Below, one piece after another: positions 1 to 64,000 of a DNA stretch of 64,000 bases. How positions within the stretch are numbered: the first letter of the stretch is position 1; each line of letters begins with the position of its first letter. Source of the stretch: an uncultured Candidatus Saccharibacteria bacterium (GTDB lineage Bacteria > Patescibacteriota > Saccharimonadia > Saccharimonadales > JBBQAJ01); NCBI GenBank assembly GCA_964593805.1, contig CAZQHP010000001.1:128091-192090 (forward strand), written 5' to 3'. The notes under the pieces were generated by a model. That model saw only the letters and a program-made list of their open reading frames with translations, made no database searches and was not told the DNA's origin. The position numbers were made by a program, and so were the translations under genes.

Positions 1-390
1 AATTACGAAGCTTTGCGGGCTGCCAAAACTCCAGAAGCCTATGAAAAAACCTATTTAGCTTTTGAAACTGACACGATTGACTATGCACTAATTGAGAAAA
101 CTGATGATTTATTGGTAGTACCGGCCGCTTTTGATTGGATGGATTTGGGTTCGTACAGTGATATGCATAAGGCGGTTGAAAGCGACAAACAAGGCAACCA
201 TGTTCATGGCAAGCAGGTGGAAACGGAGGGCATGGAAAATTCGTTTATCCAAAACTACGAAGACAAACCAATAGCGGTGATTGGACTAGACAATGTAGTA
301 GTGATAAATTCTCCGAACGGCATTTTGGTTGCCCGCAAAGACATGGCCAAGAAAATCGGCGAAGTAAGCAAACGAATTACTAATAAATAA
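1..390 (+). CDS. sugar-1-phosphate (mannose-1-P) guanylyltransferase-like protein, C-terminal part; 5' end lies outside the window
   Basis: The frame is open to position 1. The tail '...AAFDWMDLGSYSDMHKAV...GILVARKD' resembles the C-terminal region of ManC/CpsB-type nucleotidyltransferases. The gene is convergent with a phosphomannomutase. Confidence 0.55.
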   Translation, partial: NYEALRAAKTPEAYEKTYLAFETDTIDYALIEKTDDLLVVPAAFDWMDLGSYSDMHKAVESDKQGNHVHGKQVETEGMENSFIQNYEDKPIAVIGLDNVVVINSPNGILVARKDMAKKIGEVSKRITNK

Positions 391-1827
391 CTAGGTTGAT
401 TCAGTAAGGGCTTCTACGTTGGCGGCAATTTTGTTTTCCCATTCGACTTCAGGGAACTGACGTAGCAGGTCAGTTAAATATTTGCGTATTTTCTCGTAAC
501 CTTCCTTTGTCCGGGACTCGAACTTAATACCGAGATATGGACCATTCTGTGAATAGCGCACTACAAACATAGTATCGGGAGTTTCCAGTCGTAGACCATC
601 CCCAGCCCGTTCGTCATCAATAACCTCAGCATCTGGATAGTCTTTCTTAACAATTGGCACCAATTTTTCAACCAGCGCGACTTTTTTATCATCGGCACAT
701 GCTAGTTTAACCTCAGGGCTAGAAACGTATTGGGGCAATTCGGCAACTAGTTCGGAAAGAGTTTTTTCGGTTGAGCCCAGGTAGCGCAGCAGGCGTAGAG
801 CCGAAAAAAGCCCGTCATCGTGGTTGTAAAAGTCTTTTGAAAAGAAGAAATGACCAGAAAGTTCGCCTATAAAAGCGGCTTTGACTTCTTGGTTTTTCTT
901 TTTGAGAAAAGAATGGCCAACCCGCCACATAAAAGGTTTGCCGCCCTTGGCTACAATAGTTTCGGCGACAACTTTGGAGCAGAAGACGTTGTACATAATT
1001 GTTTCGCCGGGATGGTCAAGTAGTACGGCTTCGGCGAATAAGGCAACCAGCACGTCATTCCAGATCATGCCTCCTTTTTCATCGACGATTCCAATGCGGT
1101 CGCCATCTGCATCGAAAGTGAAACCAATATCGGCCTTGGATTCAAGCACTTCTTCGCGCAACCGCTCTAATACGGTCATTTCAGTAGGGTCAGCTACGCC
1201 TAAAGGAAAGCTAGGGTCTACATTCGTGTTGTACTCTACGACTTCGCAGCCAGCTTGGCGTAACAGTTCCGGCGCCCAAGCTCCAGCAGTTGTACATCCA
1301 GGATCAACAACGACTTTGAGTTTCCTGCTTATTGGGACGCGTTTCAGCACATCCGCGTAGTACGCATCACGAATGTCTTGTACTTTGGCTATGCCAATTG
1401 TTTTCCCCGGTTCATAATCTTCTTCCTCAACCAAGCGACGTAGCTCATTCATGCCATCAGAAACTAGCGTTTCTGAATAGTCGTTAGCAAACTTGAAGCC
1501 ATTAAATTCGGGCGGATTGTGTGAAGCGCTTACGTAGATCCCGCCGGGGCGTTTCAAATAATGTTGCGCCCAATAAAAAGTGCCAACCAAAACCATGCCT
1601 ATACCCACCACATCAATCCCTGACCAGGTTAGGCCTTTTATAATGTGCTCGCTGTATTCTGGGCTAGTGGCTCGGCAATCTCTTCCAACAACTGCTTCCG
1701 TAATCCCGTTGCGTTTTAAATATGTGCCAAAAGCTTTACCAAGATGTTCAGCTAGTTCCGGGCTTAAATCAACGCCGACAAGCCCCCTAAGATCATAGCC
1801 TCGAAAAATATTTGGGTTTACCTTCAC
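391..1827 (-). CDS. phosphomannomutase/phosphoglucomutase (alpha-D-phosphohexomutase family)
   Basis: 478 aa. Has the active-site Ser loop 'SASHNPPEFNGFK', the metal-binding loop 'FDADGDR' and a 'GELSGH' sugar-binding loop. Confidence 0.85.
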   Translation of the reverse strand: MKVNPNIFRGYDLRGLVGVDLSPELAEHLGKAFGTYLKRNGITEAVVGRDCRATSPEYSEHIIKGLTWSGIDVVGIGMVLVGTFYWAQHYLKRPGGIYVSASHNPPEFNGFKFANDYSETLVSDGMNELRRLVEEEDYEPGKTIGIAKVQDIRDAYYADVLKRVPISRKLKVVVDPGCTTAGAWAPELLRQAGCEVVEYNTNVDPSFPLGVADPTEMTVLERLREEVLESKADIGFTFDADGDRIGIVDEKGGMIWNDVLVALFAEAVLLDHPGETIMYNVFCSKVVAETIVAKGGKPFMWRVGHSFLKKKNQEVKAAFIGELSGHFFFSKDFYNHDDGLFSALRLLRYLGSTEKTLSELVAELPQYVSSPEVKLACADDKKVALVEKLVPIVKKDYPDAEVIDDERAGDGLRLETPDTMFVVRYSQNGPYLGIKFESRTKEGYEKIRKYLTDLLRQFPEVEWENKIAANVEALTEST

Positions 1828-2939
1828 AACTGTTCCTTTCCAATAATTGCTTTTATATTTTTCTGAAATTCTACGGTTGAAAACTTTTCGGCATGCTGTT
1901 TGATAATACCAGAGTCAAAAGATTCAAGCTTGAATTTACTTAATATAGCTGCCAGATTATCAATCTTTTGTTCGCTAAAAAACAGCCCAGTTTTATGCTT
2001 AATCAAATAGTCCAGCGCGCCGCCGGCTTTGTAGGCTATCACTGGCGTGCCGGCAGCCATAGCCTCGACCGCCGCAATGCCAAAGTCGTCAACGCCAGGG
2101 AATAAAAACGCCTCAGCCGAGGCAAGGTAATTTGCGACGTCCTGATCAGAGGCCTCAGTTACGAATGAGATAGTTGAGCCTGCCATACGAACCAATTTAT
2201 CATGCTCAGGACCAGCGCCAACGACCGTTAAAGGCAAACCAAGCTGCGTGCAGGCGGCAACCGCTAAATCAATGCGTTTGTACGGTGTTTGTCGGCCTGC
2301 AATCACAAAGCCTTTGCGCTGCGTAGCCGGCAGCGACGTAAAGCGCTCAATGTCCACGGGCGGGTGTATTACGGTCGAATCACGACCATAGTATTGCTTT
2401 ATCTTCGATTGCGTAAAGGATGAATTAGCAATCAATATGTCCGGTCGCTGGGCGGCTTTATAATCCCATTTCCTAAGTGACCCAACTAATAATCTTAAAC
2501 CTAGCCGAGCCAGCCAGTTAAAACCAGCTGGAAACCCAGGATGCTTAAGATAGTCTTCATATCTGTCCCAATAGTAATGCGTTGGAGCATGGATATACGC
2601 TATATGTGGTGTGTCTACGCTAGCTCTAGCGTACTTTGCCTCGGCTCCGGAGCTACTAATAACCAAATCATATTCACTTAAATCCAAATGCGAAAACCAC
2701 AGTCCTCGCAGAAATGGCACGTATTTTCTAATTCGGCCAAAATGCTGAAGCCAGCCAGTCACGACTTTGCCGTCAAGTTTACGGCGCCACTCGTCCGTGG
2801 CATAGGAAGTATAAATAGGTGCCTCAGGGTAAATACCGTGCAGCGCTTCCACGACACGCTCGGCACCACCGCCTATCAGCCAGTCGTGAACAATAGCGAC
2901 TTTTTGTTTTTTCATTACAAACTTAGCGGGTGCCATCAC
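1824..2939 (-). CDS. glycosyltransferase, GT4-like (GT-B fold)
   Basis: 371 aa. The C-terminal region 'FLFPGVDDFGIAAVEAMAAGTPVIA' is typical of the Glycos_transf_1 domain. Overlaps its neighbours in a glycan operon. Confidence 0.75.
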   Translation of the reverse strand: MMAPAKFVMKKQKVAIVHDWLIGGGAERVVEALHGIYPEAPIYTSYATDEWRRKLDGKVVTGWLQHFGRIRKYVPFLRGLWFSHLDLSEYDLVISSSGAEAKYARASVDTPHIAYIHAPTHYYWDRYEDYLKHPGFPAGFNWLARLGLRLLVGSLRKWDYKAAQRPDILIANSSFTQSKIKQYYGRDSTVIHPPVDIERFTSLPATQRKGFVIAGRQTPYKRIDLAVAACTQLGLPLTVVGAGPEHDKLVRMAGSTISFVTEASDQDVANYLASAEAFLFPGVDDFGIAAVEAMAAGTPVIAYKAGGALDYLIKHKTGLFFSEQKIDNLAAILSKFKLESFDSGIIKQHAEKFSTVEFQKNIKAIIGKEQL

Positions 2940-4371
2940 CGCCTAACACTACTCGGATGGTTTTGAGTAAGATTACAAGGTCGCTCCAGAAACTCCAGTT
3001 TTGTACGTAGTACATATCAAGCTTGCGGCGCTCTTCAAAACTAATGCCTCGTCGTCCAGAAACCTGTGCCAGGCCAGTCAGGCCGGATTTTACGCTTAAA
3101 ATGCTATGGCGTTTTTCGTAGAGACTTAGTTCTTCTGGCACCAATGCCCGAGGTCCAACCAAGCTCAAATCTCCCTTTATAACGTTAAACAACTGGGGTA
3201 ATTCGTCCAAACTAGTACGACGCAAAAAATTTCCAAAACGTCCATAGCGCGGATCATTACGTAGCTGGTCGCCATTGTCGCGGTATTTTGTTGCAAGTTC
3301 CGGTTTATTCATTTTTGCAAAAGCTGCTTCTGGAGACAGGCCGTTGTAAGCGGGACGAACCGTACGAAATTTGAATACTTCAAATTCGTTGTTAAATCGT
3401 GTTAGGCGGGCTTGCCGAAAAAACACATGGCCTCCGCTAAACAATTGCAACAAGCAAATCAGTAGCAGTAGGGGCGACGTAATGATAATTAGAACAAGGC
3501 TTACCACAACGTCAAATAGGCGCTTCACCACGCGGCCCCAACCAATCAATGCCGTTTGATGTACCGCAATAACCGGCACGGAAGAGCGGAATAACTCTAC
3601 CTGCAAGTTACCAACAAAAAGTTCGGTGTTGCCAGGAATAAAGCGAAAAGCAATGTGGTTTTGCTGCGCAAACTCTAGCAGCTGGTTATTGCGATCGGCG
3701 TCAGCGTAAAGTTCTGTCTGGACAATGCTGTGGATGTTGCCTATTCCAAGCGCCGCGGAAGCTTCGTCAAATGTATCAAAGACTTTTGTATGCGGAAAGT
3801 TTTCCCGAGCGTCTTTCAGCCCGACCACGCCAACAACTTTGTAACCAGACACCTTGCTATTAATCAGCGAACCGACCAGTTCATGCGTAATAGCTGTATC
3901 GCCGATTATCAGGACGTTAGTGAGCCCAATGTTGTATTTAAATAACGTGCTTCTAAGCAGCCGGGCAAGATTACGGAAAAGAAGCAAAAATAGAAAAGCA
4001 AGCACAAATCCATAAACAGGAATCAACTTGGCTGGAAAAATAGGCTTGCTTGAACTGTAGGCAAGCGCAATAACAAACAACATGCCAACAAAAGAACCCA
4101 TAAATAGCCGACCTGCTTCCGCGAAGCGTTTTTCGTAAATAGAATTGCTATAAAGTCCGAGCATAGCAAAAAAAAGTATCCAAAACGGAGCTAAAGACGC
4201 AAAAATACCAACGTAAGTAAGCGCGCTTACGGGGGTAGCGATATTTGCGCTTCCAAAAGTCAGCCCCAAACTAACGCGCAGTATATAAGCTCCCACAAAC
4301 GCCCCAACAAGCGCCAAAAAATCACCCACCACCAGGAAACAGCTATAAAGTAGCGAGGCATTACTTTTCAT
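2923..4371 (-). CDS. polyprenyl (undecaprenyl)-phosphate glycosylphosphotransferase, WbaP/WcaJ-like initiating sugar transferase
   Basis: 482 aa. Has N-terminal TM helices and the C-terminal bacterial sugar transferase motif 'SLDELPQLFNVIKGDLSLVGPRA...GLTGLAQV'. Confidence 0.85.
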   Translation of the reverse strand: MKSNASLLYSCFLVVGDFLALVGAFVGAYILRVSLGLTFGSANIATPVSALTYVGIFASLAPFWILFFAMLGLYSNSIYEKRFAEAGRLFMGSFVGMLFVIALAYSSSKPIFPAKLIPVYGFVLAFLFLLLFRNLARLLRSTLFKYNIGLTNVLIIGDTAITHELVGSLINSKVSGYKVVGVVGLKDARENFPHTKVFDTFDEASAALGIGNIHSIVQTELYADADRNNQLLEFAQQNHIAFRFIPGNTELFVGNLQVELFRSSVPVIAVHQTALIGWGRVVKRLFDVVVSLVLIIITSPLLLLICLLQLFSGGHVFFRQARLTRFNNEFEVFKFRTVRPAYNGLSPEAAFAKMNKPELATKYRDNGDQLRNDPRYGRFGNFLRRTSLDELPQLFNVIKGDLSLVGPRALVPEELSLYEKRHSILSVKSGLTGLAQVSGRRGISFEERRKLDMYYVQNWSFWSDLVILLKTIRVVLGGDGTR

Positions 4372-5694
4372 GTGTGCTTAAATTGTATCACTATGGCTTC
4401 CCATGCTTCAGATAAGACGGCTCTATACGTATCAGTTGCGGTTGCCGCTGTGCTGGTTCTTTTGCCGTTCCACGCCCTTTTTACCACATGGATTGGCAGC
4501 AATACCGGGCATTTGGACGCTGTGCGCATCTGGAAAGAAATAATTATCGTGGCGCTCCTTCCCAGTGTTTTGTTTATATTGTTCAGAGACAAGACTCTCA
4601 AAAGATGGTTTGGCCAAAGCTGGCTGGTAAGATTGATAGGCCTTTACGCTTTGTTGCATATCGTGCTTGGTCTTATAGCATTGCGCGCCGAGCGAGTTAA
4701 CAGCCCGGCGCTTATCTATGCCTTACTAGCTAACTTGCGATTTTTGGGCCTCTTTTTGATAGTGCTAATTGTTAGTACTCATTCAGGCTTTCTACGCAAA
4801 AACTGGAAGGTAATCGTGATAATTCCAGCCGCTCTGGTTATAGCTTTTGGGCTTATGCAGCGCTTTGTATTGCCGTATGACTTTTTGAGGCATTTTGGCT
4901 ATAGCCCCAAAACCATTCCCGCCTACCAAACCGTTGACCAGAAGCTTAGTTACGTTCGAATTCAGTCAACGCTGCGCGGCGCCAACCCGCTGGGGGCTTA
5001 CTTGGTATTGGCAATACCGGCATTTATGACTATCAAAAGACGCAAACTTGGCTTGGCCCTGATTGCGGCAGGGATGATAGCAATACTTTTTACTTATTCC
5101 AGAGCCGCTTGGATAGGGGTTGTTTTAGCGCTGTTTGCTTACGGATATATTTCAATCCCCACCGCAAGAGCAAAACGGCGGCTGGTTACTGTTTCAGTTC
5201 TGCTTGCCGCGTTGGCAAGCCTGTTTGTCATAATTTTGCGGCAGAATACCGTAGTACAAAACGTTTTTTTTCACACCGATAATTCTTCAAAATCCTCAGA
5301 AAGCTCAAATACCGGCAGGGCTAGAGCGCTTGGCATTGGTTTGCGTGATGTTGTCCGTGAGCCTTTTGGCCGCGGTCCGGGTACGGCTGGCCCGGCCTCG
5401 CTGCGAAACGATCATCCTTCCCGGATAGCCGAAAACTACTACCTGCAAATTGGACAGGAAGTCGGATGGCTTGGGATCACGCTGTTCATCGCTATTATTA
5501 GTATGGTTGGTTACGGGCTATGGCGGCGAAGGTCTGACAAGCTATCTAGAGTATTACTGGCATCGCTGGTCGGCATTAGTTTTGTGAATCTACTGTCGCA
5601 TGCCTGGGCTGATGACACACTAGGTTTACTCTGGTGGGGTCTGGCAGGCATCGCCTACTCATCTGTTATACTGAACGAAAAGCGAAAGCGTTAA
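4372..5694 (+). CDS. O-antigen ligase/polymerase-like (Wzy_C) polytopic membrane protein
   Basis: About 10-12 hydrophobic segments with a 'TYSRAAWIG' loop motif typical of the O-antigen ligase domain. The track start is GTG at 4372. The ATG at 4393 ('MASHASD') is the more likely start. Confidence 0.6.
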   Translation: MCLNCITMASHASDKTALYVSVAVAAVLVLLPFHALFTTWIGSNTGHLDAVRIWKEIIIVALLPSVLFILFRDKTLKRWFGQSWLVRLIGLYALLHIVLGLIALRAERVNSPALIYALLANLRFLGLFLIVLIVSTHSGFLRKNWKVIVIIPAALVIAFGLMQRFVLPYDFLRHFGYSPKTIPAYQTVDQKLSYVRIQSTLRGANPLGAYLVLAIPAFMTIKRRKLGLALIAAGMIAILFTYSRAAWIGVVLALFAYGYISIPTARAKRRLVTVSVLLAALASLFVIILRQNTVVQNVFFHTDNSSKSSESSNTGRARALGIGLRDVVREPFGRGPGTAGPASLRNDHPSRIAENYYLQIGQEVGWLGITLFIAIISMVGYGLWRRRSDKLSRVLLASLVGISFVNLLSHAWADDTLGLLWWGLAGIAYSSVILNEKRKR

Positions 5695-5696
5695 AC

Positions 5697-6137
5697 ATGT
5701 TTAGAATCAGAAAAAAGCAGCAGCGCGAAGTCAAACGGATTACGGAATACCTCATCAGCGGCGGAGCGTTTTTCTGGTCCGGCTACGCCACGTTTTTCTT
5801 CGTAGACAAAATTCTAGAAGGCAGCTTTTTCTGGGCGAAAGTCTTAGCTACACTCGTGGGCTGGACGGTAAACTTCCTGCTTCAGCGCTACTGGGTGTTT
5901 AACAATCCAAAACTTGCCAAGCACCAAACCGAAGTAACTGGACGATATCTGTTTATCAGTGCGCTGAATCTGGTAATCGACTATGTTATTGTCTACAGCC
6001 TAAAACAAGCCGGATTAACCCCATACATTGGCCAGTTTGTATCATCCGGCTTTTTCACCGTCTGGAATTACGCCTGGTACAAATTTTGGGTATTCCCAGA
6101 AAAATACCCGCGTAAAACAAAGCAGGCTAAAATATGA
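5697..6137 (+). CDS. GtrA-family membrane protein (polyprenol-sugar handling)
   Basis: 'ISGGAFFWSGYATFFFV...LQRYWVFN...WNYAWYKFWVF' gives a four-TM GtrA-like pattern. The start was moved to the ATG at 5697, directly after the previous stop. Confidence 0.7.
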   Translation: MFRIRKKQQREVKRITEYLISGGAFFWSGYATFFFVDKILEGSFFWAKVLATLVGWTVNFLLQRYWVFNNPKLAKHQTEVTGRYLFISALNLVIDYVIVYSLKQAGLTPYIGQFVSSGFFTVWNYAWYKFWVFPEKYPRKTKQAKI

Positions 6138-6586
6138 CGCCAGAAGTGGTTCGGCCTACTAAAAAACAGCGCGAACTGCTGGATTTTATTGCGGCATTTA
6201 TAGCTGAGCATGGCTATAGCCCAAGCTACCGAGAGATCATGGCGGGTTTGAACTACACGTCAGTGGCAACTGTTGCCTTGCATGTAAACAGCTTGATAAA
6301 ACGAGGTCATTTGCATAAGCGTGATCATTCGGCTCGTTCGCTGGAGGTAGTGAACGCGGCAGAAACGGCCAAATTGCAAACAAATGAAATTAAGCCAGCC
6401 GACGAAAAATGGCTGGTAGAAAAGGTTGAATTCCGCTTTGACCAGGCTGAAACCCAGCCGAGCTTGCAAAACAGTGAGTTGGATGAGCTGTACGTACTGA
6501 TTGGCGCCCTGAAAGTACTGGGGCTGGAAGGAGCTGCCCAAAGCTTTATTGCCCGCCTTTCCAAATTGAAGAACAAGGTACAATAG
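6134..6586 (+). CDS. LexA-like winged-helix DNA-binding domain protein that lacks an S24 peptidase domain
   Basis: The N-terminus 'KKQRELLDFIAAFIAEHGYSPSYREIMAGLNYTSVATVALHVNSLIKRGHL' matches the LexA N-terminal DNA-binding domain pattern. The remaining ~80 aa are a helical tail with no Ala-Gly cleavage site and no Ser/Lys dyad that I can recognise. Confidence 0.55.
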   Translation: MTPEVVRPTKKQRELLDFIAAFIAEHGYSPSYREIMAGLNYTSVATVALHVNSLIKRGHLHKRDHSARSLEVVNAAETAKLQTNEIKPADEKWLVEKVEFRFDQAETQPSLQNSELDELYVLIGALKVLGLEGAAQSFIARLSKLKNKVQ

Positions 6587-6590
6587 CAGT

Positions 6591-7484
6591 ATGGCAAGTG
6601 TCATATCACTGAAAAATGTTACTAAAATGTATGGTACAAATCTTGGCGTTTCAGACATAACCCTAGACGTAGAAAAGGGTACTATTTTTGGGTTTTTGGG
6701 TCCCAACGGAGCCGGCAAAACTACCACTATAAACATGCTGGTAGACCTAATTCGTCCCTCCAGCGGCAATATAAAAATTTTTGGCCTTGACGCCCAAGCA
6801 GACAGCCTGGAAATACGGCGGCGGATTGGTTTTTTGGCCGGCGATTTTGCTCTGGACGAAAACCTGACGGGCTGGCAGCAGCTGGAATACTTTGGTAATT
6901 TACGCGGCGGCGCCAGCAGGCAAAAGATTAAAACGCTGGCTGAGCGGCTGGATTGCAACTTGGGTCGCCGCATCAAAACGCTGTCGCGGGGCAACCGCCA
7001 AAAAGTCGGGTTAATTTCCGCGCTCATGCACGACCCGGAACTTTTAATTTTTGACGAACCCACCAGCGGCCTTGACCCCCTCATCCAGGCGGAATTCAAC
7101 AAAATTATTTTTGAGCACCAGCAAAAAGGCAAAACGACTTTTATTTCTTCTCACATTTTGAGCGAGATTCAGGAGACTTGCGACCAAGTGGCTTTTGTTC
7201 GCGAAGGCAAAATAGTCGTAAACAAACCTCTGACCGAAATTACCAAAGGCGCGCCGAAAGAAATCCGCATAATCACTAAAGACCCGCAAATCAAATCTGT
7301 TTTCAGATCAATGAAAGGCGTTCACAATTTGAAGGCCATGGGGCTGGTAACCAGTTTTACTTACGAGGGTGAAATTCACGCGCTGCTAACTGTTCTTGCC
7401 AAGCAGAAAATTGAAGACCTGGTTATCCAAGACGCTGACCTGGAAGAAATCTTTATAAAATTTTACGAGGCCCAGGATGTTTAA
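6591..7484 (+). CDS. ABC transporter ATP-binding protein (ABC-2/drug-exporter type)
   Basis: Walker A 'GPNGAGKTT', signature 'LSRGNRQKV', Walker B 'LLIFDEPTSGLD'. Confidence 0.9.
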   Translation: MASVISLKNVTKMYGTNLGVSDITLDVEKGTIFGFLGPNGAGKTTTINMLVDLIRPSSGNIKIFGLDAQADSLEIRRRIGFLAGDFALDENLTGWQQLEYFGNLRGGASRQKIKTLAERLDCNLGRRIKTLSRGNRQKVGLISALMHDPELLIFDEPTSGLDPLIQAEFNKIIFEHQQKGKTTFISSHILSEIQETCDQVAFVREGKIVVNKPLTEITKGAPKEIRIITKDPQIKSVFRSMKGVHNLKAMGLVTSFTYEGEIHALLTVLAKQKIEDLVIQDADLEEIFIKFYEAQDV

Positions 7485-8268
7485 AAACATTTATCTAAAA
7501 ACGCTGTACGAAAAACGCTGGACAATGTTTGCCTGGGGACTCGCCATCGTGCTGTTAACAATTATCACCGTGGCTTTGTTCCCGACTTTGCGCGACACTT
7601 TTGGCGAATCTTTGAAAAACGTGCCGGAAAGTGCCAAGTCTTTCATTGGCGATGCCGCAACCTATCAAACTATCGAAGGCTTTGTTGATTTGCAAATCTT
7701 TGCTCAGATGATTTTCTTTACTATCATCATGGGGGTTATTGTAGGCACAGGCTTGATTGCCGGCGAGGAAAACGACGGCACATTGCAAAGTCTTTTGTCC
7801 ATGCCAGTCAGTCGTTCCAAAGTGTACTTCCAGAAACTCTGGGCCTGCGCAACAATCGTGGGCGTTGTTTGCTTTGCCCTGTATATAGCGGTATTGTTGG
7901 GCGCGCTTCTGGTCGGCGAATCTATGCCGCTAGGCCGCACGCTGGTAGCCTGTTTTATGCTGTGGCTGGTAACCCTTGTCTTTACGAATTTTGGCTTTAG
8001 CATGGGGGCTGCTGTTTCCAGGCGCGGTATATCCGGCGCCGCTGCCGGTATGCTGGCATTCGTAACCTATCTAATTAGCGCCTTGGCTCCCAATGTTAAG
8101 GTGCTGAAAATACCTAATTACTTCTCACCATTTAATTACTTCAATAACCCCAGTATTCTAAAAAACGGCTTACAGTTGAGTGATCTCGCGATAATTCTGG
8201 CCATTAACACTGCGCTGATTTTTGTTGGCTATATTGTGTTCATGAAACGTGATGTCTTCCAGCGCTAG
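7477..8268 (+). CDS. ABC-2 type transporter permease
   Basis: 263 aa with about 6 TM segments. Overlaps the upstream ATPase gene by 8 nt. Confidence 0.6.
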   Translation: MFKNIYLKTLYEKRWTMFAWGLAIVLLTIITVALFPTLRDTFGESLKNVPESAKSFIGDAATYQTIEGFVDLQIFAQMIFFTIIMGVIVGTGLIAGEENDGTLQSLLSMPVSRSKVYFQKLWACATIVGVVCFALYIAVLLGALLVGESMPLGRTLVACFMLWLVTLVFTNFGFSMGAAVSRRGISGAAAGMLAFVTYLISALAPNVKVLKIPNYFSPFNYFNNPSILKNGLQLSDLAIILAINTALIFVGYIVFMKRDVFQR

Positions 8269-8274
8269 AACCAT

Positions 8275-9072
8275 ATGAGTATTCTGCACGCCATCATTCT
8301 AGGTCTTATACAGGGTCTCACCGAATTTATCCCTATTTCATCGTCTGGTCACTTGGTGCTGGCCCATCACGCGTTAGGAATAGTAGAATCCGGGCTGGCT
8401 TTTGACGTGGCGCTGCACCTGGGCACGCTGATTGCCCTGGTTGGATACTTCTGGAAAGACCTGGTTCAGTATTTCATGGCTTTATTTAAAAAAAGCGGCC
8501 AAACTCGTTTGACCTGGCTGCTGATTGGCGCCACCATACCGGCAGCCATAATTGGATTTCTGCTGGAAAGCAAGGCCGAATCGCAGTTCCGTTCGCCGCG
8601 GCTGGCGGCTTTTACTATGCTGACGTTCGGTTTTATTATGTTGTTGGCTGAACACTTTTACCGCCGCCAGCAAAAACATACCGCGCTGGAACAGGTAACT
8701 ACAAAACAGGCGCTAACCATGGGTTTTGCGCAAGCGATCGCGATTGTACCCGGCGTTTCGCGGTCTGGCAGCACTATAACCGCCGGGCTTTTTACCGGGC
8801 TTGACCGTGTGGCCGCAACCCGATTTTCATTTTTGCTGGGTATTCCTATCACCGCCGGAGCGGTTTTGAAAGTTTTTACCGAAGGCGGCGTAATACAGCA
8901 ATTTCAAACCGAACAATCCGCTGTGCTGGTGGGCGTGATTACGGCGCTGTTAAGCGGCCTGTTTGCCATCCGTTTTATGCTGAACTATTTGAGCCGGCAT
9001 GGCCTGGAGCTGTTCGCTTATTACCGATTGGTTTTAGGAGCTTTGCTCCTGCTCGTATTTAGTCTGCGTTGA
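8275..9072 (+). CDS. uppP: undecaprenyl-diphosphate phosphatase
   Basis: 'GLIQGLTEFIPISSSGH' and 'PGVSRSGSTI' are the hallmark BacA/UppP motifs. Confidence 0.9.
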   Translation: MSILHAIILGLIQGLTEFIPISSSGHLVLAHHALGIVESGLAFDVALHLGTLIALVGYFWKDLVQYFMALFKKSGQTRLTWLLIGATIPAAIIGFLLESKAESQFRSPRLAAFTMLTFGFIMLLAEHFYRRQQKHTALEQVTTKQALTMGFAQAIAIVPGVSRSGSTITAGLFTGLDRVAATRFSFLLGIPITAGAVLKVFTEGGVIQQFQTEQSAVLVGVITALLSGLFAIRFMLNYLSRHGLELFAYYRLVLGALLLLVFSLR

Positions 9073-9090
9073 TAGTACACTGATGCACAC

Positions 9091-9477
9091 ATGAAAACTC
9101 CCCGGACCATAGAGATAATTAAAGGCATAGTTGCGCGGTTTGCGGGCAATGGCCGCAAGCTGGGCTATCCAACCGCCAATCTTAAAGCTGACACCAAACT
9201 AGCTGACGGCGTGTATTTTGGAACGGCAAATATGGGTTCATACGTAAATCAGCCGGCACTAATTTTTATTGGCACGCCAACCACGGTAGGCGACACTGAC
9301 CGGCGCGTAGAGGCGCACCTTTTAGACATTGCTGACCAGGATTACTACGGCCAAAAGCTTGAGCTTACAATCCAGCATTTCCATCGCGCTAATCAAAAAT
9401 TTGACTCGATAGACCAGCTGCTCGTAGCTATGAAATCAGATGAAGCCGCGGCGCGAGAGTGGTTTAAGGCCCGCTAG
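9091..9477 (+). CDS. riboflavin kinase (stand-alone RibF C-terminal-type domain, no FAD synthetase domain)
   Basis: 128 aa. 'GRKLGYPTANL...GVYFG...IGTPTT...VEAHLLD...YG' follows the flavokinase pattern. Confidence 0.7.
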   Translation: MKTPRTIEIIKGIVARFAGNGRKLGYPTANLKADTKLADGVYFGTANMGSYVNQPALIFIGTPTTVGDTDRRVEAHLLDIADQDYYGQKLELTIQHFHRANQKFDSIDQLLVAMKSDEAAAREWFKAR

Positions 9478-9496
9478 TCCTATATACTAAAAGACC

Positions 9497-10102
9497 ATGT
9501 TTACAGGGATTATCACCGACGTTGCTAAAATCACCGGCCATAAACAGAATAAAGCAGGCCTGCGTTTGACGTTTCAGAAGCCAGTCGGCTGGGACGATTT
9601 GGCGCTTGGCGAATCAATTGCTACCAACGGCGCCTGTCTGACCGTAGCCGAGATGCGCGCCAATGAATATGATTGCCAGCTGGTGCCAGAAACACTAGCC
9701 AAAACATCATTCGGCGTAAAATTGCCAGAAACTGTCAACCTGGAACGTTCGCTAAGTGTTAAAGACCGTTTTGGCGGGCATTTTGTTCAGGGACACGTGG
9801 ACGGCGTGGGCAAGGTGACCAAAATTGATAGCGCTGGTGAATATAGGCTGCACATAAACTTTGACATAGACAAACAAGACCTTGTCATTTCCAAAGGCTC
9901 GATTACCATTGACGGCGTGGCGCTCACAGTTGCCGAAGTCCAAGGAGCGAATTTCAGTATGGCCATAATCCCCCACACGCTGGAAAGCACCACGCTAGGT
10001 TCGCTGAAAGTCGGCGACGCAGTCAACCTGGAATTTGATATGATAGGCAAATACATTGCCAAGATAATGGAGAATCGTGATGCAACACGCAAAGCAGGCT
10101 AA
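9497..10102 (+). CDS. ribE: riboflavin synthase alpha chain
   Basis: Starts 'MFTGII' and contains two lumazine-binding repeats ('GESIATNGACLTV', 'GSITIDGVALTV'). Confidence 0.85.
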   Translation: MFTGIITDVAKITGHKQNKAGLRLTFQKPVGWDDLALGESIATNGACLTVAEMRANEYDCQLVPETLAKTSFGVKLPETVNLERSLSVKDRFGGHFVQGHVDGVGKVTKIDSAGEYRLHINFDIDKQDLVISKGSITIDGVALTVAEVQGANFSMAIIPHTLESTTLGSLKVGDAVNLEFDMIGKYIAKIMENRDATRKAG

Positions 10103-10541
10103 CTTTAGTATTTTTGATGCCCAGGACTGGAAAATCGGCATAGTAGTGGCACAGTTTAACCGGCATATAACCGAAAAACAGTACCAAAGTGCTCTGGAAA
10201 TGGCAGAAAAATACCATATTCCCCCAGAAAATATCACTACCATCCGCGTGGCCGGAGCGATTGAAATCCCGCTAGCTCTGCAAAAACTGGCGAAAAGCGG
10301 CCAGTACCAAGCACTGCTGGCACTCGGCTGCATTATCCAGGGAGAAACGCCGCACTTTGACTACGTGGCTAAATATGTAACAGAGGGAATCTTGCGGGTT
10401 CAGCTGGACCATTCCACCAGCATTGGCTTCGGTATCTTGACCTGTAACAACGAACAGCAAGCCATAGACAGAACTCAATTAGCTGGCGAACATCTGGAAG
10501 CTGCGCTACAGCAAGCCAAGGCTCTGAACACCTTGGCATAA
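10077..10541 (+). CDS. ribH: 6,7-dimethyl-8-ribityllumazine synthase
   Basis: 154 aa. 'KIGIVVAQFN...VAGAIEIPLA...ALGCIIQGETPHFDYV' is the typical RibH core. Confidence 0.85.
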   Translation: MMQHAKQANFSIFDAQDWKIGIVVAQFNRHITEKQYQSALEMAEKYHIPPENITTIRVAGAIEIPLALQKLAKSGQYQALLALGCIIQGETPHFDYVAKYVTEGILRVQLDHSTSIGFGILTCNNEQQAIDRTQLAGEHLEAALQQAKALNTLA

Positions 10542-10629
10542 CCACACTACCCCTAGTGTGCTTATGTATACAAAACTACTACATGTAGCGTACTGATAGC
10601 GTGCTAAACTACTAGACAGTTCTTTATTA

Positions 10630-10790
10630 ATACAAAAAGCTGGAATCCCGTGCAATTCGGGAACTGTGCCGCAACGGTTTACCCTGAGCTTGTCGAAGGG
10701 TGATAGTCCGATACAGCTTATTAAGCCTCCCGAGCAGGAGCAATGAAGCTGCCTTCATACCCTTGCTCCCCAGGAGAGCGAGGGTTTTTT
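10630..10790 (+). promoter_or_regulatory. candidate cobalamin (B12) riboswitch with an intrinsic-terminator expression platform
   Basis: 'GGAATCCCGTGCAATTCGGGAACTGTGCCGCAACGGT' matches the conserved cobalamin-riboswitch core (compare 'GGGAATCCAGTGCGAATCTGGAGCTGACGCGCAGCGGTAAGG' in E. coli btuB). It is followed by the B12-box-like 'CCCTG...GAAGGGTGA' and 'AGTCCGATACAGC'. Then comes the hairpin CCCTTGCTC/GAGCGAGGG plus T6 at 10760-10790. Confidence 0.5.
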
Positions 10791-11952
10791 GGAAGCAATA
10801 GCATTTCAGCCAAATATAACTGAACAGCGTCAAGAGCAACTTGAAGCACACTACGACGCCATAACGCAGTTTAGTGAATTGGTAGACGGCAGTATGCGTA
10901 CATCGTTTGAGCTCAGTTTCGATGGTCAAGAATTATTTGGCCAAGATGGGCGGGCACTTGGAGATGTCACTCAAGATGCATTATACGAAGCCAAGCGAAT
11001 TGTAAAAAACAACCCAAACTTGTGGTTTGAAATCCGACGCCGAAGCCTAGAAGCTGAAGAAATAAAACTAGCTCGCCAAATGGCTCGTGGCGAATTGCCC
11101 AACACCATGATTATTCCGTCTGATTTTCCTGCAGAACTTGAAGATTCAAAGGAAGATATTGGTGGTTACAACATCACACGAAAACAAACCATGCTACGTG
11201 TGTTGGCTCTCAAGCCTGACGGCAATATCCAGTTGTATTCACAAAGTCTGGATGGCTCTGACAGAACGTCGCTAGAAGCGATATATGCTCATTTTGGCCA
11301 GATGCCGGAGCCAGGCGAGTTACTCGGCCAGCGTATTCACGTTGATCTGTCACCTGATGAGCAGGTTGACTTGGTTGATCGCTTGACGGGTATATATGAC
11401 CGTAGCATGTCCTCTAATTACGGTGGTGAATGGTATGCGGGTCGTCGTCCGGCTGACTATCGGAATACCTATGATTTTGTATGTAAACAAAATGACTTAG
11501 TAAGCGAATGCGTACGACTAAGGTTGTCTAATGAACTAACCGACAGGCGTATGTACGACCTAGCAGCTACTATGCAAAAACGCTTTAAAGCAAAAAAACA
11601 AATCGCCGGTAGTTCATGGGCATACTCAGTACCAATTTCTTCAGAATTGCTACATCATGAAATTAAGGTTGCCGGTACAGAAGCCAGGGAGCGAGGTGAT
11701 ACATTTAGCTCATGCGGGGGGACGCTAAAATCTGAAGATTTCGATCAATCAACAGAAAATCAACTGGAATTATCTGGATATGGCAATAAGAGTTCAGAAG
11801 ACGACGATTGTGTATATATTTCCAAAAAATGTCCGGAATGCGGAATTAAAAACGTTAGAACTACAGTTAGTAAAATAAAAGGAACGAATAAAAAAAACAT
11901 TAGCGGAAGCTGTGGTTGCTCAATAACCGTCACAATTAAGAACGTAGTATGA
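10789..11952 (+). CDS. hypothetical protein with a C-terminal Cys-rich zinc-ribbon-like tail
   Basis: 387-aa ORF with no family I recognise. The tail reads 'CVYISKKCPECG...GSCGC'. The start is ambiguous: TTG at 10789 lies inside the terminator U-tract just after GAGGG, and the first ATG is at 10894. The stop overlaps the nadD start (ATGA). Confidence 0.55.
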   Translation: MEAIAFQPNITEQRQEQLEAHYDAITQFSELVDGSMRTSFELSFDGQELFGQDGRALGDVTQDALYEAKRIVKNNPNLWFEIRRRSLEAEEIKLARQMARGELPNTMIIPSDFPAELEDSKEDIGGYNITRKQTMLRVLALKPDGNIQLYSQSLDGSDRTSLEAIYAHFGQMPEPGELLGQRIHVDLSPDEQVDLVDRLTGIYDRSMSSNYGGEWYAGRRPADYRNTYDFVCKQNDLVSECVRLRLSNELTDRRMYDLAATMQKRFKAKKQIAGSSWAYSVPISSELLHHEIKVAGTEARERGDTFSSCGGTLKSEDFDQSTENQLELSGYGNKSSEDDDCVYISKKCPECGIKNVRTTVSKIKGTNKKNISGSCGCSITVTIKNVV

Positions 11953-12551
11953 AGCGAATTGGGATTTTCGCGGGGACATTTGATCCGATACATGATGGGC
12001 ACATCGCTTTTGCCTATGCCGCGCTTGGGCAGGGGCTAGAAAAAGTTATGTTCCTGCCGGAACCGCGGCCGCGGCGCAAGCAGGGGGTGCGGGCTTTGGA
12101 ACACCGCATAGCTATGGTTCAGCTAGCCGTTGCCGACGAACCGCGTTTTGGCACGATTGTGCTGGAACAAGCCCGGTTTACGCCGCATGAAACTCTGCCG
12201 CTGCTGCAAGCCCGATTTGCCGGGTACAAACTGGTGCTGCTATTTGGCGATGACGTGATTGCCCACATTGCCCACTGGCAGCACGTTGAATCATTGCTAG
12301 GCGCCAGCGAACTAATCATTGCCAGCCGCCACCAAAACACTGCCGCGTTGGAAGCAACACTAAAAACGCTTCAAAAAACTCGCGGTTTTAAATTTGATTA
12401 TCAAATCGTCCATACTGAAAAAGAAGAAATAACTTCTTCAAAAGCTCGCCTGGACATCAAACGTGACAAAACCGTTATTGGCTTAAACCCAAGAGTTCTT
12501 GAGTATATAAAAAATCAGCGTCTTTACTCCGCAGACACAGACTCGTCTTGA
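11949..12551 (+). CDS. nadD: nicotinate-nucleotide adenylyltransferase
   Basis: 'IGIFAGTFDPIHDGH' is the (H/T)xGH nucleotidyltransferase motif. The 200-aa size is typical of NadD. Confidence 0.85.
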   Translation: MKRIGIFAGTFDPIHDGHIAFAYAALGQGLEKVMFLPEPRPRRKQGVRALEHRIAMVQLAVADEPRFGTIVLEQARFTPHETLPLLQARFAGYKLVLLFGDDVIAHIAHWQHVESLLGASELIIASRHQNTAALEATLKTLQKTRGFKFDYQIVHTEKEEITSSKARLDIKRDKTVIGLNPRVLEYIKNQRLYSADTDSS

Positions 12552-14215
12552 GATTGCAGGGCAGCCAAGTGCTTTTCCCTAAAATGGTTAAATTCGCTTT
12601 TTTTGAGTCCGCTTTTGCGGATAAATGAGCTGATTTTTTCGCTGCCAATGTAATGCGGAATCATGACGTACGTAGCACCGAGTTCGTAGAGCTGCAAAGC
12701 TTCTTCGCGGGTTACGGCATGGCAGATAATCACTGCTCCAGGGTTGGCATTATGTATATTCCTGACTAGCTGCTGGGAGACTTCAAAATCCGAAAAGGTA
12801 CTGATAGCAAGCATTGTAGAGTCAATATTGATTTCGTCTAATAGCTCCGTGTCGGTAGCGTCGCCGTAGATATAAGGTATATCCTGTCGTTCGAGCGTAT
12901 CAATCACTGCTGGGTCGTAGTCGATAACGAGGTATCTTTTGCCAATTTGCTTGAAAGCCTTAATAAACTCGTGGCCCCCCTGGTGATAACCAAACAATAC
13001 TAGCGGGTAACCAGCCCGCCGGCGCTTTTCTTTGTAAACCACTTCTTTTTCAAACATGTGCAGTTTCAACCGATCAAATTGGCTAAATAACTCGTCGTCG
13101 TAATGCATCAGATAGGTTGAAGTGGCTATGGTAATTATTGCCACTAGCGTAATGACAGCGCTTATTTCCTGGCGTACTAAACCGGCGCCGGCAGCCAGCA
13201 CAATCAGCACAATCGAAAACTCGCTAATCTGAGACAGGTTAACGCCAGCCTTGAAACTAACGCGCTTGGTATAGCCAAGCATACCCGCGACGGTGGTTAT
13301 GGTGAACGGCTTCGCCACAATGACAATTGCTGACAATATGAGCGCCGGCCCAATACCCGCCGCCAGATTCGTAAGGTTCAAACTTTCGCCCAGTGTTATA
13401 AAAAACAGCACCACAAAGAAATCTCTAAGCGGTTTGAGTCTAGATGCAATCTCTTGGGCGTATGGCGACGAAGCCAGCGCGACGCCGCCAAACAGGGCGC
13501 CTACTTCAATGGAAAAACCCGACCACTCAAACAGGTTGGCTATGCCAAAGCCCCAGGCAATTGCAAACAAGAAAAGCAGTTCCTGGGAACTGGCCATGTA
13601 TTTGGAAATCCGTGGCAAAATCCTCGTACGGCACAAAGCAAGGCCTGCCACCAACAGAATGCCTTTGCCCAGTAGCACTCCAACTTCCTGCAGCTGCAGC
13701 CCGCCGCCTTGCCCGGCCACGATAAACAGCAGTGCAAAAGTTGCGACTAAGTCGTCCAGCAGGATTACGCCGATGGCAATCTGCCCGTGCAGCCGGTTCT
13801 GTTCTTTTTTATCAGACAGAATTTTTACGATAATAATTGTGCTGCTGAAGAAAAGCGACAGCCCAACAATCAGCGATTCGGTCCGGGTGAAGCCCAAAAA
13901 CGAACTGGCCGTAAAGCCGAGCGTGCCTACGGTTACCAAAGACGCGCTGGTAATTAAAAATATAACTCTTCCCAATTTTCGGAGTTCGGAGATATTCATG
14001 CCCAGGCCAATAATGAAAAGCAGTAGCGCAATACCAAGTTTTGAATACGCCTCAAAAGTTTCGGTGGAATGAATCAGCCCGAGCGCGGAAGGCCCTACCA
14101 AAAGTCCAGACAAAATATAGCCCAGAATCAGCGGCTGCCGAAGGAATTTCATGAACAGCGATACGGTCGTAGCTAGAACGATAACCAGGCTTAATTCCGC
14201 GAAGGCGCCCTGCAT
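12524..14215 (-). CDS. monovalent cation:proton antiporter (CPA2/Kef-type) with a C-terminal RCK/TrkA-N-like domain
   Basis: 563 aa. Has about 12 TM segments of Na_H_Exchanger type, then a soluble 'LVLFGYHQGGHEFIKAF...' Rossmann-like tail. Confidence 0.8.
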   Translation of the reverse strand: MQGAFAELSLVIVLATTVSLFMKFLRQPLILGYILSGLLVGPSALGLIHSTETFEAYSKLGIALLLFIIGLGMNISELRKLGRVIFLITSASLVTVGTLGFTASSFLGFTRTESLIVGLSLFFSSTIIIVKILSDKKEQNRLHGQIAIGVILLDDLVATFALLFIVAGQGGGLQLQEVGVLLGKGILLVAGLALCRTRILPRISKYMASSQELLFLFAIAWGFGIANLFEWSGFSIEVGALFGGVALASSPYAQEIASRLKPLRDFFVVLFFITLGESLNLTNLAAGIGPALILSAIVIVAKPFTITTVAGMLGYTKRVSFKAGVNLSQISEFSIVLIVLAAGAGLVRQEISAVITLVAIITIATSTYLMHYDDELFSQFDRLKLHMFEKEVVYKEKRRRAGYPLVLFGYHQGGHEFIKAFKQIGKRYLVIDYDPAVIDTLERQDIPYIYGDATDTELLDEINIDSTMLAISTFSDFEVSQQLVRNIHNANPGAVIICHAVTREEALQLYELGATYVMIPHYIGSEKISSFIRKSGLKKSEFNHFREKHLAALQSQDESVSAE

Positions 14216-14310
14216 TTAGCATTTCTCCTTGGCGATTTTTTGAGCGCTAGTCATTTGCGTTTTACCCTTAATGCTTGTATTCTACAACAAATAAGGATAA
14301 GCATCAAAAC

Positions 14311-14739
14311 ATGAAAGACATCTTTCGAAGATTGGCAAATAAAATATCAGCCGGAGCTGGGAGTGCTTGGGCTTTTTTGCTGGCCTTTGGTATCGTTGGC
14401 GCGTGGGCAGTCACAGGACCGGCGTTTGATTTTTCTAGCACTTGGCAACTTGTTATAAACACCGGGACAACCATCGTGACCTTCCTAATGGTGTTCTTGA
14501 TTCAAAACACCCAGAACCGTGACGGCAAAGCTTTGCAGCTAAAACTGGATGAATTAATTCGCAGTAGCGTCCCAGCTCGGGATAACTTTGTAGACGTAGA
14601 AGATTTGAGCGACGAGGAGCTAGATGAGCTAGACAAAGAATTCAAGCACATACACGAATTGTATGAAAATCAGGCGCCGCCCAGTATACATAAACTGCAC
14701 AAAAAAATCGTAGCCGCCAGAACCAGTCGGCAGAAATAG
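14311..14739 (+). CDS. low-affinity iron permease family protein (Fet4-like/PF04120-like)
   Basis: 'GSAWAFLLAFGIVGAWAVTGPAFDFSSTWQLVINTGTTIVTFLMVFLIQNTQNRD...LQLKLDELIR'. The track start is TTG at 14275. The ATG at 14311 has AAGGA upstream. Confidence 0.6.
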   Translation: MKDIFRRLANKISAGAGSAWAFLLAFGIVGAWAVTGPAFDFSSTWQLVINTGTTIVTFLMVFLIQNTQNRDGKALQLKLDELIRSSVPARDNFVDVEDLSDEELDELDKEFKHIHELYENQAPPSIHKLHKKIVAARTSRQK

Positions 14740-14777
14740 CAAAGTCCTATATACTCTAGTTTATATAGAGTTCGTGT

Positions 14778-16058
14778 ATGAAAATCAGAAAAAAACTCCA
14801 GTCAATCAACATCAACATTAATCCGATTACAGTCGCGGACATCCTGTTTCGTAAAGACAAGCGGACAGAGATGTTCCTGAGCCTTGACGACAGCAAACGT
14901 CTGGAACTAATCAATTCGGTTACGACAAGCGTTAAAAAAGACATCCTACAGCGCATACCAGACGAAGACGTGGTCAAACTGCTGGAGGCACTTGACCCCA
15001 GCGATGCTACCGACTTACTACAACTGCTTACCAGTGGCAAACGCGAAAAAGTGCTGGAACTTGTAAGTACCGGACTGCAGGATTCACTGTCCACGTTGCT
15101 AGAATTTGACCCAGAGACCGCTGCCGGACTCATGACCCTGGACTACGTACAAGTTGATTTTGAAGACAACGTATCAAACGTCGCCAAAAAGTTCAAACAG
15201 CACGAAAAGACCACCGGCCGGCTGCCGGTAATCTTGGTGCTAAAAGAGGAAAAACTGGTTGGTTTTCTCCCCGTCCACGAGCTCGGCTTTGCTAGTCGCA
15301 GTGAACTGATTGGCAAATACGTCAAGCGCGTACCAACTATTTCCTACGCCGCGACGCACAATGACGTTCTGGCAAAGTTTCAGGCTCATCCACACAGCAA
15401 AGTCGCCGTGCTCAATGACGCGGGCAATGTACTTGGCATCATCTATTCCGACGACATTTTAAAAATTATGCAAAAACATGAAGCCTCCAGCCTGTACGAC
15501 TTTGCTGGTATCCGCGACGAAGAAAGTGTCACAGACAGTGCTCGTCGCAAAGTAAAAAACCGCTACCGCTGGCTGGTTATCAACCTAGCCACTGGTTTTT
15601 TGGCGGCTTTCACGGTTGGACTTTTTGAAGAAACGCTCAGTAAATACGTACTGCTAGCAATTTACATGCCCATCGTTGCTGGTATGGGCGGAAATGCCGC
15701 CACTCAAACTCTAGCTGTCCAGGTGCGCGGTATCGCGCTGAAGCAAATTGAGCTTAAGAACGCATGGAAAACGCTCAGAAACGAACTGGGCGCCGGTCTT
15801 ATTAACGGCGTTATCAACGGCGTGCTCGTCGCGGCGGTCGTCATACTCATAAGCCGTGACTATAAAATTGCTTTTATTTTGGCCGTAGCAATGGTTGTTA
15901 ACCTATTGGTGGCTGCACTATTTGGCACAATTGTACCGCTCGTCATGTCAAAACTCGGCAAAGACCCGGCGGCTTCAGCGACCATATTTATTACCACGGC
16001 CACAGACGTGTTAGGTTTTCTGGCGTTTCTTGGTTTGGCCACGCTGGTGCTTGCCTAA
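14778..16058 (+). CDS. mgtE: magnesium transporter MgtE
   Basis: N-domain, CBS pair and a C-terminal TM domain with 'PIVAGMGGNAATQTLAV' and 'ATDVLGFLAFLGLA'. Confidence 0.9.
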   Translation: MKIRKKLQSINININPITVADILFRKDKRTEMFLSLDDSKRLELINSVTTSVKKDILQRIPDEDVVKLLEALDPSDATDLLQLLTSGKREKVLELVSTGLQDSLSTLLEFDPETAAGLMTLDYVQVDFEDNVSNVAKKFKQHEKTTGRLPVILVLKEEKLVGFLPVHELGFASRSELIGKYVKRVPTISYAATHNDVLAKFQAHPHSKVAVLNDAGNVLGIIYSDDILKIMQKHEASSLYDFAGIRDEESVTDSARRKVKNRYRWLVINLATGFLAAFTVGLFEETLSKYVLLAIYMPIVAGMGGNAATQTLAVQVRGIALKQIELKNAWKTLRNELGAGLINGVINGVLVAAVVILISRDYKIAFILAVAMVVNLLVAALFGTIVPLVMSKLGKDPAASATIFITTATDVLGFLAFLGLATLVLA

Positions 16059-16341
16059 AAATTGGTTGACAAGCCCATGACGCTTATGCGAAAATACCAT
16101 TACTTCAAGATGTAGATTATCTCTGCACCAAAAGAAGACAAAAACTTACAATTTAAAAAATAGAGACCAGTCTGTGAGAGGCAAGGGTTTTTAGGGGAGA
16201 GGTTAACTAGGCGTATGCCTGTAAAAATTAAAATAATTCAAAATAGGGGGATATCCCGCGTGGAAGTCAAAGTTCGCCGTCCAAAGTGGCAGCAATTCCT
16301 AAACTACTAGCAAACAGCAACTGCTGGCAGCTGACAGCTAA

Positions 16342-16366
16342 AGACTACTGAGAAGTAGTCTTTTTT
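16342..16366 (+). terminator. intrinsic terminator hairpin (possibly bidirectional) overlapping the last codons of the DsbA-like gene
   Basis: AGACTACT-gaga-AGTAGTCT is a perfect 8-bp stem followed by TTTTTT on the + strand, with an A-run on the other side. Confidence 0.55.
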
Positions 16367-16995
16367 GCGGCTATGGCGTCATCAATCAGTTTGCTAAAAT
16401 CTTCCAAACTGCGAGGGCTTTCTTCAACTTTTTTGCCGTCCAATACAAAAGTTGGCGTACCGCTAGCCCCTAGTTTTTTACCTTCGGCAATGTCGGCGTT
16501 TATCTTGTCGTTTGTTTCTTGGCTGGCAGCATCGGTTTTGAATTTGGCTACGTCCAGCCCAAGCTGCTGGGCGTAATTTTCAAAAAACGCTGCCGCATTG
16601 CTGACTTCTTTCCATTCGTCCTGGGTCTGGTAGAGTTTGTTATACATATCCCAAAACTTTCCTTGTTTGTCAGCGGCTTCAGCGGCCCGGTGCGCCGCAA
16701 AAGCATTTTGGTGAATCTGGACTAGCGGGAAATTGCGGAACTGAAATGTAATTTTATCCTTATATTTTTCAACCACTTGTTCGACTATAGGGTAGTACTG
16801 CAGGCAGGCCGGACACTGGAAGTCCCCATATTCGGCCAGAACCACGCCACTCGTATTGCTGCCCCTGATGTGATTGGTCGGTTGGGCGCTGGAACTGCTT
16901 CCATTGCCCGAATTGTTTTTATTTTTGGTAAAAGCGAAAGCGCCTACAACCACCGCCATAACTACTAGTAAGGTTACGAAAAATCGATTGCTCAT
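16345..16995 (-). CDS. DsbA-family thiol:disulfide oxidoreductase, membrane-anchored
   Basis: N-terminal TM helix, 'CPAC' active site and a thioredoxin-like fold pattern ('GTPTFVLDGK'). Confidence 0.8.
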   Translation of the reverse strand: MSNRFFVTLLVVMAVVVGAFAFTKNKNNSGNGSSSSAQPTNHIRGSNTSGVVLAEYGDFQCPACLQYYPIVEQVVEKYKDKITFQFRNFPLVQIHQNAFAAHRAAEAADKQGKFWDMYNKLYQTQDEWKEVSNAAAFFENYAQQLGLDVAKFKTDAASQETNDKINADIAEGKKLGASGTPTFVLDGKKVEESPRSLEDFSKLIDDAIAAKKTTSQ

Positions 16996-17196
16996 ACACT
17001 CCCAAGTTTATCGTTATTTATATTACCACGCATTATGCGCTTTTCCCTCGTCTCAGCCTGCACCTGACCGGCTACAAGCTTTCATTCCTCGCTCTATATA
17101 ACTAAGGTTATGCCTCGCTCGGGCTGAAAGCTTTCGCTCGCTCAACTGCATACTGGCCTCAAGGACTAAGCGCAAAATGCGTGATACCATGGATAT

Positions 17197-18249
17197 ATGC
17201 AAACAATCTTAACAGTATTGCTGGCCGTATTGACTCTGCTATCCGTTAGTTTGCAGCGCACTTATTCCCGTGTACCTCTAAAAGAGCTCAAACACCGGGC
17301 CCGGCACGGCGACGAACTGGCGGCGGCGATTATGAAAGCGGCGGGTTACGGGCATTCTTTGCGGGCGGTTTTATGGTTTCTGATAGGTGTAACCAGTGCC
17401 AGCTTTTTTGTGTTTGTGTCTTCCACGGCGCCCGTCTGGTTTGCGCTTAGCGCCAGCATCATGCTGGTCTGGGTGGGTTTTGTGCTGATTCCAGCCGCCA
17501 GGGTTACGTTTATAAGCCAGCGGCTGGCAGTATGGTGCGCAACGCCACTGGCTAAAATTTTGGCTGTTTTGCACCCTGTTATCGACTGGCTATTGCGGTT
17601 TATACATCGCCATCGCCCGCTGCACATCCACACCGGTCTGTACGACCGGCGCGATTTGATTGATTTGCTAGAGCAGCAATATGTGCAGCCCGACAACCGG
17701 ATTGAAAAGGCCGAGCTGGAAATTGCTCTGCACGCCCTGACTTTTGGCGATGACTCTGTTGCCGAACACATGACCCCGCGTCGCATGGTAAAAGCGGTAA
17801 ACGCGGACGAACCGCTCGGGCCGATTGTGATGGACGAACTGCATGGTTCCAGCCATTCCCGGTTCCCGGTATACGAAGGCGAACAAGACAACGTGGTCGG
17901 CACGCTGTATCTGCGGGATTTGGTGCGGGAAAAGCATAGTGGCACCGTGCGCACGCTCATGAAGCCCGACGTATCGTATATTCACGAAGACCAGTCATTG
18001 CACGACGCCCTGCAGGCAATTTTGCGAACCCATCGCCATCTGTTTATTGTGGTTAATAGCTTTGAAGAATACGTTGGCATCATCACCATTGAAGACGTGC
18101 TGGAAGCAGTGATAGGCTCGCCAATAATTGATGAATTTGACCAATACGACGACCTCCGCGCCGTAGCCGCCCGCGCCGCCAAAAAAGAACACAAAGACCA
18201 CCAGGAAGTAGCCTCATCTGTTGAAACAGAGGAACCCGTGATAGAATAG
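17197..18249 (+). CDS. CNNM/CorB-type (DUF21 + CBS pair) putative Mg/Co efflux or hemolysin-like membrane protein
   Basis: N-terminal 4-TM DUF21-like region followed by tandem CBS ('HSRFPVYEGEQDNVVGTLYLRDL...IITIEDVLEAVIG'). Confidence 0.75.
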   Translation: MQTILTVLLAVLTLLSVSLQRTYSRVPLKELKHRARHGDELAAAIMKAAGYGHSLRAVLWFLIGVTSASFFVFVSSTAPVWFALSASIMLVWVGFVLIPAARVTFISQRLAVWCATPLAKILAVLHPVIDWLLRFIHRHRPLHIHTGLYDRRDLIDLLEQQYVQPDNRIEKAELEIALHALTFGDDSVAEHMTPRRMVKAVNADEPLGPIVMDELHGSSHSRFPVYEGEQDNVVGTLYLRDLVREKHSGTVRTLMKPDVSYIHEDQSLHDALQAILRTHRHLFIVVNSFEEYVGIITIEDVLEAVIGSPIIDEFDQYDDLRAVAARAAKKEHKDHQEVASSVETEEPVIE

Positions 18250-18254
18250 TTCAG

Positions 18255-19565
18255 ATGAGAACACTTGCGCGAGACCTAAAAAACCACATTGGTAAAACGG
18301 TTGAAATCCAGGGCTGGGTGCACAAAAAGCGCATGCTTGGCGGATTGAACTTTATTAATTTGCGCGACCGTAGCGGTCTAGTGCAGATGGTGGTAGAAGA
18401 CAAAAAAGAAGTAGAAAAACTTCGCGGTCTGCAAATCGGCACCGTACTAAAAGTCACCGGCAAAGTTTTTGAAGAACCACGCGCGCCAGGCGGAGCGGAA
18501 TTACGCCAGCCTACGCTCGAAGTATTGGTGGCGGTGACAGATGAACCTCCTGTAGAAATTGACAAACCGCTGAGCCACAAGCCGGAAAACCTGGACACTC
18601 TGTTTGACAACCGGGTGATTGGCCTGCGCAATTTGCAGGAACAAACCATTTTCAAAGTCCAAGCTAAAGTGTTAGAAGCCGCCCGTGAATACTTTAAGCA
18701 GAACGATTTTACAGAAATGAACACGCCAAAACTGCTGGCAGAAGCTACAGAAGGCGGCGCCGAAGTTTTCAAACTGGATTATTTTGGCAAAACGGCTACT
18801 CTGGCCCAGTCCGCACAGTTTTATAAACAGATGATGGTTGGCGTTTTTGAGCGTGTCTATGAAACCAATCCTACGTACCGGGCCGAACCGAGCGCCACCA
18901 CCCGCCACATGACCGAATACATCACCATAGACGCGGAAATGGGGTTCATAGAATTTGACGACTTGCTGGAATTTTCCAGCGGCTTTTTAAACCACATTGT
19001 AGACAGCGTGTGGGCTGAGTATGGCAATGAGCTGAAAAAGTGGAACACCCACAAACCCGTTCTGACCAAGCAAATCCCCCAAATTCCCATGGCACAGGTA
19101 CACGAACTGTACACCAAAGCCACCAAAATCCCCATAACAGATGAAAAAGACCTCACACCGGACGAAGAGCGTTGGATTTGTGATCATGCCAAGAAATCTC
19201 TGGGCAGTGAAGCGGTGCTTATAACCGGGTGGCCGTCCAGCAGTATGAAGTTCTACCACCGTAAAAACGCCGAAAATCCCGAACTGGCCGACCGGTCAGA
19301 CTTGTTGTTCAGGGGCGTAGAAATCGCCACCATACCCATGCGCGAACACCGCTACGAAGTGCTAGTAGAGCAGCTCAAAACCTTTGTCCAAGGCGACCCC
19401 GAAAGCCCTGGCTTCAAACCCTACCTCAGTGCGTTCAAATACGGTCTGCCGCCCCATGGCGGCTTTGGCTGGGGCTTAGAGCGCACGGTAGAAAAATTAA
19501 TTGGCCTCAACAACATCAAAGAAGCCACGCTGTTCCCGCGAGATATCAACCGTCTGGCACCGTAA
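18255..19565 (+). CDS. aspS: aspartate--tRNA ligase, short type-2 (archaeal-like) form; could be the non-discriminating Asp/Asn type
   Basis: 436 aa. Has an N-terminal OB fold ('VEIQGWVHKKRMLGGLNFINLRDRSG') and class II motifs ('FRAEPSATTRHMTEY', 'GGFGWGLERTVEKL', 'FPRDINRLAP'). Confidence 0.8.
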   Translation: MRTLARDLKNHIGKTVEIQGWVHKKRMLGGLNFINLRDRSGLVQMVVEDKKEVEKLRGLQIGTVLKVTGKVFEEPRAPGGAELRQPTLEVLVAVTDEPPVEIDKPLSHKPENLDTLFDNRVIGLRNLQEQTIFKVQAKVLEAAREYFKQNDFTEMNTPKLLAEATEGGAEVFKLDYFGKTATLAQSAQFYKQMMVGVFERVYETNPTYRAEPSATTRHMTEYITIDAEMGFIEFDDLLEFSSGFLNHIVDSVWAEYGNELKKWNTHKPVLTKQIPQIPMAQVHELYTKATKIPITDEKDLTPDEERWICDHAKKSLGSEAVLITGWPSSSMKFYHRKNAENPELADRSDLLFRGVEIATIPMREHRYEVLVEQLKTFVQGDPESPGFKPYLSAFKYGLPPHGGFGWGLERTVEKLIGLNNIKEATLFPRDINRLAP

Positions 19566-19597
19566 TCGAAAGTCAATTCGAAAAATGCTTTGAACTA

Positions 19598-19825
19598 TCA
19601 TCTCCGTCTTGCATGCGTAGATTCCGCCCATTCGGGTGGAAACGGACCTTCAGTCGCTAGTCTATACCACGCGTGTGATCTTCCAGACAATTTGGTAACA
19701 TCCACTACCTCTACTCCTGCAGTCTGTAGAACAGCCCCGCCATCCTGTGCGAGTACTTCAGGCATTCGCTGTTCAGTAACATCTGGTCTTTCACCCACTT
19801 GATTTACTGGCAATTCTCCGGTCAT
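19598..19825 (-). CDS. small hypothetical protein (75 aa), coding status uncertain
   Basis: The ATG is preceded by GAGGAAGGA at suitable spacing. No family recognised. Lies downstream of a promoter/attenuator-like leader. Confidence 0.35.
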   Translation of the reverse strand: MTGELPVNQVGERPDVTEQRMPEVLAQDGGAVLQTAGVEVVDVTKLSGRSHAWYRLATEGPFPPEWAESTHARRR

Positions 19826-20003
19826 TTTGTATCCTTCCTCGGCAAAAGAAAAACCTCCTCGCTCATTGGGCGGGGAGGTTTGTTTGCCTTTTGTTATTTG
19901 TTTGGCTACAAACGCTCCCCTCAGGCCGCGAGACTCACGGCAATCGGCGGACGTTTATTAGTAACCATAAACTTAAATGTACGCCCAAATTCCGCACTGT
20001 CAA
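19826..20003 (-). promoter_or_regulatory. promoter plus ~145-nt leader with terminator/antiterminator architecture (candidate unclassified riboswitch or attenuator)
   Basis: On the minus strand: TTGACA (20003-19998), 16-nt spacer, TACATT (19981-19976). The leader has stem AAACGUCC/GGAGCGUUU enclosing the hairpin GCCGUGAgucUCGCGGC. Next is the terminator AAACCUCCCCGC...GCGAGGAGGUUU plus a U-run (19881-19845). The segment GGGGAG can alternatively pair with CUCCCC of the terminator. Confidence 0.4.
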
Positions 20004-20121
20004 GAACCCAAACCCGTATCCCACCCAAACCCCCAATTTAACTCACGCATGATATATTTTCAGCAACCACTAGCGTGAAGGCTAACATGCCCAAATTAAA
20101 TTCCTGATACAATTAGCTTAA

Positions 20122-20700
20122 ATGAAACCAGCTCTGCTCATAACTGCCACTACGCTTTCTTTGGTCGGAACCGCCGACTACATATTGAGCATTTTGTATG
20201 ACAAAACGCGACCGCATAGAACCACTCGCATAGTGCTTTTTATTGTTTCGGTTGTTAATCTTTTGGGAACCGTTGCCGCACATGCCGGCTGGGGCGTATT
20301 GCTACTTTCACTTCTGTTCTTTACTAGAAGTTTCGTGTTGGCACTCTTGTCTATAAAAAGAGGCATTGGCGGCACAAGCAGGCTGGACATCACGTGCGCT
20401 GCCATAGCCCTGCTTGGCATAGTAGCTTGGCAGGTGAGTGGAAGCGGTATTTGGGCGCTGGTTTTTGCCATCCTGGCTGATGCCGTGGCGTATATACCCG
20501 CAGTAGTAAAAACCTGGAAATTGCCAAAGTCCGAAGCCCCGCTCATGTACTGGCTTGAGGGCGTTGCAGCCACGCTAGCAATCGCGCACGACGGCTTCCA
20601 TCTGAATATAATCTTCCAAGCTTACATAATTCTATCCTGCGTAGTAATGCTAGTCTGCATCTATCGCCCAACCTTTGGCAAAGAAAGAATAAGTATATGA
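20122..20700 (+). CDS. six-TM membrane protein of unknown function (paralog of 59601..60176)
   Basis: 192 aa. Shares 'Y..(K)T.PHR.T', 'L(L/S)(S/L)..RG.GG' and 'KT/AY..PESE' spacing with the ORF at 59601..60176. Confidence 0.6.
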   Translation: MKPALLITATTLSLVGTADYILSILYDKTRPHRTTRIVLFIVSVVNLLGTVAAHAGWGVLLLSLLFFTRSFVLALLSIKRGIGGTSRLDITCAAIALLGIVAWQVSGSGIWALVFAILADAVAYIPAVVKTWKLPKSEAPLMYWLEGVAATLAIAHDGFHLNIIFQAYIILSCVVMLVCIYRPTFGKERISI

Positions 20701-21632
20701 AAACATCATCAGGTAAAGATGTATCAAAAATCGGGATAGGAAGCTATGGAATTGGTGGGCGGGGTCATCGTGATATGAATATCACAGAAAAAGAATCGGA
20801 TCAAAAATATATCGATGCCCTGGTCTATACGCTAGAAAAAGGAATTAACTTTACAGAAATTGCCCTTGGTTACGGGCATGGACAATCACTCAAACTTTTT
20901 AAGCACGCCTTAGATAAAAGCTCGATTGCCCGCGAAGACATTTTTCTTACGCATTCGCTCTACCCGAGGGATTTACCCGATATTGAGGTAATCAATCAGG
21001 ATGTTGCAAGTTTTTACCGAATAATGAATACAGATTACGCTGACTCAACGCTCGTAACTCAAGGATTAATAATGCAATTTGGCGAAGAGGCAACGTATTA
21101 TTTATTAGACAAACTTCTAGAGACAGGGAAAACCAAATACGTAAGCCTGTCTAACGCAAGTCCCAAGTGGATCATTGAATTCAAGAAAAAATTTGGGGAT
21201 AAGTTTATCGCACATGAAGGTCATTTAAGCTTTGAGATAAGGGCACTGCAGGATAAGGGAGTTTTTGAAGCTTGTAAGAAGCTGGGAGTAGAAAATATTA
21301 TTTGGCGTCCGCTTCGCAGAAATAAAACATTTGATCATAATTGGGAATTATTAATCGAACTGGCCAAAAAATATAACAAAACCCAAAGCCAGATTATTCT
21401 GAACTGGATTTGTTATTTGGGCTACAGGCCGATGGTTTTTTCTACCAATAAAGATCACATTAATGAAAATGTAACTGCTCCTGATTTTGATATGACACCA
21501 GAAGACTACAGGCGCATGACCGACTTCCGAGCACCTGATTATCAACCACCGGAAGTTGATTGGGAGGGTATTGACGGTGGAGACGAAGTGGTTTCACTAG
21601 CAAGCGAATTCGAAAACCATATAAAGCCTTAG
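20697..21632 (+). CDS. aldo/keto reductase family oxidoreductase
   Basis: 311 aa. 'IGIGSYGIGG...INFTEIALGYGHGQS...VSLSNASP' follows the AKR pattern. Confidence 0.7.
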   Translation: MKTSSGKDVSKIGIGSYGIGGRGHRDMNITEKESDQKYIDALVYTLEKGINFTEIALGYGHGQSLKLFKHALDKSSIAREDIFLTHSLYPRDLPDIEVINQDVASFYRIMNTDYADSTLVTQGLIMQFGEEATYYLLDKLLETGKTKYVSLSNASPKWIIEFKKKFGDKFIAHEGHLSFEIRALQDKGVFEACKKLGVENIIWRPLRRNKTFDHNWELLIELAKKYNKTQSQIILNWICYLGYRPMVFSTNKDHINENVTAPDFDMTPEDYRRMTDFRAPDYQPPEVDWEGIDGGDEVVSLASEFENHIKP

Positions 21633-22246
21633 GTTTTGTTTGGAGCATTATCCAGCGATTGCCAGATGTACCAGCAGGCTACTGATTCGTAGGGGTGCCA
21701 AGCATTTTTAACTGCCAGGTCTTTGATTTCATCCGGAGTGGGGGAGTGGTCTAGGTTGTAGAGTTTTTGGATGCCGTTTTTTATGCCTAGATCGCCGTGG
21801 GCCAAAATGTCTAACCGGCCCATGCAGAACATCAGGAACATATGGGCGGTCCATTCGCCGATGCCTTTTACCGCCGTCAGTTCCGCAAGAACGTCTTCAT
21901 TACTCAATGCGTCTAGGTGATCAAACTTTACTCTGCCATCTACCACGTGCTGAGCTAGATCCAATATATAAGCGGCTTTGCCACGGCTTAAACCCACAGC
22001 ACGCAGCTCTTCAACATTTTTCTCCAGAATCTTTTCTGGTGCAGGGAAATCAGTACTCCCAAACAGTTCGCAAAACCTTTTTTCAATACTGCGGGTAGCC
22101 TTGACGCTCAATTGCTGGCTGATTATGGCATCCACCAATTCTTGATAATAATTCCTATGCGGCTTTATATCGCAAAGCCCGTATTTTGCTATCACAACAG
22201 AAAGCACCGTGTCATGTTTTGCTAAATAATCAGCCGCTGTTTGCAT
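21629..22246 (-). CDS. DNA-3-methyladenine glycosylase II / HhH-GPD superfamily base-excision glycosylase
   Basis: 'ISQQLSVKATRSI...' and 'LTAVKGIGEWTAHMFLMFCMGRLDILAHGDLGI' form the helix-hairpin-helix plus Gly/Pro...Asp loop. Confidence 0.8.
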   Translation of the reverse strand: MQTAADYLAKHDTVLSVVIAKYGLCDIKPHRNYYQELVDAIISQQLSVKATRSIEKRFCELFGSTDFPAPEKILEKNVEELRAVGLSRGKAAYILDLAQHVVDGRVKFDHLDALSNEDVLAELTAVKGIGEWTAHMFLMFCMGRLDILAHGDLGIKNGIQKLYNLDHSPTPDEIKDLAVKNAWHPYESVACWYIWQSLDNAPNKT

Positions 22247-22271
22247 GCTCTCAGTATAGCCTCCTGCTACA

Positions 22272-23963
22272 ATGGGCTACATGAAACAAGCGCAGGCTCT
22301 TACTGTTATGTTGAGTGGAAAGGCGGTGTTTTTGACGGGGCCGCCGGGGGCTGGGAAGACGTTTGTTTTGAATCAATTTGTTCGGCGGGCAACTAGGGCT
22401 GGGAAAAATGTGGCGGTTACGGCCAGTACGGGGATTGCGGCCACGCACATTGGCGGTACGACTATTCATTCGTGGTCAGGGCTGGGCATACGGGAACAAC
22501 TTGGTCCGAGGGACAGGCAGCAACTGGCGGGAAATGCCAAATTAGTTAAGCGCTACAACGCAACAGACGTTTTGGTTATAGATGAAGTTTCCATGCTGCA
22601 TGGCCACCGGCTAGACATGGTGAACGAAGCCTGCAAGTTACTCAGAAAAAACACTGAACCGTTTGGCGGCCTGCAAGTCATATTGGTGGGCGACCTATTT
22701 CAATTACCTCCGGTTACCAGAGGAAGCGACGAAGCAGATTTTGTACACGAATCGGCGGCTTGGGAAGAACTGAGCCCCCAGATTTGTTATATAACTGAAC
22801 AGCATCGCCAGGAGCGTGACGGTTTGCTGGAACTACTGGAAGCCATGCGAAGCGGGGATTTGGAAGAATTCCACCAGGAATTGCTGAGCGAACGGCTTGG
22901 CCAGAAACCGACTGCATCTCAGCCCGTAACCCGGCTTTACGCCCACAATGTAGACATTGATACCGTAAATCGGCACCATTTAGACGCGCTGCGGCAAGAC
23001 GTACATGAATACGCCATGGAAACCAAAGGTTCAGCCGCAAAAGTGGACCAACTGCGCAGAAGCGTGCTGGCGCCGGAAAAACTGGAGCTGAAAAAAGGCG
23101 CGGAAGTAATGTTTGTAGCCAACAATCCCGCCGCCGGATTTGTAAATGGCACGCGCGGCCAAGTGGTGGATTTCCGCGACAGCCAACCGGTGGTGCGTTT
23201 GACGAATAAACGGAACATAAAAGTTGGGCCGCACAGTTGGAAACTGGAAGAAGACGGCAAAGTCCGAGCCGAAGTGTCCCAGCTGCCGCTGCGGCTGGCC
23301 TGGGCAATCACCATCCATAAAAGCCAAGGCATGAGCTTGGACGGCGCCGAGATTGACCTGAGCAAATCTTTCACGCCGGGTATGGGCTACGTGGCGCTGT
23401 CTCGCATTCGCAGCATTGGCGGGCTGTACCTGTCTGGCATAAACGCCATGGCGCTGCAAATGCACCCCAGTATTTTTGAATTTGACAGCCAGCTTCGCAA
23501 AACTTCCGCGGCACTTGCAGAGATAACTCCCGATGCGGCAAGTGAGGAACCTGCCAAACCAGCCACACCGCCCATGAATAAAGAATTGCTGGCAGACCTA
23601 AAGGCATGGCGGCTCAAACGCGCTCAGACCGAAAGCGTACCGGCGTACGTGATTGCCCACGATAGCGTTTTGGAACTGCTGGCTGCCAAGCTGCCAAACT
23701 CTAACCAGGGACTGCTTGGCTTGAAAGGCATGGGCGGCAAAAAAGTAGAAAAATATGGCGCCGACATGCTGGCGGTGATTGCCAAACACACCGGTAGAAA
23801 AGTTGCCGCCCTTAAAACATCTGCCCACTCTTGGACGGCAGAAGATGACGCGTTGCTAAAAACTCTGGTGCATGAGCAGCGTCCTTTGGAACATGTCTGC
23901 GACAGGCTAGGACGCCAACCCGAAGAAGTATGGGGACGTATCAGCGAACTGCTTAAGCTCTAG
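22272..23963 (+). CDS. PIF1/RecD-like SF1 DNA helicase with a C-terminal HRDC-like domain and a Myb/SANT-like tail
   Basis: Walker A 'GPPGAGKT', 'LVIDEVSM', 'GDLFQLPPV', 'ITIHKSQGMSLD'. The HRDC-like segment is 'LKAWRLKRAQTESVPAYVIAHDSVLELLA...GMGGKKVEKYG'. The tail is 'WTAEDDALLKTLV...LGRQPEEVWGRI'. Confidence 0.8.
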   Translation: MGYMKQAQALTVMLSGKAVFLTGPPGAGKTFVLNQFVRRATRAGKNVAVTASTGIAATHIGGTTIHSWSGLGIREQLGPRDRQQLAGNAKLVKRYNATDVLVIDEVSMLHGHRLDMVNEACKLLRKNTEPFGGLQVILVGDLFQLPPVTRGSDEADFVHESAAWEELSPQICYITEQHRQERDGLLELLEAMRSGDLEEFHQELLSERLGQKPTASQPVTRLYAHNVDIDTVNRHHLDALRQDVHEYAMETKGSAAKVDQLRRSVLAPEKLELKKGAEVMFVANNPAAGFVNGTRGQVVDFRDSQPVVRLTNKRNIKVGPHSWKLEEDGKVRAEVSQLPLRLAWAITIHKSQGMSLDGAEIDLSKSFTPGMGYVALSRIRSIGGLYLSGINAMALQMHPSIFEFDSQLRKTSAALAEITPDAASEEPAKPATPPMNKELLADLKAWRLKRAQTESVPAYVIAHDSVLELLAAKLPNSNQGLLGLKGMGGKKVEKYGADMLAVIAKHTGRKVAALKTSAHSWTAEDDALLKTLVHEQRPLEHVCDRLGRQPEEVWGRISELLKL

Positions 23964-24020
23964 TTATTGACCGGTGTTTTTGCTACACTTTTCTAAAGGA
24001 TAAGCGTAAGTATATACAAA

Positions 24021-26228
24021 ATGGACAAAGAACGTACCGAGGACTTAAATCCTCGCAGCGATGATGTTGAGCAAAAGGTCAAGCGTATGCTGGACCCGTC
24101 TATGCCTGACGAACCAGCGCAACCCAGCCCAGCCGCTGGAACTAAAAAAACCATACCAATCCAGTCAGTGTCCGCCCCGGCGAAGCCTAAAGCCCAAGAA
24201 GACGCCTTGCCTTCGGCTCCAGAACTGCCGCAGGATGATAAAAAATCAGCCAAAAATTCCAAAAAAGTTATCATACCCATAAGCCACCACGATGAAAAAT
24301 CAGAATCTAGCGCTGGCGCGGATGCGGAAACCGCCCCGCTGGTCAAACAAATTGCCATTACGCAGCATGAAGGCGGCGCAGAAGCTGTGGCCGATAAGCT
24401 AAATCAGAAAATCGCTGAGCTAGACGCCAAAGACCCTGGGCTATCAGCAAACCCGCCCGCCACGGCCTCGGTGGCGGAGGGAGCCCCAGTAGAGGGTGAA
24501 ACTGAGACGCCAATTATTGATTCGGCAGCCATAACCAATCCCGAAACCGACAAAGCGGTCGAAGCAATAGTTGCCGCCGAAGGCGACGAGCTGCTTGAGG
24601 TAGAAGACGCGGTTCGGGATACCGATGAACCGCTAGAACCCGCCAAAAAATCACGGCGGGGGCCGTTGCAGATTCTAAAATCTTGGTGGGCAAAACCGGG
24701 CTTTAAAAAAGCAGTGATAATTTTTGCCGCAGTTGCCATCACTGCCGCGGGCGCTTTTCCGGGTTCGCGCTACTTTTTGCTGAATAGCGCCGGCGTACGG
24801 GCTTCAAGTTCGCTGATAGTGCTAGACGAAAGCACGCAGCAGCCGCTCAAAAACGTGGCAGTCAGCATTGGCAAAAGTACCGGCGTAACAGATGAAGCAG
24901 GCAGAGTCAGCCTGCGAAAGGTCAAACTTGGCAAAAATCCGCTAGTCATAGAAAAAAGAGCCTTTGCGCCGATTACCAAAAACGTTGTTGTGGGCTGGGG
25001 CAGCAATCCGCTAGGTGATTTCAAACTCACGCCAACCGGCAGCCAGTATAGCTTTTCGACCCTTGATTTTTTGTCCGGCAAACCACTCAGTAAGGTAGAA
25101 GCTACCAGCGGCGAAGCCAGCGCGGTGTCAGACAGCCAGGGAGCTATAAAACTCACCATAGACAGGGCGGACGATGGGCAGTTTAAGGTCAAACTCCAAG
25201 CTGACGGCTTCCGAACCGAAGAAATCAGCGTTGATCCAAATGACAAATCTGTCCGCAGCGTCAAATTAGTACCTGCCCGCAAGCAGGTTTTTGTATCAAA
25301 ACGCTCCGGAAAATATGATATCTACAGCGTGTACATTGATGGCAAAGAAGAAAACTTAGTCCTGGCCGGCAGTGGCAATGAAAAAGAAGGCATGGTACTG
25401 GTGCCGCACCCCAATGAGGAAATTGCGGCCTACGTATCCACGCGAGCCGGCCAGCACAACAGCGACGGTTTTTTGCTTAGCAACTTGATTCTGCTGAACC
25501 TGGAAGACAACAGTACTACTAACGTGGGCGTTTCAGAACGAATTCAGATTGTTGACTGGTCCGGCGATCGCCTAATCTATGTCCAAATCGCCGCCGGCAG
25601 CAGTGGCGACAGCCCGGGGCGCTACCGTTTGATGAGCTACAATTACAAAGACGCTTCAAACAAAGAGCTAGCCAGCAGTAACTTTTTCAACGACGTCATA
25701 GCTGTCAGCGGCTCAATCTACTACGCTCCATCCAGCGCTTACCAGACGGGCAAAACTAATTTCTACAAAATAAACGCCGATGGCAGCAACCAGCAAACAA
25801 TCTTTGACCAGGAAGTTTGGAATATCTTCAGGACTTCTTATGATCATTTTGCATTATCAGTCCAGCAGCAGTGGTATGACTACCGCCTAGGCGATAAATC
25901 CCCGACCAAACTCAGCAGCGCGCCCGCCAGCCAAATTTCGCGGGTGTACATAAACAGCCCCGACGCCAAACACAGCATTTGGGCTGATAACCGTGATGGC
26001 AAAGGCGTACTGCTGAGCTATGACACCGCCGGTCAAAAAGAAGACGCCACCGTGCGCAGCCAAAGCGGCCTGGGGTACCCAGTCCGCTGGCTCAATAACA
26101 GTTCACTGGTCTATAGGGTCAAAACGGATCAGGAAACAGCTGATTACGCTATCAGCATTGATGGCGGCGAACCAGTCAAAATTCGCGACGTTACCAATAC
26201 CAGCGGCATAGACCGCTGGTACTATTAG
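24021..26228 (+). CDS. large membrane-anchored surface protein (disordered acidic N-terminus, one TM, beta-rich ectodomain)
   Basis: 735 aa. Has a TM at 'AVIIFAAVAITAAGAF', then carboxypeptidase-regulatory-like repeats ('LIVLDESTQQPLKNVAVSI...') and a TolB/PD40-like beta-propeller-looking C-terminal half. Confidence 0.55.
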   Translation: MDKERTEDLNPRSDDVEQKVKRMLDPSMPDEPAQPSPAAGTKKTIPIQSVSAPAKPKAQEDALPSAPELPQDDKKSAKNSKKVIIPISHHDEKSESSAGADAETAPLVKQIAITQHEGGAEAVADKLNQKIAELDAKDPGLSANPPATASVAEGAPVEGETETPIIDSAAITNPETDKAVEAIVAAEGDELLEVEDAVRDTDEPLEPAKKSRRGPLQILKSWWAKPGFKKAVIIFAAVAITAAGAFPGSRYFLLNSAGVRASSSLIVLDESTQQPLKNVAVSIGKSTGVTDEAGRVSLRKVKLGKNPLVIEKRAFAPITKNVVVGWGSNPLGDFKLTPTGSQYSFSTLDFLSGKPLSKVEATSGEASAVSDSQGAIKLTIDRADDGQFKVKLQADGFRTEEISVDPNDKSVRSVKLVPARKQVFVSKRSGKYDIYSVYIDGKEENLVLAGSGNEKEGMVLVPHPNEEIAAYVSTRAGQHNSDGFLLSNLILLNLEDNSTTNVGVSERIQIVDWSGDRLIYVQIAAGSSGDSPGRYRLMSYNYKDASNKELASSNFFNDVIAVSGSIYYAPSSAYQTGKTNFYKINADGSNQQTIFDQEVWNIFRTSYDHFALSVQQQWYDYRLGDKSPTKLSSAPASQISRVYINSPDAKHSIWADNRDGKGVLLSYDTAGQKEDATVRSQSGLGYPVRWLNNSSLVYRVKTDQETADYAISIDGGEPVKIRDVTNTSGIDRWYY

Positions 26229-26297
26229 CTAGCGTTCCTAGATTATCCAATAAAAGCTTATGGTAGAATATCTTAAGACAAGAATTAAAAGGATCTA

Positions 26298-26948
26298 ATG
26301 CATATGAAAAGATTACTAGCCCTAGGCATCAGCGCCATACTAATCCTGCCTATTTTGTCAACGGTGGCGGTTTTTGCTGTTGAGGACAACACATCCACAA
26401 CCAGCCAAACGACAACAGAAACTAGCGCCACAGATGCCGCCAAGGCATTAGCTGAGCGCATTGCCAAGCATAAGGACGAGCTAAAAACTAGATTAAGCAA
26501 TGCTGAAAAACTACGCCTCCAATCAAAGTGCAAGGCCTCACAAGGTCTCGTTAGTTCAATCAGAGGCCGTATAAAAGGTATAGAAACCAGCCGCGGCCAA
26601 GTTTACAAAAACATCATCAATCGGCTGACCAATTTGTCTGAAAAACTCAAAAACAAAGGAGCCAACACCACCGAATTGGACGCAGATATAGCTACACTCC
26701 AGACCAAAATGGATACATTCAACACTGACCTAGCTGCCTACAAGCAAGCCGTAAGCGATGTTGCCGATATGGACTGTATCACAGATCCAGACGGCTTCAA
26801 GGCTGCTCTAGAAGCTGCCCGCGCCGCCCGCCAGAAAGTCAACGAAGACGGGCTGGCGGTACGCAGTTATATAAACGACACTATTAAACCCTTGCTCAAA
26901 ACCATTCGCGCTCAGCTAGAAGCTGACAAAACAGAGGAGGGACAATAG
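26298..26948 (+). CDS. secreted coiled-coil protein, unknown function
   Basis: Signal-peptide-like N-terminus 'MKRLLALGISAILILPILSTVAVFA', then heptad-rich helical sequence. Confidence 0.55.
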   Translation: MHMKRLLALGISAILILPILSTVAVFAVEDNTSTTSQTTTETSATDAAKALAERIAKHKDELKTRLSNAEKLRLQSKCKASQGLVSSIRGRIKGIETSRGQVYKNIINRLTNLSEKLKNKGANTTELDADIATLQTKMDTFNTDLAAYKQAVSDVADMDCITDPDGFKAALEAARAARQKVNEDGLAVRSYINDTIKPLLKTIRAQLEADKTEEGQ

Positions 26949-26950
26949 CC

Positions 26951-27565
26951 ATGGATGAACAGCAAACAACCAACCAAACATCTGGCGATGATTCCACGGT
27001 GTCAACGGAAACTGGCGGCCAAATCCTGCCTGCCGGTGGGCAGGTTATGGACGTAACCGCGCCAAACAAACAACCGGAAACTTCAAGCTGGCAAGAAACC
27101 AGTACCGACACGCCGGAGGGCGATGTCCCAGACACCCAGTTTGAGCCAGGCGACTCGCCAGCGGCTGCCCCAGCCAGCCCTGAACCAACAGAAAGTCTGA
27201 TTAGCGAACCAAAACTTGCGGAACCAGCAGCTGAAGCCCCAACTCCTGCGCCGGAAGCTCATTCTCCAGCCAATACTCCGCATCTGCCAGCCAAAAACGG
27301 CGCTCCAGTAGCGGCAATCGTCATCGCGGCCGTAGTTGCCACGGCTTTAGCCGGTTTGGTTATATTTAGTTATTTCAAAGCCAAAAACAGCGATACCGTC
27401 AAACGCAGCGACGCTGCCTCCAGCCAGACGGTTGTAGAGAAGCCGCAGGCCAGCACCGCCGATGTAGATACGACCAATCAAGAAATCGATACCAGCCTGC
27501 AGCAGGCGAACGACAGCACAGACTTTGCGGCTGCCGAATTGAGCGACACCGCCCTGGGTTTATAG
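26951..27565 (+). CDS. Pro/Glu/Thr-rich membrane-anchored protein, unknown function
   Basis: 204 aa. Low-complexity N-terminal half with a single TM 'VAAIVIAAVVATALAGLVIFSYF'. Tightly packed after the previous gene. Confidence 0.5.
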   Translation: MDEQQTTNQTSGDDSTVSTETGGQILPAGGQVMDVTAPNKQPETSSWQETSTDTPEGDVPDTQFEPGDSPAAAPASPEPTESLISEPKLAEPAAEAPTPAPEAHSPANTPHLPAKNGAPVAAIVIAAVVATALAGLVIFSYFKAKNSDTVKRSDAASSQTVVEKPQASTADVDTTNQEIDTSLQQANDSTDFAAAELSDTALGL

Positions 27566-27603
27566 TGTTTGGATCCGCCATTTCTCGGCTATAATGTAAA
27601 CGC

Positions 27604-28197
27604 ATGGTAAAAATACTTAACGCGTTAAGTGATTCGCAGCTGGCGGTTTTGTTGCGGCAGGGTTCTGTGGGCGTGCTGCCCACAGACACCGTTTACGGCG
27701 TGGTTTGCCGTGCGGCCGACGAAGTCGCCGTGAAACGTTTGTATGAGGTTAAATCCCGTAAAAGCAAACCCGGAACGGTAATCGCTGCCGGCATTGACCA
27801 ATTGGTGGAACTGGGCATAAAAGCTCGCTATCTTAAAGCCGTAGAACAGTTTTGGCCAAACGCGATTAGTATTGAAATCCCGCACCAGATTGCGTATCTC
27901 AACCAAACAACCGGGCGGCAAGCATTTAGAATCATCAAACAACCGGCCGAATTAGTTGATTTGCTAAAACTAGTCGGCCCGCTGCTTACCAGCAGTGCTA
28001 ATCTACCCGGACAACCTCCGGCAAACAACATTGCAGAGGCGCAAAAATATTTTGGTGGTAGTGTGAATTTTTACGTTGATGGCGGCGATTTGTCTGATCG
28101 CAAACCCTCTACGCTCATCCGGATCGTTGACGATGCCGTGGAGACAATTCGGCCAGGAGCTGTTAAGATAGACGAAACAACCGGCCGGATTTTATGA
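27604..28197 (+). CDS. tsaC: L-threonylcarbamoyladenylate synthase (YrdC/TsaC family)
   Basis: 'GSVGVLPTDTVYGVVCRA...VKSRKSKPGTVI...LTSSANLPGQPP' are YrdC-domain motifs. Confidence 0.8.
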   Translation: MVKILNALSDSQLAVLLRQGSVGVLPTDTVYGVVCRAADEVAVKRLYEVKSRKSKPGTVIAAGIDQLVELGIKARYLKAVEQFWPNAISIEIPHQIAYLNQTTGRQAFRIIKQPAELVDLLKLVGPLLTSSANLPGQPPANNIAEAQKYFGGSVNFYVDGGDLSDRKPSTLIRIVDDAVETIRPGAVKIDETTGRIL

Positions 28198-28538
28198 ATT
28201 TCAACGACTATCAAAAGCAAGCTGTAACTACCGATTTAAGCGTCGGCAAAGGCCACGACGTTCTCAGCATCGCTTTTATGGATAAAGTGCTGGGGCTGCT
28301 GGGTGAAAGCGGCGAAATAGCCGAAAAATTCAAAAAGATTCTGCGCGACAAAGACGCCAAATTAACAGATGAAGACAGACAAGAACTGACCAAAGAATTA
28401 GGCGACGTTTTGTGGTACATTGCACTGCTTGGCCACTATCTGAACGTGCCACTGGATGATATAGCCAGCAAAAACATCACCAAACTAAAAAGCCGCCAAA
28501 CCCGCGGCACGCTCAGCGGCAGCGGAGACAACCGCTAG
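28194..28538 (+). CDS. MazG-like nucleotide pyrophosphohydrolase domain protein
   Basis: 114 aa. 'LLGESGEIAEKFKK...ELGDVLWYIALL' is the EExxE...D all-alpha NTP-PPase pattern. Confidence 0.75.
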   Translation: MNFNDYQKQAVTTDLSVGKGHDVLSIAFMDKVLGLLGESGEIAEKFKKILRDKDAKLTDEDRQELTKELGDVLWYIALLGHYLNVPLDDIASKNITKLKSRQTRGTLSGSGDNR

Positions 28539-29836
28539 CGCTCGGCAAATTCTTTTCTGAGCCATTCGTCTAACGAACCACCACCGCCGGCAGACAGGCA
28601 TAGCACTAAATCACCGTCTTCCAGGTGTTTTTGCAGAGTGGCTTTTAGTTCGTCATCTAGAGCTAGGGGCTCAGCTTTTTCGGGTTTGGACAAAAGACCC
28701 ACCAGCTTTTCCGGCGTCAAATCTTCCAAGTTCTCATCTTCACGCGCCCGATAGCTCGGTACTATGTAAAGCTTTTTCACATCGTCGAACAGGTGAGCCA
28801 ATTCTTCCCGAATAAAATGCTGGCGGGTATTGTGTAAGCCTTCGTAAACAACCACGACGTTATCTTTCGCTCCCGCCACCTCTTGAGCTGTTTGGAGCGC
28901 GCCCCGAATCTTTTCGGGCGTGTGGGCATAATCGGTGTATAGATTGTCACTAAGCGCTTCAAAACGCCGGCTGAGGCCAGGGAACTGATTTATGGCCTCA
29001 ACTAGTACTTCTGATTGTTTGCCAGTTAACCTGGCAACAGCCTCAATTACCAGTTCGGCATTTTCTCGGTTAACCTCGCCGGTGAGGGTTAGTTTGGACA
29101 AAATCTCGGGATATTCTGATGGTTCGGCCGCTAACCCAATCTTTTCAAGATCTTTAGGGTGAGCTACAACCTGCTCGCTTTGACATACAAAATCGTTAAA
29201 GGCACGGTTGTAACCCGCTTCAGTAGGATAAATATCCGGGTGGTCGTAGGCAACTCCCGAAATTATGGACATATACGGCTTGAAGCTTAGAAAATTTCTA
29301 TCAAACTCATCAGCTTCCAGTACGAAATATTCAGACTTTGGGTCGTATGCTCCCATTTCGCCGAACGAAATTTTAGCACCAACTGAGTAACTAACGGGGA
29401 TACCAAGCTGCTTAAACAGCCAAATGGTCATGGCAGTGGTGGTGGTTTTGCCGTGCGTGCCAGCTACAGCGATTAATTTTAGCTGCTTATCTTCAATAAT
29501 CTGGTTCAATAATTCGTCGCGTTTGCTGGTTTTTATGCCGTTGTCTTGGCAAAACTTCAGCTCTGGCGCGCCTGCCTGTCCGGTAGGCAGGTCTGGATTT
29601 TCAATCGTAACCGCCGAAGAGTACACGTACCAATCAATCGGCTTTGTCTCGTGGATCTCGGCAATCTGGTCATAGGCCTGGCCAATATGGATATTTTCCA
29701 CCCCGTGAGACCGAAGGTACTGGACATATTGGCTATCTTGCTTATCAGACCCGGAAACTTCGTAACCGGCCTGTTTGGCTATCTGCGCCAACGGCCCAAT
29801 TGCCGTTCCGCCAATGCCAGAAAAAAAGATATGCAT
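28535..29836 (-). CDS. murC: Mur ligase family, UDP-N-acetylmuramate--L-alanine ligase-like (MurC; Mpl not excluded)
   Basis: 'IFFSGIGGTAIGPLAQIAKQAGYEVSGSD' at the N-terminus and the P-loop 'VAGTHGKTTTTAM'. Confidence 0.7.
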   Translation of the reverse strand: MHIFFSGIGGTAIGPLAQIAKQAGYEVSGSDKQDSQYVQYLRSHGVENIHIGQAYDQIAEIHETKPIDWYVYSSAVTIENPDLPTGQAGAPELKFCQDNGIKTSKRDELLNQIIEDKQLKLIAVAGTHGKTTTTAMTIWLFKQLGIPVSYSVGAKISFGEMGAYDPKSEYFVLEADEFDRNFLSFKPYMSIISGVAYDHPDIYPTEAGYNRAFNDFVCQSEQVVAHPKDLEKIGLAAEPSEYPEILSKLTLTGEVNRENAELVIEAVARLTGKQSEVLVEAINQFPGLSRRFEALSDNLYTDYAHTPEKIRGALQTAQEVAGAKDNVVVVYEGLHNTRQHFIREELAHLFDDVKKLYIVPSYRAREDENLEDLTPEKLVGLLSKPEKAEPLALDDELKATLQKHLEDGDLVLCLSAGGGGSLDEWLRKEFAER

Positions 29837-29894
29837 GCCTTAAGTCTATCAGCCCAGTAGTCGATTAGTCGATTAGTCGTTACAATAAACGTTA

Positions 29895-30518
29895 GTGGAT
29901 AAGAAAAAACTGCACCATCTTTGGAAAAGACTTCACAGAGCCAGTTATTGGCATTTTTTGATTGCTTGCGCGGCGTGCGCGGTTATTGCGGTGTTCGCAC
30001 TCCGGCAAAACAACCTGACGGCGATTCAGCTGCGTGACGAAGTGCTCAAAGTAGACCAGCAAAATGGCGACACCGAAGCGGCGCTCAAAAAACTGCGCCA
30101 GTACGTGTACGGCCACATGAATACAGACTTGGCCACCAGCACATCAGTTTATCCGCCGATACAGCTCAAATACCGCTACGACCGCCTGGTAGCTGCCGAA
30201 AAGGCCCGGGTTGAACAAGCCAACAGCAACACCATCTACAACGACGCCCAGAAATACTGTGAAGCCAATTTCCCCCAGAGTTTTTATGGTGCTGGACGTC
30301 TGCCCTGCATACAGAACTACATAGATACCCATCCCGCGCCAACAGTCACGCCGCAGCCAATCCCCGACGCGCTCTACAAATACAACTTTGCCAGCCCGGC
30401 GTGGTCTCCCGACTTGGCCGGCTGGAGCCTTGTGTTTTTTGGCCTATTCCTGTTTTTGTTTATTGTCCGTTTACTACTTGAACTTTGGCTCAGGCAAGAG
30501 CTCAAAAACCATCTGTAA
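29895..30518 (+). CDS. hypothetical membrane protein (N- and C-terminal TM helices)
   Basis: 207-aa ORF with a GTG start. Preceded by TACAAT at 29880-29885. Confidence 0.5.
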   Translation: MDKKKLHHLWKRLHRASYWHFLIACAACAVIAVFALRQNNLTAIQLRDEVLKVDQQNGDTEAALKKLRQYVYGHMNTDLATSTSVYPPIQLKYRYDRLVAAEKARVEQANSNTIYNDAQKYCEANFPQSFYGAGRLPCIQNYIDTHPAPTVTPQPIPDALYKYNFASPAWSPDLAGWSLVFFGLFLFLFIVRLLLELWLRQELKNHL

Positions 30519-30564
30519 AAGAGTTTATTGATTACTGAACTTTAAATGTATTAGGTATCTGAAA

Positions 30565-31122
30565 CTAAGGATTCTTGGTTGAACTAGCGTTGGCAGCAGC
30601 ATCAATTTTGGCACAATCGCCGTCGTACTTTGTCTTGATTTCGGTTATGCCTTTGGATACTTGACCGTCCGATTTCAGGTTTTCCCAGAACAACACCTGG
30701 TCTTGGTTGACGACCATACTGTCCTGGGGGCCATGTACTTCACAGCCTAGTTTTACAAGCACTAGCGGTTTGTCTTTGTCGGCCGCGGTGGTACCGTCAG
30801 GCTGAACCTGCTGGTTGACCCGCAAATAGTAAATGTCTGAAATTCGCAAAAATTTGTTGTTGATGGTGGTAATTTTGCCAAAATAAGGCGTCGTACTGCC
30901 GTTCAGGAAAACAGCTTGCATTTTCTCTGTATCCACGTACTTGCTTTGGGAAGTCGGGCCGCCAATAGCTACGGAGCCAATAACCGCCATAACCAAAATG
31001 GCAATGCACACTACCAGCGCCACGCTAGCAGCTCTCAAACTAAAAAACGAAACTTTTTTCTTATGACTGGCGCCTGTATGAGCCGCAGTTTGCGTTTGGC
31101 TTGCGCCACGATTCCATTCCAT
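30565..31122 (-). CDS. hypothetical membrane-anchored protein
   Basis: 185 aa with a single TM 'VALVVCIAILVMAVIGSVAIG' and a beta-rich ectodomain. Confidence 0.5.
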   Translation of the reverse strand: MEWNRGASQTQTAAHTGASHKKKVSFFSLRAASVALVVCIAILVMAVIGSVAIGGPTSQSKYVDTEKMQAVFLNGSTTPYFGKITTINNKFLRISDIYYLRVNQQVQPDGTTAADKDKPLVLVKLGCEVHGPQDSMVVNQDQVLFWENLKSDGQVSKGITEIKTKYDGDCAKIDAAANASSTKNP

Positions 31123-31351
31123 CGGAGTAAACCACCTTTATTTAGATTTCTTTTACGTACTGTTCAAGTGTACTGCATAAGCGGTTTGTGATGCAATACG
31201 GCACTGCCCCCAAAAACAAGCTGGATATTTCAATAACAGGGGTAGAGAACTATCAACAGGGGTGTAATTTGTACAAAGGTGTTGACAAGTAAAAACCAGG
31301 GGGCGTATGGTAAGGAGTACCAACAGTAATGTAAGAGAGGGAGAGCTATAA

Positions 31352-31549
31352 ATGGCTTACAAGCACACAAACTCTAAAGGAGTAACATACTTCTTGAACT
31401 CAAAGCTCGTCGTATTGCGCGGCGGCAAAGAACAGCGAATTTACTACTTCAGCAAGGATCAGCGCGCCGAAGCTATTGATTCAGTGCCAGCAGGCATGAT
31501 GGTCAACGAAAACCCACGCAACGGTTTCTTGACTGTTAAGCGAAAATAA
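31352..31549 (+). CDS. small basic hypothetical protein (65 aa)
   Basis: Has promoter TTGACA-18-TATGGT (31283-31312), SD GAGAGGGAGAG, and is followed by a strong terminator. Confidence 0.55.
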   Translation: MAYKHTNSKGVTYFLNSKLVVLRGGKEQRIYYFSKDQRAEAIDSVPAGMMVNENPRNGFLTVKRK

Positions 31550-31572
31550 TCCTTAATTCCTAAGGAAGCGAA

Positions 31573-31603
31573 CCACCCCAATAAATCGGGGTGGTTTTAT
31601 TTT
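31573..31603 (+). terminator. rho-independent terminator
   Basis: CCACCCC-aataaatc-GGGGTGG followed by TTTTATTTT. Confidence 0.75.
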
Positions 31604-31615
31604 GCTCATGCCTTG
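31601..31615 (+). repeat. island motif copy a (tttGCTCATGCcttg)
   Basis: Matches the consensus TTTGCTCATGCTTGC. Overlaps the stop codon (TGA on the minus strand) of 31606..31989. Confidence 0.6.
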
Positions 31616-31989
31616 GGGTCGTCGGGGAAGTCAGGCATGATGGCTTCTGCTTCTCGGTTCATAGCAATAGTACCCAGCAGTTCAAGCATATCAGCTGCGC
31701 CTTTGCCGTATGCAAAGCGCAATTTTTCGTTATCATCTAAAGATGTCGCTTGTACAGCTTTTGTAGTGTGTTCGCCTAAGAACTCCACAGTTCGAGTAAT
31801 TGCTGGGCAAGCGGCACTGAATTCCTCGGTTCTATCCCCGAGTTCATACAGCTGTGGGACGGTTCCTTCGCGCACGGCTGTGAGGTTGGTTTTTCTGGCT
31901 ATTTGATTCCATGCTTCTAGTATCTCGTCGCCGTCAGGGAGCGGAAAACTTCCCCATATTGTTTTTCTTTCAGGTTTAGACATAAACAT
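31606..31989 (-). CDS. hypothetical protein (127 aa, acidic, cytoplasmic)
   Basis: Protein-like composition. Ends '...DDPKA' with its TGA inside motif copy a. Confidence 0.55.
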   Translation of the reverse strand: MFMSKPERKTIWGSFPLPDGDEILEAWNQIARKTNLTAVREGTVPQLYELGDRTEEFSAACPAITRTVEFLGEHTTKAVQATSLDDNEKLRFAYGKGAADMLELLGTIAMNREAEAIMPDFPDDPKA

Positions 31990-32072
31990 ATATTAACAAC
32001 TGTTACTTATAACAAAAACTGCTTAACCTTAGATTATTGTCGTTTAGTCAACGTTAAAGTATAATATTACTT

Positions 32073-32948
32073 ATGAATCTTGACAGCATGGGAGAGTTTC
32101 TCGGTGCTAACGCTGAAGCAATTGAAGCCATTACAAGCAAGACCGCTGAACAACTTTCAGTGAATGGTATTGCCAGTGTGGTTACAAAGTATAGGGACGA
32201 AGCACCTCAAATTGTCTCAGAAGAGCCTGGGCTTAGAGAAATTGGGATAGATTTATCGCGGCTTGAGCCTGACGAGGCAGAAGAACTGCAGGATGAAGTT
32301 GCTGAAATAAGATGTTCCAGCCTTCTCTCTCGTGCATCAGTAGAATTTGTTACGCTCAGTGGTGCCACTGATATGTTTTTCACCGCCGAAGCCTATAATG
32401 CCGCACCCGAATCAGAAAGAGCGTCTGTACAAATTCAGCACTTTGACTACGAAAAAGCCGAGTACGTCGGTAGAACTTGGGGAGACGACGAAGCAGATCA
32501 TATAACACTAGAAACGGCCACTCTATTTGACGCTTCAGGAGCAGAAGTTGCCAAGAAATTCACCGTTCAGTCTCAAGAAGCAGGGTTATTAGACGCCCTG
32601 GCTATTGTTAGCATCCGAAAAGCTTTTAGGCTTATTGATCATCAAAATCGACTGGCAGCCGACCCGCTGAATCGTCGGGCTATAGAAATACTTGGTTCAA
32701 GGTACGCCAAAGCGTTTTCTCTTATGATGGGCGCTTTTGAAAAAGAGCACGCGCTAGACGCCCAGCTGAGTAATATATGGACTGAGTTTGTTGGTAGTGC
32801 TCAAGAAGACGAAGTTGGGCCCTTGCTTGATGAAATACGCGTCAGAGCTGTTGCCGTTAAAGAGAGCATGGAATTATCCAGCTCCTTCGGTACAAGCATA
32901 CCCTCTGCCGAAAAACTTCGAGAGTTCGTAGCAATATTTGATGATTAA
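32073..32948 (+). CDS. hypothetical protein (291 aa, acidic)
   Basis: The ORF is preceded by a TATAAT box at 32054-32059. No family recognised. Confidence 0.55.
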   Translation: MNLDSMGEFLGANAEAIEAITSKTAEQLSVNGIASVVTKYRDEAPQIVSEEPGLREIGIDLSRLEPDEAEELQDEVAEIRCSSLLSRASVEFVTLSGATDMFFTAEAYNAAPESERASVQIQHFDYEKAEYVGRTWGDDEADHITLETATLFDASGAEVAKKFTVQSQEAGLLDALAIVSIRKAFRLIDHQNRLAADPLNRRAIEILGSRYAKAFSLMMGAFEKEHALDAQLSNIWTEFVGSAQEDEVGPLLDEIRVRAVAVKESMELSSSFGTSIPSAEKLREFVAIFDD

Positions 32949-32964
32949 ACACGGTCTCATTTGT

Positions 32965-32979
32965 TTTGCTCATGCTTGC
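32965..32979 (+). repeat. island motif copy b (TTTGCTCATGCTTGC)
   Basis: Lies 17 nt after the stop of 32073..32948. TTGCTC-17 nt-AATAAT follows, and the ATG at 33013 is about 8 nt past the -10 box (possibly leaderless). Confidence 0.7.
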
Positions 32980-33012
32980 TCCAGTGCTTGGGTAGGTGAA
33001 TAATAGGTACTA

Positions 33013-33363
33013 ATGACGGAGATTGGACGCGAATTCTTGATTATTCCCACGCAAGTGGAGCTTGCTGAAGCCTGGCAACAGTACCGAGATATTGTGGCAC
33101 GTCGTCACCAGCGAGGCCAGTCTATTACAGGGGCCGATGGCCTAGAACGTGTTAGCGGGATGGTTAATGCCGATCAAATACTTGCTGACAATCCGCATTT
33201 GGATGCCAATATAAGTGAACTTGGTGCCGTTGTAGCAAAAAATATCGAAGAAGGTCGTATTACCCCGACCGATGCCTTTAGGCTTGGTGCCCGTCATATA
33301 CTGGAAATGTTTTCGATAGCCACTACCGCATACCAGGCAAAACAACTAGACGAAAATCTTTAG
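33013..33363 (+). CDS. hypothetical protein (116 aa)
   Basis: ORF directly downstream of motif copy b. Shows weak resemblance to 31606..31989 ('E(I/L)(L/A)EAW(N/Q)Q' and 'F..G....LE' at similar spacing). Confidence 0.55.
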   Translation: MTEIGREFLIIPTQVELAEAWQQYRDIVARRHQRGQSITGADGLERVSGMVNADQILADNPHLDANISELGAVVAKNIEEGRITPTDAFRLGARHILEMFSIATTAYQAKQLDENL

Positions 33364-33398
33364 TCCTGAAATTAGAATCTAATTTACTTTGAAATTCA

Positions 33399-33413
33399 GT
33401 TGCTCATGCTTGT
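33399..33413 (+). repeat. island motif copy c (gTTGCTCATGCTTGt)
   Basis: Lies 36 nt after the stop of 33013..33363. Overlaps the TGA stop of the minus-strand ORF 33404..33754. Confidence 0.65.
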
Positions 33414-33754
33414 GGCGCAGAGCATACTCGCCTAGTGACAAAGCCAAAAAGCCTTTTTACTTCAGTCGGGCCTTTGCATCGACCAATATTATTGACGTAA
33501 TCAACCGCATTATTCTCGGCGTCCGACCCAGAATCACCATGTACCATGATAGGCTTTGAGCTTCTATCTTCAGTGTCCCTATAATGAACTGTCAAATCTG
33601 TTGGACCCTGTGGGACGCCACGTTCAAATGAAAATGATGCAGAGCTCCTATCCTGCGAAATCGATCCCTGAGTCACACTAGACACTACAACGAGAGAATC
33701 AATGCGAGCAGCGCAGTTTCCCATATTCGGACAACCTTCACAGAATTTCGCCAT
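33404..33754 (-). CDS. hypothetical protein (116 aa) with an N-terminal Cys cluster
   Basis: 'MAKFCEGCPNMGNC...'. Ends '...SAPQA' with its stop inside motif copy c. Confidence 0.5.
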   Translation of the reverse strand: MAKFCEGCPNMGNCAARIDSLVVVSSVTQGSISQDRSSASFSFERGVPQGPTDLTVHYRDTEDRSSKPIMVHGDSGSDAENNAVDYVNNIGRCKGPTEVKRLFGFVTRRVCSAPQA

Positions 33755-33786
33755 ACAAACTCCTTAGAACTAACATACTTGGCTAA

Positions 33787-34311
33787 TCAAGATGTTTTTT
33801 GAAGTTTCTTGTATTGGTTGTATATGTCATCGATTCTTTCTTTGGTGATGTGTGAAGTGCCATGTTCCTTAATCATGCCCGCAAAACGTATGGCGTCATT
33901 GGCTCTTGGTTTTAGCTCATTGGGCAGTTTATTAATTTCGACCCAGTGTGTGCCGTTATAGTGACCATTCTGACCGTACTTACCGAAAAATGCGTTGATA
34001 TGTTTAACGTACTTAGTCTCTTTACCCTTTGTATCAGCTGTATATAGAACGAATTCGTTGTTTTGTGATTTGATATTTACGATAAAGTCCTGCTTGAACT
34101 TCGGAGTTTTAAGATAGTGAGCGTAAACATAGAAGCCTATGATTTCATCGTCAGGCGAGTTGGTTGTGTGAGAGGTACTGACGGCTTGTAGCGTGATGAA
34201 CTTATTGATGTCCAGCTTGAGAGCTTGTGTAAACTCTGGGTGGCTTTTACACCACACCTTTAACTCATCCGAGAATGGTTGCATTTCAATCAATAGTTCT
34301 TGTAGGGTCAT
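33787..34311 (-). CDS. hypothetical protein (174 aa)
   Basis: Lys/Asn-rich ORF in an AT-rich segment. No family recognised. Confidence 0.5.
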   Translation of the reverse strand: MTLQELLIEMQPFSDELKVWCKSHPEFTQALKLDINKFITLQAVSTSHTTNSPDDEIIGFYVYAHYLKTPKFKQDFIVNIKSQNNEFVLYTADTKGKETKYVKHINAFFGKYGQNGHYNGTHWVEINKLPNELKPRANDAIRFAGMIKEHGTSHITKERIDDIYNQYKKLQKTS

Positions 34312-34361
34312 GCCGTTTATTATACTGTGCGATCTCCCTACAGTGACGCTGATGTTCTTGG

Positions 34362-34496
34362 CTATTTTCCTTTTAGTTTGTTTTTTGGTACAGAGACGAT
34401 TTTTTTCATAGCCTTTGTGAAGTTATCAAAGGGCTTTTCTTTTTCTCCATACGATTGAGGGGTGGAGGGCTTTTGACCTTTCTTTTTTTCAGTCAT
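34362..34496 (-). CDS. possible small Lys-rich protein (44 aa; below the ORF-track cutoff)
   Basis: Hand translation gives 'MTEKKKGQKPSTPQSYGEKEKPFDNFTKAMKKIVSVPKNKLKGK'. Lies 50 nt upstream of 33787..34311 on the same strand. Confidence 0.25.
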   Translation of the reverse strand: MTEKKKGQKPSTPQSYGEKEKPFDNFTKAMKKIVSVPKNKLKGK

Positions 34497-34581
34497 GCAT
34501 TCAGTCTAGCATTTTCACTTGACTTTAGGCACTTAACAGGAGTACTTTAAACATAAGCTCTGAACACATAAAAGGATTAAA

Positions 34582-35235
34582 ATGGCAAAAAGCAAAACGA
34601 TTAAAACTAGCACAGCAAGAAAAGGAAAAACTATGGCCAAAGCAAAATCTTCTAAATTCGGTAAAATATCCAAAGCATTCAGTTTCTCTACAACAAAAGG
34701 TAAATTTTTAGTGTTTATGCTAACTTTTGCAGTAGTTGGTGGGGGGTATGCGGCTTACCAGGCTTTTGCGGCCACTTCTGTGCCAGCAGATCTGAGTGGT
34801 GTTTTATATAGTTACGGTCCTTTTACTGCAGGGGACGGCGTCAAAGGAGTTATTGATTGTTCTAATGCCGCTGGCCAAACAGGCTATGGACCGCTGCGCA
34901 GCTGCATACAACAAAATCCAGCAAATCATAGTCAGTATCGTACTGGGTTGTGGAGTGTAGTTACTAAAGGCTTCAGCCCCACTTCTGGGTGGCTAAATGA
35001 CTCTTCAGATCCAACGACATATTTTTATAAAGTGTGTAAAAACATGGACAATTACTTCAGTGGAACCAGGGCATTGGACACTGGCTATGGACCAATTTCA
35101 TATGGCCAAATTTTTAGGACATATTACAATCCTGACTCTAAAAAAACAATCTGGCAAATCAAATGGGCGAACAGAAGCACTATAACCGGCAACTGTTCGG
35201 TAAATGGAAACTGGATGGACGCAAAAGGTTGGTAA
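34582..35235 (+). CDS. secreted/membrane-anchored hypothetical protein (217 aa, Cys-containing ectodomain)
   Basis: Basic N-terminus plus TM 'FLVFMLTFAVVGGGYAAYQAFAA'. Has an SD-like AAAGGA before the ATG. Confidence 0.55.
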   Translation: MAKSKTIKTSTARKGKTMAKAKSSKFGKISKAFSFSTTKGKFLVFMLTFAVVGGGYAAYQAFAATSVPADLSGVLYSYGPFTAGDGVKGVIDCSNAAGQTGYGPLRSCIQQNPANHSQYRTGLWSVVTKGFSPTSGWLNDSSDPTTYFYKVCKNMDNYFSGTRALDTGYGPISYGQIFRTYYNPDSKKTIWQIKWANRSTITGNCSVNGNWMDAKGW

Positions 35236-35262
35236 ACCAATTCTGTTCGTGACAAATTTCTG

Positions 35263-36111
35263 CTACGTCTTCTCCCAAATATCCGCAAAGACTCCATGCT
35301 GTTTTAGCTTTTCGGTAGTAGTAAATCGTATATCAGGCCGATCTTCATCGTCCCTCTCCCAGATATCAGCAATAAGTCCTCTGGTTCGTCGTTTGGCGTA
35401 GATAAGATCAGATACTTTAGCACAGACAAGTAAGATAACGGGCTTTGGGTCTCCGTAGGTTTCGTCTTCCCAGATACCGAGTTCTTCATCCATGTAGGTG
35501 ACGTATTGTTTGAGCCGGTATCGTAAACGGTACTGTGGCAGTTCGGAATCAAAGATTTCAAGTAAATAGCTCTCGGTAGCTTCCATTTCATTCATGCCGT
35601 CATCACGTAATTTGGTGAAGCATAAATTTGGACGAATATATTCACTATCCGCAAGGAAGTGGTACTTACCGCTACCAAGGTAGTCTGCTTCTGTTTCATA
35701 GTAGTAGCAGGTACGTATGTGGTTTTTCGTTTCATCAAACGTGTCTAGTGTCACTCCAGCGTCAGCTAGGAGCAGGCAATGTTCAATGAAGCTTTTGCTG
35801 CGGTCATGGTCTTTGTAGCGTTTATGTAGTTCGGCTTCGTCATGTACGCCAAAGTGACGATAACGGTTAATAGCATTCTTGGAAAGGTAATAAATAGCTG
35901 GTGTACTTTTATCTATGAAGCTCGCTTTGTTATATATCCAATCTATGTAGCCTTTAGCTCTTAAGTCTTTAAGCCATAGGTAAGTATTCTTTTTATCTTT
36001 CTGTTTTAGGAATGTTTGTAGTTGTAGTCTTGTTAGGTATCTATGTTTATATAGAAGATCAATAATTTCTTTTTGTCTGTAAGTTATTTTTGGTAGATTT
36101 AGTGTTTTCAT
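35263..36111 (-). CDS. replication-relaxation family protein (plasmid/ICE-type wHTH protein)
   Basis: The N-terminus 'ITYRQKEIIDLLYKHRYLTRLQLQTFL...WLKDLRAKGYI' matches the Replic_Relax pattern as I remember it. The size (282 aa) is typical. Confidence 0.6.
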   Translation of the reverse strand: MKTLNLPKITYRQKEIIDLLYKHRYLTRLQLQTFLKQKDKKNTYLWLKDLRAKGYIDWIYNKASFIDKSTPAIYYLSKNAINRYRHFGVHDEAELHKRYKDHDRSKSFIEHCLLLADAGVTLDTFDETKNHIRTCYYYETEADYLGSGKYHFLADSEYIRPNLCFTKLRDDGMNEMEATESYLLEIFDSELPQYRLRYRLKQYVTYMDEELGIWEDETYGDPKPVILLVCAKVSDLIYAKRRTRGLIADIWERDDEDRPDIRFTTTEKLKQHGVFADIWEKT

Positions 36112-36162
36112 TATGCCAAACCCTCCTACTCCCTATATGTATAAAGGTAGGAAACACTATAA

Positions 36163-37156
36163 CGAATAAATAACAGATAGACACAAGCAGGATTTATGCC
36201 CCCGCTCGTGGGGGTGTAAATTAATTGTTTATTTGCTAACCAAAGTTCTGTACATAAGTCGCCTGTTACAGCTACCAAACCATTGATTAAAGCGTTCGCC
36301 GTCTTTGAGCATACGGGTATTGTAGCGGTAGGTGTGTTCGTCTACGTATCTACCTAAATGGTTGTGTGAAACGTGCGTATACGTTCCTTTGATAGAGCGT
36401 TTCATTAAATTCCAAAAGCCATCAATAGTCGTTGTAGACACTAAGCCACGAGCATATTCGCCTTGGCTATGATTTACCGAATCGTGAATAAATAACCATT
36501 TAGCTCGGGTGTAGATTCGGCTTTCGTCTGTATGCAATATGGCACCTTCGTTTAGCGTGGCTTTAAGGAACGGCATGGTATTCGTAGCGTCAGCATGCTT
36601 AGTTGCAAAGGCTCTAATTTGTCCAACGTCTTTCTTCTTTTCTACTACGCCTATGACTGCTGACTTATTCTTCCAGCGCTCATCTGGATTAGATTTACCG
36701 CCAATATATGTCTCGTCAGCTTCTACGGGGTCGTCTAGCTTGTCAAAGCCACCATAAGCCATAGCAGCACGAATGCGGTGATCCATGAACCACGCAGTCT
36801 TTTGAGTTACACCTAGCGCACGGGCTATTTCGTAGGAACTAACACCGTTCTTGGCATTTATGATCATCCAGACAGCCGGTAGCCATTTATCTAGACCAAG
36901 TGGGCTATCCTCAAAAATTGTGCCGACTTTGACAGAAAACTGGCGCTTGGGATGACGTGACTTGCACTGATAACGTTGCTGGCTTTTAAGGTAACTAACG
37001 TCTATACGACCACAAGTGGGGCAAATAGCACCATCAGGCCAACGCAAAGAAGCCATATATTCGATACATACCTGTGGCTTAGAGAAGTAACGGACTGCTT
37101 CAATAAGGGTGGATGGATACCTCATATATACAGTGTACACCTCTGTTATTGATTAG
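36163..37156 (-). mobile_element. IS1595-family insertion sequence (boundaries tentative)
   Basis: A single transposase gene is flanked by imperfect inverted repeats, 36163-36178 'cgaataaataacagat' and 37141-37156 (reverse complement 'ctaatcaataacagag'), matching 13 of 16. No target-site duplication was seen. Confidence 0.4.
36229..37140 (-). CDS. IS1595-family transposase (zinc-ribbon plus ISXO2-like DDE domain)
   Basis: 'RWPDGAICPTCGR...YQCKS..RQFSVKVGTIFEDSPLGLDKWLPAVWMI' and 'EADETYIGG...'. The likely true start is the ATG at 37125. Confidence 0.85.
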   Translation of the reverse strand: MYTVYMRYPSTLIEAVRYFSKPQVCIEYMASLRWPDGAICPTCGRIDVSYLKSQQRYQCKSRHPKRQFSVKVGTIFEDSPLGLDKWLPAVWMIINAKNGVSSYEIARALGVTQKTAWFMDHRIRAAMAYGGFDKLDDPVEADETYIGGKSNPDERWKNKSAVIGVVEKKKDVGQIRAFATKHADATNTMPFLKATLNEGAILHTDESRIYTRAKWLFIHDSVNHSQGEYARGLVSTTTIDGFWNLMKRSIKGTYTHVSHNHLGRYVDEHTYRYNTRMLKDGERFNQWFGSCNRRLMYRTLVSK

Positions 37157-37325
37157 TCAAGTATATTAGTTCTAACTCCTTTGATTTTTATATATCTTAG
37201 CGTAATTGATTATGATAGCCATGAGCGCATTTCTCACATCTATAAATCTCCAGACTAATTAGGCTTCAATCTCGGTGCAAGTACTCTAAAAACTTTTTAA
37301 ATTCCCCATCTTGATAAGTCTTGAT

Positions 37326-37340
37326 TTTGCTCGTGCTTGC
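37326..37340 (+). repeat. island motif copy d (TTTGCTCgTGCTTGC)
   Basis: Followed by TTGCAT-17 nt-TTAAAT, then SD AAGGAG and the ATG at 37384. Confidence 0.7.
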
Positions 37341-37383
37341 ATATTTCTAGCGATACATATTAAATGCACGCAAGGAGAAACAG

Positions 37384-37809
37384 ATGACACTGCCAGATAA
37401 GCCATCAAATGGGCTAGACATTCTAGGAACTACACAAAGTCTCGCATATTCAGAAGATTGCATGAGAACTTGCCCGCAATTACAGCAAAAGGTACTTACG
37501 GCTCTGATGAAGTATGCCATAGAAGGCGGTGAGCTACTAACACATATCAATGACGAGATTGAGCGGGCTAAGGCTGTAGAAGAATTGCCAGAACACTGTG
37601 AGCTTGGACCAACACAAATTTCAGAGCACGACACTTTGCCTGGAGGCTACACACCAAAGGTGGGCGGTTTTACGGCTTCTATATATCTGGGCCAAACCCC
37701 TTGGGGCCAAACAATTTTAGGTGTTTGCCAAATCGACAGAAGTAGAAGTATGAATAGCGGGGAGCCCGATACACGTTTTATGAAAAGAGATTATATTCAA
37801 GGGGAATAG
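37384..37809 (+). CDS. hypothetical protein (141 aa)
   Basis: ORF with a strong SD, downstream of motif copy d. Confidence 0.55.
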   Translation: MTLPDKPSNGLDILGTTQSLAYSEDCMRTCPQLQQKVLTALMKYAIEGGELLTHINDEIERAKAVEELPEHCELGPTQISEHDTLPGGYTPKVGGFTASIYLGQTPWGQTILGVCQIDRSRSMNSGEPDTRFMKRDYIQGE

Positions 37810-37820
37810 CGAAATCTATT

Positions 37821-37835
37821 TTTGCTAGTGCTTGC
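37821..37835 (+). repeat. island motif copy e (TTTGCTagTGCTTGC)
   Basis: The run of T's before it begins 10 nt after the stop of 37384..37809. TTGCAA-18 nt-TACCCT precedes the ATG at 37873. Confidence 0.65.
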
Positions 37836-37872
37836 AACTAGTATCCTATTTAACATACCCTATTTCTTACAA

Positions 37873-38514
37873 ATGGTAACAGTTAACCCAAATCAACCTC
37901 GTCACCCTTTTGTTCACATAACAAAGGGAGCGCAAAAGCACTTAGCTAACCTGGAGATAGACAGCGAGCGGCTGAACTCGTTTTTACGTGATGATATGGG
38001 GTATGAAAGTAGTATCACGCCAAGATATGTGTTGTATGGCAGGCTTAAACGGTCTGGTTTAAAAGGGCTCCATATTCCTTTTACGCCATATATATTCATA
38101 CAAACTCCATCATCAATGTGGCATGATACTGACAATGACCAAGGCCTAGCCAGAACATCAGTTCATGAGACCACTCATTTTATTGACAGCTGGGATCATC
38201 CGGTCAGGACAGCTGGTGAAACTGCATTAAGATATGCTGCCACACTAGCTTCTATCAAATATTTGGGCCTTGATTCTGCCGAAACAACAGGAACCGTACT
38301 TCTGCCTTACCAACTGCTCGCATTTTATCTTTTGCGGTTCAGTGTTTATTATAACCATCTCGATCCGTCTGAAAGACGTGCACGCAAAAATGAGTATGAC
38401 CCTATTCTACTGACAGCTAGCCAGGAAGCAATGTCTATCTCTGAAGACTACCAAACAATTTATGACCAGGCACAGAATCCTGTTCCGTACGACTGGGTCA
38501 TGGACGGTGAGTAG
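37873..38514 (+). CDS. hypothetical protein with an HExxH motif (possible zinc metallopeptidase)
   Basis: 'TSVHETTHFIDSW' contains H-E-x-x-H. The start was moved from the track's TTG at 37822, which lies inside the motif, to the ATG at 37873. Confidence 0.5.
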   Translation: MVTVNPNQPRHPFVHITKGAQKHLANLEIDSERLNSFLRDDMGYESSITPRYVLYGRLKRSGLKGLHIPFTPYIFIQTPSSMWHDTDNDQGLARTSVHETTHFIDSWDHPVRTAGETALRYAATLASIKYLGLDSAETTGTVLLPYQLLAFYLLRFSVYYNHLDPSERRARKNEYDPILLTASQEAMSISEDYQTIYDQAQNPVPYDWVMDGE

Positions 38515-38518
38515 CGCT

Positions 38519-38533
38519 TTCGCTCATGCTTGC
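38519..38533 (+). repeat. island motif copy f (TTcGCTCATGCTTGC)
   Basis: Starts 4 nt after the stop of 37873..38514. The minus-strand small ORF 38538..38663 stops 4 nt from it. Its outer triplets are CGC...GCG, whereas other copies have TGC...GCA. Confidence 0.65.
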
Positions 38534-38537
38534 GTTT

Positions 38538-38663
38538 TTATGGACTAGTCTGTCGCGTGGTATGGGGGCCCGGATCGATATAAGGGAGCGCTATTCTCAT
38601 AGCGAATAGAATGGCGAATATAGACACCGTAACAACGGCCACAAAGATAATCCTGGATTTCAT
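38538..38663 (-). CDS. possible small hydrophobic membrane peptide (41 aa; below the ORF-track cutoff)
   Basis: Hand translation gives 'MKSRIIFVAVVTVSIFAILFAMRIALPYIDPGPHTTRQTSP'. The ATG lies 7 nt after the stop of 38671..38961 on the same strand. Confidence 0.35.
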   Translation of the reverse strand: MKSRIIFVAVVTVSIFAILFAMRIALPYIDPGPHTTRQTSP

Positions 38664-38670
38664 ACCGCAA

Positions 38671-38961
38671 TTATAACCGGAAAATTTCCCGGAGTCCGAC
38701 TGCTATATCCATGCGTTGTCTCATCCACTGATTGAACAATGCGTCTCTCACTAGATTCTCTACGCTCTGGGCGCCCTTTACTTGCTCTGGATCCTCAACT
38801 CTTGTCTCGTCAACGATAACTTCCATCATACCTGATTGTCCTAGCCACCAAACCACAACATCAGTATCATCAAATCGGGTTACGCATTCGTCAAAGCCGC
38901 CTCGACCATCTTCGTGCTCATGTCTGTAAACTTCTGTGCCTTCTGGTAGTATTAAACTCAT
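38671..38961 (-). CDS. hypothetical protein (96 aa, acidic)
   Basis: The ORF has protein-like composition. The antisense + ORF is Ser/Thr-rich junk. Confidence 0.5.
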   Translation of the reverse strand: MSLILPEGTEVYRHEHEDGRGGFDECVTRFDDTDVVVWWLGQSGMMEVIVDETRVEDPEQVKGAQSVENLVRDALFNQWMRQRMDIAVGLREIFRL

Positions 38962-38995
38962 TCTGCAATTATACCAAAGGTCTAAAACATAACTA

Positions 38996-39010
38996 ACTGC
39001 TCATGGTTGC
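38996..39010 (+). repeat. island motif copy g (acTGCTCATGgTTGC)
   Basis: Followed by TTGCAT-18 nt-AAATAT, SD AAAGGAG and the ATG at 39057. Confidence 0.6.
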
Positions 39011-39056
39011 ATTAATGGCAAATCAGAGGAAAATATGAGTCAAAGGAGTAATTATC

Positions 39057-39362
39057 ATGGCTGAAAAGCGGTTCGGAAGGCTAGACGCAATTCGACACAG
39101 CGTGTTTACTATTGCTCACTACGCAGATGCTGTAATAAAAGGAGAAGCGGTACTTATCCCGGTGGAGCGTAAAACATTTTCCGACAAAATAGCGCCTTTA
39201 CTTAATCCATATGGTTGGGCAAACCCCGAAAGGGTAGTAGACGAAGCGTTGCAGGCACCACTTACAACTTCTGCTAAAACAGACGCAGAAAGGCATTATG
39301 ATTTGCCAAGCGGAACGCTCAGTACAAACGCATGGTCAGCTTCTGAAAGGGCTGAAGTTTAA
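39057..39362 (+). CDS. hypothetical protein (101 aa)
   Basis: ORF with a good SD, downstream of motif copy g. Confidence 0.55.
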   Translation: MAEKRFGRLDAIRHSVFTIAHYADAVIKGEAVLIPVERKTFSDKIAPLLNPYGWANPERVVDEALQAPLTTSAKTDAERHYDLPSGTLSTNAWSASERAEV

Positions 39363-39507
39363 GAAACAAATTCTTACAATTACACTACTCGAACAATAAT
39401 TAGGAATTTTACTTAACGTGTTAACTTTTGTTTGATATTATGGAGTCCATGGCAGAGACAAGAACTCATTGCAAAACCTATCTTCGAGGTGAAAACGGGG
39501 TTTTGTT

Positions 39508-40263
39508 ATGAGTTCTATAGTTAAAGTTACCAACGTAACTAAGAAGTACGGCAAGAAAAAGGCCGTAGACGGTATAGGCTTTGAAATCAAAGAGGGCGAA
39601 ATCTTTGGCATTCTGGGTCCCAACGGCGCTGGCAAAACCACCACGCTGGAGATGATTGAAACCCTGCGGGAGATTGACGGTGGAAATATTATGGTAGATG
39701 GTCTGGACGTGTCCAAACACGGGCAGCAGATTAAATACATCATTGGCGTGCAGCCTCAAAGCCCAGCGTTTATGGACAAAGTCAAACTGACTGAACACCT
39801 GGAGCAGCTAGCCTCCGCCTACGGCGCCAAAGTGAACGCCAAAAAGCTACTAGCAGAAGTCGGTCTGACAGACAGAGCCAGTGCTTATGTAGAGCAGCTA
39901 TCTGGCGGCCAGAAACAGCGTTTTAGCATCGTGGCTTCGCTGGTGCATAAACCCAAAGTATTTTTCATGGATGAACCAACCACCGGGCTAGACCCGCAAG
40001 CGCGGCGCAATTTGTGGGAGCTTATCAAAGAAACCCGGGACAAAGGTGTCACGATTCTGCTGACCACCCACTATATGGAAGAAGCCGAACTGCTCTGCGA
40101 CCGCGTGGCAATCATGGACAAAGGCAAAATCATCGCCCTAGATACGCCCAAAAATCTAGTCCAACAGCTGCTAAAACGAGGCTTCAAAAAGGCCCAGCAC
40201 GTCGAACAGGCCAACCTGGAAGACGTGTTTATTGACCTAACCGGAAAGGATTTGAGGGACTAG
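39508..40263 (+). CDS. ABC transporter ATP-binding protein (ABC-2/drug-exporter type)
   Basis: Walker A 'GPNGAGKTT', signature 'LSGGQKQRF', Walker B 'VFFMDEPTTGLD'. Confidence 0.9.
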   Translation: MSSIVKVTNVTKKYGKKKAVDGIGFEIKEGEIFGILGPNGAGKTTTLEMIETLREIDGGNIMVDGLDVSKHGQQIKYIIGVQPQSPAFMDKVKLTEHLEQLASAYGAKVNAKKLLAEVGLTDRASAYVEQLSGGQKQRFSIVASLVHKPKVFFMDEPTTGLDPQARRNLWELIKETRDKGVTILLTTHYMEEAELLCDRVAIMDKGKIIALDTPKNLVQQLLKRGFKKAQHVEQANLEDVFIDLTGKDLRD

Positions 40264-40265
40264 TT

Positions 40266-41372
40266 ATGAAAAAAACGTTTTTACCGGTAAAAACTTTCGC
40301 CCGCATCGCTATTCGCCGGTCATTCAGAGATAAAACAGCCATATTCTTTATCTTTTTGTTCCCGTTAATTTTCCTGTTTGTTTTTGGCGGTATTTTTGGC
40401 AAAAAAAGCGAAGTATCTTTCAAAATCGCCCTGGTAAACCAGTCTAGCAGTGAATTTTCCCAGCAGTTCGTGAAACAAATGGGCGAGTCCAAAGTTTTCA
40501 AAATAGATCAAGAAGCAACATCTTTGGACTCCGCCAAAGAAAAAATGAGCCGTGCCCAGCTGGATGCCGCCATTGTATTGCCAGAAGACTTTGGAGCCGT
40601 AAAAAACGCCCAGTACCCCTCGGGCCAGGCCAAAATTTACTACACCCAAAACAGCCAAAGTGCCGCCCAAACGCTGGAATCGGTACTAAATTCCGTCTTC
40701 GCGGACATCAACAAAGGATTAGTCAAAGCCGATGTGCCATTTACGGCCGCCAGCGAGCAGATAAACGCCAAAAGCCTGAGCCAGTTTGACTACACTTTTG
40801 CCGGTTTGCTTGGTTTTAGCATCATAGGACTCGGTATATTTGGTCCGGTAAACGTCTTTCCGGAACTGAAAAAACAAGGAATTTTGCGCCGCCTGCACAC
40901 CACGCCGCTCAAAGTCTGGCAGTATTTTCTGGCAAACGTTCTGAGCCAAGCGTTCGTGGGGATTTTTTCTATCCTGCTGATGTTCGCGGTTGCTATGGTG
41001 GTGTTCCATCTAAAAGTCAGCGGCAATCCGTTTGAACTTGGAGCGTACATTTTATTTGGAATTGCCATGATTTTTGGAATCGGCATGGCCATTGGCGGCT
41101 GGGCGCGCGACGTCAACCAAGCCGCGCCGCTGTCTAACATAGTTGTTTTCCCCATGATGTTTTTGTCTGGCACGTTTTTCCCACGCTTTCTCATGCCAGA
41201 ATGGCTGCAGACTGTGTCTTCTTTTCTGCCGCTGACGCCTGTAATTGACGGTATCCGCCTGATTGCCACGGAGGGCAAACATCTGACTCAGCTTGGCCCG
41301 CAGCTGGGCATGATGGCTGCCTGGATGGTTATTGTATATGCTATCGCCTTCCGCTCGTTCCGCTGGGAATAG
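40266..41372 (+). CDS. ABC-2 type transporter permease
   Basis: 368 aa. Has an N-terminal TM, a large extracytoplasmic loop and then 5 TM segments (ABC2_membrane-like). Confidence 0.7.
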   Translation: MKKTFLPVKTFARIAIRRSFRDKTAIFFIFLFPLIFLFVFGGIFGKKSEVSFKIALVNQSSSEFSQQFVKQMGESKVFKIDQEATSLDSAKEKMSRAQLDAAIVLPEDFGAVKNAQYPSGQAKIYYTQNSQSAAQTLESVLNSVFADINKGLVKADVPFTAASEQINAKSLSQFDYTFAGLLGFSIIGLGIFGPVNVFPELKKQGILRRLHTTPLKVWQYFLANVLSQAFVGIFSILLMFAVAMVVFHLKVSGNPFELGAYILFGIAMIFGIGMAIGGWARDVNQAAPLSNIVVFPMMFLSGTFFPRFLMPEWLQTVSSFLPLTPVIDGIRLIATEGKHLTQLGPQLGMMAAWMVIVYAIAFRSFRWE

Positions 41373-41374
41373 AA

Positions 41375-41389
41375 AATTCTCATGCTTGC
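41375..41389 (+). repeat. island motif copy h (aaTtCTCATGCTTGC)
   Basis: Starts 3 nt after the permease stop. TTGCGC-17 nt-TATGGT follows, with ATGs at 41410 and 41422. The latter would be near-leaderless. Confidence 0.6.
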
Positions 41390-41409
41390 GCTGGTTTTAA
41401 GTTGGGAGT

Positions 41410-41952
41410 ATGGTGTCAAATATGACTGCACCAGGTGAGGTTCTAGCTAACCCAGAAATTACTACTGCTAACTTCGGCGAGGTATTACTTTTTGCATACG
41501 CTGGTTTTATGCGCCAAATCGGTCAAGACCAAGAAATCGCAGCTAATCTACGTATGCGGGCTGTAGCGGCCGAGGAGACACTTTTCGGAGCCATGGCAGA
41601 TGGTATGCAAGAGGGACAGGGGTTAGAGGTTTTGGATCTGGCTACTAGGTCGCTTGGGCTAAGGGAACTTGCTAAGATTGCCGAAAACCTACACGGCGGT
41701 GATTATAAACATTTTCCAAATTGTTGGGATCGCGACGTTAGAAACAAAAAAGTCACCGTGACTCCACTTGAGGGTAGAAATAGACCAGAAACAGAGGAGT
41801 TCACTGGCTTTATCTGGGACATCAATCTACGTCCAGGTTACTCGCGACTGACGGTTGCAAAAAGATTATTACTGGGTAACACGAGACATTTTAGGGAGCT
41901 GGTGGATCCTGTTGATTTTCAAGCGAATGTGAAGTTGCAGTTTCACGAATAA
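41410..41952 (+). CDS. hypothetical protein (180 aa)
   Basis: ORF downstream of motif copy h. No family recognised. Confidence 0.5.
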   Translation: MVSNMTAPGEVLANPEITTANFGEVLLFAYAGFMRQIGQDQEIAANLRMRAVAAEETLFGAMADGMQEGQGLEVLDLATRSLGLRELAKIAENLHGGDYKHFPNCWDRDVRNKKVTVTPLEGRNRPETEEFTGFIWDINLRPGYSRLTVAKRLLLGNTRHFRELVDPVDFQANVKLQFHE

Positions 41953-41963
41953 GTACATCTAAC

Positions 41964-41978
41964 TTTGCTATGCTGTAG
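41964..41978 (+). repeat. degenerate island motif copy i (TTTGCT-ATGCTGTAG)
   Basis: Lies 12 nt after the stop of 41410..41952 and ends 2 nt before the ATG at 41981. One base is deleted relative to the consensus. Confidence 0.35.
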
Positions 41979-41980
41979 TT

Positions 41981-42622
41981 ATGAAACCGAGGCAATTGCA
42001 GCTGGTGGTGTGGGGGATGAGCCTGGGGGCGGTGGTTTTGGCAATCTTTGCATGGGGCGCGAGCTATGATTGGAAAATTTCCGAGCTAAGCACCTACGAG
42101 CTATTCCCGGTGTTTGGTCTGGTGGCATTTAGTCTCATGTGGAGTCATTATGTGGCAGCGGCGCTCAGGTTGCACTTCGGGCTGGACAAATCAGTACTCA
42201 GCAACTACTTCGAGGTAACCAGCCTGGCAGTGTTGGCGGCAATCCTGCTACATCCAGGGCTTTTGGCGTGGCAATTGTGGCGTGACGGTCTGGGCTTGCC
42301 GCCCGGCAGCGAGCTGAATTATGCCGGCTCACGCATGAAAATGACGGTCTTGCTGGGCATGATAGCGCTAGTCGTATTCCTGGCTTACGAATTTAGGCGC
42401 GCCTTTGATCAAAAATCCTGGTGGAAATATGTCCAGTACGGCTCTGACGCGGCCATCTTGCTGATTGTCATCCACTCCCTAAAGCTGGGGACTCATCTAC
42501 AAACCGGCTGGTTCAAAACAGTTTGGCTGTTTTACGCTGTGAGCCTGCTAATTTCGATTGCCTACATCTACTACCGAAAGGCAACTAACAAGAAAACAAC
42601 TCCACCTCTTGTCAAATCTTGA
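41981..42622 (+). CDS. polytopic membrane protein with conserved-looking His residues, unknown function
   Basis: 213 aa with about 6 TM segments. His residues lie in TM segments ('MWSHYVAAALRLH', 'LLHPG', 'VIHSLKLGTH'). A b-type cytochrome or ferric-reductase-like role is speculative. Confidence 0.5.
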   Translation: MKPRQLQLVVWGMSLGAVVLAIFAWGASYDWKISELSTYELFPVFGLVAFSLMWSHYVAAALRLHFGLDKSVLSNYFEVTSLAVLAAILLHPGLLAWQLWRDGLGLPPGSELNYAGSRMKMTVLLGMIALVVFLAYEFRRAFDQKSWWKYVQYGSDAAILLIVIHSLKLGTHLQTGWFKTVWLFYAVSLLISIAYIYYRKATNKKTTPPLVKS

Positions 42623-42637
42623 CATCTGTGTTATAAT
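42609..42637 (+). promoter_or_regulatory. sigma70-type promoter
   Basis: TTGTCA-17 nt-TATAAT, about 7 nt upstream of the ATG at 42644 (near-leaderless). Confidence 0.55.
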
Positions 42638-42643
42638 ACATTC

Positions 42644-42991
42644 ATGACTACTCCTGCAGAACAAATAACACACCAAGAAGTCGACGGTGACATCCTGCCC
42701 CCAGACCCTGCAACTTTGCCAAAAGACGACCCCAACGCCCCGCACTTTGAACCTTTCCGTAACAGAGATAAACTTCTTCCAGACGTCGCCCCTTACGTGG
42801 AAACAGAAGAATCCGAATCGGAAACGGCCGGAGAAGTAGGCATGTTTGCCGTGTCATCCAGCAAACCTGAAATCCCGGAAGATGTAAGAGCTGAGCTAAA
42901 AGCCTTTCGCGACAGGCACCCTTCAGCTTCTAGATCGACCGACGAGCGGCACATAACGCTATTTCACGCCCGCGGCCGCGGCTCTTTGTAG
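42644..42991 (+). CDS. hypothetical acidic/Pro-rich protein (115 aa)
   Basis: ORF directly after the consensus promoter. No family recognised. Confidence 0.5.
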   Translation: MTTPAEQITHQEVDGDILPPDPATLPKDDPNAPHFEPFRNRDKLLPDVAPYVETEESESETAGEVGMFAVSSSKPEIPEDVRAELKAFRDRHPSASRSTDERHITLFHARGRGSL

Positions 42992-42999
42992 GCAAAGAT

Positions 43000-44394
43000 A
43001 TGGCAGGCAAAAGTTCTCAACAAGAAAGTTTGATTGTCGTAGCTGAAAAAAGCGGGGCTATGCATGTGCGGGACTTCGAAGCCGACCCGCTGGCAAACGA
43101 CCGCTGCGAACAAAAACTACACCTTATAAACGCCCTACAAGATTTAGGTGCTGCCAAGCTGCGAGACGGTTTTGCTGCAGCCGATCCTCAAGTTATTCAA
43201 GAACGCTACGGTAAACGAACACAAGACGTAGTGGCTGGCGCAGCTCGCAAAAAAGGTGAACTGTTAGCAAGTGCCGAAGAAAACTTCAAACGCGCCAGTA
43301 AATTCAGCGAACTCCAAGATCATATAAGGCAATTTGGCCGGTATGCGCTTGGCAAGCTGCACCCGTATGGGGTACATCGTGTAATGTTTTCGGATTTCGC
43401 AAAACGCTTCTATGTGGCAGGTGACAGTTTCAAAGCTCGCGCAGGCTACCGCAAGCAATTAATTGCCGACATCACTGATATGCAGGGCTGGGAACGTCCA
43501 GAAGAATTCATTCCAGCGGTCACAAGGTTCAACCGCGAACAAGGCTACCGTCCACATCAGGAAAAGCCAACACCAAAAACACAGGACTCCCAAGCAAACA
43601 GAGAACTTGAAAAACTGACAACGCTGGACAAACTAGATGCGGTAGTTGGTGATCCACGAGCACAATTTATTCCAAAAACCAATCATGCCAAAAACACTGT
43701 TACTGCTTGGCTTGACTACCTGGATAACCCCGCGCATCCAGCCGGAATCAATAATCAGCTGTTTGAAGTGTATATTTCAAATCAAAAGCGTCTGCGTATG
43801 ACGCCGTCCGAAGCAGCTCGAGCTCTTGAGTCAATAGCGTGGGAAGTTACTGATCATGCGTCAGATGCTCAGCAAAGCTTGGAACATGTTACAGACTTGC
43901 AGGCGCAAGTTGCTGAATGTATGGCACCCCATGTGACGCTTGCCGAAGAATTTCCTGATGGGCATCCAGGTCTATACGTATGGGCTAGGCATCGTGCATT
44001 GAAAGAACTTATGGCAACTGGTTATGTAGCCGGTTTGGACAAGCCAATGACGGTTCTGCGCACTACGACCGACCCACCACCCTCCCAACGCCCGCACGGA
44101 ACTGAACCAGGCAAGCACAAGACATTGCAAAATCAATTTACACGGGATGACATTCAACCAAAATTCAAAACATACGTAGAAGATTTGGTAGCACGTACGC
44201 GGATTGGTGAGGTGCGCGGAGAGTTCGGTGATATTTTGACTGACCTGACCAACGAATTAGAATTTTTCCAAAACAGACTTGCGGAGATAGCCAACATAGA
44301 TGCGCACTCGCGAGATAATCCACGTTTTAGCACGGCCCGAGACGTTGCTAAAAGAGCCGTCGCTGAACTTGTGTCGCATAATGCGGTAGCATAG
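43000..44394 (+). CDS. hypothetical protein (464 aa, soluble, helical)
   Basis: Long ORF tightly following 42644..42991. No catalytic motif recognised. Confidence 0.55.
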   Translation: MAGKSSQQESLIVVAEKSGAMHVRDFEADPLANDRCEQKLHLINALQDLGAAKLRDGFAAADPQVIQERYGKRTQDVVAGAARKKGELLASAEENFKRASKFSELQDHIRQFGRYALGKLHPYGVHRVMFSDFAKRFYVAGDSFKARAGYRKQLIADITDMQGWERPEEFIPAVTRFNREQGYRPHQEKPTPKTQDSQANRELEKLTTLDKLDAVVGDPRAQFIPKTNHAKNTVTAWLDYLDNPAHPAGINNQLFEVYISNQKRLRMTPSEAARALESIAWEVTDHASDAQQSLEHVTDLQAQVAECMAPHVTLAEEFPDGHPGLYVWARHRALKELMATGYVAGLDKPMTVLRTTTDPPPSQRPHGTEPGKHKTLQNQFTRDDIQPKFKTYVEDLVARTRIGEVRGEFGDILTDLTNELEFFQNRLAEIANIDAHSRDNPRFSTARDVAKRAVAELVSHNAVA

Positions 44395-44398
44395 TAGG

Positions 44399-45349
44399 AT
44401 GAACATCTGGGAGAAATTGCCTAAGCCGTTTTTTGTGTTGGCGCCGATGGATGACGTGACGGACACGGTATTTCGGCAAATCATAGCTGAGACTGCCCCT
44501 CCAGATCTGTTTTTTACGGAGTTTGTGAATGTGGAAGCACTCAACAGCCCGGGCAGGGAAAAGACCCTGCCAAGGCTGCGGCTAGATAGCAAAAAAGAGC
44601 ACCCCATCATCGCGCAGATATGGGGTCTAAACCCGGAAAACTTCTACAAAGCCGCGCAGGACATAGCGGTCATGGGCTATGACGGTATAGATATAAACTT
44701 CGGTTGTCCCATAAAAAACGTGGTGGCCAACGGTGCCTGTTCGGCGCTGATTTTGCCAGAAAACCGGGGTAGGGCAGTGGAAATGATTCAAGCCACCAAG
44801 GAAGGAGCCCCTACTCTTCCCCTGAGTGTCAAAACCCGGTTGGGTTATAGAAACTTTGATCTCACGTGGCACCAATTACTGCTTGAGCAGAAACTTAACG
44901 CGTTAACTATCCATGGCAGGACCAAATCTCAAATGAGCAAAGTTCCGGCCGATTGGGGTAAGATCGGCGAAATCCGCGAACTTCGCGACCGTACCTCCCC
45001 TACTACTAAAATCATCGGCAACGGCGACGTTATAACCAGGGCTCAGGGCTCAGAACTTGCAACTCACTACTCTTTGGACGGGATTATGATAGGCAGGGGC
45101 GTTTTTGACGACCCATTTGTTTTTGCTAAGAAATCACCATGGGCAGAGTTTACTAAGGAACAGAAAGTTGATTTATATCGTCAGCACGTGGAGTTGTTTG
45201 CGAATACTTGGAAAAACAACGAGCGCAAAGTTATAACCCTAAACAAATTCTGCAAAATCTACATTCAGGGCTTTGACGGTGCCAAAGAATCGCGCGAAAA
45301 GCTGATGGTTTGCAAGTCTGCAGACGAACTACTAATAAATCTAAAATAA
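44399..45349 (+). CDS. dus: tRNA-dihydrouridine synthase
   Basis: 'FVLAPMDDVTDTVFRQI...IDINFGCP...VKTRLG...LTIHGRT' are Dus TIM-barrel motifs. Confidence 0.85.
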   Translation: MNIWEKLPKPFFVLAPMDDVTDTVFRQIIAETAPPDLFFTEFVNVEALNSPGREKTLPRLRLDSKKEHPIIAQIWGLNPENFYKAAQDIAVMGYDGIDINFGCPIKNVVANGACSALILPENRGRAVEMIQATKEGAPTLPLSVKTRLGYRNFDLTWHQLLLEQKLNALTIHGRTKSQMSKVPADWGKIGEIRELRDRTSPTTKIIGNGDVITRAQGSELATHYSLDGIMIGRGVFDDPFVFAKKSPWAEFTKEQKVDLYRQHVELFANTWKNNERKVITLNKFCKIYIQGFDGAKESREKLMVCKSADELLINLK

Positions 45350-45351
45350 TG

Positions 45352-45427
45352 TGGTGGGGGTGGTTGGAATCGAACCAACTACCAAGACGTTATGAGCGTC
45401 CTGCTCTAACCGATGAGCTACACCCCC
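45352..45427 (-). tRNA. tRNA with CAU anticodon (elongator Met or Ile2/k2C), CCA encoded
   Basis: Hand-folded cloverleaf: GGGGGTG/CACCCCC acceptor, GCTC/GAGC D stem, GGACG-CTCATAA-CGTCT anticodon arm and GTTGG-TTCGATT-CCAAC T arm. Confidence 0.85.
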
Positions 45428-45488
45428 GTATCATCATCAGGCTAACAGGGATGAGTATAGCAGATTTTGGTGTATAATAAGTCTACAA

Positions 45489-45938
45489 ATGTTAGGAAAA
45501 ATCAAAAAATATCAAAAATCTGCTGTCTGGCGCAATCTGCGCGATGTGCGGTTTTTGGGGTTCATGGTGTTTGGCGTCATGGTGCTGCTGGCTAGCTGGA
45601 GCGGGGTTTCGGTAATTGAAACCAATTACGAACTGCAAAAACAAATTGCCCAACTGGACCAGCAAAACCAAGTCCAGCAGCTTACCAATACCAACCTAAA
45701 GCTGCAGAATGAATACTACAACACCGACACGTTCCTGGAACTAACAGCCCGCAAACAATTTGGCAAAGGCGCTCCCGGCGAAAAACTGCTACTGGTACCA
45801 AAAAGCGTGGCTCTGGCTCATGCCAAGCAATTGCCAGAGGAAAAACCAGCCGCGCCTGCCACCCAGCCCACAGACCAGCCCGGGTATCAGAAAAACTTCA
45901 ATGCTTGGATGGACTTTATTTTCCACCGCGAAAGCTAG
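45489..45938 (+). CDS. FtsB/DivIC-like septum formation initiator
   Basis: N-terminal TM then the coiled coil 'NYELQKQIAQLDQQNQVQQLTNTNLKLQNE...'. The size is typical. Confidence 0.6.
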   Translation: MLGKIKKYQKSAVWRNLRDVRFLGFMVFGVMVLLASWSGVSVIETNYELQKQIAQLDQQNQVQQLTNTNLKLQNEYYNTDTFLELTARKQFGKGAPGEKLLLVPKSVALAHAKQLPEEKPAAPATQPTDQPGYQKNFNAWMDFIFHRES

Positions 45939-45946
45939 CAACAAAT

Positions 45947-46489
45947 TTATTTGAGCTTAGACAGGTGGCGCAAACCAAGCAGTACCAAAATGCCCATAAT
46001 CGCGGCGCCGGCAAAAGAGGCAACAGAGGCGTACATAGCCAGGATACCAAACGTCCAGTAAGCATAGCCGTCACCCAGCAGCAGCCCCCGTAGCGTCTCG
46101 CCCTGGAACAGCGTTTGTTTTTGCTGTTGCAGCTTCGTGTTGGTGGGGTCTTTCATGGCTTCGGCGCTGACTTCGGAATACGTCTTACCGCCGGCGACTT
46201 TTTCCAGGTGCCTGCCAATAAAGCCGTTGGCATAAGCTTTGGCTTTAGGTCCGTCGTCTACTAACTGTCCGGCATACTGCTGGAGATCTGGAAACACAGC
46301 CGGGTCTAAACTGGCGCTGCCTGCCGGCGGAAAGTAAACTTTTTGGGCTGCCAGCTCAGTCCGGACGCTATTGGTCGCGAATTTGTAGCCGTACCACGCC
46401 AGACTGCCCGCGACTAACAGCATTGCCGTGGCCGCTATCCCCAATAATATAAATACCTTGTCTATTGCTTTTCTTTCAGCTGTTGCCAT
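45947..46489 (-). CDS. two-TM membrane protein, unknown function
   Basis: 180 aa with TM helices at both ends flanking a soluble loop. Confidence 0.5.
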   Translation of the reverse strand: MATAERKAIDKVFILLGIAATAMLLVAGSLAWYGYKFATNSVRTELAAQKVYFPPAGSASLDPAVFPDLQQYAGQLVDDGPKAKAYANGFIGRHLEKVAGGKTYSEVSAEAMKDPTNTKLQQQKQTLFQGETLRGLLLGDGYAYWTFGILAMYASVASFAGAAIMGILVLLGLRHLSKLK

Positions 46490-46585
46490 ATTGATTCCTT
46501 TGAATTTAATAGTTCATAGATAATCATAACGCTAACGGTTTATTATTAATAGCCCGCGTCTTCACAAATGGGCTATTATTAAAGT

Positions 46586-47467
46586 ATGTACGAAGACCAC
46601 ATCAAGCGAGTGCGCAAAGAGCTAAAAGCCGCCGGCGCCGGTTCGATTGGCCTTCAAACCTCGGAACGCGAAGAAATTGCCAGGATAATGCATCCCGACG
46701 AACATATTGGCGGGGTTATTTATGGCCGCTACGCGGGTGGCTTGGCTTGGTTGGTTGCCACCGACCACCGGGTCATATTTATGGACAAAAAGCCGCTTTT
46801 TACTACGAACGATGAGCTTACTTATGACGTTGTATCGGGAGTAAAAATAAGCAAAGCCGGTCCGTTTACCTCAGTTGTACTGCACACCAGGATTAGCGAC
46901 TATGCTTTGCGCTACGTGCCGGCCAAGTGCGCCCGTATATTCGTAAAGTTTATAGAAAAAAGACGCCTAGAAAGCGGTCAATACAATCAAGCAACCAGCC
47001 ACTACACGCAAGTACAAAGCGAACCAGTAAATTTGCAAAAAACCCAAAACGCAAGCGCTGAAGCTACAAAGTTTTTAAAAGAACACGATACAGCCGTTTT
47101 ATCCACCGTGGATCGTACTGGCAACGTAAACGGTGCCACTGTCTATTATTTGGTTGGCAGCGATAGCTGCATATACATTCTTACCAAATCCGGCACCGCC
47201 AAAGGCAGGAACGTCCATACGCACAGCCAGGTGGCTCTAACCGTGCACGAACCAGGCACTTTGCAAACGGTTCAACTGCAGGGAGTTGCCGAAGTCGAAA
47301 CAGACCAAGCAGTTAAAGCCAAAGTCTTTTCAGAAATTGTAAAACCGCGGCTGTACCGGGATAAAATGCAACTGCCGCCGGTAACCAAACTGCACGAAGG
47401 CGCGTTTGTGATAATCAGAATTAACCCCACACTGGTTAGTTTCCACGATTATGCCAAAACCGAATAA
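46586..47467 (+). CDS. bacterial PH-like domain fused to a pyridoxamine 5'-phosphate oxidase-like (FMN-binding split barrel) domain
   Basis: The N-terminal half 'HPDEHIGGVIYGRY...ATDHRVIFMDKKP' is bPH-like. The C-terminal half 'AVLSTVDRTGNVNGATVYY...ALTVHEP' is PNPOx/GSP26-like. Confidence 0.5.
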   Translation: MYEDHIKRVRKELKAAGAGSIGLQTSEREEIARIMHPDEHIGGVIYGRYAGGLAWLVATDHRVIFMDKKPLFTTNDELTYDVVSGVKISKAGPFTSVVLHTRISDYALRYVPAKCARIFVKFIEKRRLESGQYNQATSHYTQVQSEPVNLQKTQNASAEATKFLKEHDTAVLSTVDRTGNVNGATVYYLVGSDSCIYILTKSGTAKGRNVHTHSQVALTVHEPGTLQTVQLQGVAEVETDQAVKAKVFSEIVKPRLYRDKMQLPPVTKLHEGAFVIIRINPTLVSFHDYAKTE

Positions 47468-47471
47468 CAAC

Positions 47472-48056
47472 CTAAAAAATTATGTTGGTGTTGGGCAGGG
47501 CGGCTTTTAGTTTGCTTATAGCTTCCTGGCTGAGCGGGTTACCAGTCAGGTTGAATTCTTTCAGGGTGTTTTTTAAGTTGGCCAGCTCATTTGGCAGGCC
47601 GGTGATTTTGTTGTAGCTGTAGTTCAGCGTCTGTAGCTTGTTCAACTGGCCAATTTCCGCGGGCATGCCGGTCATGTTGTTGTAGCTTACGTCCAGAACT
47701 ATCAGTGGCATTTTGCGTACTTCGCCGATTAGCGAACCGTCTAGTATGTTGTGATCTAGCTTTAGTATTTGCAGGTTTGTCATTTTGCCCATTTCTGACG
47801 GCAAAGTTCTGAGGTTGTTGTTGGAAAGAATCAGCTGGGTCGTGCCGGTTTTGCCGTATATGCTGGAATCTACTTTGGTAAGCCCTTTGCTGCTCAAATC
47901 AAGCGTATTGGCGGTACTGGCCGCTGGTACAGTTGATTGGCCGGAGCCAGTAGTACTAACCGAAGTTGAGCTACCAGGCTTTGTTTTGTCATATGCCACC
48001 CAGCCCCCCAAGCCGACTACCGCTAGAACCAAAACCACAATTACAAAATTCTTCAC
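47472..48056 (-). CDS. membrane-anchored leucine-rich repeat (LRR) protein
   Basis: N-terminal TM, then about 5 LRRs ('LILSNNNLRTLPSEMGKMTNLQILKLDHN...','LNYSYNKITGLPNELANL'). Confidence 0.8.
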   Translation of the reverse strand: MKNFVIVVLVLAVVGLGGWVAYDKTKPGSSTSVSTTGSGQSTVPAASTANTLDLSSKGLTKVDSSIYGKTGTTQLILSNNNLRTLPSEMGKMTNLQILKLDHNILDGSLIGEVRKMPLIVLDVSYNNMTGMPAEIGQLNKLQTLNYSYNKITGLPNELANLKNTLKEFNLTGNPLSQEAISKLKAALPNTNIIF

Positions 48057-48179
48057 AAAACCTCCTTCGTAAGCCTATATTGTATCAGCTTCACGAAACA
48101 CCAAACAGGAACAGGACTTAATTAACGGGTGAAGCGAGCTATCCGAAAAAGCCGACGACTTCACAAGACGAATAAAAAA

Positions 48180-48749
48180 TCAGTTTACGCTGTAGCAGTT
48201 TACGTAAGCAAGGAATTCGAAGCCGTTTGGTTCTTCTCCAAATCCGGTTACAGTCCAACTTGATATGCCAGATGACTCATCACCCGCTACATTGCCAGTA
48301 ACGTGCATCTTCTTGTTTGGCGAGCTTGTGAAGCCGCCTGACAGGGCGATGTCGTTTGAATCGTCACAAAACGCTTCAGCTGTAGCTGGAGTAGTTGTTG
48401 TAACTGTGGCTGGACTGCTGTCACGGCGATAGACGTTGCTCTTGTTTATTGTGCCACTCTGCAAGTTATTTATGGCTGTCTGCTGGTCCGCATTGTTGTT
48501 AGCTTGAGCTGTATTGGTGTTTTTCTGCAGTGCCCATCTGATTTGATTGTCTGCCTGGTTGGCCAACAAGAAACAAATAGTATTTTCAAGCCTGTCTTCG
48601 GGATTATTAGTAGTTATTGCTTGGCATTTCTGATAAGAATACGCCGCCGCTTCATTGTAAAAATCTGCAGCCGTTAGAGCAAAAGCGGTACCGCCACTAA
48701 CTACTAATACCCCTGTTAATGCTAAAAAAAACTTTTTTAATTTTGACAT
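48180..48749 (-). CDS. secreted hypothetical protein
   Basis: Signal peptide 'MSKLKKFFLALTGVLVVSGGTAFALTA' and a Cys-containing mature part. Confidence 0.55.
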   Translation of the reverse strand: MSKLKKFFLALTGVLVVSGGTAFALTAADFYNEAAAYSYQKCQAITTNNPEDRLENTICFLLANQADNQIRWALQKNTNTAQANNNADQQTAINNLQSGTINKSNVYRRDSSPATVTTTTPATAEAFCDDSNDIALSGGFTSSPNKKMHVTGNVAGDESSGISSWTVTGFGEEPNGFEFLAYVNCYSVN

Positions 48750-48882
48750 ACTTTGGTCTCCCTTATTTATAAGCTTAAGTGTATACCTATTTTTGTAATT
48801 TTATAAAGCTTATGTTGTATAAAATATTTAAAATCATAAGCTCAATAGTTTGGCAATTGTGGATAAACGCCAGTAGTTGTAT

Positions 48883-49461
48883 TTACAATGATTCGATATT
48901 AGTGAATTCTGACAGGATTTTTTTATAGAGCTCGTTGTCTTCGGCATTTTTACAATTATTAGGCTGACTACCGTTAACAAAATAGTATTCACCAATTTTT
49001 ACAGCTACGTCCTTCAGCTGGTCGTTTAACTTCTGGTATCTAGTCCAGTCTACGCTTAGGTTGCAGGACTTATCTTTTAAATATTCTGGTCTGACTGTTA
49101 GGGTTATCGCCGAGACCTCCTGACCGTATTGCGCGTATGAATAATTTTTATGGGCGTAAGTAACTTTTTCAGCTTCTTGCATCTTTAGTTTTATGCCCCA
49201 CTCTTTAACCACAAGGTAATTCTCAGCATTGCTTGCCACTTCTTTGCTTATGTTTGTACTGGGTACGGACTTAGTTTTCTCTTCAGTTTCCACGAGCGTG
49301 GTAAGGTCCGTCGTATCCGTCGTATCTGTGGGAGTTATAGAGTTAGTGGGTTTAGGTTGAGAGTAAAGTATTTTCCCGCCCGCAAAACCAGTCAAAATTG
49401 ATGCAGTTATCAGGACAATTAATTTTGTCCGGCTGCTAATGTTTCTCAAAAATCTTTTCAT
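48883..49461 (-). CDS. membrane-anchored hypothetical protein
   Basis: 192 aa with an N-terminal TM and a Thr/Asp-rich linker. Confidence 0.5.
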   Translation of the reverse strand: MKRFLRNISSRTKLIVLITASILTGFAGGKILYSQPKPTNSITPTDTTDTTDLTTLVETEEKTKSVPSTNISKEVASNAENYLVVKEWGIKLKMQEAEKVTYAHKNYSYAQYGQEVSAITLTVRPEYLKDKSCNLSVDWTRYQKLNDQLKDVAVKIGEYYFVNGSQPNNCKNAEDNELYKKILSEFTNIESL

Positions 49462-49591
49462 AAACTAAATACATTTTGGACCAACGACGACCATGTTAGC
49501 AAGCACAAGCAAAAAGAAAAAGCTTCATATTTATGTTGAGATTTTTTGTTGGCTGTTCAGTTTGCTAGACAGCTAACAAGCACGCCGGCTG

Positions 49592-50437
49592 CTATTTGCA
49601 GTAGTCACTGGTTTTGCCAGCTTTGTCGTCGCCGCCGGGCAGGGCTTTGATGGTAGTTTTTTCGTTGCCGGTAAGCAGATCTAGCCAGCAAACCGCGTAA
49701 AAAGCCTGCTCTTTATCTTGCGCATGTTCGCTTGCGTAAATTGAATTTTTAGAAGCTTCGTTTTGGCTTCTCAGGTCATAAACGCCAAAGTCAACCGCTG
49801 CGTTTCCGGTTTTCACAAAGCCGACGGCTGTCGCGATTACGTCGCCTTGGCTAACCAGTACCGGGTTGTCAAAACGCGTTGTACGGGAATCATCAAGCTT
49901 GGCGGCTGGGAGCAGATCAACCTGCTTTTGCATCTCGGCTGATACGGTCAATAGATGGTCAAACCGAAAGGCTATACCGCATGGGTTGACGAAAAACAGC
50001 AATATCTGGACCTCGCCTCCTTCAATGTAGCGGCTCCCCAGCGTCAGATAGCCGCTAGTAGGCGCTTTTACCGTTACGTCATTTTTCTTGTCAGCAAACC
50101 TAAAACCTCCGTGTGGCTTGTACTGGCCCCGGGTTTGGCCCGGATAAAGCACCGCTGTTGGCAAACTTACGTCAACCGGTGAATTTAGTACAATCGGTTC
50201 GCTGCATTTTGGCGCTTTGCCTTCGGCTTGCCACTTATCTCCACTAAAGTCCCAGTTTACAAATTCACTTTTTGAAACCCCAGTTGATTTTTCTTGGTTT
50301 GGACTTGTTTGTGAGCTGTTGCTTTCGGTTTTTTTAGATCCCAGCACGCGCCAGCCAGCAAAACCGACAACTGCAATTACTACTACGACTAAAATTGCTG
50401 CTAGATGTGCAATACCTGTTTGGTTTAATTTTTTCAT
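49592..50437 (-). CDS. pilin-like N-terminal helix fused to a LytM/M23-like beta domain (degenerate prepilin site)
   Basis: The start was moved to 'MKKLNQTGIAHLAAILVVVVIAVVGFAGWRV'. The core 'VKAPTSGYL...FRFDHLL...VSQGDVIA...AVDFGVYD' follows the M23 duplicated-hybrid pattern without the catalytic His residues. Confidence 0.6.
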   Translation of the reverse strand: MKKLNQTGIAHLAAILVVVVIAVVGFAGWRVLGSKKTESNSSQTSPNQEKSTGVSKSEFVNWDFSGDKWQAEGKAPKCSEPIVLNSPVDVSLPTAVLYPGQTRGQYKPHGGFRFADKKNDVTVKAPTSGYLTLGSRYIEGGEVQILLFFVNPCGIAFRFDHLLTVSAEMQKQVDLLPAAKLDDSRTTRFDNPVLVSQGDVIATAVGFVKTGNAAVDFGVYDLRSQNEASKNSIYASEHAQDKEQAFYAVCWLDLLTGNEKTTIKALPGGDDKAGKTSDYCK

Positions 50438-50600
50438 GTATTTATCCTGCTTATGCTTATAACTATAACTGATGTTTGAGGCAAAGTTATAAATGATAAA
50501 AAAATCTAGCCTTTTACGGGGAGATAATTTACAGGTTATTAAACTGCAAAGATTAACTCCTACGTAGGTGCGTCTTCTTAACACCCATGATCAAAGTGAC

Positions 50601-51956
50601 TTAGTTTGAATTTAGCTGATACTGCTGGTTATCATCAAGCGTGGTTACAATAAAATACTTTTCGCACGGCTTATTAAATCTGCCGCAGTCTTGATTATCG
50701 TCATTTAGGGCAGAGACGTAGGCGTATTGACTGCCACTGAGTCCAATCAAGCGGCCTGCTGGGTCTTTAAATATGTCTAAGTCAGCGCCAGGCATTTGGC
50801 TACGAATAAATGACTCTTGGTCTACGCTCATTTCGTTTCGCTCTGGGTAGTGACCAGTCTTTGCTTTGTATATTTCTAACGCAGTTTTGATACCTTTTAA
50901 GTCAGCTATACGCTCTTTGTCGGTATCGCTTTTGGCCTGCTGGTACTGTTTATTAAATAACTGCGTGAGCACAATGCCATAGCCCAATTTGCTAGTGAGT
51001 TTTTCGGCCTGAGGCGCTACGATTGTGTTGCTGTCATTCGCAACTGTTTTGAGACTAAATGTGGCGTCGCTAAACGGTCTACCTTCGTACTGGATTTGTT
51101 CTATGATTTTGGTGTCCGTGTTTACCCACACATCAGCGGTAACGGTATCTGCTGATACCCCTGTGTTTGGAAACAGCGTAGAAAGTACAGGCACATTCGC
51201 TGAACCATCAATACGTGAAGCTAATTGCGTAAATGCATCTTTTGTAAGTGTCACCGTGTATTTGCGAGTAGTCTTGCCGTTAAGTGTTTCTTCTGCACCT
51301 ATTGATGTGAGCGTCATACCATCAAAGTTGCTTGATTCTGAAGCAGTAGTTGATTTGCTAACAGGTTGCTCAAAGATGTAGCCACCTACTTCCAGCCACT
51401 GGTCTTGGTTGCTAAATAGGTTGCTGGTTTCTGTAAACTCGGCTATCTTTTCCTGAATGCCTTTGGGGCCAAAGTTACTGTAGTGCGTTGCTAGTTTTTT
51501 AAGGTCTTCAAATTGTGAAAAGTTTACATAGTAATTTCCGCTTACTTTTCTTACTACTAACTCCGGGTTTTGCAAAAATGTACTAGTTTGGATTGCTACC
51601 TCAGAATCACCAGCTGCGCTGGTCTTTATTGTGTAGTTAAAGTCAGGGTCATTTGGTCCTGCCTGGTCAAGCTTGCCACTTACTGTATATGCACCAGGGT
51701 TCGACACGTAGTTGGAAACGGCTTTTTTAAGCACATTTTCAGGCTTGTTCGGTAGATATACTAAAGCAACATAAGCAGTTGCACTTCCCACGAGCAATAC
51801 ACATAGTACAACCACAGCTAAAATAATAAGGGATTTCTTTTTACTTTTTGCGTGCTGTTGGTCGCTTGCTGGCTGTATAGGCGAAGCAGGTTGCTCTGTT
51901 TGATTTGTTTGTGGTTCTGAGTTCTGACTATCATGAATTTGTTGTGAATTTTCCAT
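50601..51956 (-). CDS. membrane-anchored protein with a C-terminal pseudopilin/GspG-like globular motif
   Basis: The start was moved to 'MENSQQ...'. Has a TM at 'LIILAVVVLCVLLVGSATAYVALV'. The C-terminus reads 'RIADLKGIKTALEIYKAKTGHYPE...'. Confidence 0.5.
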   Translation of the reverse strand: MENSQQIHDSQNSEPQTNQTEQPASPIQPASDQQHAKSKKKSLIILAVVVLCVLLVGSATAYVALVYLPNKPENVLKKAVSNYVSNPGAYTVSGKLDQAGPNDPDFNYTIKTSAAGDSEVAIQTSTFLQNPELVVRKVSGNYYVNFSQFEDLKKLATHYSNFGPKGIQEKIAEFTETSNLFSNQDQWLEVGGYIFEQPVSKSTTASESSNFDGMTLTSIGAEETLNGKTTRKYTVTLTKDAFTQLASRIDGSANVPVLSTLFPNTGVSADTVTADVWVNTDTKIIEQIQYEGRPFSDATFSLKTVANDSNTIVAPQAEKLTSKLGYGIVLTQLFNKQYQQAKSDTDKERIADLKGIKTALEIYKAKTGHYPERNEMSVDQESFIRSQMPGADLDIFKDPAGRLIGLSGSQYAYVSALNDDNQDCGRFNKPCEKYFIVTTLDDNQQYQLNSN

Positions 51957-52087
51957 ATACGAAAAGCATAGCACGGAGTATACTTTTTAAATACTCCGTT
52001 AAGATAAAATAACAAAATGGGATTAGCCAACAGTGTCGCCCTTATTCTATGGTTAAACCCTGGAATAAAATCGGTTAGGATTAACTA

Positions 52088-52648
52088 CTATGGCGTGGGC
52101 GACAGGGCGCTGAATTTAACGTCCGCCGGCACTGTCAAAACCGATTCATCAACTGACCAGTCCTTGCACTTTAGAGAAAAATCTTTGCCAGCCGTAGCGG
52201 TACTGCTAGTGGTCGGCGACCCAGTGTTTTGGGTTTGAATTGTGCTGGCATCAAATACAAAACCAAAACTGCCGCTGTCGGTCTTTGTCCAGCTGTACAC
52301 TTTGTCGCCGTTTATTAGGGTATTGGCTTGCCCAGAATTGCCTCGTTCTGTCACAAGGTCCAAAATTACTCGTCCTCGGCCTTTGCCATCGGTGTACATT
52401 TTGCCGTTCCCGCTGCCAGCCCCGTCCGAATAACTCAAAGTACATTCTCTGGCTTTGCCGTCACTACGCAAACTTTGCAAACTGCCTTGGATTTCTGTTC
52501 CCTCAACTTCTTTAGACGATTCTGTTTTTGGGTTTTGTGTGGTTTGGACATTTTGTTTTTTGTCTGAGTTTTTATTCATAATAAAGTAACCGCCCGCGCC
52601 CACCGCTACTAGCAAACCAATTAAAATTCCTACTAGTTTTACGTTCAT
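52088..52648 (-). CDS. membrane-anchored hypothetical protein
   Basis: 186 aa with the N-terminal TM 'LVGILIGLLVAVGAGGYFIM'. Confidence 0.5.
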   Translation of the reverse strand: MNVKLVGILIGLLVAVGAGGYFIMNKNSDKKQNVQTTQNPKTESSKEVEGTEIQGSLQSLRSDGKARECTLSYSDGAGSGNGKMYTDGKGRGRVILDLVTERGNSGQANTLINGDKVYSWTKTDSGSFGFVFDASTIQTQNTGSPTTSSTATAGKDFSLKCKDWSVDESVLTVPADVKFSALSPTP

Positions 52649-52692
52649 AAAAACCTCCTATTACATGGACTATTATCTCACCTAAACGACTA

Positions 52693-52791
52693 CTATTTAC
52701 AATAATCACCGGCTTCGCTCATTTTATCATCTCCGTTCGGCAGGGATTTGAAGGTAGTTTTTCATTTTCCAGGAGCACATCTAGCCAATAA
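52693..52791 (-). pseudogene. decayed C-terminal tail of 52792..54024, homologous to the tail of 49592..50437
   Basis: This DNA aligns by eye, at roughly two-thirds identity, with 49592-49700. With one stop and two frame changes it reads 'YWLDVLLENEK/TTFKSLPNGDDKMSEAGDYCK*' versus 'CWLDLLTGNEKTTIKALPGGDDKAGKTSDYCK*'. Confidence 0.55.
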
Positions 52792-54024
52792 TTACCTGGC
52801 GTAAACCTTGGCAGAACTAGTAAACCCTGCGACCGCTGAACACGATTTTTTAACAAATGGCTCGGCTTTTACTTGGCGGTCTTCTATCATTTGAACCAGC
52901 AAGCAGCCCTCTGTTTGGTCGACGTTTTTGACTTTCGGTCCTTTGATTAAACTCTTATTGTCCCAAAACGCTCCACTGGGTTCTAGGTAGCTGTATTTCT
53001 GCAGTTCGTATTTAACTAAACCGGTATCTTTGCTGACTGTTGCTGGGTCGGGCGCGTTGCCTTTGGCGGCAAACTGTTCGGCGTTGCCGCCAAAGTCCCC
53101 GATCGAGATATTAAAGTGCGTGGGATCATACAGGTTCGGGGCAATCGACAGGTGCGTACTAGCATATGTATCGCTTCTGCCCTGGTTTGTGCCACTGTAG
53201 CCGCCGCTGCCGCTAACAAACCAGTTGCCGACCAGTTTGCCGTCTATGTCGTGATCAATTTTGCCGGATCGGGGTTCGACCGTTCTAGGGTTTCTAGCTT
53301 CCACGATGACCCGAAGCTCGGGCGTGTACATCGGCAGCGGATCAGCCGTAAAAATCTTCCAGGCTTCACCGTCATAACTGGCCGGATTTACAAACCCGGT
53401 TAATGGCTTGTCGGTGTCCCAGTAGGCAAAGTCCAGCGTTTGCCCGCCGATCATGCCCACTTGCTCGCCGGCCTTTATAGGCATATTGACGCTCCGATTT
53501 TTTTCATAAGCTTCCTTGACTTTGCCGCTCAAACTGGTAACTAAATCGTAATAATAAAGCGAGGTGCAGCTATGCGCGAAAACAAACCGGTATTCCGTGC
53601 CTTTGTTATTAGTGCGCGGCTGGATGTCTACAATTTGGGCGTCAGCCATAGCGTAAACCGGGTAGGCGTCACGCGGCGAATTGTAACTTGCCGGCGAAAA
53701 ATACTGGTGATCAATAGGCGTTACATGGTATCCAACCACCAAACCGTAAGGTACTATTATGCTGAAGTCTGATTCTTTCATTGGCAAATGAGTGAAAGTT
53801 AGTTTTTCAGTTCCACTGCATCTGTTGCCGCTTATGTGCTTGCCTGCCTTGACGGCTTTATTCTCAGACGAGTCGTTGCTACGTAAAATCTCTGACGGCT
53901 TACCGCCACCGCTCTTGTTTAATTGCTTGGATACTCGCCAGCCAACCATCCCGATAACTGCAATGACAACTATAATAATAACTAGACCAATGTGGCCAAA
54001 GCCATCAGCTCGCTTTCTCTGCAT
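52792..54024 (-). CDS. pilin-like N-terminal helix fused to a LytM/M23-like domain plus an extra C-terminal domain
   Basis: 'MQRKRADGFGHIGLVIIIVVIAVIGMVGWRV' and 'PVYAMADAQIV...IKAGEQVGMIGGQTLDFAYWD'. Confidence 0.6.
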   Translation of the reverse strand: MQRKRADGFGHIGLVIIIVVIAVIGMVGWRVSKQLNKSGGGKPSEILRSNDSSENKAVKAGKHISGNRCSGTEKLTFTHLPMKESDFSIIVPYGLVVGYHVTPIDHQYFSPASYNSPRDAYPVYAMADAQIVDIQPRTNNKGTEYRFVFAHSCTSLYYYDLVTSLSGKVKEAYEKNRSVNMPIKAGEQVGMIGGQTLDFAYWDTDKPLTGFVNPASYDGEAWKIFTADPLPMYTPELRVIVEARNPRTVEPRSGKIDHDIDGKLVGNWFVSGSGGYSGTNQGRSDTYASTHLSIAPNLYDPTHFNISIGDFGGNAEQFAAKGNAPDPATVSKDTGLVKYELQKYSYLEPSGAFWDNKSLIKGPKVKNVDQTEGCLLVQMIEDRQVKAEPFVKKSCSAVAGFTSSAKVYAR

Positions 54025-54169
54025 ACCTAACCAGAATATACCCGAAAAGTAGTTTGCACAAACCGTTTATGCTAGAGGGGACAACCCATAGCGTCCTGAA
54101 AAACCTCGTCCTTGTCGTTCATACCTGCATAATATCAAAACACCTCAGAGGAGGGTTGGCGGCCGCCCC

Positions 54170-54949
54170 CTATCTGCCTTCGGCTTGGGCGGGTGTCAGA
54201 GTTTTCATGATGCACCCAACAGGACTTTGGGCAGCGGTGTCATATAACTCAAGGCCCGAGGTTGATTCCCAGTTTTGTTGCATAGCAGCCAGATCGGCCA
54301 AAAGCTTATCTTTTACTGAAGCCGCTACCAGTGTAGACGGACAGTAGTGTGTGGTGCTGCCGTTTTCGTCTTTGTTTATCTGAATCTCAAACCTTGTGAA
54401 GCCATTGTTTTGCATGGCTGGTTCGCCGATTTTGTCGCCCGCTTTTACTGCGTCACCTTGCTTAACTTTAACGTTAATCAAGTGGTCATAGCCGATTGTC
54501 CAGACAGAATTTTCTTTGGGCTGCAAAAAGACTTCATAGTCGCCTGTTTCCGACTGTTGCTTTACAAAACCCACGACTCCGTCAATTGCCGCAACTACTT
54601 TGGTACCTGCTTTTAGAGACGCAAATTCAAAGTTCGGGTTGGTGCGCCCGCCGCTCAGTTTATCTCCGAACACGTAGAAGCCTTTAAGCCCCTGGGACTG
54701 AAAATCTCTCAGCGCTTGAGAAGTCACATCCACATCGTCCAAACTTTCCAGGCCAAAATTTTGCAATTCGACATCTGCCTCGGTTTCATCTTTCGATTCG
54801 TTTTGCTGGCCGGCTTGGGTTTGATTAGACGGCTCGCCTTTGGTCTTAAAAACTTGCCAGCCGACAAAACCAATTACTCCAACTACTAAAAATACGATTA
54901 CTACTTCTACGGCATGAAATCCAGCTTGGTTTAGTTTTTTCAAGTTCAA
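54170..54949 (-). CDS. type IV prepilin-like protein fused to a LytM/M23-like domain
   Basis: 'KKLNQAG|FHAVEVVIVFLVVGVIGFVGW' is a class III signal with G-1, F+1 and E+5. The core is 'GTKVVAAIDGVVGFV...YDHLINVKVKQGDAVKAGDKIGEP...FTRFEIQI'. Confidence 0.7.
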   Translation of the reverse strand: MNLKKLNQAGFHAVEVVIVFLVVGVIGFVGWQVFKTKGEPSNQTQAGQQNESKDETEADVELQNFGLESLDDVDVTSQALRDFQSQGLKGFYVFGDKLSGGRTNPNFEFASLKAGTKVVAAIDGVVGFVKQQSETGDYEVFLQPKENSVWTIGYDHLINVKVKQGDAVKAGDKIGEPAMQNNGFTRFEIQINKDENGSTTHYCPSTLVAASVKDKLLADLAAMQQNWESTSGLELYDTAAQSPVGCIMKTLTPAQAEGR

Positions 54950-55015
54950 TTCCTATGTTACTACCATAAGCATAATTCTGGGTGGACAAAACTACAATGG
55001 TTCAGATTATCGAAA

Positions 55016-55642
55016 TTAGTCCGCGAATGACAACGAATCAAACATTTCTTTGGAGATTTGGCTATATGTCGGTGTATTGCCAAAGTTATCTTCATACAGC
55101 AATGTTTTCGTAGGGCTTAGTTCTATAAAATAGTAAGTGATCGATCCCGAGCTAGGTGTTTTGGTGGTTATTTTCTTGCCCACGTGTCCATCTTTGTTGA
55201 TGCCAACGATGTCGACTTTACTAGTGTCTTGTATGCCTGCATAGGCTCCTCTGGCCATAGCTTCTTCTACATTGCCTTCAATCACTCGCAAATAGTTAAA
55301 ATCATGCTGGGAACCAACGTATCCTACAGATACTAGGTATGTATCCCCCGAATAGCCATCGATTGGACCGAGTGTTCTTCTGTCATCCGTGCGTACTTCC
55401 CAGTCATCAGGATACTGAACGCTGAATTTGAATTCTAGATTGGTGTAAGTTTTAGCAGTATCTTTGACCTTTGTTGTTATCTCTTCGGGTTTTGGTTGGC
55501 TGTTTGTGACCTCGGCTTGTTGGACTGGTTTGTCTTCTTGTTGTGAGTTATAGACATACCAGCCCGTGCCTCCAATGATCCCCAGAACAATTACTATTAA
55601 CAGTCCTTCTACAGCCGAAAACCCACTTTGATCTATTTTCAT
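55016..55642 (-). CDS. type IV prepilin-like protein with an unrelated globular domain
   Basis: 'MKIDQSG|FSAVEGLLIVIVLGIIGGTGW' carries the canonical G/F...E5 prepilin motif. Confidence 0.7.
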   Translation of the reverse strand: MKIDQSGFSAVEGLLIVIVLGIIGGTGWYVYNSQQEDKPVQQAEVTNSQPKPEEITTKVKDTAKTYTNLEFKFSVQYPDDWEVRTDDRRTLGPIDGYSGDTYLVSVGYVGSQHDFNYLRVIEGNVEEAMARGAYAGIQDTSKVDIVGINKDGHVGKKITTKTPSSGSITYYFIELSPTKTLLYEDNFGNTPTYSQISKEMFDSLSFAD

Positions 55643-55668
55643 ATATTCTCCTTATGCTTATTGTCTCA

Positions 55669-55712
55669 TAGAAAAAAGACCCGTCAAAAGATGAGTCGTT
55701 TTTCTTGGTAGC
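55669..55712 (-). repeat. copy of the tRNA(CAU) 3' end plus terminator block (att-like direct repeat; also a terminator for 55807..56403)
   Basis: The 44 nt 'tagaaaaaagacccgtcaaaagatgagtcgtttttcttggtagc' align with 56644-56686 at about 75% identity by eye, including an identical 'ttcttggtagc'. Confidence 0.5.
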
Positions 55713-55806
55713 TCTTGTTAATTCGAATTGGAACCTTCTTCTTGAGGAGTCGAGTAGATGGAAGATGTTATTGAGCCTCGATAATGTAATAAATTAGAAC
55801 ATTAAC

Positions 55807-56403
55807 TTAGGATGGAAGCACAAATTCAATTCCTACCTCAGCAAGCAAACAACTGATTCCTCCAACGATTGTTTCTGGATCTGTGGCAAAACCAAATTCC
55901 TTCCCAGTTGCCCCAATGTCACTGATTGGGTGCAGATAGCCTGGGCTAAAACGATATGCCGTATATCCATTTGAAAAAGTATCGACTACGCCAACCCTAT
56001 AATCTTCAGTAGCAATAATCTCGTAGACATTAATGCCTCCATAACTTGATTCTTTGCCCTCAAAAGCACAATTAACCGTTCCAATAGGCCAGCCACCTAT
56101 TAATTCCAAGATTTTTGTATATTTTCCCGACCAAATAGTATCCATTTCTTTAAAAACTTCAACGGGGCTTTTTTCTACATACTTGTTCAGAAGGGGTATA
56201 CCTTGTTCCAATATATGCGTGACCGCAAGTCTGCGTTGTTGCTCTGCATTCGTTTGTTCACGTTTTTCCCGTGCAAAAAATGGAAGCCGACGTGGCTTAG
56301 TAGGCGAAGTATAGTGCTTTAGGAGTGGGCGTGGCTTTCTCTCGGGCATACTCGAATATTCGTTCAATTGTATGAAAAACGCAAGCATTAGCAAAAAGAA
56401 CAA
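55807..56403 (-). CDS. hypothetical cytoplasmic protein, bracketed by tRNA-derived repeats
   Basis: 198-aa ORF. The likely start is 'MPERKPRP' at 56349. No family recognised. Confidence 0.45.
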   Translation of the reverse strand: MFFLLMLAFFIQLNEYSSMPERKPRPLLKHYTSPTKPRRLPFFAREKREQTNAEQQRRLAVTHILEQGIPLLNKYVEKSPVEVFKEMDTIWSGKYTKILELIGGWPIGTVNCAFEGKESSYGGINVYEIIATEDYRVGVVDTFSNGYTAYRFSPGYLHPISDIGATGKEFGFATDPETIVGGISCLLAEVGIEFVLPS

Positions 56404-56488
56404 ACAAGACTAGAACCGAAGTAACAGAGTTGGATAAAACAGGGAAGAAAAAAGAGACTGGCTTTGGAACCAATCTCTATCTGTAAAG

Positions 56489-56640
56489 TCTTTCTTGGTA
56501 ACGGGGCAGAACAGCGGACTTCGTCCTTCTCCGCAAAGTCATGCTCTGAGCAAGCTCATGCGCGTGGCTTTGCTACGCCGAACCTGCGACTACGCCTGAG
56601 CCTGTGGCTCATGCTGTCGCAGAACCCAGCCAGCTTCAGT
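56489..56640 (-). other. tRNA(CAU) 3'-half-like remnant interrupted by a ~68-nt insert
   Basis: On the minus strand, 'GTCGCAGGTTCG' is identical to the tRNA variable/T-arm sequence. About 68 nt follow, then 'TTCTGCCCCGTTACCAAGAAAG' (the tRNA has 'CCTGCCCCCGCTACCAAGAAAAG'). No complete cloverleaf can be drawn. Confidence 0.45.
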
Positions 56641-56679
56641 ACCAAGAAAAATACCCGTCACAGGGACGGGCACTTTTCT

Positions 56680-56754
56680 TGGTAGCGGGGGCAGGACTCG
56701 AACCTGCGACCTTGTGGTTATGAGCCACACGAGCTGCCACTGCTCTACCCCGCG
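56680..56754 (-). tRNA. initiator-like tRNA-fMet (CAU), CCA encoded
   Basis: CGCGGGGTAGAGCAGTGGCAGCTCGTGTGGCTCATAACCACAAGGTCGCAGGTTCGAGTCCTGCCCCCGCTACCA. It is very similar to E. coli tRNA-fMet and has an unpaired 1:72 position (C1/U72). It is followed by the long hairpin/terminator 56638-56685. Confidence 0.8.
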
Positions 56755-56964
56755 TCATTATGAGACAAACGTATTCGTCGAGTTTACATCTTAACAAACA
56801 GAGGTGAAAGTGTCAATGATTGCTTACATTAAACGAGTTCGGCACAGATTAGGTTCCAATTCGGTTTTGCGCACGATACCAAGCAGGGATTTTAGCCTCT
56901 TGGGAGGCTAATTTCTTTTTTAAAGCTTAAGTTGTATACTTTGGTTAAATAAGCAGGCAACACT

Positions 56965-58764
56965 ATGAAAAAAACTAGCAGAAGTAAAAATACGCGCGGC
57001 CGAAAATCAAATAAGTTTTTGTTCCACAGGCCACTTATTAACAGATGGTCCAGATTCGGCCGGTTACAAAAGTTTTTTGTACCGGCTTTAGCTATTTTGA
57101 TATTTGCTACAGCTGGCGCGGCATATTTGGCGACCACTAAAGCGGCAGTTGACCCGCTGAGCTGTACGGGTTATCCAGAAAAGAGAGTATTCCTAGAGAC
57201 ACAGTCCTGGTGGACGCCTACTCCGGGGACCACGGATAAGAACAACTTTGGACACTTGCACCTCGGCACCTGCTTCCCATACAAGCAGACAGTTACTGGG
57301 ACTATAGAATTCGATATTCGGCTACTAATGCATGATAATCCAGGCAATGCTTTCTTGTTCCGCGTGGGCACCGAAGACGTAGTCCTCGGCCAGCAAGATT
57401 TTAGTATGACCTGTAGCGTTGCTACTTGTGAAAAATGGCTGCACGTTAGCCTTGATACCACCAAAGCCAGCCATGACGGGCGCAACGAATTTCGGTTCTC
57501 GGTAAAATTAAACGAGCCCGATGGCAACGTCATGTTTGAATCCAGTGGTTGGCAAGCATATCTAAAAAATGGTAAATCTTCCAGCGACTACCGCTCAAGC
57601 GATGTGACAATTGCCCGCGGCTGGTACACTGGCGCGCTCTACACAAATGCTGAAATAACTAGCGACATACCGCTTACGCCCGTATCAGGCGTATGGAGCC
57701 CTACTGTCAAACTGACTGCCGGTGCCGGAGGAATACCCGTAACGCATTGGTCGTGGCATGTGGACCCAAGCTTTCATGCCGTGCCTGCCAACCTTGGAAC
57801 AATTACGGCGGAAGGCAGCGGCGAACTCAGGAGTACTATAAAAATCGATACCACCAGGTTAACAAACGGTACGCATCGCCTGGTGCTCATTTCCTCAGCT
57901 GATTGTATAAGTGGTAATTGCGGCGACGCGTCTCTAGACGGGCAGCGTAATAGCGGCGTCTTGTCCATACCATTTACGGTTTCAAATGGTACTACCGCTA
58001 CCGACACGACTGCGCCAACGGTTTCAATAACCGCCCCAGCCAATGGAGCTATAGTTGGCGGCACGGTAAATGTATCCGCTAACGCGAGCGACAATGTTGG
58101 TGTTGGTAAAGTTGACTTCTACGCCGGTAATACCTTGATTGGGAGCGACGCCTCAAGCCCATACACCATACCTTGGTCTACCAGCCAATACGCCAACGGA
58201 ACGTATACGCTGTTGGCAAAAGCCTATGACCTAGTTCTAAATCAAACTACATCCGCCGCAGTCAGCGTGAACGTCCAGAACGCCACGAGCCCCCCAGTCG
58301 TAACCACAACCAATACCTTTAACCCCGTGGCTGACGCCCATGTGAATGAAGGATCAAAAACCAGCAACTACGGCCGAAATATTGGCTTGCGGATTCGAAA
58401 TACTTCATCCTCTGACTATCGATCATACCTCCAGTTTTCCGTTAGCGGTCTCGGCGCTGCGCCTAAGGGAGCGAAGCTCAGGCTCTATGTAACCGACGAT
58501 AGCCCAAGCGGCGGCAATATCTACCTTGTTGCCAATAACTGGACCGAAGAAGCCATAACCTGGAGCAACGCGCCTCTGCTAAGCGGCAGTTCTTTGTCTA
58601 GTGTCCAAGCCGTAAAAGCAGGCAACTGGGTTGAATTTGATCTCAAAAACTCGATCACAGGAAATGGAACGTTTAGCTACGCCATTGAAAGTAGCAGCAC
58701 CAACAGCGCAGTCTTTAGCAGTAAAGAAGGTTCCTACAAACCTCAGCTGGTAGTCACGCCGTAG
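56965..58764 (+). CDS. large surface protein with an Ig-like domain and a C-terminal DNRLRE/CBM-like beta domain
   Basis: Basic N-terminus plus TM. 'TAPTVSITAPANGAIVGGTVNVSANASDNVGVGKVDFY' is Ig-like. The tail is 'ADAHVNEGSKTSNYG...YLQF...AKLRLYV...NNWTEEAITWSNAP'. Confidence 0.6.
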   Translation: MKKTSRSKNTRGRKSNKFLFHRPLINRWSRFGRLQKFFVPALAILIFATAGAAYLATTKAAVDPLSCTGYPEKRVFLETQSWWTPTPGTTDKNNFGHLHLGTCFPYKQTVTGTIEFDIRLLMHDNPGNAFLFRVGTEDVVLGQQDFSMTCSVATCEKWLHVSLDTTKASHDGRNEFRFSVKLNEPDGNVMFESSGWQAYLKNGKSSSDYRSSDVTIARGWYTGALYTNAEITSDIPLTPVSGVWSPTVKLTAGAGGIPVTHWSWHVDPSFHAVPANLGTITAEGSGELRSTIKIDTTRLTNGTHRLVLISSADCISGNCGDASLDGQRNSGVLSIPFTVSNGTTATDTTAPTVSITAPANGAIVGGTVNVSANASDNVGVGKVDFYAGNTLIGSDASSPYTIPWSTSQYANGTYTLLAKAYDLVLNQTTSAAVSVNVQNATSPPVVTTTNTFNPVADAHVNEGSKTSNYGRNIGLRIRNTSSSDYRSYLQFSVSGLGAAPKGAKLRLYVTDDSPSGGNIYLVANNWTEEAITWSNAPLLSGSSLSSVQAVKAGNWVEFDLKNSITGNGTFSYAIESSSTNSAVFSSKEGSYKPQLVVTP

Positions 58765-58848
58765 AAATATAAAAAACGCTAGTTACAGCCCTGCTTATAT
58801 AATCCCAAAAGACGCGAAGCGTAAGTTTGACGATCAAAAGGATATATT

Positions 58849-58875
58849 AAAAGACTCCCTAGAAGGGAGTCTTTT
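58849..58875. terminator. bidirectional rho-independent terminator
   Basis: AAAA-GACTCCC-tagaa-GGGAGTC-TTTT sits between convergent genes. Confidence 0.7.
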
Positions 58876-58891
58876 AAGGTTTGGTAACGAA

Positions 58892-59194
58892 TTACCAGCT
58901 GCGGTTGCCGCCGCCACCGCCGCCACCGAAGTCGCGACGTGGACGATCCTCTTTTGGACGCGCTTCGTTGACCGTAATGCTACGGCCAGCCATGTCGCTG
59001 CCATTGAGGGCCTTTTCAGCTGCTTTGCCTTCTTCGTCGTTTTCAAATTCAACGAAGCCAAAACCTTTGCTGCGGCCAGTGTCGCGGTCAGTAATGACCT
59101 TGGCACTTGCTACAGCACCGTGAGCGCCAAATACTTGGCTCAGCTCATCGTCGGTAGTGCTGAAAGGTAAACCACCTACAAATAATTTGTACAT
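58892..59194 (-). CDS. RRM-type RNA-binding protein with a Gly-rich tail
   Basis: RNP-2 'LFVGGL', RNP-1 'KGFGFVEF' and the C-terminal 'GGGGGGG'. Confidence 0.9.
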   Translation of the reverse strand: MYKLFVGGLPFSTTDDELSQVFGAHGAVASAKVITDRDTGRSKGFGFVEFENDEEGKAAEKALNGSDMAGRSITVNEARPKEDRPRRDFGGGGGGGNRSW

Positions 59195-59371
59195 GTATAT
59201 ATTCCTTTGTTATTAATGACCAGGTACGACCACTTACTTGTATTGCTTTTCCGACCGAACCTGTTCTTTACAAACCAAGAAACATATCGTCTAAACCAGC
59301 TAACAGATAAGGAACCTGCACGCGTATTTAAGCACACCAGCCGGCAAGAAGCAACAAAGAAAGTAATTATA

Positions 59372-59399
59372 TTGACAAATTAGCAACTTCATGTATAAT
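59372..59399 (+). promoter_or_regulatory. consensus sigma70 promoter
   Basis: TTGACA (59372-59377), 16-nt spacer, TATAAT (59394-59399). Confidence 0.6.
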
Positions 59400-59463
59400 G
59401 CATAGTGTTGAAGCATCAAATAAAAAATCAAAACTAAAAGGCAGAAAGAATAGGTAAAAGCCT

Positions 59464-59568
59464 ATGGAAAGCTTAAATTTCAATTCGGAATTGGCGTATG
59501 AATTAATACCCACAACCGACGAACAAATCTTAGAAATAGATAACGAGCTATCAGAATTGTACGACTAA
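59464..59568 (+). CDS. possible 34-aa acidic peptide (or a non-coding sRNA body)
   Basis: Hand translation gives 'MESLNFNSELAYELIPTTDEQILEIDNELSELYD'. The SD is weak. It lies between the consensus promoter and a terminator. Confidence 0.3.
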   Translation: MESLNFNSELAYELIPTTDEQILEIDNELSELYD

Positions 59569-59573
59569 AACAA

Positions 59574-59603
59574 AGAGCCACCTAGCCAAAGGGGGCTCTT
59601 TTA
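59574..59603. terminator. rho-independent terminator (bidirectional position)
   Basis: AGAGCCaCC-tagccaaa-GGgGGCTCT followed by TTTTAATTT. Confidence 0.6.
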
Positions 59604-60176
59604 ATTTACGGCTTGGCGTTCGCGGAGCTCTAGCACTAGGAATACACCAGCCTGAATGATCACGCCGTTAAGAGGCAATATTAATAAATCGGCTTCAAGC
59701 TTGCCAACTGATAAGGTACCGAGTGCGGCGCTTATTGCGCCAATGAGCCATGTTATCTTAGTTTCAGACTCCGGTCTGTGGTAGGCTTTTATATACGTTG
59801 GCGCAAGCGCTATCCAAACCACAATAACATTGGCGATTATTGAAGCCAGTGGCGAATCAAGCAGCCACCACAAAAATAACCCAAAACCAGAACCTATGAG
59901 AGCAATGATATCAACTTTTTCAAACCCGCCGACGCCACGGCTAAGCGAAAGTAAGAATATAACCAATGTCACGAACACGGCCGTGCCAAAAAGCCACAGT
60001 GAATTTGACGCTCCACTGGCTAGTTGATTGGCAAAACCAATGACGTTTAGGATAAAAACTACAAGCCAAGTTACACGGTGCGGCTGCGTTTTGCGCAGGT
60101 AGGCATTGCGTACATACGGAATATCCGCGATTATCAACAAAACACCACTTAGAATACCTAGCAACTGATAGATCAT
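59601..60176 (-). CDS. six-TM membrane protein of unknown function (paralog of 20122..20700)
   Basis: 191 aa. Shares conserved spacing of 'Y.....Y..KT.PHR.TW', 'SLSRGVGG' and 'KAYHRPESE' with the 20122 ORF. Confidence 0.6.
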   Translation of the reverse strand: MIYQLLGILSGVLLIIADIPYVRNAYLRKTQPHRVTWLVVFILNVIGFANQLASGASNSLWLFGTAVFVTLVIFLLSLSRGVGGFEKVDIIALIGSGFGLFLWWLLDSPLASIIANVIVVWIALAPTYIKAYHRPESETKITWLIGAISAALGTLSVGKLEADLLILPLNGVIIQAGVFLVLELRERQAVN

Positions 60177-60195
60177 GAAAGTCCTATAGGAATTA

Positions 60196-60272
60196 TGGTA
60201 TCAGGGGCGAGGATCGAACTCGCGACCTCAGGCTTATGAGTCCTGCGCTCTAACCATCTGAGCTACCCTGAC
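60196..60272 (-). tRNA. tRNA with CAU anticodon (Met or Ile2/k2C), CCA encoded
   Basis: GTCAGGGTAGCTCAGATGGTTAGAGCGCAGGACTCATAAGCCTGAGGTCGCGAGTTCGATCCTCGCCCCTGATACCA. It has a G1-U72 wobble and an A31/G39 mismatch in the anticodon stem. Confidence 0.8.
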
Positions 60273-60361
60273 GTAAAGAACAGGGGTAAATATAGCACGT
60301 TTTGTATCTGTTGACCAGATAAGTGTTGCTCGCATCCGCATAATTAACTAGAATATAAACA

Positions 60362-61339
60362 ATGATTAATGTAGCCCAGCGGCGTTTGCAGATAATGAGT
60401 GGCCGGGTTCACCCGGCGCTCGCGGAAGAAGTCGCCAAGCTACTAGACGTGCCAATCCACACCGTTCAGCTCAGCAATTTTTCTAATGGCGAAATCAGCT
60501 GCCGGCTAGGCGAATCAGTTCGCGACAGCGACGTATTCATCATCCAGGCTCACGGCGCCCCCAGCATCAACGACGCCATTATGGAACAGGCTATCATGAT
60601 AGATGCCGCCAAACGCGCTTCGGCGCGGTCCATCACGGCAGTCTGCCCGTTCCTAGGCTATGCCCGCCAAGACCGCAAATCTGACGGCCGCGAACCCATC
60701 ACCGCCCGCTTGGTGGTAGACATATTGGCCCAAGCCGGCGCTGACCGGATAACTAGTGTGGATCTGCACGCCGGTCAGATACAAGGCTTCTTTGATGGTC
60801 CGTTCGATCATCTAATCGCCCGCCCCATTCTTGCCGACTACATAAAAAAGCACTTCAAATCGTCAGATCTAGTTATGGTGTCGCCAGATGCCGGCCGAGT
60901 GAAGTCAGCCGAACGCTACGCCTCAGACCTGGACTGTGACATTGCTATCATCCACAAACAGCGCTCTACACGAAAAAACGACAGCGTAGAAGCTCGTTAC
61001 TTAATTGGGGACGTCAAGGGCAAAATCTGCATCATCACCGACGACATGATAGACACTGCCGGTACTATCTGTACAGCAGCTGATTTACTGGCCGAGCACG
61101 GAGCTAAAGCAATTTACTGCGTGGCTACGCATGGCGTATTGTCCGACCCGGCGCTGGAACGGATTGAAAAGTCAGCATTTACCAAAGTGATTTTCACTAA
61201 CACATTGCCATCAGAAACCGTTGCCCAATCAAGTAAAATTGAAGTGCTCTCCATCGCGCCGCTGATCGCCGATGCGATTGCCGCGATTTTTGCCGGCAAC
61301 TCATTATCCGCCATATTCGGCGGCAAAAATCAATTCTAA
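60362..61339 (+). CDS. prs: ribose-phosphate pyrophosphokinase
   Basis: 'FSNGEI...' at the N-terminus, 'YARQDRK', and the PRPP-binding loop 'CIITDDMIDTAGTI'. Confidence 0.9.
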   Translation: MINVAQRRLQIMSGRVHPALAEEVAKLLDVPIHTVQLSNFSNGEISCRLGESVRDSDVFIIQAHGAPSINDAIMEQAIMIDAAKRASARSITAVCPFLGYARQDRKSDGREPITARLVVDILAQAGADRITSVDLHAGQIQGFFDGPFDHLIARPILADYIKKHFKSSDLVMVSPDAGRVKSAERYASDLDCDIAIIHKQRSTRKNDSVEARYLIGDVKGKICIITDDMIDTAGTICTAADLLAEHGAKAIYCVATHGVLSDPALERIEKSAFTKVIFTNTLPSETVAQSSKIEVLSIAPLIADAIAAIFAGNSLSAIFGGKNQF

Positions 61340-61341
61340 TT

Positions 61342-62391
61342 ATGCTTGACATTATAACTCTGCCCGGGCTGATTGACCCGCACGTGCACTTGCGCGACCC
61401 GGGGCAGACTGAGAAGGAAGATTTTACAACTGGTACCAGCGCCGCTTTGGCTGGCGGTTTTACTACGGTGCTGGACATGCCAAACAACGCCGAGCCAGTT
61501 TTTACAGTCGAACGACTTAAATCAAAGATTGAACTAGCCAAGCAAAAAGCCGTCTGCGACATTGGGTTTTACTTTGGCAGCCAAGGCGACAATCTGGATG
61601 AATTTTCTGAAGCTGCTGAACTTGCCGTGGGCCTAAAACTGTATCTAAACATCACCACCGGCAACTTTTTGATGGACCCAAGCCACCTAAAGAAAATCTA
61701 CGCCGCCTGGCCAGCCCATCTCCCAGTGCTTCTGCACGCCGAGGAAGACGTCATAGACATCGCCGTGGAATCGTTAAAAGGGCTAGATCGCCCAGTGCAT
61801 GTTTGCCACATGCCCAGCCGGGAAATCTTGGAAAAAATTATCAAAGCCAAACAGGCCGGTTTACCGGTTACCTGCGGTGTGGCACCCCATCATTTATTTT
61901 TAACCGAAAAGGATGCTGAGCGCTTAGGTGTATACGGCCAGATGAAACCGAGCCTCAAACCACAAGCAGACGTGGACTTTCTGTGGGAGCATCTGGATGA
62001 CATTGATTTATTTGAGTCAGACCACGCACCACACACCCATGAAGAGAAAAAAAACGGAGCATTTGGGGTTCCGGGTCTGGAAACCACGCTTCCATTACTT
62101 CTCACAGCCGAAAAAGAAGGCAAAATCACCCGCGAGCAGATCATAGACAAATGCCACACTCAAGCTGCGAAATTATTTAGTTTGAAAACTGACGATAGTA
62201 CCAAGGTAGAAATTACCATGGAAGAGTTTGAGATTTCAAACGAAGGCCTGCAAACCAAATGCGGCTGGACACCTTTTGCCGGACGAAAAGTAGTCGGCAA
62301 AGTCCAAAAAGTCACCCTCCACGGCAACGTGGTCTACGAAAACAGCAAAGTTTTAGCAAAGTCCGGTAGTGGTCAGATTATTTCGAACTAG
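61342..62391 (+). CDS. pyrC: dihydroorotase-like cyclic amidohydrolase
   Basis: 'GLIDPHVHLRDPG' is the metal-binding HxH. Also has 'GGFTTVLDMPN' and 'ESDHAPH'. At 349 aa it is a short form. Confidence 0.65.
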   Translation: MLDIITLPGLIDPHVHLRDPGQTEKEDFTTGTSAALAGGFTTVLDMPNNAEPVFTVERLKSKIELAKQKAVCDIGFYFGSQGDNLDEFSEAAELAVGLKLYLNITTGNFLMDPSHLKKIYAAWPAHLPVLLHAEEDVIDIAVESLKGLDRPVHVCHMPSREILEKIIKAKQAGLPVTCGVAPHHLFLTEKDAERLGVYGQMKPSLKPQADVDFLWEHLDDIDLFESDHAPHTHEEKKNGAFGVPGLETTLPLLLTAEKEGKITREQIIDKCHTQAAKLFSLKTDDSTKVEITMEEFEISNEGLQTKCGWTPFAGRKVVGKVQKVTLHGNVVYENSKVLAKSGSGQIISN

Positions 62392-62933
62392 TTTTCAAAC
62401 GATAGTACTGTGTACTTATTCAAATCAAGTCCATAACGTGCGTAAACGTCCTCGGTAGGTGCGCTGGTTGTAGGATTATTGTTAACGTTAATTTTTGCCA
62501 ATAGTTCATTTACAGTTTTTTTATCTTTGGCTTCAATTTCTAGATAGGCAGGGATATGCGGCCACTCATCTATGCTGATTTCGGCATCATATTTTTTAGA
62601 TATAAAGACTGTGCGGCGATTTTCTTGATAACTATCGCTTGTGTGGTCGAGTTTTTGCAGCAAAAGATGAGTTTGTTCAAAACCAGACACAACAACTTCA
62701 AGTTCTTTGACACCATCAACCTTGTCAGAAGTATATTCCTTTACAGATAGTGTCGTTTTCTTCCCGTCAGTCCGTAGTCTCAGCCAAGATTTATTGTTAC
62801 TTTTTACGGAGTAAATATATCTTTTGAATTCAAAGCTAGATTGCTCAATAAAACCCAAATCCCGCAGGAAGCTTCGCGTTCTGCCTAGATCAATGTCCAG
62901 TACTTTAATCTCAAACTCCGTGTCCATACGCAC
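62388..62933 (-). CDS. CYTH-domain protein (triphosphate tunnel metalloenzyme; CyaB/ThTPase-like)
   Basis: N-terminal 'EFEIK' (ExExK signature) and 'RLRTDGKKTTLSVKE...EIEA'. The start is GTG at 62933 or the ATG 6 nt downstream. Confidence 0.7.
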   Translation of the reverse strand: MRMDTEFEIKVLDIDLGRTRSFLRDLGFIEQSSFEFKRYIYSVKSNNKSWLRLRTDGKKTTLSVKEYTSDKVDGVKELEVVVSGFEQTHLLLQKLDHTSDSYQENRRTVFISKKYDAEISIDEWPHIPAYLEIEAKDKKTVNELLAKINVNNNPTTSAPTEDVYARYGLDLNKYTVLSFEN

Positions 62934-63997
62934 TAAACCCAGACATCTTTCGTAGCCGTGAAACCATAGTTTCTAAACATCCATCTAATTCTATCAGCAG
63001 GAATCGATGTTTTATCAAATGAATATTGATCAAGTTGCTGCATATGGATATTTAGTGGCTGCTCAATTGATATATCTCCGTCGGCAATCCCCTGAAGATA
63101 TTCTTCAAAAAGTATATGGAACATAAAAAGGTTATTACGAGTTTTATTTTTGCTGGAAAGTAATTCGTGATGAAGCTCAACAAATAAAGCAAGATAATCA
63201 GGATCTAGCTCGGAGAACTCGCCGGTAATTTTATGTGTTTGAGGGTCGCGTACTTTGATCTTGCCATGTTTTCTGCGTTGCTCACTAAGCTCCATAACAT
63301 TGTTACTATACGTAAATCCAAGACTCTGCCATTCTCTGGAGTGAGGATGAATATTTCGCAAAATTCTGAACGCGTCCATATGTCTTCCTTGAAGTACCCC
63401 TCTATCAAAATAATCTTCAAAGATGTCTCGCAATTGTTGTGTATCAATCAATGGGACAAATCCACTCTCTTGCGTTGCATAACAACGAACACCAAAGCCT
63501 ATGCTAGCAACAATTTCGCCCTCTCTTTTGTATATATCGGTAAAAGATGGGTCTCCAATAGATTCAAAAAATTCATAGAACTTTTCGTGAAATCCCTTTT
63601 CGTGCATTAGATTGAATAGCCAGACATGATCCATAGAATCATGAACCGCGAGTGATATCTTTGAATCAGCTAGCCCATTAATAGAAAGTATCCGATCATT
63701 CTTCAATACTTCTGTTAATGGCAGTGGTCCGGTGCCTACTTTTTCTTTGGCGCTACGAACGATGGGTAAACGTTCAGGATCAATAGCTACAACGATCCCG
63801 CTTTGTAGCATTTCTCCTAAACTTCTCGCTGTTTCGTTACCATTGAATTGATATCGATCGTTTTTTACTATTTGACCGGTTTTTGGATCCAGACGATCAC
63901 TAACGCCGGCTTTCATTTCTTCCGCGACCTCCTCAAGGTGTATTTTTAAGCCAGCATGGATATCTAAAAATTGGCTATCATTTACTAGAGTTGCCAT
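62933..63997 (-). CDS. hypothetical protein (354 aa), operonic with the CYTH gene
   Basis: Complete ORF. Its stop overlaps the CYTH GTG start by 1 nt. His/Asp-rich segments ('LAVHDSMDHVW', 'HPHSREW', 'ELHHEL') are present but I recognise no family. Confidence 0.5.
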   Translation of the reverse strand: MATLVNDSQFLDIHAGLKIHLEEVAEEMKAGVSDRLDPKTGQIVKNDRYQFNGNETARSLGEMLQSGIVVAIDPERLPIVRSAKEKVGTGPLPLTEVLKNDRILSINGLADSKISLAVHDSMDHVWLFNLMHEKGFHEKFYEFFESIGDPSFTDIYKREGEIVASIGFGVRCYATQESGFVPLIDTQQLRDIFEDYFDRGVLQGRHMDAFRILRNIHPHSREWQSLGFTYSNNVMELSEQRRKHGKIKVRDPQTHKITGEFSELDPDYLALFVELHHELLSSKNKTRNNLFMFHILFEEYLQGIADGDISIEQPLNIHMQQLDQYSFDKTSIPADRIRWMFRNYGFTATKDVWV

Positions 63998-64000
63998 TTG

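Follow-up and report, generated by a model that had tools for sequence, protein, structure and literature searches.

The 15-base motif that recurs in this window (the whole 64-kb stretch of DNA that was analysed, from a Saccharimonadales genome) is likely to be the upstream half of a distinct class of promoters in a group of Saccharimonadales (Saccharibacteria). The repeat is a genuine, above-chance sequence: allowing up to three mismatches, TTTGCTCATGCTTGC has 14 matches in the window against 3.67 expected, a number reached by none of 100 shuffles. Its conserved core is GCTCATGCTTGC, with T-rich sequence directly 5′ of it, and the complete consensus reads (T-rich) G-C-T-C-A-T-G-C-T-T-G-C, two unspecified bases, 16–18 nt, nAnAAT, 6–8 nt and ATG. 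All strong copies end in TTGC (or TTGT), which provides a -35-like hexamer starting with TTG, while substitutions are allowed further to the left, such as ACCACTCATGCTTGC and AATTCTCATGCTTGC. Only TTGC is repeated within the motif, at a distance of 10 bp, and several copies do without the left one. Sequence likeness ends 2–6 nt 5′ of the motif, and further 5′ lies the tail of the preceding gene.

The first-pass annotation had listed nine copies, all in plus orientation and specific to one island. Seven of them are sound (Table 1); the element at 31601 is an 11-nt relic, and the one at 41964..41978 (+), TTTGCTATGCTGTAG, is a different element, which is conserved directly 5′ of the homologues of gene 41981-42622 in contigs L126 and L203 and reads as the -10 (TATGCT) of this predicted leaderless gene, 6 nt before the ATG. 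Two GCTCATGC cores at 56554 and 56607 had also been noted outside the island, and they are not copies, since TTGC does not follow them. On the other hand, two strong minus-strand copies that had been missed are present outside the island at 49499-49513 and 56381-56395, each 31–37 nt upstream of a minus-strand ATG, and thus neither the uniform orientation nor the island specificity holds. The relic at 31601 lies at the left edge of a 7.9-kb insertion, directly 3′ of gene 31352-31549 and its conserved terminator. By chance, 64 kb would contain a given exact 11-mer about 0.03 times. The relic shares a T-rich 5′ extension with other copies (repeat family D4) and lacks the -35 TTGC, a -10 box and a plus-strand gene downstream.

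Table 1. Motif copies, promoter modules and associated features in the window.
Feature	Position	Strand	Details
7.9-kb insertion (hot spot 1)	31590..39405		between gene 31352-31549 with its terminator and an ABC-transporter operon
Truncated relic	31601..31611	+	TTTGCTCATGC; first 11 nt matching, then CTTG; below matrix threshold
Promoter module	32965..33015	+	motif 32965-32979, perfect consensus (0 mismatches); -10 AATAAT 32999-33004
Gene	33013-33363	+	116 aa; ATG 33013, 33 nt from end of motif 32965-32979
Orphan copy	33399..33413	+	GTTGCTCATGCTTGT; 2 mismatches; no usable -10, no plus-strand gene downstream
IS1595-family transposon	33764..37175		inside 7.9-kb insertion; 27-nt terminal inverted repeats
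Replic_Relax protein	35263-36111		within IS1595 transposon
IS1595 transposase	36229-37140		within transposon
Promoter module	37326..37386	+	motif 37326-37340, 1 mismatch; -10 TTAAAT 37360-37365; Shine-Dalgarno GGAG
Gene	37384-37809	+	141 aa; ATG 37384, downstream of motif 37326-37340
Promoter module	37821..37866	+	motif 37821-37835, 2 mismatches; -10 TACCCT 37856-37861
ORF	37873 to 38514	+	ATG 37873, 37 nt from end of motif 37821-37835; HETTH motif inside
Orphan copy	38519..38533	+	TTCGCTCATGCTTGC; 1 mismatch; no -10, no plus-strand gene
Promoter module	38996..39059	+	motif ACTGCTCATGGTTGC 38996-39010, 3 mismatches; -10 GAAAAT/AAATAT ~39029-39035; Shine-Dalgarno AGGAG
Gene	39057-39362	+	ATG 39057, downstream of motif 38996-39010
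Promoter module	41375..41424	+	motif AATTCTCATGCTTGC 41375-41389, 3 mismatches; -10 TATGGT 41409-41414
ORFan	ATG 41422	+	176 aa; 32 nt from end of motif 41375-41389
Promoter module	49461..49513	-	motif TTTGCTTGTGCTTGC 49499-49513, 2 mismatches
Gene	48883-49461	-	ATG 49461, 37 nt after motif 49499-49513
Promoter module	56347..56395	-	motif TTTGCTAATGCTTGC 56381-56395, 1 mismatch; -10 GAATAT 56361-56356
ORF	ATG 56349 down to 55807	-	180 aa; 31 nt after motif 56381-56395

The copies stand in a close relation to the gene ahead of them. Of 17 independent strong copies, 10 are followed by an ORF start at a distance of 27–33 nt, which is the case for 5.6% of random positions (P = 3.8e-9), and start codons are found 27–37 nt downstream of the motif. 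Wherever a gene starts within 50 nt of a copy, the two have the same orientation, and this applies to copies 49499 and 56381 on the minus strand as well; the impression of a constant polarity whatever the gene direction came from three orphan copies without downstream gene and -10 box. The proximity to stop codons that had been described is true and uninformative, with the distance to the upstream stop ranging from 2 to 16 nt and that to the downstream start nearly fixed. Likewise, ORFs 31606-31989 and 33404-33754 of the minus strand indeed end inside the motif, through its reverse complement GCA TGA, which is simply the first in-frame stop that they meet.

A -10-like hexamer is found at a spacer of 16–18 nt (counted from TTGCnn) in about 15 of 22 matches, the boxes being weak and partly picked by eye; random positions score -2.7 on average and 3% of them reach 4. 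Read by eye, the hexamers keep A2 and T6 in nearly all cases and lie 6–8 nt before the ATG, and therefore leaderless mRNA is implied. As judged from sequence, motif, -10 and ATG are spaced as in a sigma-70-type promoter that gives leaderless mRNA. Some copies depart from it: in contigs L203 (copy 830) and L251 the -10/ATG block is 4 nt closer to the motif, which a rigid -35 reading fails to explain, and copy 6774 of L227 is about 70 nt from its gene. The remaining promoters of the window have TTGACA or TTGACT as -35. Since ordinary promoters use TTGACA, those with the motif would constitute a separate class; a generic sigma-70 consensus scan called none of them, which fits a weak core promoter in need of an extra element. 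Promoters of the sigma-54 type carry GG at -24 and GC at -12 (TGGCAC-N5-TTGC). This type was rejected since, despite the TTGC, the -24 position has TTTGCT, GG is found in no copy, and the A-rich -10 is at sigma-70 spacing.

The so-called island is a 7.9-kb insertion at a conserved intergenic hot spot that measures 100–940 nt in relatives, and its GC content is 0.41–0.45 versus 0.47–0.52 in the backbone. It harbors an IS1595 transposon (inverted repeats 33764-33790 and 37149-37175, 93% complementary) that also carries three ORFans and has no motif copy inside or at its ends. All motif copies are found in variable segments; of the about 84 kb that were covered (the window and 10 kb of the same genome past either end), neither the housekeeping part of the window nor the 10-kb flanks contain any. 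DNA uptake sequences (DUS/USS) are dense genome-wide, in both orientations and also within genes; this identity was discarded given the lack of copies in the housekeeping parts and an orientation that strictly follows the downstream gene. A terminal repeat of an IS or MITE with an outward -35 was also discarded, as no conserved body or inverted repeats exist beyond the short motif.

The motif also occurs in the Saccharibacteria contigs L203, L227, L247, L129, L124 and L164, always directed at the next gene: six copies in 3.1 kb of L203, one 5′ of each of six consecutive genes; four on a single strand of L227; two in L247; and three in L129, where both hot spots have copies and each copy precedes a small ORF. 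In independent Saccharibacteria loci 17 matrix matches of at least 20 bits are found in 1.47 Mb, against two in 0.94 Mb of unrelated viral DNA, these matches being independent but obtained with the same matrix that was derived from the window copies. Positions are also conserved: L129 has a similar copy at the place of copy 38996 (whose module is divergent from the TATAAT promoter of the minus-strand gene 38671-38961), and L124 and L162 have one after the ABC-2 permease, equivalent to copy 41375, which lies 2 nt 3′ of the permease stop. Homologues of gene 33013 with the motif upstream exist in L203, L164 and L251, and the motif or a degenerate form of it precedes family members merely 28–51% identical (L164, L251, L247), although the family can do without it, as in L246 and L248. 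In a comparison of the window with L203, the gene is 80% identical and the promoter spacer and 3′ UTR are near random, while the motifs on both sides are kept, with 11 of 15 positions conserved in one and all 15 in the other.

The three orphan copies (31601, 33399 and 38519) have neither a -10 box nor a target gene. The stop codon of gene 33404-33754 on the minus strand lies within copy 33399, and a 15-mer identical to this copy sits in L203 3′ of the homologous gene and 5′ of an acyltransferase gene; therefore copy 33399 can be regarded as a relic whose downstream gene was replaced. Copy 38519 faces the 3′ ends of the minus-strand ORFs 38538-38663 and 38671-38961. All three would be relics of gene turnover, in which the downstream gene and the -10 box were lost.

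The proposal of a shared promoter or operator in the first-pass annotation is supported, and independent sequences extend it, with TTGC as -35, the -10 at 16–18 nt and recurrence in other Saccharibacteria. Promoters of this class probably depend on a factor of their own, which may be a transcription factor bound near -41 or an alternative sigma. In the first case, the final TTGC would act as a weak -35 for a sigma-70-family holoenzyme, and the 8–11 conserved bases 5′ of it (about -46 to -36, centre near -41) would be the putative site of a factor that contacts the RNA polymerase, whether as a class-II-type activator or as a repressor whose operator overlaps the -35; the sign of the regulation may therefore be either. 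Transcription would start at or just 5′ of the ATG to give a leaderless mRNA, with a short leader and a Shine-Dalgarno sequence predicted for a minority of copies. The dimeric HTH operator that had been suggested from a TGC-N8-GCA dyad is not general, since A follows TTGC in just 10 of the 20 copies that were aligned. In the window, no candidate for a regulator or sigma factor of the motif was found; the LexA-like protein 6134-6586, for which no link to the motif was found, heads a neighbouring ABC/BacA operon.

The closest known systems are the class II activator-dependent sigma-70 promoters, such as those of CRP/FNR at -41.5 and of PhoB, whose pho boxes adjoin the -35 or stand in its place. 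Common features are a conserved site centred at ~-41 that adjoins or overlaps a weak -35, a primary-sigma -10 at normal spacing, and a site common to many unlinked genes, as in a regulon. The putative site agrees with a class II site in position only (about -46 to -36): the motif is unrelated in sequence, asymmetric and only about 12 bp long, it lacks both a 22-bp dyad and a clear 7+4+7 direct repeat, and its targets are predicted leaderless ORFan genes. Global operator regulons of mobile elements, such as the KorA/KorB operators at many promoters of IncP plasmids, and the RDRM/DdrO operator of Deinococcus, at leaderless promoters, are also short repeats at the promoters of unrelated genes that overlap core promoter elements, but they are palindromes with known dimeric repressors, while the motif has no dyad symmetry and, unlike the IncP operators, is chromosomal and kept across several Saccharimonadales lineages. 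The resemblance to the middle promoters of phage T4 (MotA box TGCTTtA at -30, sigma appropriation), in which TGCTT also replaces the canonical -35 next to a sigma-70 -10, is superficial: the MotA box is 11–13 nt from the -10, whereas TGCTTGC of the motif ends 18–20 nt from it, and no MotA/AsiA homologues or phage genes were found here.

It is less likely, and on balance doubtful, that all 12 bases of GCTCATGCTTGC serve as the -35 of an alternative sigma of the sigma-70 family, with the motif genes as its regulon and no separate factor. The 12-mer is long, lacks symmetry, has a strict orientation and ends at the place expected for a -35, housekeeping promoters have TTGACA in its place, and the first base of the -10 (read by eye) is often not T (GATAAT, GAATAT, GAGAAT, CATAAT), unlike the TATAAT found elsewhere. 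Nonetheless, a -35 element of 12 bp would exceed any known sigma region 4 footprint; the -10 retains A2 and T6, as is typical for primary sigma factors, the motif varies in its left part, and neither the window nor the other loci examined contain a sigma gene.

An integron-like system, in which the motif would be the cassette boundary or crossover site (perhaps also a promoter) for the shuffling of ORFans between hot spots, is highly improbable. As in integron arrays (attC, Vibrio cholerae repeats), small ORFans are split by a uniformly oriented repeat in a variable region between conserved genes, and arrays of motif and small ORFs occupy two conserved intergenic hot spots. The 33013 cassette is present at three genomic places (hot spot 1 of the window, hot spot 2 of L203, and L164), the homology between window and L203 begins inside the left motif and stops at the right one, where both share two rare variants (G1 and T15), and in the orphan copies the breakpoints fall on the 3′ edge of the motif or close to it. 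This breakpoint analysis comprises one shared cassette only, and non-coding flanks diverge fast, so apparent breakpoints at motifs are expected anyway. Integron attC sites are imperfect inverted repeats of 57–141 bp that fold as hairpins, lie 3′ of mostly promoterless ORFs and need an adjacent IntI integrase and attI. None of these features is found at the motif arrays. Pfam scans of most window ORFs and precomputed Pfam for L001, L203 and L227–L247 found no tyrosine or serine recombinase in the window or arrays, the only recombinase being the IS1595 transposase; no inverted repeat or hairpin surrounds any copy, and single-stranded folds of seven copies gave z values of -0.7 to +1.3 versus shuffles. 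Moreover, the motif is placed 5′ of genes, at a fixed ATG distance and with its own -10 box, and not 3′ of ORFs; it is absent from empty hot-spot sites in relatives, and L123, L124 and L131 carry motif-free cassettes in the same hot spot. A role as an integron-like recombination site, as had been proposed, is therefore not supported.

The least credible explanation is that no dedicated factor exists and the copies are one promoter segment duplicated along with accessory genes, alike by recent descent: copies 49499 and 56381 do have 23 nt in common, copies 38519 and 56381 share GCTTGCGTTTTT and are alike in six more bases downstream, and some copies share the T-rich 5′ extension (repeat family D4), but the motif is kept between genomes whose flanking proteins are only 48–78% identical (L227, L203) and 5′ of gene-family members at 28–33% identity with the adjoining spacer randomised, which requires purifying selection on the 12-mer.

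The motif was absent from the literature searched. Most likely, the promoters described here are of an apparently undescribed type that several Saccharibacteria lineages would use ~31 bases before start codons, and their targets are most likely small, variable accessory genes without assigned function. Each of these genes would bring its own copy of the motif, and for this reason a run of co-directional genes resembles a cassette array of constant polarity.

A search for TTTGCTCATGCTTGC with up to three mismatches returned 14 matches in the 64-kb window, against 3.67 expected, and none of 100 shuffled sequences reached this number. The first-pass annotation had listed nine copies (each named here by its window start coordinate), all of them on the plus strand. 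Seven of these (32965, 33399, 37326, 37821, 38519, 38996, and 41375) were confirmed by the mismatch search, while 31601 matches only over its first 11 bases and 41964 is a different element. The motif is not restricted to one strand, since two strong minus-strand copies (49499-49513 and 56381-56395), each upstream of a minus-strand gene, had been missed. Two GCTCATGC cores (56554 and 56607) are missing the TTGC end; they are not copies. When 20 copies from the window and from other genomes are aligned, a conserved 12-mer core, GCTCATGCTTGC, emerges, with T/A-rich bases on its 5′ side, the most variable core positions being the central two (CA). The dyad TGC-N8-GCA suggested for the motif does not hold because A follows TTGC in only half of the aligned copies. 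All copies are located in variable DNA; the housekeeping parts of the window contain none, and neither do the 10 kb of the same genome past either end.

Regarding 41964, two other contigs, L126 and L203, have the sequence TTTGCTATGCTGTAG as well, immediately ahead of where the homologous membrane-protein gene starts. An element of the form TTTGCTATGCT(G/A) is kept directly upstream of this 213-aa membrane-protein gene in the window, in L126 (about 2870), and in L203 (3148); it lacks one base in comparison with the left half of the main motif. It is probably the -10 box of the membrane-protein gene, which would have a leaderless mRNA, and its likeness to the motif may be a coincidence.

The proposal that the motif is a shared promoter or operator is backed by a fixed -35/-10/ATG geometry, both in the window and in other Saccharibacteria contigs. 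The recurring layout comprises TTGCnn, 16-18 nt, a hexamer with A in the second and T in the sixth position (e.g., AATAAT, TATGGT, GAATAT, GATAAT, GAGAAT, and CATAAT), 6-8 nt, and ATG. It is found at five plus-strand copies and at both minus-strand copies of the window. In copies 32965, 41375, and 56381 the ATG lies 31-33 nt past the motif, which implies leaderless mRNAs; after copies 37326 and 38996, a Shine-Dalgarno sequence lies in a short leader. Elsewhere in the window, promoters carry TTGACA or TTGACT, and a generic sigma-70 consensus scan calls none of the motif promoters, which are therefore weak core promoters set apart by extra conserved bases. The orphan copies 33399 and 38519, which have no plus-strand gene downstream, show no acceptable -10 box, and the relic 31601 has no TTGC end. 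Exceptions to the layout are L203 830 and the L251 copy, in which the -10/ATG block is four bases nearer the motif, and L227 6774, about 70 nt from its gene. A sigma-70-family promoter is the best-supported reading of the motif.

The window copies served to build a position matrix, with which other Saccharibacteria contigs (designated here by L-numbers) were scanned. At 20 bits or more, the matrix has 17 matches in Saccharibacteria sequence from outside the window (1.47 Mb) versus two in unrelated viral sequence (0.94 Mb). Ten of the 17 have the start of an ORF (40 codons or longer) 27-33 nt past the motif, compared with 5.6% of random positions (binomial P = 3.8e-9); intragenic matches are few and have the lowest scores. 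The surroundings of the L247 copies provide hints that some motif-driven genes reside in defence-type neighbourhoods. One L227 copy (region 4467-4882) lies in a divergent intergenic region shared with a 118-aa gene whose sequence, read by eye, resembles a PadR-type regulator, and an identical 9-mer, CAACTACTT, is located 5′ of two copies of this contig.

The conservation around gene 33013 (33013-33363, 116 aa), which is preceded by the motif, forms a phylogenetic footprint. Its L203 homologue is 80% identical, and the coding DNA is also about 80% identical when aligned, while the motif-ATG spacer and the 3′ untranslated region are near random. The upstream motif is kept from CTCATGCTTGC on, and the downstream one, GTTGCTCATGCTTGT, is identical in 15 of 15 positions, after which the similarity ends. 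In L203 this downstream copy is followed by an acyltransferase gene; in the window, at 33399, the plus-strand gene has been lost, and the motif adjoins a minus-strand gene in convergent orientation. Orphan copy 33399 is thus a relic, as its counterpart precedes a gene that the window has lost. Distant members of the 33013 family (28-51% identity) in L164, L251, and L247 have the motif or a degenerate form of it, and those in L246 and L248 have none. According to this footprint and distribution, the 12-mer is under selection and travels with genes, being obligatory for none. The family has about 10 members, all hypothetical; the AlphaFold model of the 33013 protein (pLDDT 82, four helices) has no significant match in the PDB, and Pfam gave no match for the motif-driven proteins.

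In mechanistic terms, TTGC would act as a weak -35, and a dedicated factor would contact the conserved bases adjoining it, at about -46 to -36 from the inferred start, which is the position occupied by class II activators and by operators that overlap the -35. The main rival is an alternative sigma factor that reads the whole 12-mer. A search for the regulator of the motif found none. The LexA-like protein formerly put forward as a candidate (LexA_DNA_bind, 6134-6586) is without any link to the motif; it heads the adjacent ABC/BacA operon, to which it appears to belong.

The window is part of a 776-kb contig. Homologues of its ABC-2 permease number 80, from genomes with a Saccharibacteria or Saccharimonadales label. 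The shared backbone comprises a Mur ligase, two small genes, a 65-aa gene with a conserved terminator, the ABC ATPase, and the ABC-2 permease, followed by a variable segment, the membrane protein (gene 41981, 41981-42622), Dus, and DivIC. The distance between the 65-aa gene and the ABC operon is 100-150 nt in most relatives, and this interval contains the terminator, a CTTAAC..GTTAAG palindrome, and a -10 box (GATATAGT). Nearly all genes of the variable segments lack a match in Pfam, PHROGs, and PADLOC, and the 41410 ORF has no homologue besides itself. The IS1595-family transposon of the first hot spot contains no motif copies. An IS1595 transposase adjoins a Replic_Relax gene in L248 as well, so these two genes may travel together.

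Coordinates of window features and motif copies in other Saccharibacteria contigs
Feature	Position	Strand	Description
Non-copy TTTGCTATGCTGTAG	41964-41978	+	TATGCT, reads as -10, 6 bases before the ATG of gene 41981
Hot spot 1	~31590-39405		7.9 kb inserted between 65-aa gene and ABC operon; GC 0.41-0.45
Hot spot 2			Second variable spot, stretch 3′ of ABC-2 permease
IS1595-family transposon	33764-37175		27-nt inverted repeats 33764-33790 and 37149-37175, 93% complementary; inside the insertion
Transposon cargo: transposase	36229-37140		
Transposon cargo: Replic_Relax protein	35263-36111		
Transposon cargo: three ORFans			
L124 copy			Directly 3′ of permease, the position of copy 41375
L162 copy			Weaker; same post-permease position as 41375
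L129 copies			Three, both hot spots, small ORF after each
L203 copies			Six in 3.1 kb, one before each consecutive gene, up to 41981 homologue
L227 copies			Four, one strand; 41981 homologue only 48% identical
L247 copies	6158, 6675 (region 3797-7164)		Two, perfect; directly downstream of operon with SMODS/DncV-like nucleotidyltransferase (CBASS-like)
L139, L142, L164, L191 copies			One each, same geometry

The first-pass annotation had also considered a cassette boundary of an integron-like array, a reading to which we assign a small probability, including the variant in which the 12-mer also provides microhomology for cassette exchange. Modular promoter-plus-gene units do occupy conserved hot spots, and the 33013 cassette, the one shared cassette on which the comparison is based, is found at three separate genomic places. 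However, Pfam, run on most ORFs of the window and precomputed for L001, L203, and L227-L247, shows no integrase, neither an inverted repeat nor a hairpin surrounds any copy (z from -0.7 to +1.3 for seven copies folded as single-stranded DNA), and the motif is placed 5′ of genes instead of 3′. The motif is also absent from empty hot-spot sites, and in L123, L124, and L131 the same hot spot is filled by inserts without it. A second role of the promoter motif has a low probability: the 12-mer ahead of each small ORFan would double as a crossover point through which naturally competent Saccharibacteria acquire, lose, and relocate promoter-plus-gene modules among a few chromosomal hot spots. If true, the cassette system would resemble an integron but do without an IntI integrase and attC hairpins. 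In a weaker form of this idea, a single dedicated regulator would turn the whole hypervariable accessory gene set on or off, for example upon host contact.

Other readings were discarded: a sigma-54 promoter (GG at -24 in no copy), a T4 MotA box (wrong spacing to the -10), a DNA uptake sequence (motif too rare, orientation strict), an IS or MITE end (no conservation outside the motif), and a reverse-strand start codon (GCAAGC ATG AGC AAA), whose ATG is not conserved because positions 7-8 vary (CA, CG, AG, TG, and AA). A phage origin was rejected as well, as megablast of the island against a phage collection gave no match and PHROGs gave none for 10 island proteins. PADLOC detected no defence-island signal. 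Among the IMG/VR matches listed for the exact 15-mer, only single and apparently random ones occur; a stricter composite (motif, -10, and ATG) matches 20 viral contigs, mostly once each. In viral contig L256, the match comes from gene starts (ATG-AGC-AAG) read in reverse complement. L264 (IMGVR_UViG_3300004806_000031) has several motif copies and was judged an unrelated phage contig. It carries about 12 tandem TCATGCTTA/TCATGCTTG iterons (6830-7040) after a terminase-like gene, and a promoter-like site, ATGCTCATGCTTGC-N-TAGAAT. Read by eye, the translation of one of its ORFs resembles a GcrA-type regulator, and that of another a small terminase subunit; the former would suggest that the phage is alphaproteobacterial. 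The overlap with the motif core is probably a coincidence.

The promoter of the ABC-transporter operon has features of its own. A near-palindrome, CTTAACGTGTTAAC/G (39412-39425), covers its -35 region, with a GATATAGT-type -10 box 3′ of it, and is also present in L123, L124, L126, L127, L129, L164, L139, and L191; it is probably the operator of a local regulator, conserved across many Saccharimonadales. A 20-codon upstream ORF (ATG 39449; region 39454-39516) ends at the ABC ATPase start and is spanned by an 18-nt inverted repeat (39461-39478/39499-39516, 89% complementary). The two could act as a leader peptide or an attenuator. The ABC ATPase of relatives starts directly after the -10 box.

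Rfam detected three tRNAs and nothing else in the window. The three genes, all with a CAT anticodon, lie within 15 kb (45352, 56680, and 60196; region 45352-60272), and the 11 kb between the first two have a low GC content (0.42-0.44) and ORFs without homologues in related loci. A 40-nt imperfect direct repeat (75%; 55673-55712 and 56647-56686), one copy of which is the terminator and 3′ end of tRNA-Met (56680-56754), flanks a segment of about 1 kb, which includes the motif-driven gene 55807-56349 and looks like a remnant of a tRNA-integrated element. On the minus strand, 49592-55642 encodes a run of proteins with hydrophobic N-termini resembling type IV prepilins (e.g., GFSAVEGLLIVIVLGIIG and GFHAVEVVIVFLVVGVIG) and weak mutual similarity, one being Peptidase_M23 in the precomputed L271 annotation.

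A full-text literature search for Saccharibacteria promoter motifs or the motif string returned nothing relevant, and to our knowledge the transcription signals and regulons of Saccharibacteria and the rest of the Patescibacteria are nearly uncharted. The motif is most likely a new cis-regulatory sequence of a familiar kind, a promoter/operator defining a regulon, and it is tied specifically to fast-evolving accessory genes. For genome scans it brings a caution, as runs of small ORFans with a uniformly oriented repeated spacer can be a promoter regulon and not an integron. Placed at a constant distance ahead of the start codons of otherwise unrelated, fast-turnover ORFans, the 12-bp element defines a testable regulon in the ‘dark’ accessory genome of these episymbionts. 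The motif also offers a handle for capturing its regulator (DNA-affinity, DAP-seq) and a compact, portable promoter for new genetic systems of the phylum.

Follow-up and report, generated by a model that had tools for sequence, protein, structure and literature searches.

The window, by which we mean the whole stretch of 64,000 nt analysed here, comes from the Candidatus Saccharibacteria contig CAZQHP010000001.1 (assembly GCA_964593805.1) and contains an initiator-like tRNA-Met gene whose 3′ part recurs several times, in sense and in antisense, within about one kilobase. Read in the direction of the tRNA gene, the features of the locus are the following.

56851-56911, plus strand: relic L, the inverted partner of relic R (AGGTTCCAATTCG...GATACCAAG), then a plus-strand terminator
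56788-56816, minus strand: promoter-like site of the tRNA-Met gene, TTGACA-17-TAAGAT with TG
56680-56754, minus strand: tRNA-Met(CAT), initiator-like, C1:U72, called by both ARAGORN and Rfam (63.8 bits)
56640-56684, minus strand: clamp hairpin hp1, with 20-nt arms that are 90% complementary, taking in the ACCA of the tRNA
56616-56644, minus strand: antisense arm (TGG, anti-acceptor, anti-T-arm), an imperfect reverse complement of tRNA positions ~46-76
56591-56615, minus strand: apical hairpin AGCA-TGAGCC ACA GGCTCA-GGCGTA, with a variable stem and flanks (AGCA...GGCGTAG) that recur in the family
56579-56590, minus strand: A′ block, sense, with variable loop, T-stem 5′ strand and TTCG (GTCGCAGGTTCG, 12/12)
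56513-56578, minus strand: conserved core of 66 nt, at T-loop position 57/58 of the partial tRNA copy
56496-56512, minus strand: B block GT-TCTGC-CCCGTT-ACCA, sense copy of tRNA positions 59-76
56443-56495, minus strand: trailer AGAAAG and terminator hp2 (11-bp stem, T-run)
55807-56388, minus strand: ORF193, an ORFan between copy 1 and copy 2
55670-55736, minus strand: copy 2, or relic R, with AGGTTC-CAATTCGAATTAACAAGA-GCTACCA, AGAAAAA and a degenerate hp1-like hairpin

The tRNA-Met(CAT) gene, close to the initiator of E. coli, is the target or partner gene of the element that follows it, and its TTGACA and TAAGAT hexamers are also found upstream of the identical tRNA in the locus L007. A preliminary description of this DNA had reported the initiator-like tRNA, the long terminator-like hairpin behind it and two partial copies of its tail, and these sequence observations are borne out position by position. 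In copy 1, CGAACCTGCGAC at 56579-56590 equals 56699-56710 of the tRNA (12/12), and TTTCTTGGTAACGGGG at 56491-56506 matches 56675-56690 at 94%, the gap between the two tRNA-like blocks being ~66-70 nt. The repeats derive genuinely from the 3′ part of the tRNA, and both TTTCTTGGTA and GCTACCAAGAAAA exceed chance in the window: TTTCTTGGTA occurs three times on the plus strand of the 64 kb, always in the tRNA region, with one inverted copy at 56640, and GCTACCAAGAAAA has two matches versus 0.25 expected.

The hairpin hp1 consists of an A-tract, a GC stem-loop and a T-tract plus TGG that pairs back onto the ACCA of the tRNA; it is terminator-like when read on either strand, and its architecture is common to every family member. 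The antisense arm is complementary to the tRNA at 21 of 29 aligned positions. The core runs from a long irregular hairpin with conserved internal loops through the linker GGAGAAG to a small hairpin and GCT, and the B block departs from the tRNA by one deletion and one substitution. Copy 1 together with hp1 (56496-56679, minus strand) is an intact member of a family of small structured elements.

This family, which is widespread in Saccharibacteria and apparently undescribed, comprises non-coding elements of 150-190 nt at the 3′ ends of tRNA genes; no description of such an element was found in the literature. A scan for the core pattern returned at least 120 metagenome stretches, and genomes and metagenomes of Saccharibacteria contain the full core at no fewer than 61 sites, a count that pools the pattern matches of all loci examined and the window. 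Of these 61 cores, 43 have an ARAGORN tRNA within 140 nt upstream on their own strand, and the others are cut by contig ends, stand in tandem arrays or follow an uncalled '...CCA + hairpin'. The partner tRNAs represent 15 amino acids and 23 anticodons. What the preliminary description had taken for 68 nt of unrelated structured sequence inside copy 1 is this conserved core, found behind tRNAs of all 15 amino-acid types.

The order of parts is the same in every member: it opens with a hairpin that begins at the CCA, followed by the imperfect antisense copy (tRNA positions ~45-76) and the variable apical hairpin; then come the sense copy of ~45-57, the core and the sense copy of 58/59-76, which ends in CCA. 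The arms of each element follow the sequence of the tRNA in front of it. For 29 tRNAs the last 15 nt of the tRNA itself are repeated directly after the core with at most one mismatch, the antisense arm is present in 28/28 elements analysed, and the B block, which starts at T-loop nucleotides 58/59-60, agrees with its own tRNA at position 59 (G or A) in most elements examined, with three tRNA-Ala elements as exceptions. The fit extends to T-stem differences between species, as in the initiator tRNAs of the window, L098, L102 and L109 with GCAGG and CCAGG. Duplication of the trailer or terminator along with the tRNA tail was considered and rejected, as it is true in only 2/27 cases: in 25/27 the post-B hairpin bears no relation to hp1, which is repeated there in L130 and partly in L088.

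The structure of the core is conserved and covarying. In alignment A3, which holds 38 distinct core sequences, 86.2% of cells are paired versus 28-41% when the partners are slid, and 105 cells have changed on both sides versus 36.5 in shuffles, with 13 pairs showing double changes; none of 500 shuffles reached the observed values. Covariation of this kind shows the fold of a single strand, RNA or DNA. Mismatches between antisense arm and tRNA are G:U in 52 and A:C in 32 instances, an excess which weakly favours folding of the tRNA-sense strand. Conserved A:C oppositions in the core helix would read G:U on the other strand, and the strand signals from such counts conflict.

The covariance model R1 gave a single hit in the window (56504-56591) at 90.6 bits, a score to be read with the window copy itself in the training alignment of the model. 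In the 80 genome loci, strong hits (67.6-95 bits) were confined to sequences that had served for training, namely those of L008, of L028 and of two sites in L030; weaker ones came from L030, at a further site (33.3 bits), and from L024, behind a tRNA-Lys (26.7 bits), and two more hits were near noise (E 0.4-0.7). At the gathering threshold Rfam 15 found the tRNA alone, and at E up to 10 for the window region and up to 1 for ten other members the core was covered by none of its models. A tmRNA was rejected as a candidate: ARAGORN was silent, and a GGGGCTGA-like start was seen only in L008.

In the window as in the 38 aligned members, the core interrupts the tRNA repeat precisely at T-loop 57/58 and stands between correct, covarying T-stem strands. 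This position recalls a T-loop intron, either in a second tRNA gene or in a tRNA 3′ half, and tRNA introns do occur in Patescibacteria (PMC13011429). Such an intron-containing or split tRNA is nevertheless very improbable. The acceptor 5′ strand, the D-arm and the anticodon arm are absent, the 5′ part is antisense to the 3′ half, neither ARAGORN nor the Rfam tRNA model calls the unit, and immediately upstream stands a complete tRNA with the same identity. The known introns in Patescibacteria are group I introns at position 35/36 and much larger than the core (PMC13011429), and no Intron_gpI match was found on the element, whose 66-nt core lies in the T-loop.

Direct repeats of a tRNA 3′ end are also what integrases leave behind. 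Integrative elements reportedly duplicate att segments of tRNA genes, with tyrosine integrases crossing over in the T-loop or at the 3′ end, and the preliminary description had read the locus as attL/attR-type scars of one or two integrase insertions into the tRNA gene, since decayed, which might have delivered the neighbouring pilin/surface-protein island. Several observations fit: the inserted DNA is bracketed by tRNA 3′-end repeats, the locus L007 resembles an empty site, and copy 2 and its inverted partner (56851-56883) are real relics of tail plus terminator. Moreover, L030 has a serine-integrase island with a tRNA-Pro on one side and, on the other, an element whose end copies 17 nt of the 3′ end of that tRNA, and this island carries a pilin-like gene of the same PsbP_2-like type. 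We still regard integration scars as improbable. The stretch between the tRNA and copy 1 measures only ~184 nt, holds no cargo and is itself the conserved family; a conserved core divides the repeat within the T-loop, which is not known of integrase att sites; the sole ORF between the repeats has no homologue, and the pilin genes lie outside them. The reported absence of an integrase was upheld: the interval from 50.4 to 64 kb has no integrase or remnant on record and no gene with a recombinase Pfam match, the window as a whole encodes no large serine recombinase, and tblastn with the L030 serine integrase found nothing in it. The L030 integrase family, with at least 359 members, is tRNA-Pro-specific, and at six further loci the integrase overlaps tRNA-Pro(TGG) in all and the element is lacking in all; on these 6/6 loci the idea suggested by L030, that the element forms the end module of a serine-integrase island, was rejected.

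As for the decayed integration events, the decay is contradicted by copy 1, which is intact, while a polymorphism of insertion or deletion at the tRNA 3′ end does exist. Delivery of the pilin/surface island finds no backing: nothing ties the element to the island, and no recombinase family is enriched near the elements. The same description had noted two GCTCATGC sites in the insert and likened them to a motif of the other island. Both sites are present, at 56554 and 56607, but only that at 56554 is inside the insert, and the other GCTCATG sites of the window stand in unrelated contexts, so that there is no shared island motif and GCTCATGC was rejected as one.

Comparison with related genomes points to mobility of the element. 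The tRNA-Met of L007 is 75/75 identical to that of the window and to that of L008, L007 lacks the element, and the trailer that follows the element in the window, with its terminator hp2, has its orthologue directly behind the tRNA (L007 920-998 versus window 56506-56427, 84%). Close relatives differ in the presence of an element. For this locus, where an identical tRNA is joined to the distal trailer, the comparison fits an insertion in the window, and the 'empty site' of L007 could equally be explained by a deletion between two direct repeats. Cores that are 95-97% identical, variable stems included, are found behind Met, Glu, Phe, Gln, Asp and Ser tRNAs, and mean core identity is 0.76 for pairs with the same anticodon and 0.71 for pairs with different amino acids. 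The core of the window belongs to a subtype (AAAG/CTTT) that groups with elements behind Arg, Asn and Pro tRNAs and not with the L008 element, though the latter follows the same tRNA-Met. Two elements on one contig, L104 and L108, have a stem variant in common that occurs in no other core, and tandem units are found in L130, L160 and L163. Mobility is indicated by the absence of the element from L007, by near-identical cores behind different tRNAs and by the tandem arrays.

The succession sense, palindrome, antisense, palindrome, sense is, on the other hand, the order expected from a local replication accident, i.e. a snap-back or tandem-inversion duplication at the terminator palindrome that triplicated the tRNA 3′ half without wider meaning, and the repetition of hp1 behind the B block in L130, and partly in L088, would agree with it. 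Yet the same core and flanks recur in the 61 or more places behind 23 tRNA species, the post-B hairpin is otherwise unrelated to hp1, and the junction palindromes are absent from the L007 empty site. As a sole explanation the accident is contradicted by conservation at the family level, and we consider it barely credible.

The best explanation overall, in which our confidence is evenly balanced, is that of a structured-element family specialised for tRNA 3′ ends. More tentatively, and with rather less than even probability, we infer that its members are non-autonomous foldback mobile units. The element would move as a folded single strand, which might be DNA or RNA. By pairing with A′-core-B its antisense arm would imitate the T-arm and acceptor region of a tRNA gene in double-stranded form, the core forming a bulge. 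Crossing over in the T-loop, immediately 3′ of the core, would then yield exactly the order observed: a tRNA with a rebuilt 3′ end, followed by the hairpin, the antisense arm, the apical hairpin, A′, the core and the old 3′ end; the putative enzyme would act in trans. No protein is linked to the elements in cis: within 6 kb on either side no protein family is enriched, recombinases included, and no IntI was found near elements. The mobile unit is burdened by its four arm segments, two sense and two antisense, which need re-matching at each new tRNA, by the B block of the window, which already carries two changes, and by the fact that neither an excised form or junction nor a trans-acting enzyme was seen. 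Furthermore, the core has been conserved through compensatory changes across deep divergence, as is commoner in functional RNAs than in selfish DNA.

A functional RNA that mimics tRNA is indeed the main rival of the foldback reading. Here the element would be a host or host-tolerated non-coding RNA, produced by read-through from the tRNA promoter. Its core would bind a protein or ligand and would be surrounded by imitations of the T-arm and of the CCA-bearing 3′ acceptor strand of the cognate tRNA, together with an antisense segment. Towards the tRNA, or towards enzymes or toxins that act on tRNA 3′ ends, such an RNA could serve as decoy, sponge, template or antisense partner, and its spread among tRNAs would be secondary. 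We hold this to be possible, although rather unlikely. It draws on the strong conservation of the core, with its compensatory changes and invariant internal-loop nucleotides, on arms that match the adjacent tRNA even where T-stems differ between species, on B blocks that stop exactly at CCA with the trailers left uncopied, on the invariable location of the elements on the tRNA strand, on the prevalence of G:U over A:C in the antisense:sense helix as read on the tRNA strand, and on a fold of the window element that is more stable than shuffles (z = -3.75). Against it, only about one tRNA in 8-10 is occupied, presence differs between L007 and the window, decayed or truncated copies and tandem arrays occur, and near-identical cores behind unrelated tRNAs point to recent copying. 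There is, besides, no promoter of its own and a terminator-like hairpin in front; as no room for a promoter is left between hp1 and the element, any element RNA must arise by read-through of that hairpin. The orientation of downstream genes is mixed (29 on the same strand versus 18 on the opposite strand), so the element is not a leader, and a cis-regulatory leader for the downstream gene was rejected on this count.

A further reading is a self-retargeting system, in which a conserved T-loop core would be combined with sense and antisense arms copied from whichever tRNA the element lands behind, either as a tRNA-templated mobile element or as a programmable tRNA-3′-half mimic or antisense RNA, without known relative. 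The core would possibly be catalytic, or bound by a recombinase or reverse transcriptase. We judge such a system unlikely. Position 58 and the CCA, which bound the B block, are landmarks of the mature tRNA, and this hints that the tRNA, as RNA, may template part of the element. The B block, the 3′-terminal 17-19 nt of the tRNA from 58/59 to CCA and exact in many members, is like the primer-binding site of retroviruses and LTR retroelements, 18 nt of the same tRNA segment copied up to m1A58. Unlike these, the elements have no reverse transcriptase or LTR nearby, and they possess an A′ block and an antisense arm that reach beyond position 58. On the opposite strand the B block begins with TGG.

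Measured against other known systems, the element shares with the att duplications of integrative elements a tRNA 3′ part duplicated downstream of an intact, rebuilt tRNA and a presence that differs between relatives, but its DNA of ~150-190 nt is a conserved non-coding family without integrase, its repeat is split at T-loop 57/58 by a structured core instead of being contiguous, and it adds an antisense copy, one core family serving 23 tRNA species. Integron attC sites and the attP(+) of CTX phage used by XerCD, which are folded single-strand recombination sites, offer a possible analogy, as the structure appears to be kept by compensatory changes while stems and loop tips vary, units occur in arrays, and the self-folded strand could recreate a duplex target site. 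No attC R/L boxes or dif-like site were, however, recognised in the element, whose arms are copies of tRNA genes. With REP/BIME, Correia and Rickettsia palindromic elements and MITEs it has in common that it is short, non-coding, hairpin-rich, multi-copy and polymorphic in presence, and Rickettsia palindromic elements also insert into RNA genes. In contrast to MITE and REP sequences it lacks terminal inverted repeats with a short target duplication, the tRNA 3′ half being the sole duplication and the internal inverted repeat being a tRNA copy; it is found strictly behind '...CCA', with tRNA-specific arms and a core with conserved internal loops.

Among RNAs, tmRNA, YrlA/Y RNA, viral tRNA-like structures and T-box leaders likewise have a T-arm-like stem, an acceptor 3′ strand with CCA or complementarity to these, whereas the element has no Rfam match, an interrupted T-loop, a mimic that varies with the neighbouring tRNA and a location that is not upstream of regulated genes. 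The combination of a conserved scaffold with variable, target-matching segments is reminiscent of the IS110 bridge RNA, the exon-binding sites of group II introns and the omega RNA of TnpB/IscB; the element differs from them in having no recombinase, nuclease or reverse transcriptase gene, no similarity in sequence or model, and arms that are copies of 12-30 nt in both sense and antisense. A retron-like non-coding RNA, an IS200/605-type or omega-RNA-type end and a casposon were rejected, since reverse transcriptase, TnpA/TnpB/IscB and Cas1 are not enriched within 6 kb. In phage and plasmid collections no element was found. One match to a viral contig was a duplicate of a metagenome contig.

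It is routine to interpret partial tRNA copies behind tRNA genes as scars of integration and to set the limits of genomic islands by them. In Saccharibacteria many such copies are instead members of a conserved structured family, and both the island calls and the annotations of 'pseudo-tRNA' in these bacteria need revising. A core placed at T-loop 57/58, with arms re-matched to 23 tRNAs and an added antisense copy, would represent either a protein-free mobile element that rebuilds its target gene or a new class of tRNA-mimicking RNA, and its hosts are bacteria with very small genomes.

Copy 2 and ORF193 could be the relic of an older event. ORF193, the one ORF between the repeats, had been called an ORFan, which holds: it has no Pfam or PHROG match and, among 5.8 billion proteins, matches only itself; it is probably not part of the element. 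The second copy with its degenerate hairpin is equally verified, 55673-55712 matching 56647-56686 at 75% over 40 nt including the exact 13-mer GCTACCAAGAAAA, and with a third tRNA tail copy at 55700-55712. Relic L, which sits just upstream of the tRNA promoter, forms with relic R an inverted repeat of 33 nt at 73%, its own half being 56851-56883 and that of relic R 55704-55736, and the 13-mer shared by both occurs only in these two places versus 0.06 expected. Relics R and L are real relics of tail-plus-terminator modules. Relic R overlaps the promoter-like site of the pilin-like gene.

The window is part of a 777-kb contig from a Saccharimonadales (TM7, Patescibacteria) genome, whose PRPP synthetase is identical to a protein on ena:ERZ27284378:k139_508325 and whose nearest species-level relatives found with this protein are Saccharibacteria MAGs; the region of interest runs on the minus strand. 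At 56680-56754 (-), where the preliminary description had placed a tRNA, ARAGORN and Rfam both call a tRNA-Met(CAT), which is reasonably regarded as initiator-like because of its C1:U72 end and its near-identity to the Escherichia coli initiator. A promoter-like TTGACA-17-TAAGAT lies just upstream. Three tRNA(CAT) genes are found within 15 kb (45352-45427, 56680-56754 and 60196-60272, all (-)), and both the initiator-type 1:72 mismatch and the element described here are confined to the middle one.

The hairpin reported behind this tRNA has arms of 20 nt (56640-56684, inverted repeat I2), the 5' arm comprising the tRNA's ACCA and the following AGAAAAG. Both partial repeats of the tRNA 3' part are likewise real. 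In copy 1, GTCGCAGGTTCG is repeated 12/12 (direct repeat D10) and, after a gap of approximately 66-70 nt, TTTCTTGGTAACGGGG matches its partner at 94% (D6). In copy 2 (55673-55712), 40 nt correspond to the tRNA tail and hairpin with 75% identity (D1), including an exact 13-mer for which the window has 2 matches where 0.25 are expected. The 64-kb window contains three copies of TTTCTTGGTA on one strand, always in this region, and one inverted copy. The single open reading frame between the copies, ORF193 (55807..56388 (-)), is indeed an ORFan, as it has no Pfam or PHROG family and matches only itself among 5.8 billion proteins, and the reported lack of an integrase agrees with the absence of any recombinase on record within 50.4-64 kb of the window. 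The sequence between the copy 1 blocks, considered as 68 unrelated nucleotides, recurs behind the tRNA-Ser(GGA) of locus L028 and twice in locus L030. Copy 1 is a live member of a widespread, apparently undescribed family of tRNA-tail foldback elements and not a decayed integrase scar.

Parts of the element in their constant order, with positions in the window
56684-56640 (-): hp1, an A/T-clamped GC hairpin that starts at CCA
56644-56616 (-): antisense arm, an imperfect antisense copy of tRNA positions ~45-76, ~75-80% complementary, present in 28/28 elements analysed
56615-56591 (-): variable apical hairpin, flanks often AGCA...GGCGTAG
56590-56579 (-): A' block, sense copy of the variable loop, T-stem 5' strand and TTC(G)
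56578-56513 (-): core
56512-56496 (-): B block, sense copy from T-loop nucleotide 58/59 to CCA
56495-56443 (-): trailer and terminator hp2

Syntenic loci were taken from 80 species-representative genomes. In L007, with a PRPP synthetase 85% identical to that of the window, the tRNA is 75/75 identical and directly followed by a trailer and terminator whose counterparts come after copy 1 in the window (L007 920-998 versus window 56506-56427, 84% match); the comparison of related genomes proposed earlier has thus provided an identical tRNA without the element in L007 and with it in the window. The orientation of the L007 tRNA relative to the PRPP synthetase gene is opposite to that in the window. 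In L008 the same tRNA precedes a hairpin and a sequence that corresponds to copy 1 with 75% identity, the element in L028 has the final 16 nt of the neighbouring tRNA-Ser at its end (CCCTCTCCCTCCGCCA), and in L030 the B block behind tRNA-Pro(CGG) is partly decayed. Of the integration proposed in the preliminary description, the repeats are borne out and an insertion at the tRNA 3' end is probable, although the L007 arrangement would equally fit a deletion between the repeats; the decayed integrase scar is not borne out.

A search pattern derived from the conserved part (CGCGCA-N8-30-GRGCAYGNCNNNGCGGARAAG) matched at least 120 metagenome stretches and, among viral sequences, one contig that duplicates a metagenome contig. 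Among the matches listed, 61 have a full core, 43 of which are preceded by an ARAGORN tRNA at most 140 nt upstream on the same strand; the others represent contig ends, second tandem units (L160, L163, L130), a tRNA missed by ARAGORN (L139/L178) or a '...CCA + hairpin' of unclear origin. The tRNAs carrying elements, again among the matches listed, cover 15 amino acids and 23 anticodons. The last 15 nt of 29 tRNAs recur directly after a core with at most one mismatch, and this sense copy stops at CCA, trailers not being copied. In most elements examined, it retains the G59 or A59 of the adjacent tRNA, the exceptions being three elements behind tRNA-Ala with A in place of G59. In L139/L178, a tRNA-Asn-like 3' end (GGTCGCTGGTTCGAATCCAGTCCCCGGAGCCA) lies upstream of the element and nested partial cores downstream; the tRNA, which ARAGORN does not call, may belong to the tRNA-Asn genes with introns that are known from Patescibacteria (PMC13011429).

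The fold of the core is conserved. The structure proposed from alignment A3 (38 distinct sequences, 90 columns) combines the T-stem with two hairpins joined by a GGARAAG linker, the first long, irregular and interrupted by three conserved internal loops, the second small; of the A3 cells, 86.2% are paired as compared with 28-41% with partners slid, 13 pairs show changes on both sides, and none of 500 shuffles reached the observed values. Nothing comparable to the core was found in Rfam. In the 80 genome loci, strong matches to the covariance model R1 were confined to training sequences, namely L008, L028 and two sites of L030. Two weaker matches came from L024 and from a third, diverged copy in L030, and two more were close to noise (E 0.4-0.7). 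In the window, the model recovers a single site, itself a member of the training set, at 90.6 bits. The L024 match (6418-6605 (-), 26.7 bits) lies behind tRNA-Lys(CTT) on a contig labelled Candidatus Pristimantibacillus, a bin label which may be wrong because the PRPP synthetase there is 68% identical to that of the window. As to the strand that folds, the signals point both ways: mismatches between antisense arm and tRNA, read on the tRNA strand, are G:U in 52 cases versus A:C in 32, but the core helix has three conserved A:C oppositions that become G:U if read on the other strand.

Evidence that the elements move comes from their presence and absence at the same tRNA, the grouping of core subtypes, near-identical cores and tandem units. 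The core subtype of the window, AGCAAAG...CTTTGC, clusters with elements that follow Arg, Asn and Pro tRNAs at other loci and not with the L008 element, though the latter follows the same tRNA, and cores 95-97% identical, freely varying stems included, are found behind Met, Glu, Phe, Gln, Asp and Ser tRNAs. Overall, core identity is barely higher for same-anticodon pairs (0.76) than for different-amino-acid pairs (0.71), and one 734-kb contig carries two elements with a stem variant that occurs in no other core. Saccharibacteria-like loci totalling approximately 0.77 Mb contain 46 tRNAs and 6-7 elements, so that about one tRNA in 8-10 is occupied. A read-through non-coding RNA that mimics or pairs with its cognate tRNA, the main rival to mobility, would better explain the deep conservation of the core and the matched arms, but less well this patchy, polymorphic and tandem distribution. 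Unrelated or shortened cores in the same architecture and at the same T-loop position, 57/58, follow tRNA-Arg-CCT (L113), tRNA-Trp (L133), tRNA-Arg-TCT (L160), tRNA-Pro-GGG (L144) and, as a 30-nt mini-core, tRNA-Gly (L049), indicating that the phenomenon is broader than the one modelled core family.

A mobile element of this kind may recombine as a folded single strand, a substrate for which integron attC sites and CTX phage attP(+) are precedents. In a closed, folded strand the antisense arm would pair with A'-core-B and, with the core bulging out, resemble the double-stranded T-arm/acceptor part of a tRNA gene. Recombination with the tRNA gene just 3' of the core would provide the tRNA with the element's B' and hairpin and leave the old 3' end behind the core, which would result in the order tRNA(A-x-B') - hairpin - anti(B-x-A) - apical hairpin - A' - core - B. 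In addition, the B block extends from position 58 to the CCA end, which are also the limits of the 18-nt primer tRNA segment copied by retroviral reverse transcriptases; the tRNA may therefore template part of the element as RNA. Neither idea accounts for the re-matching of four arm segments to a new tRNA, and the enzyme is likewise only putative.

No protein family is enriched within 6 kb on either side of the elements, and phage and plasmid collections contained nothing similar. L030 is the exception: tRNA-Pro(TGG) and an element there enclose the gene of a large serine recombinase and, as cargo, a pilin gene that is PsbP_2-like, as is window 55016-55642. The recombinase belongs to a conserved family with at least 359 members, the best matches sharing 60-92% identity. 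In L030 (1463-4476) and always in six further loci (L203-L208, around 10001-11890), the integrase gene overlaps, by its 3' end, a tRNA-Pro(TGG) of the opposite strand, and in the six an HTH_17 (excisionase-like) gene lies upstream beside it; these six lack the element, which is therefore not part of the integrase island, and tRNA-Pro islands are separate from the elements. A leader is rejected as downstream genes lie in either direction, an intron-bearing tRNA as the 5' part is antisense and without tRNA arms, and a one-off snap-back duplication by the family-level conservation. A full-text literature search of incomplete coverage returned no description of the family, a prior one being possible.

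Of the preliminary observations, only the resemblance of GCTCATGC to the motif of the other island fails, because its other occurrences in the window have unrelated contexts. Over the whole window, GCTCATGC is present 9 times on the plus versus 2 times on the minus strand (GCTCATG 13 versus 3), and several GCTCATG sites look like ATG-AGC starts of minus-strand genes.

Copy 2 forms part of the 33-nt segment AGGTTC-CAATTCGAATTAACAAGA-GCTACCAAG, followed by a degenerate hp1-like hairpin. Its inverted partner, AGGTTCCAATTCGGTTTTGCGCACGATACCAAG with a (+)-strand terminator (56851-56911, I1), is located just upstream of the tRNA promoter, the 33-nt inverted repeat (55704-55736 (-) versus 56851-56883 (+)) being 73% identical. 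The 13-mer AGGTTCCAATTCG is common to both arms and absent from the rest of the window (0.06 matches expected). In both partners similarity to the tRNA is lost right after GGTTC and regained at (G/C)TACCAAG, and each arm ends with ...TACCAAG before a terminator-like hairpin. The 1.18-kb block of tRNA, element and ORF193 flanked by these inverted tail-plus-terminator relics may be invertible or may once have been mobile; the relics are compatible with an older element, with an inversion and with an insertion.

Downstream, on the tRNA strand, follows a six-gene run (49592-55642 (-)), four genes of which have type IV pilin-like N-termini (e.g. KIDQSGFSAVEGLLIVIVLGIIGG). A Pfam scan covered the second, third and fourth pilin-like genes.

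Genes of the run
49592-50584 (-): type IV pilin-like N-terminus
50601-51974 (-): plain hydrophobic N-terminal segment only
52088-52648 (-): plain hydrophobic N-terminal segment only
52792-54024 (-): second pilin-like gene, no Pfam match
54170-54949 (-): third pilin-like gene, Peptidase_M23 domain
55016-55642 (-): fourth pilin-like gene, weak, sub-threshold PsbP_2 match (23.1 bits, cut-off 27)

A promoter-like site for the gene that comes first in the direction of reading overlaps the copy 2 hairpin (55660-55687).
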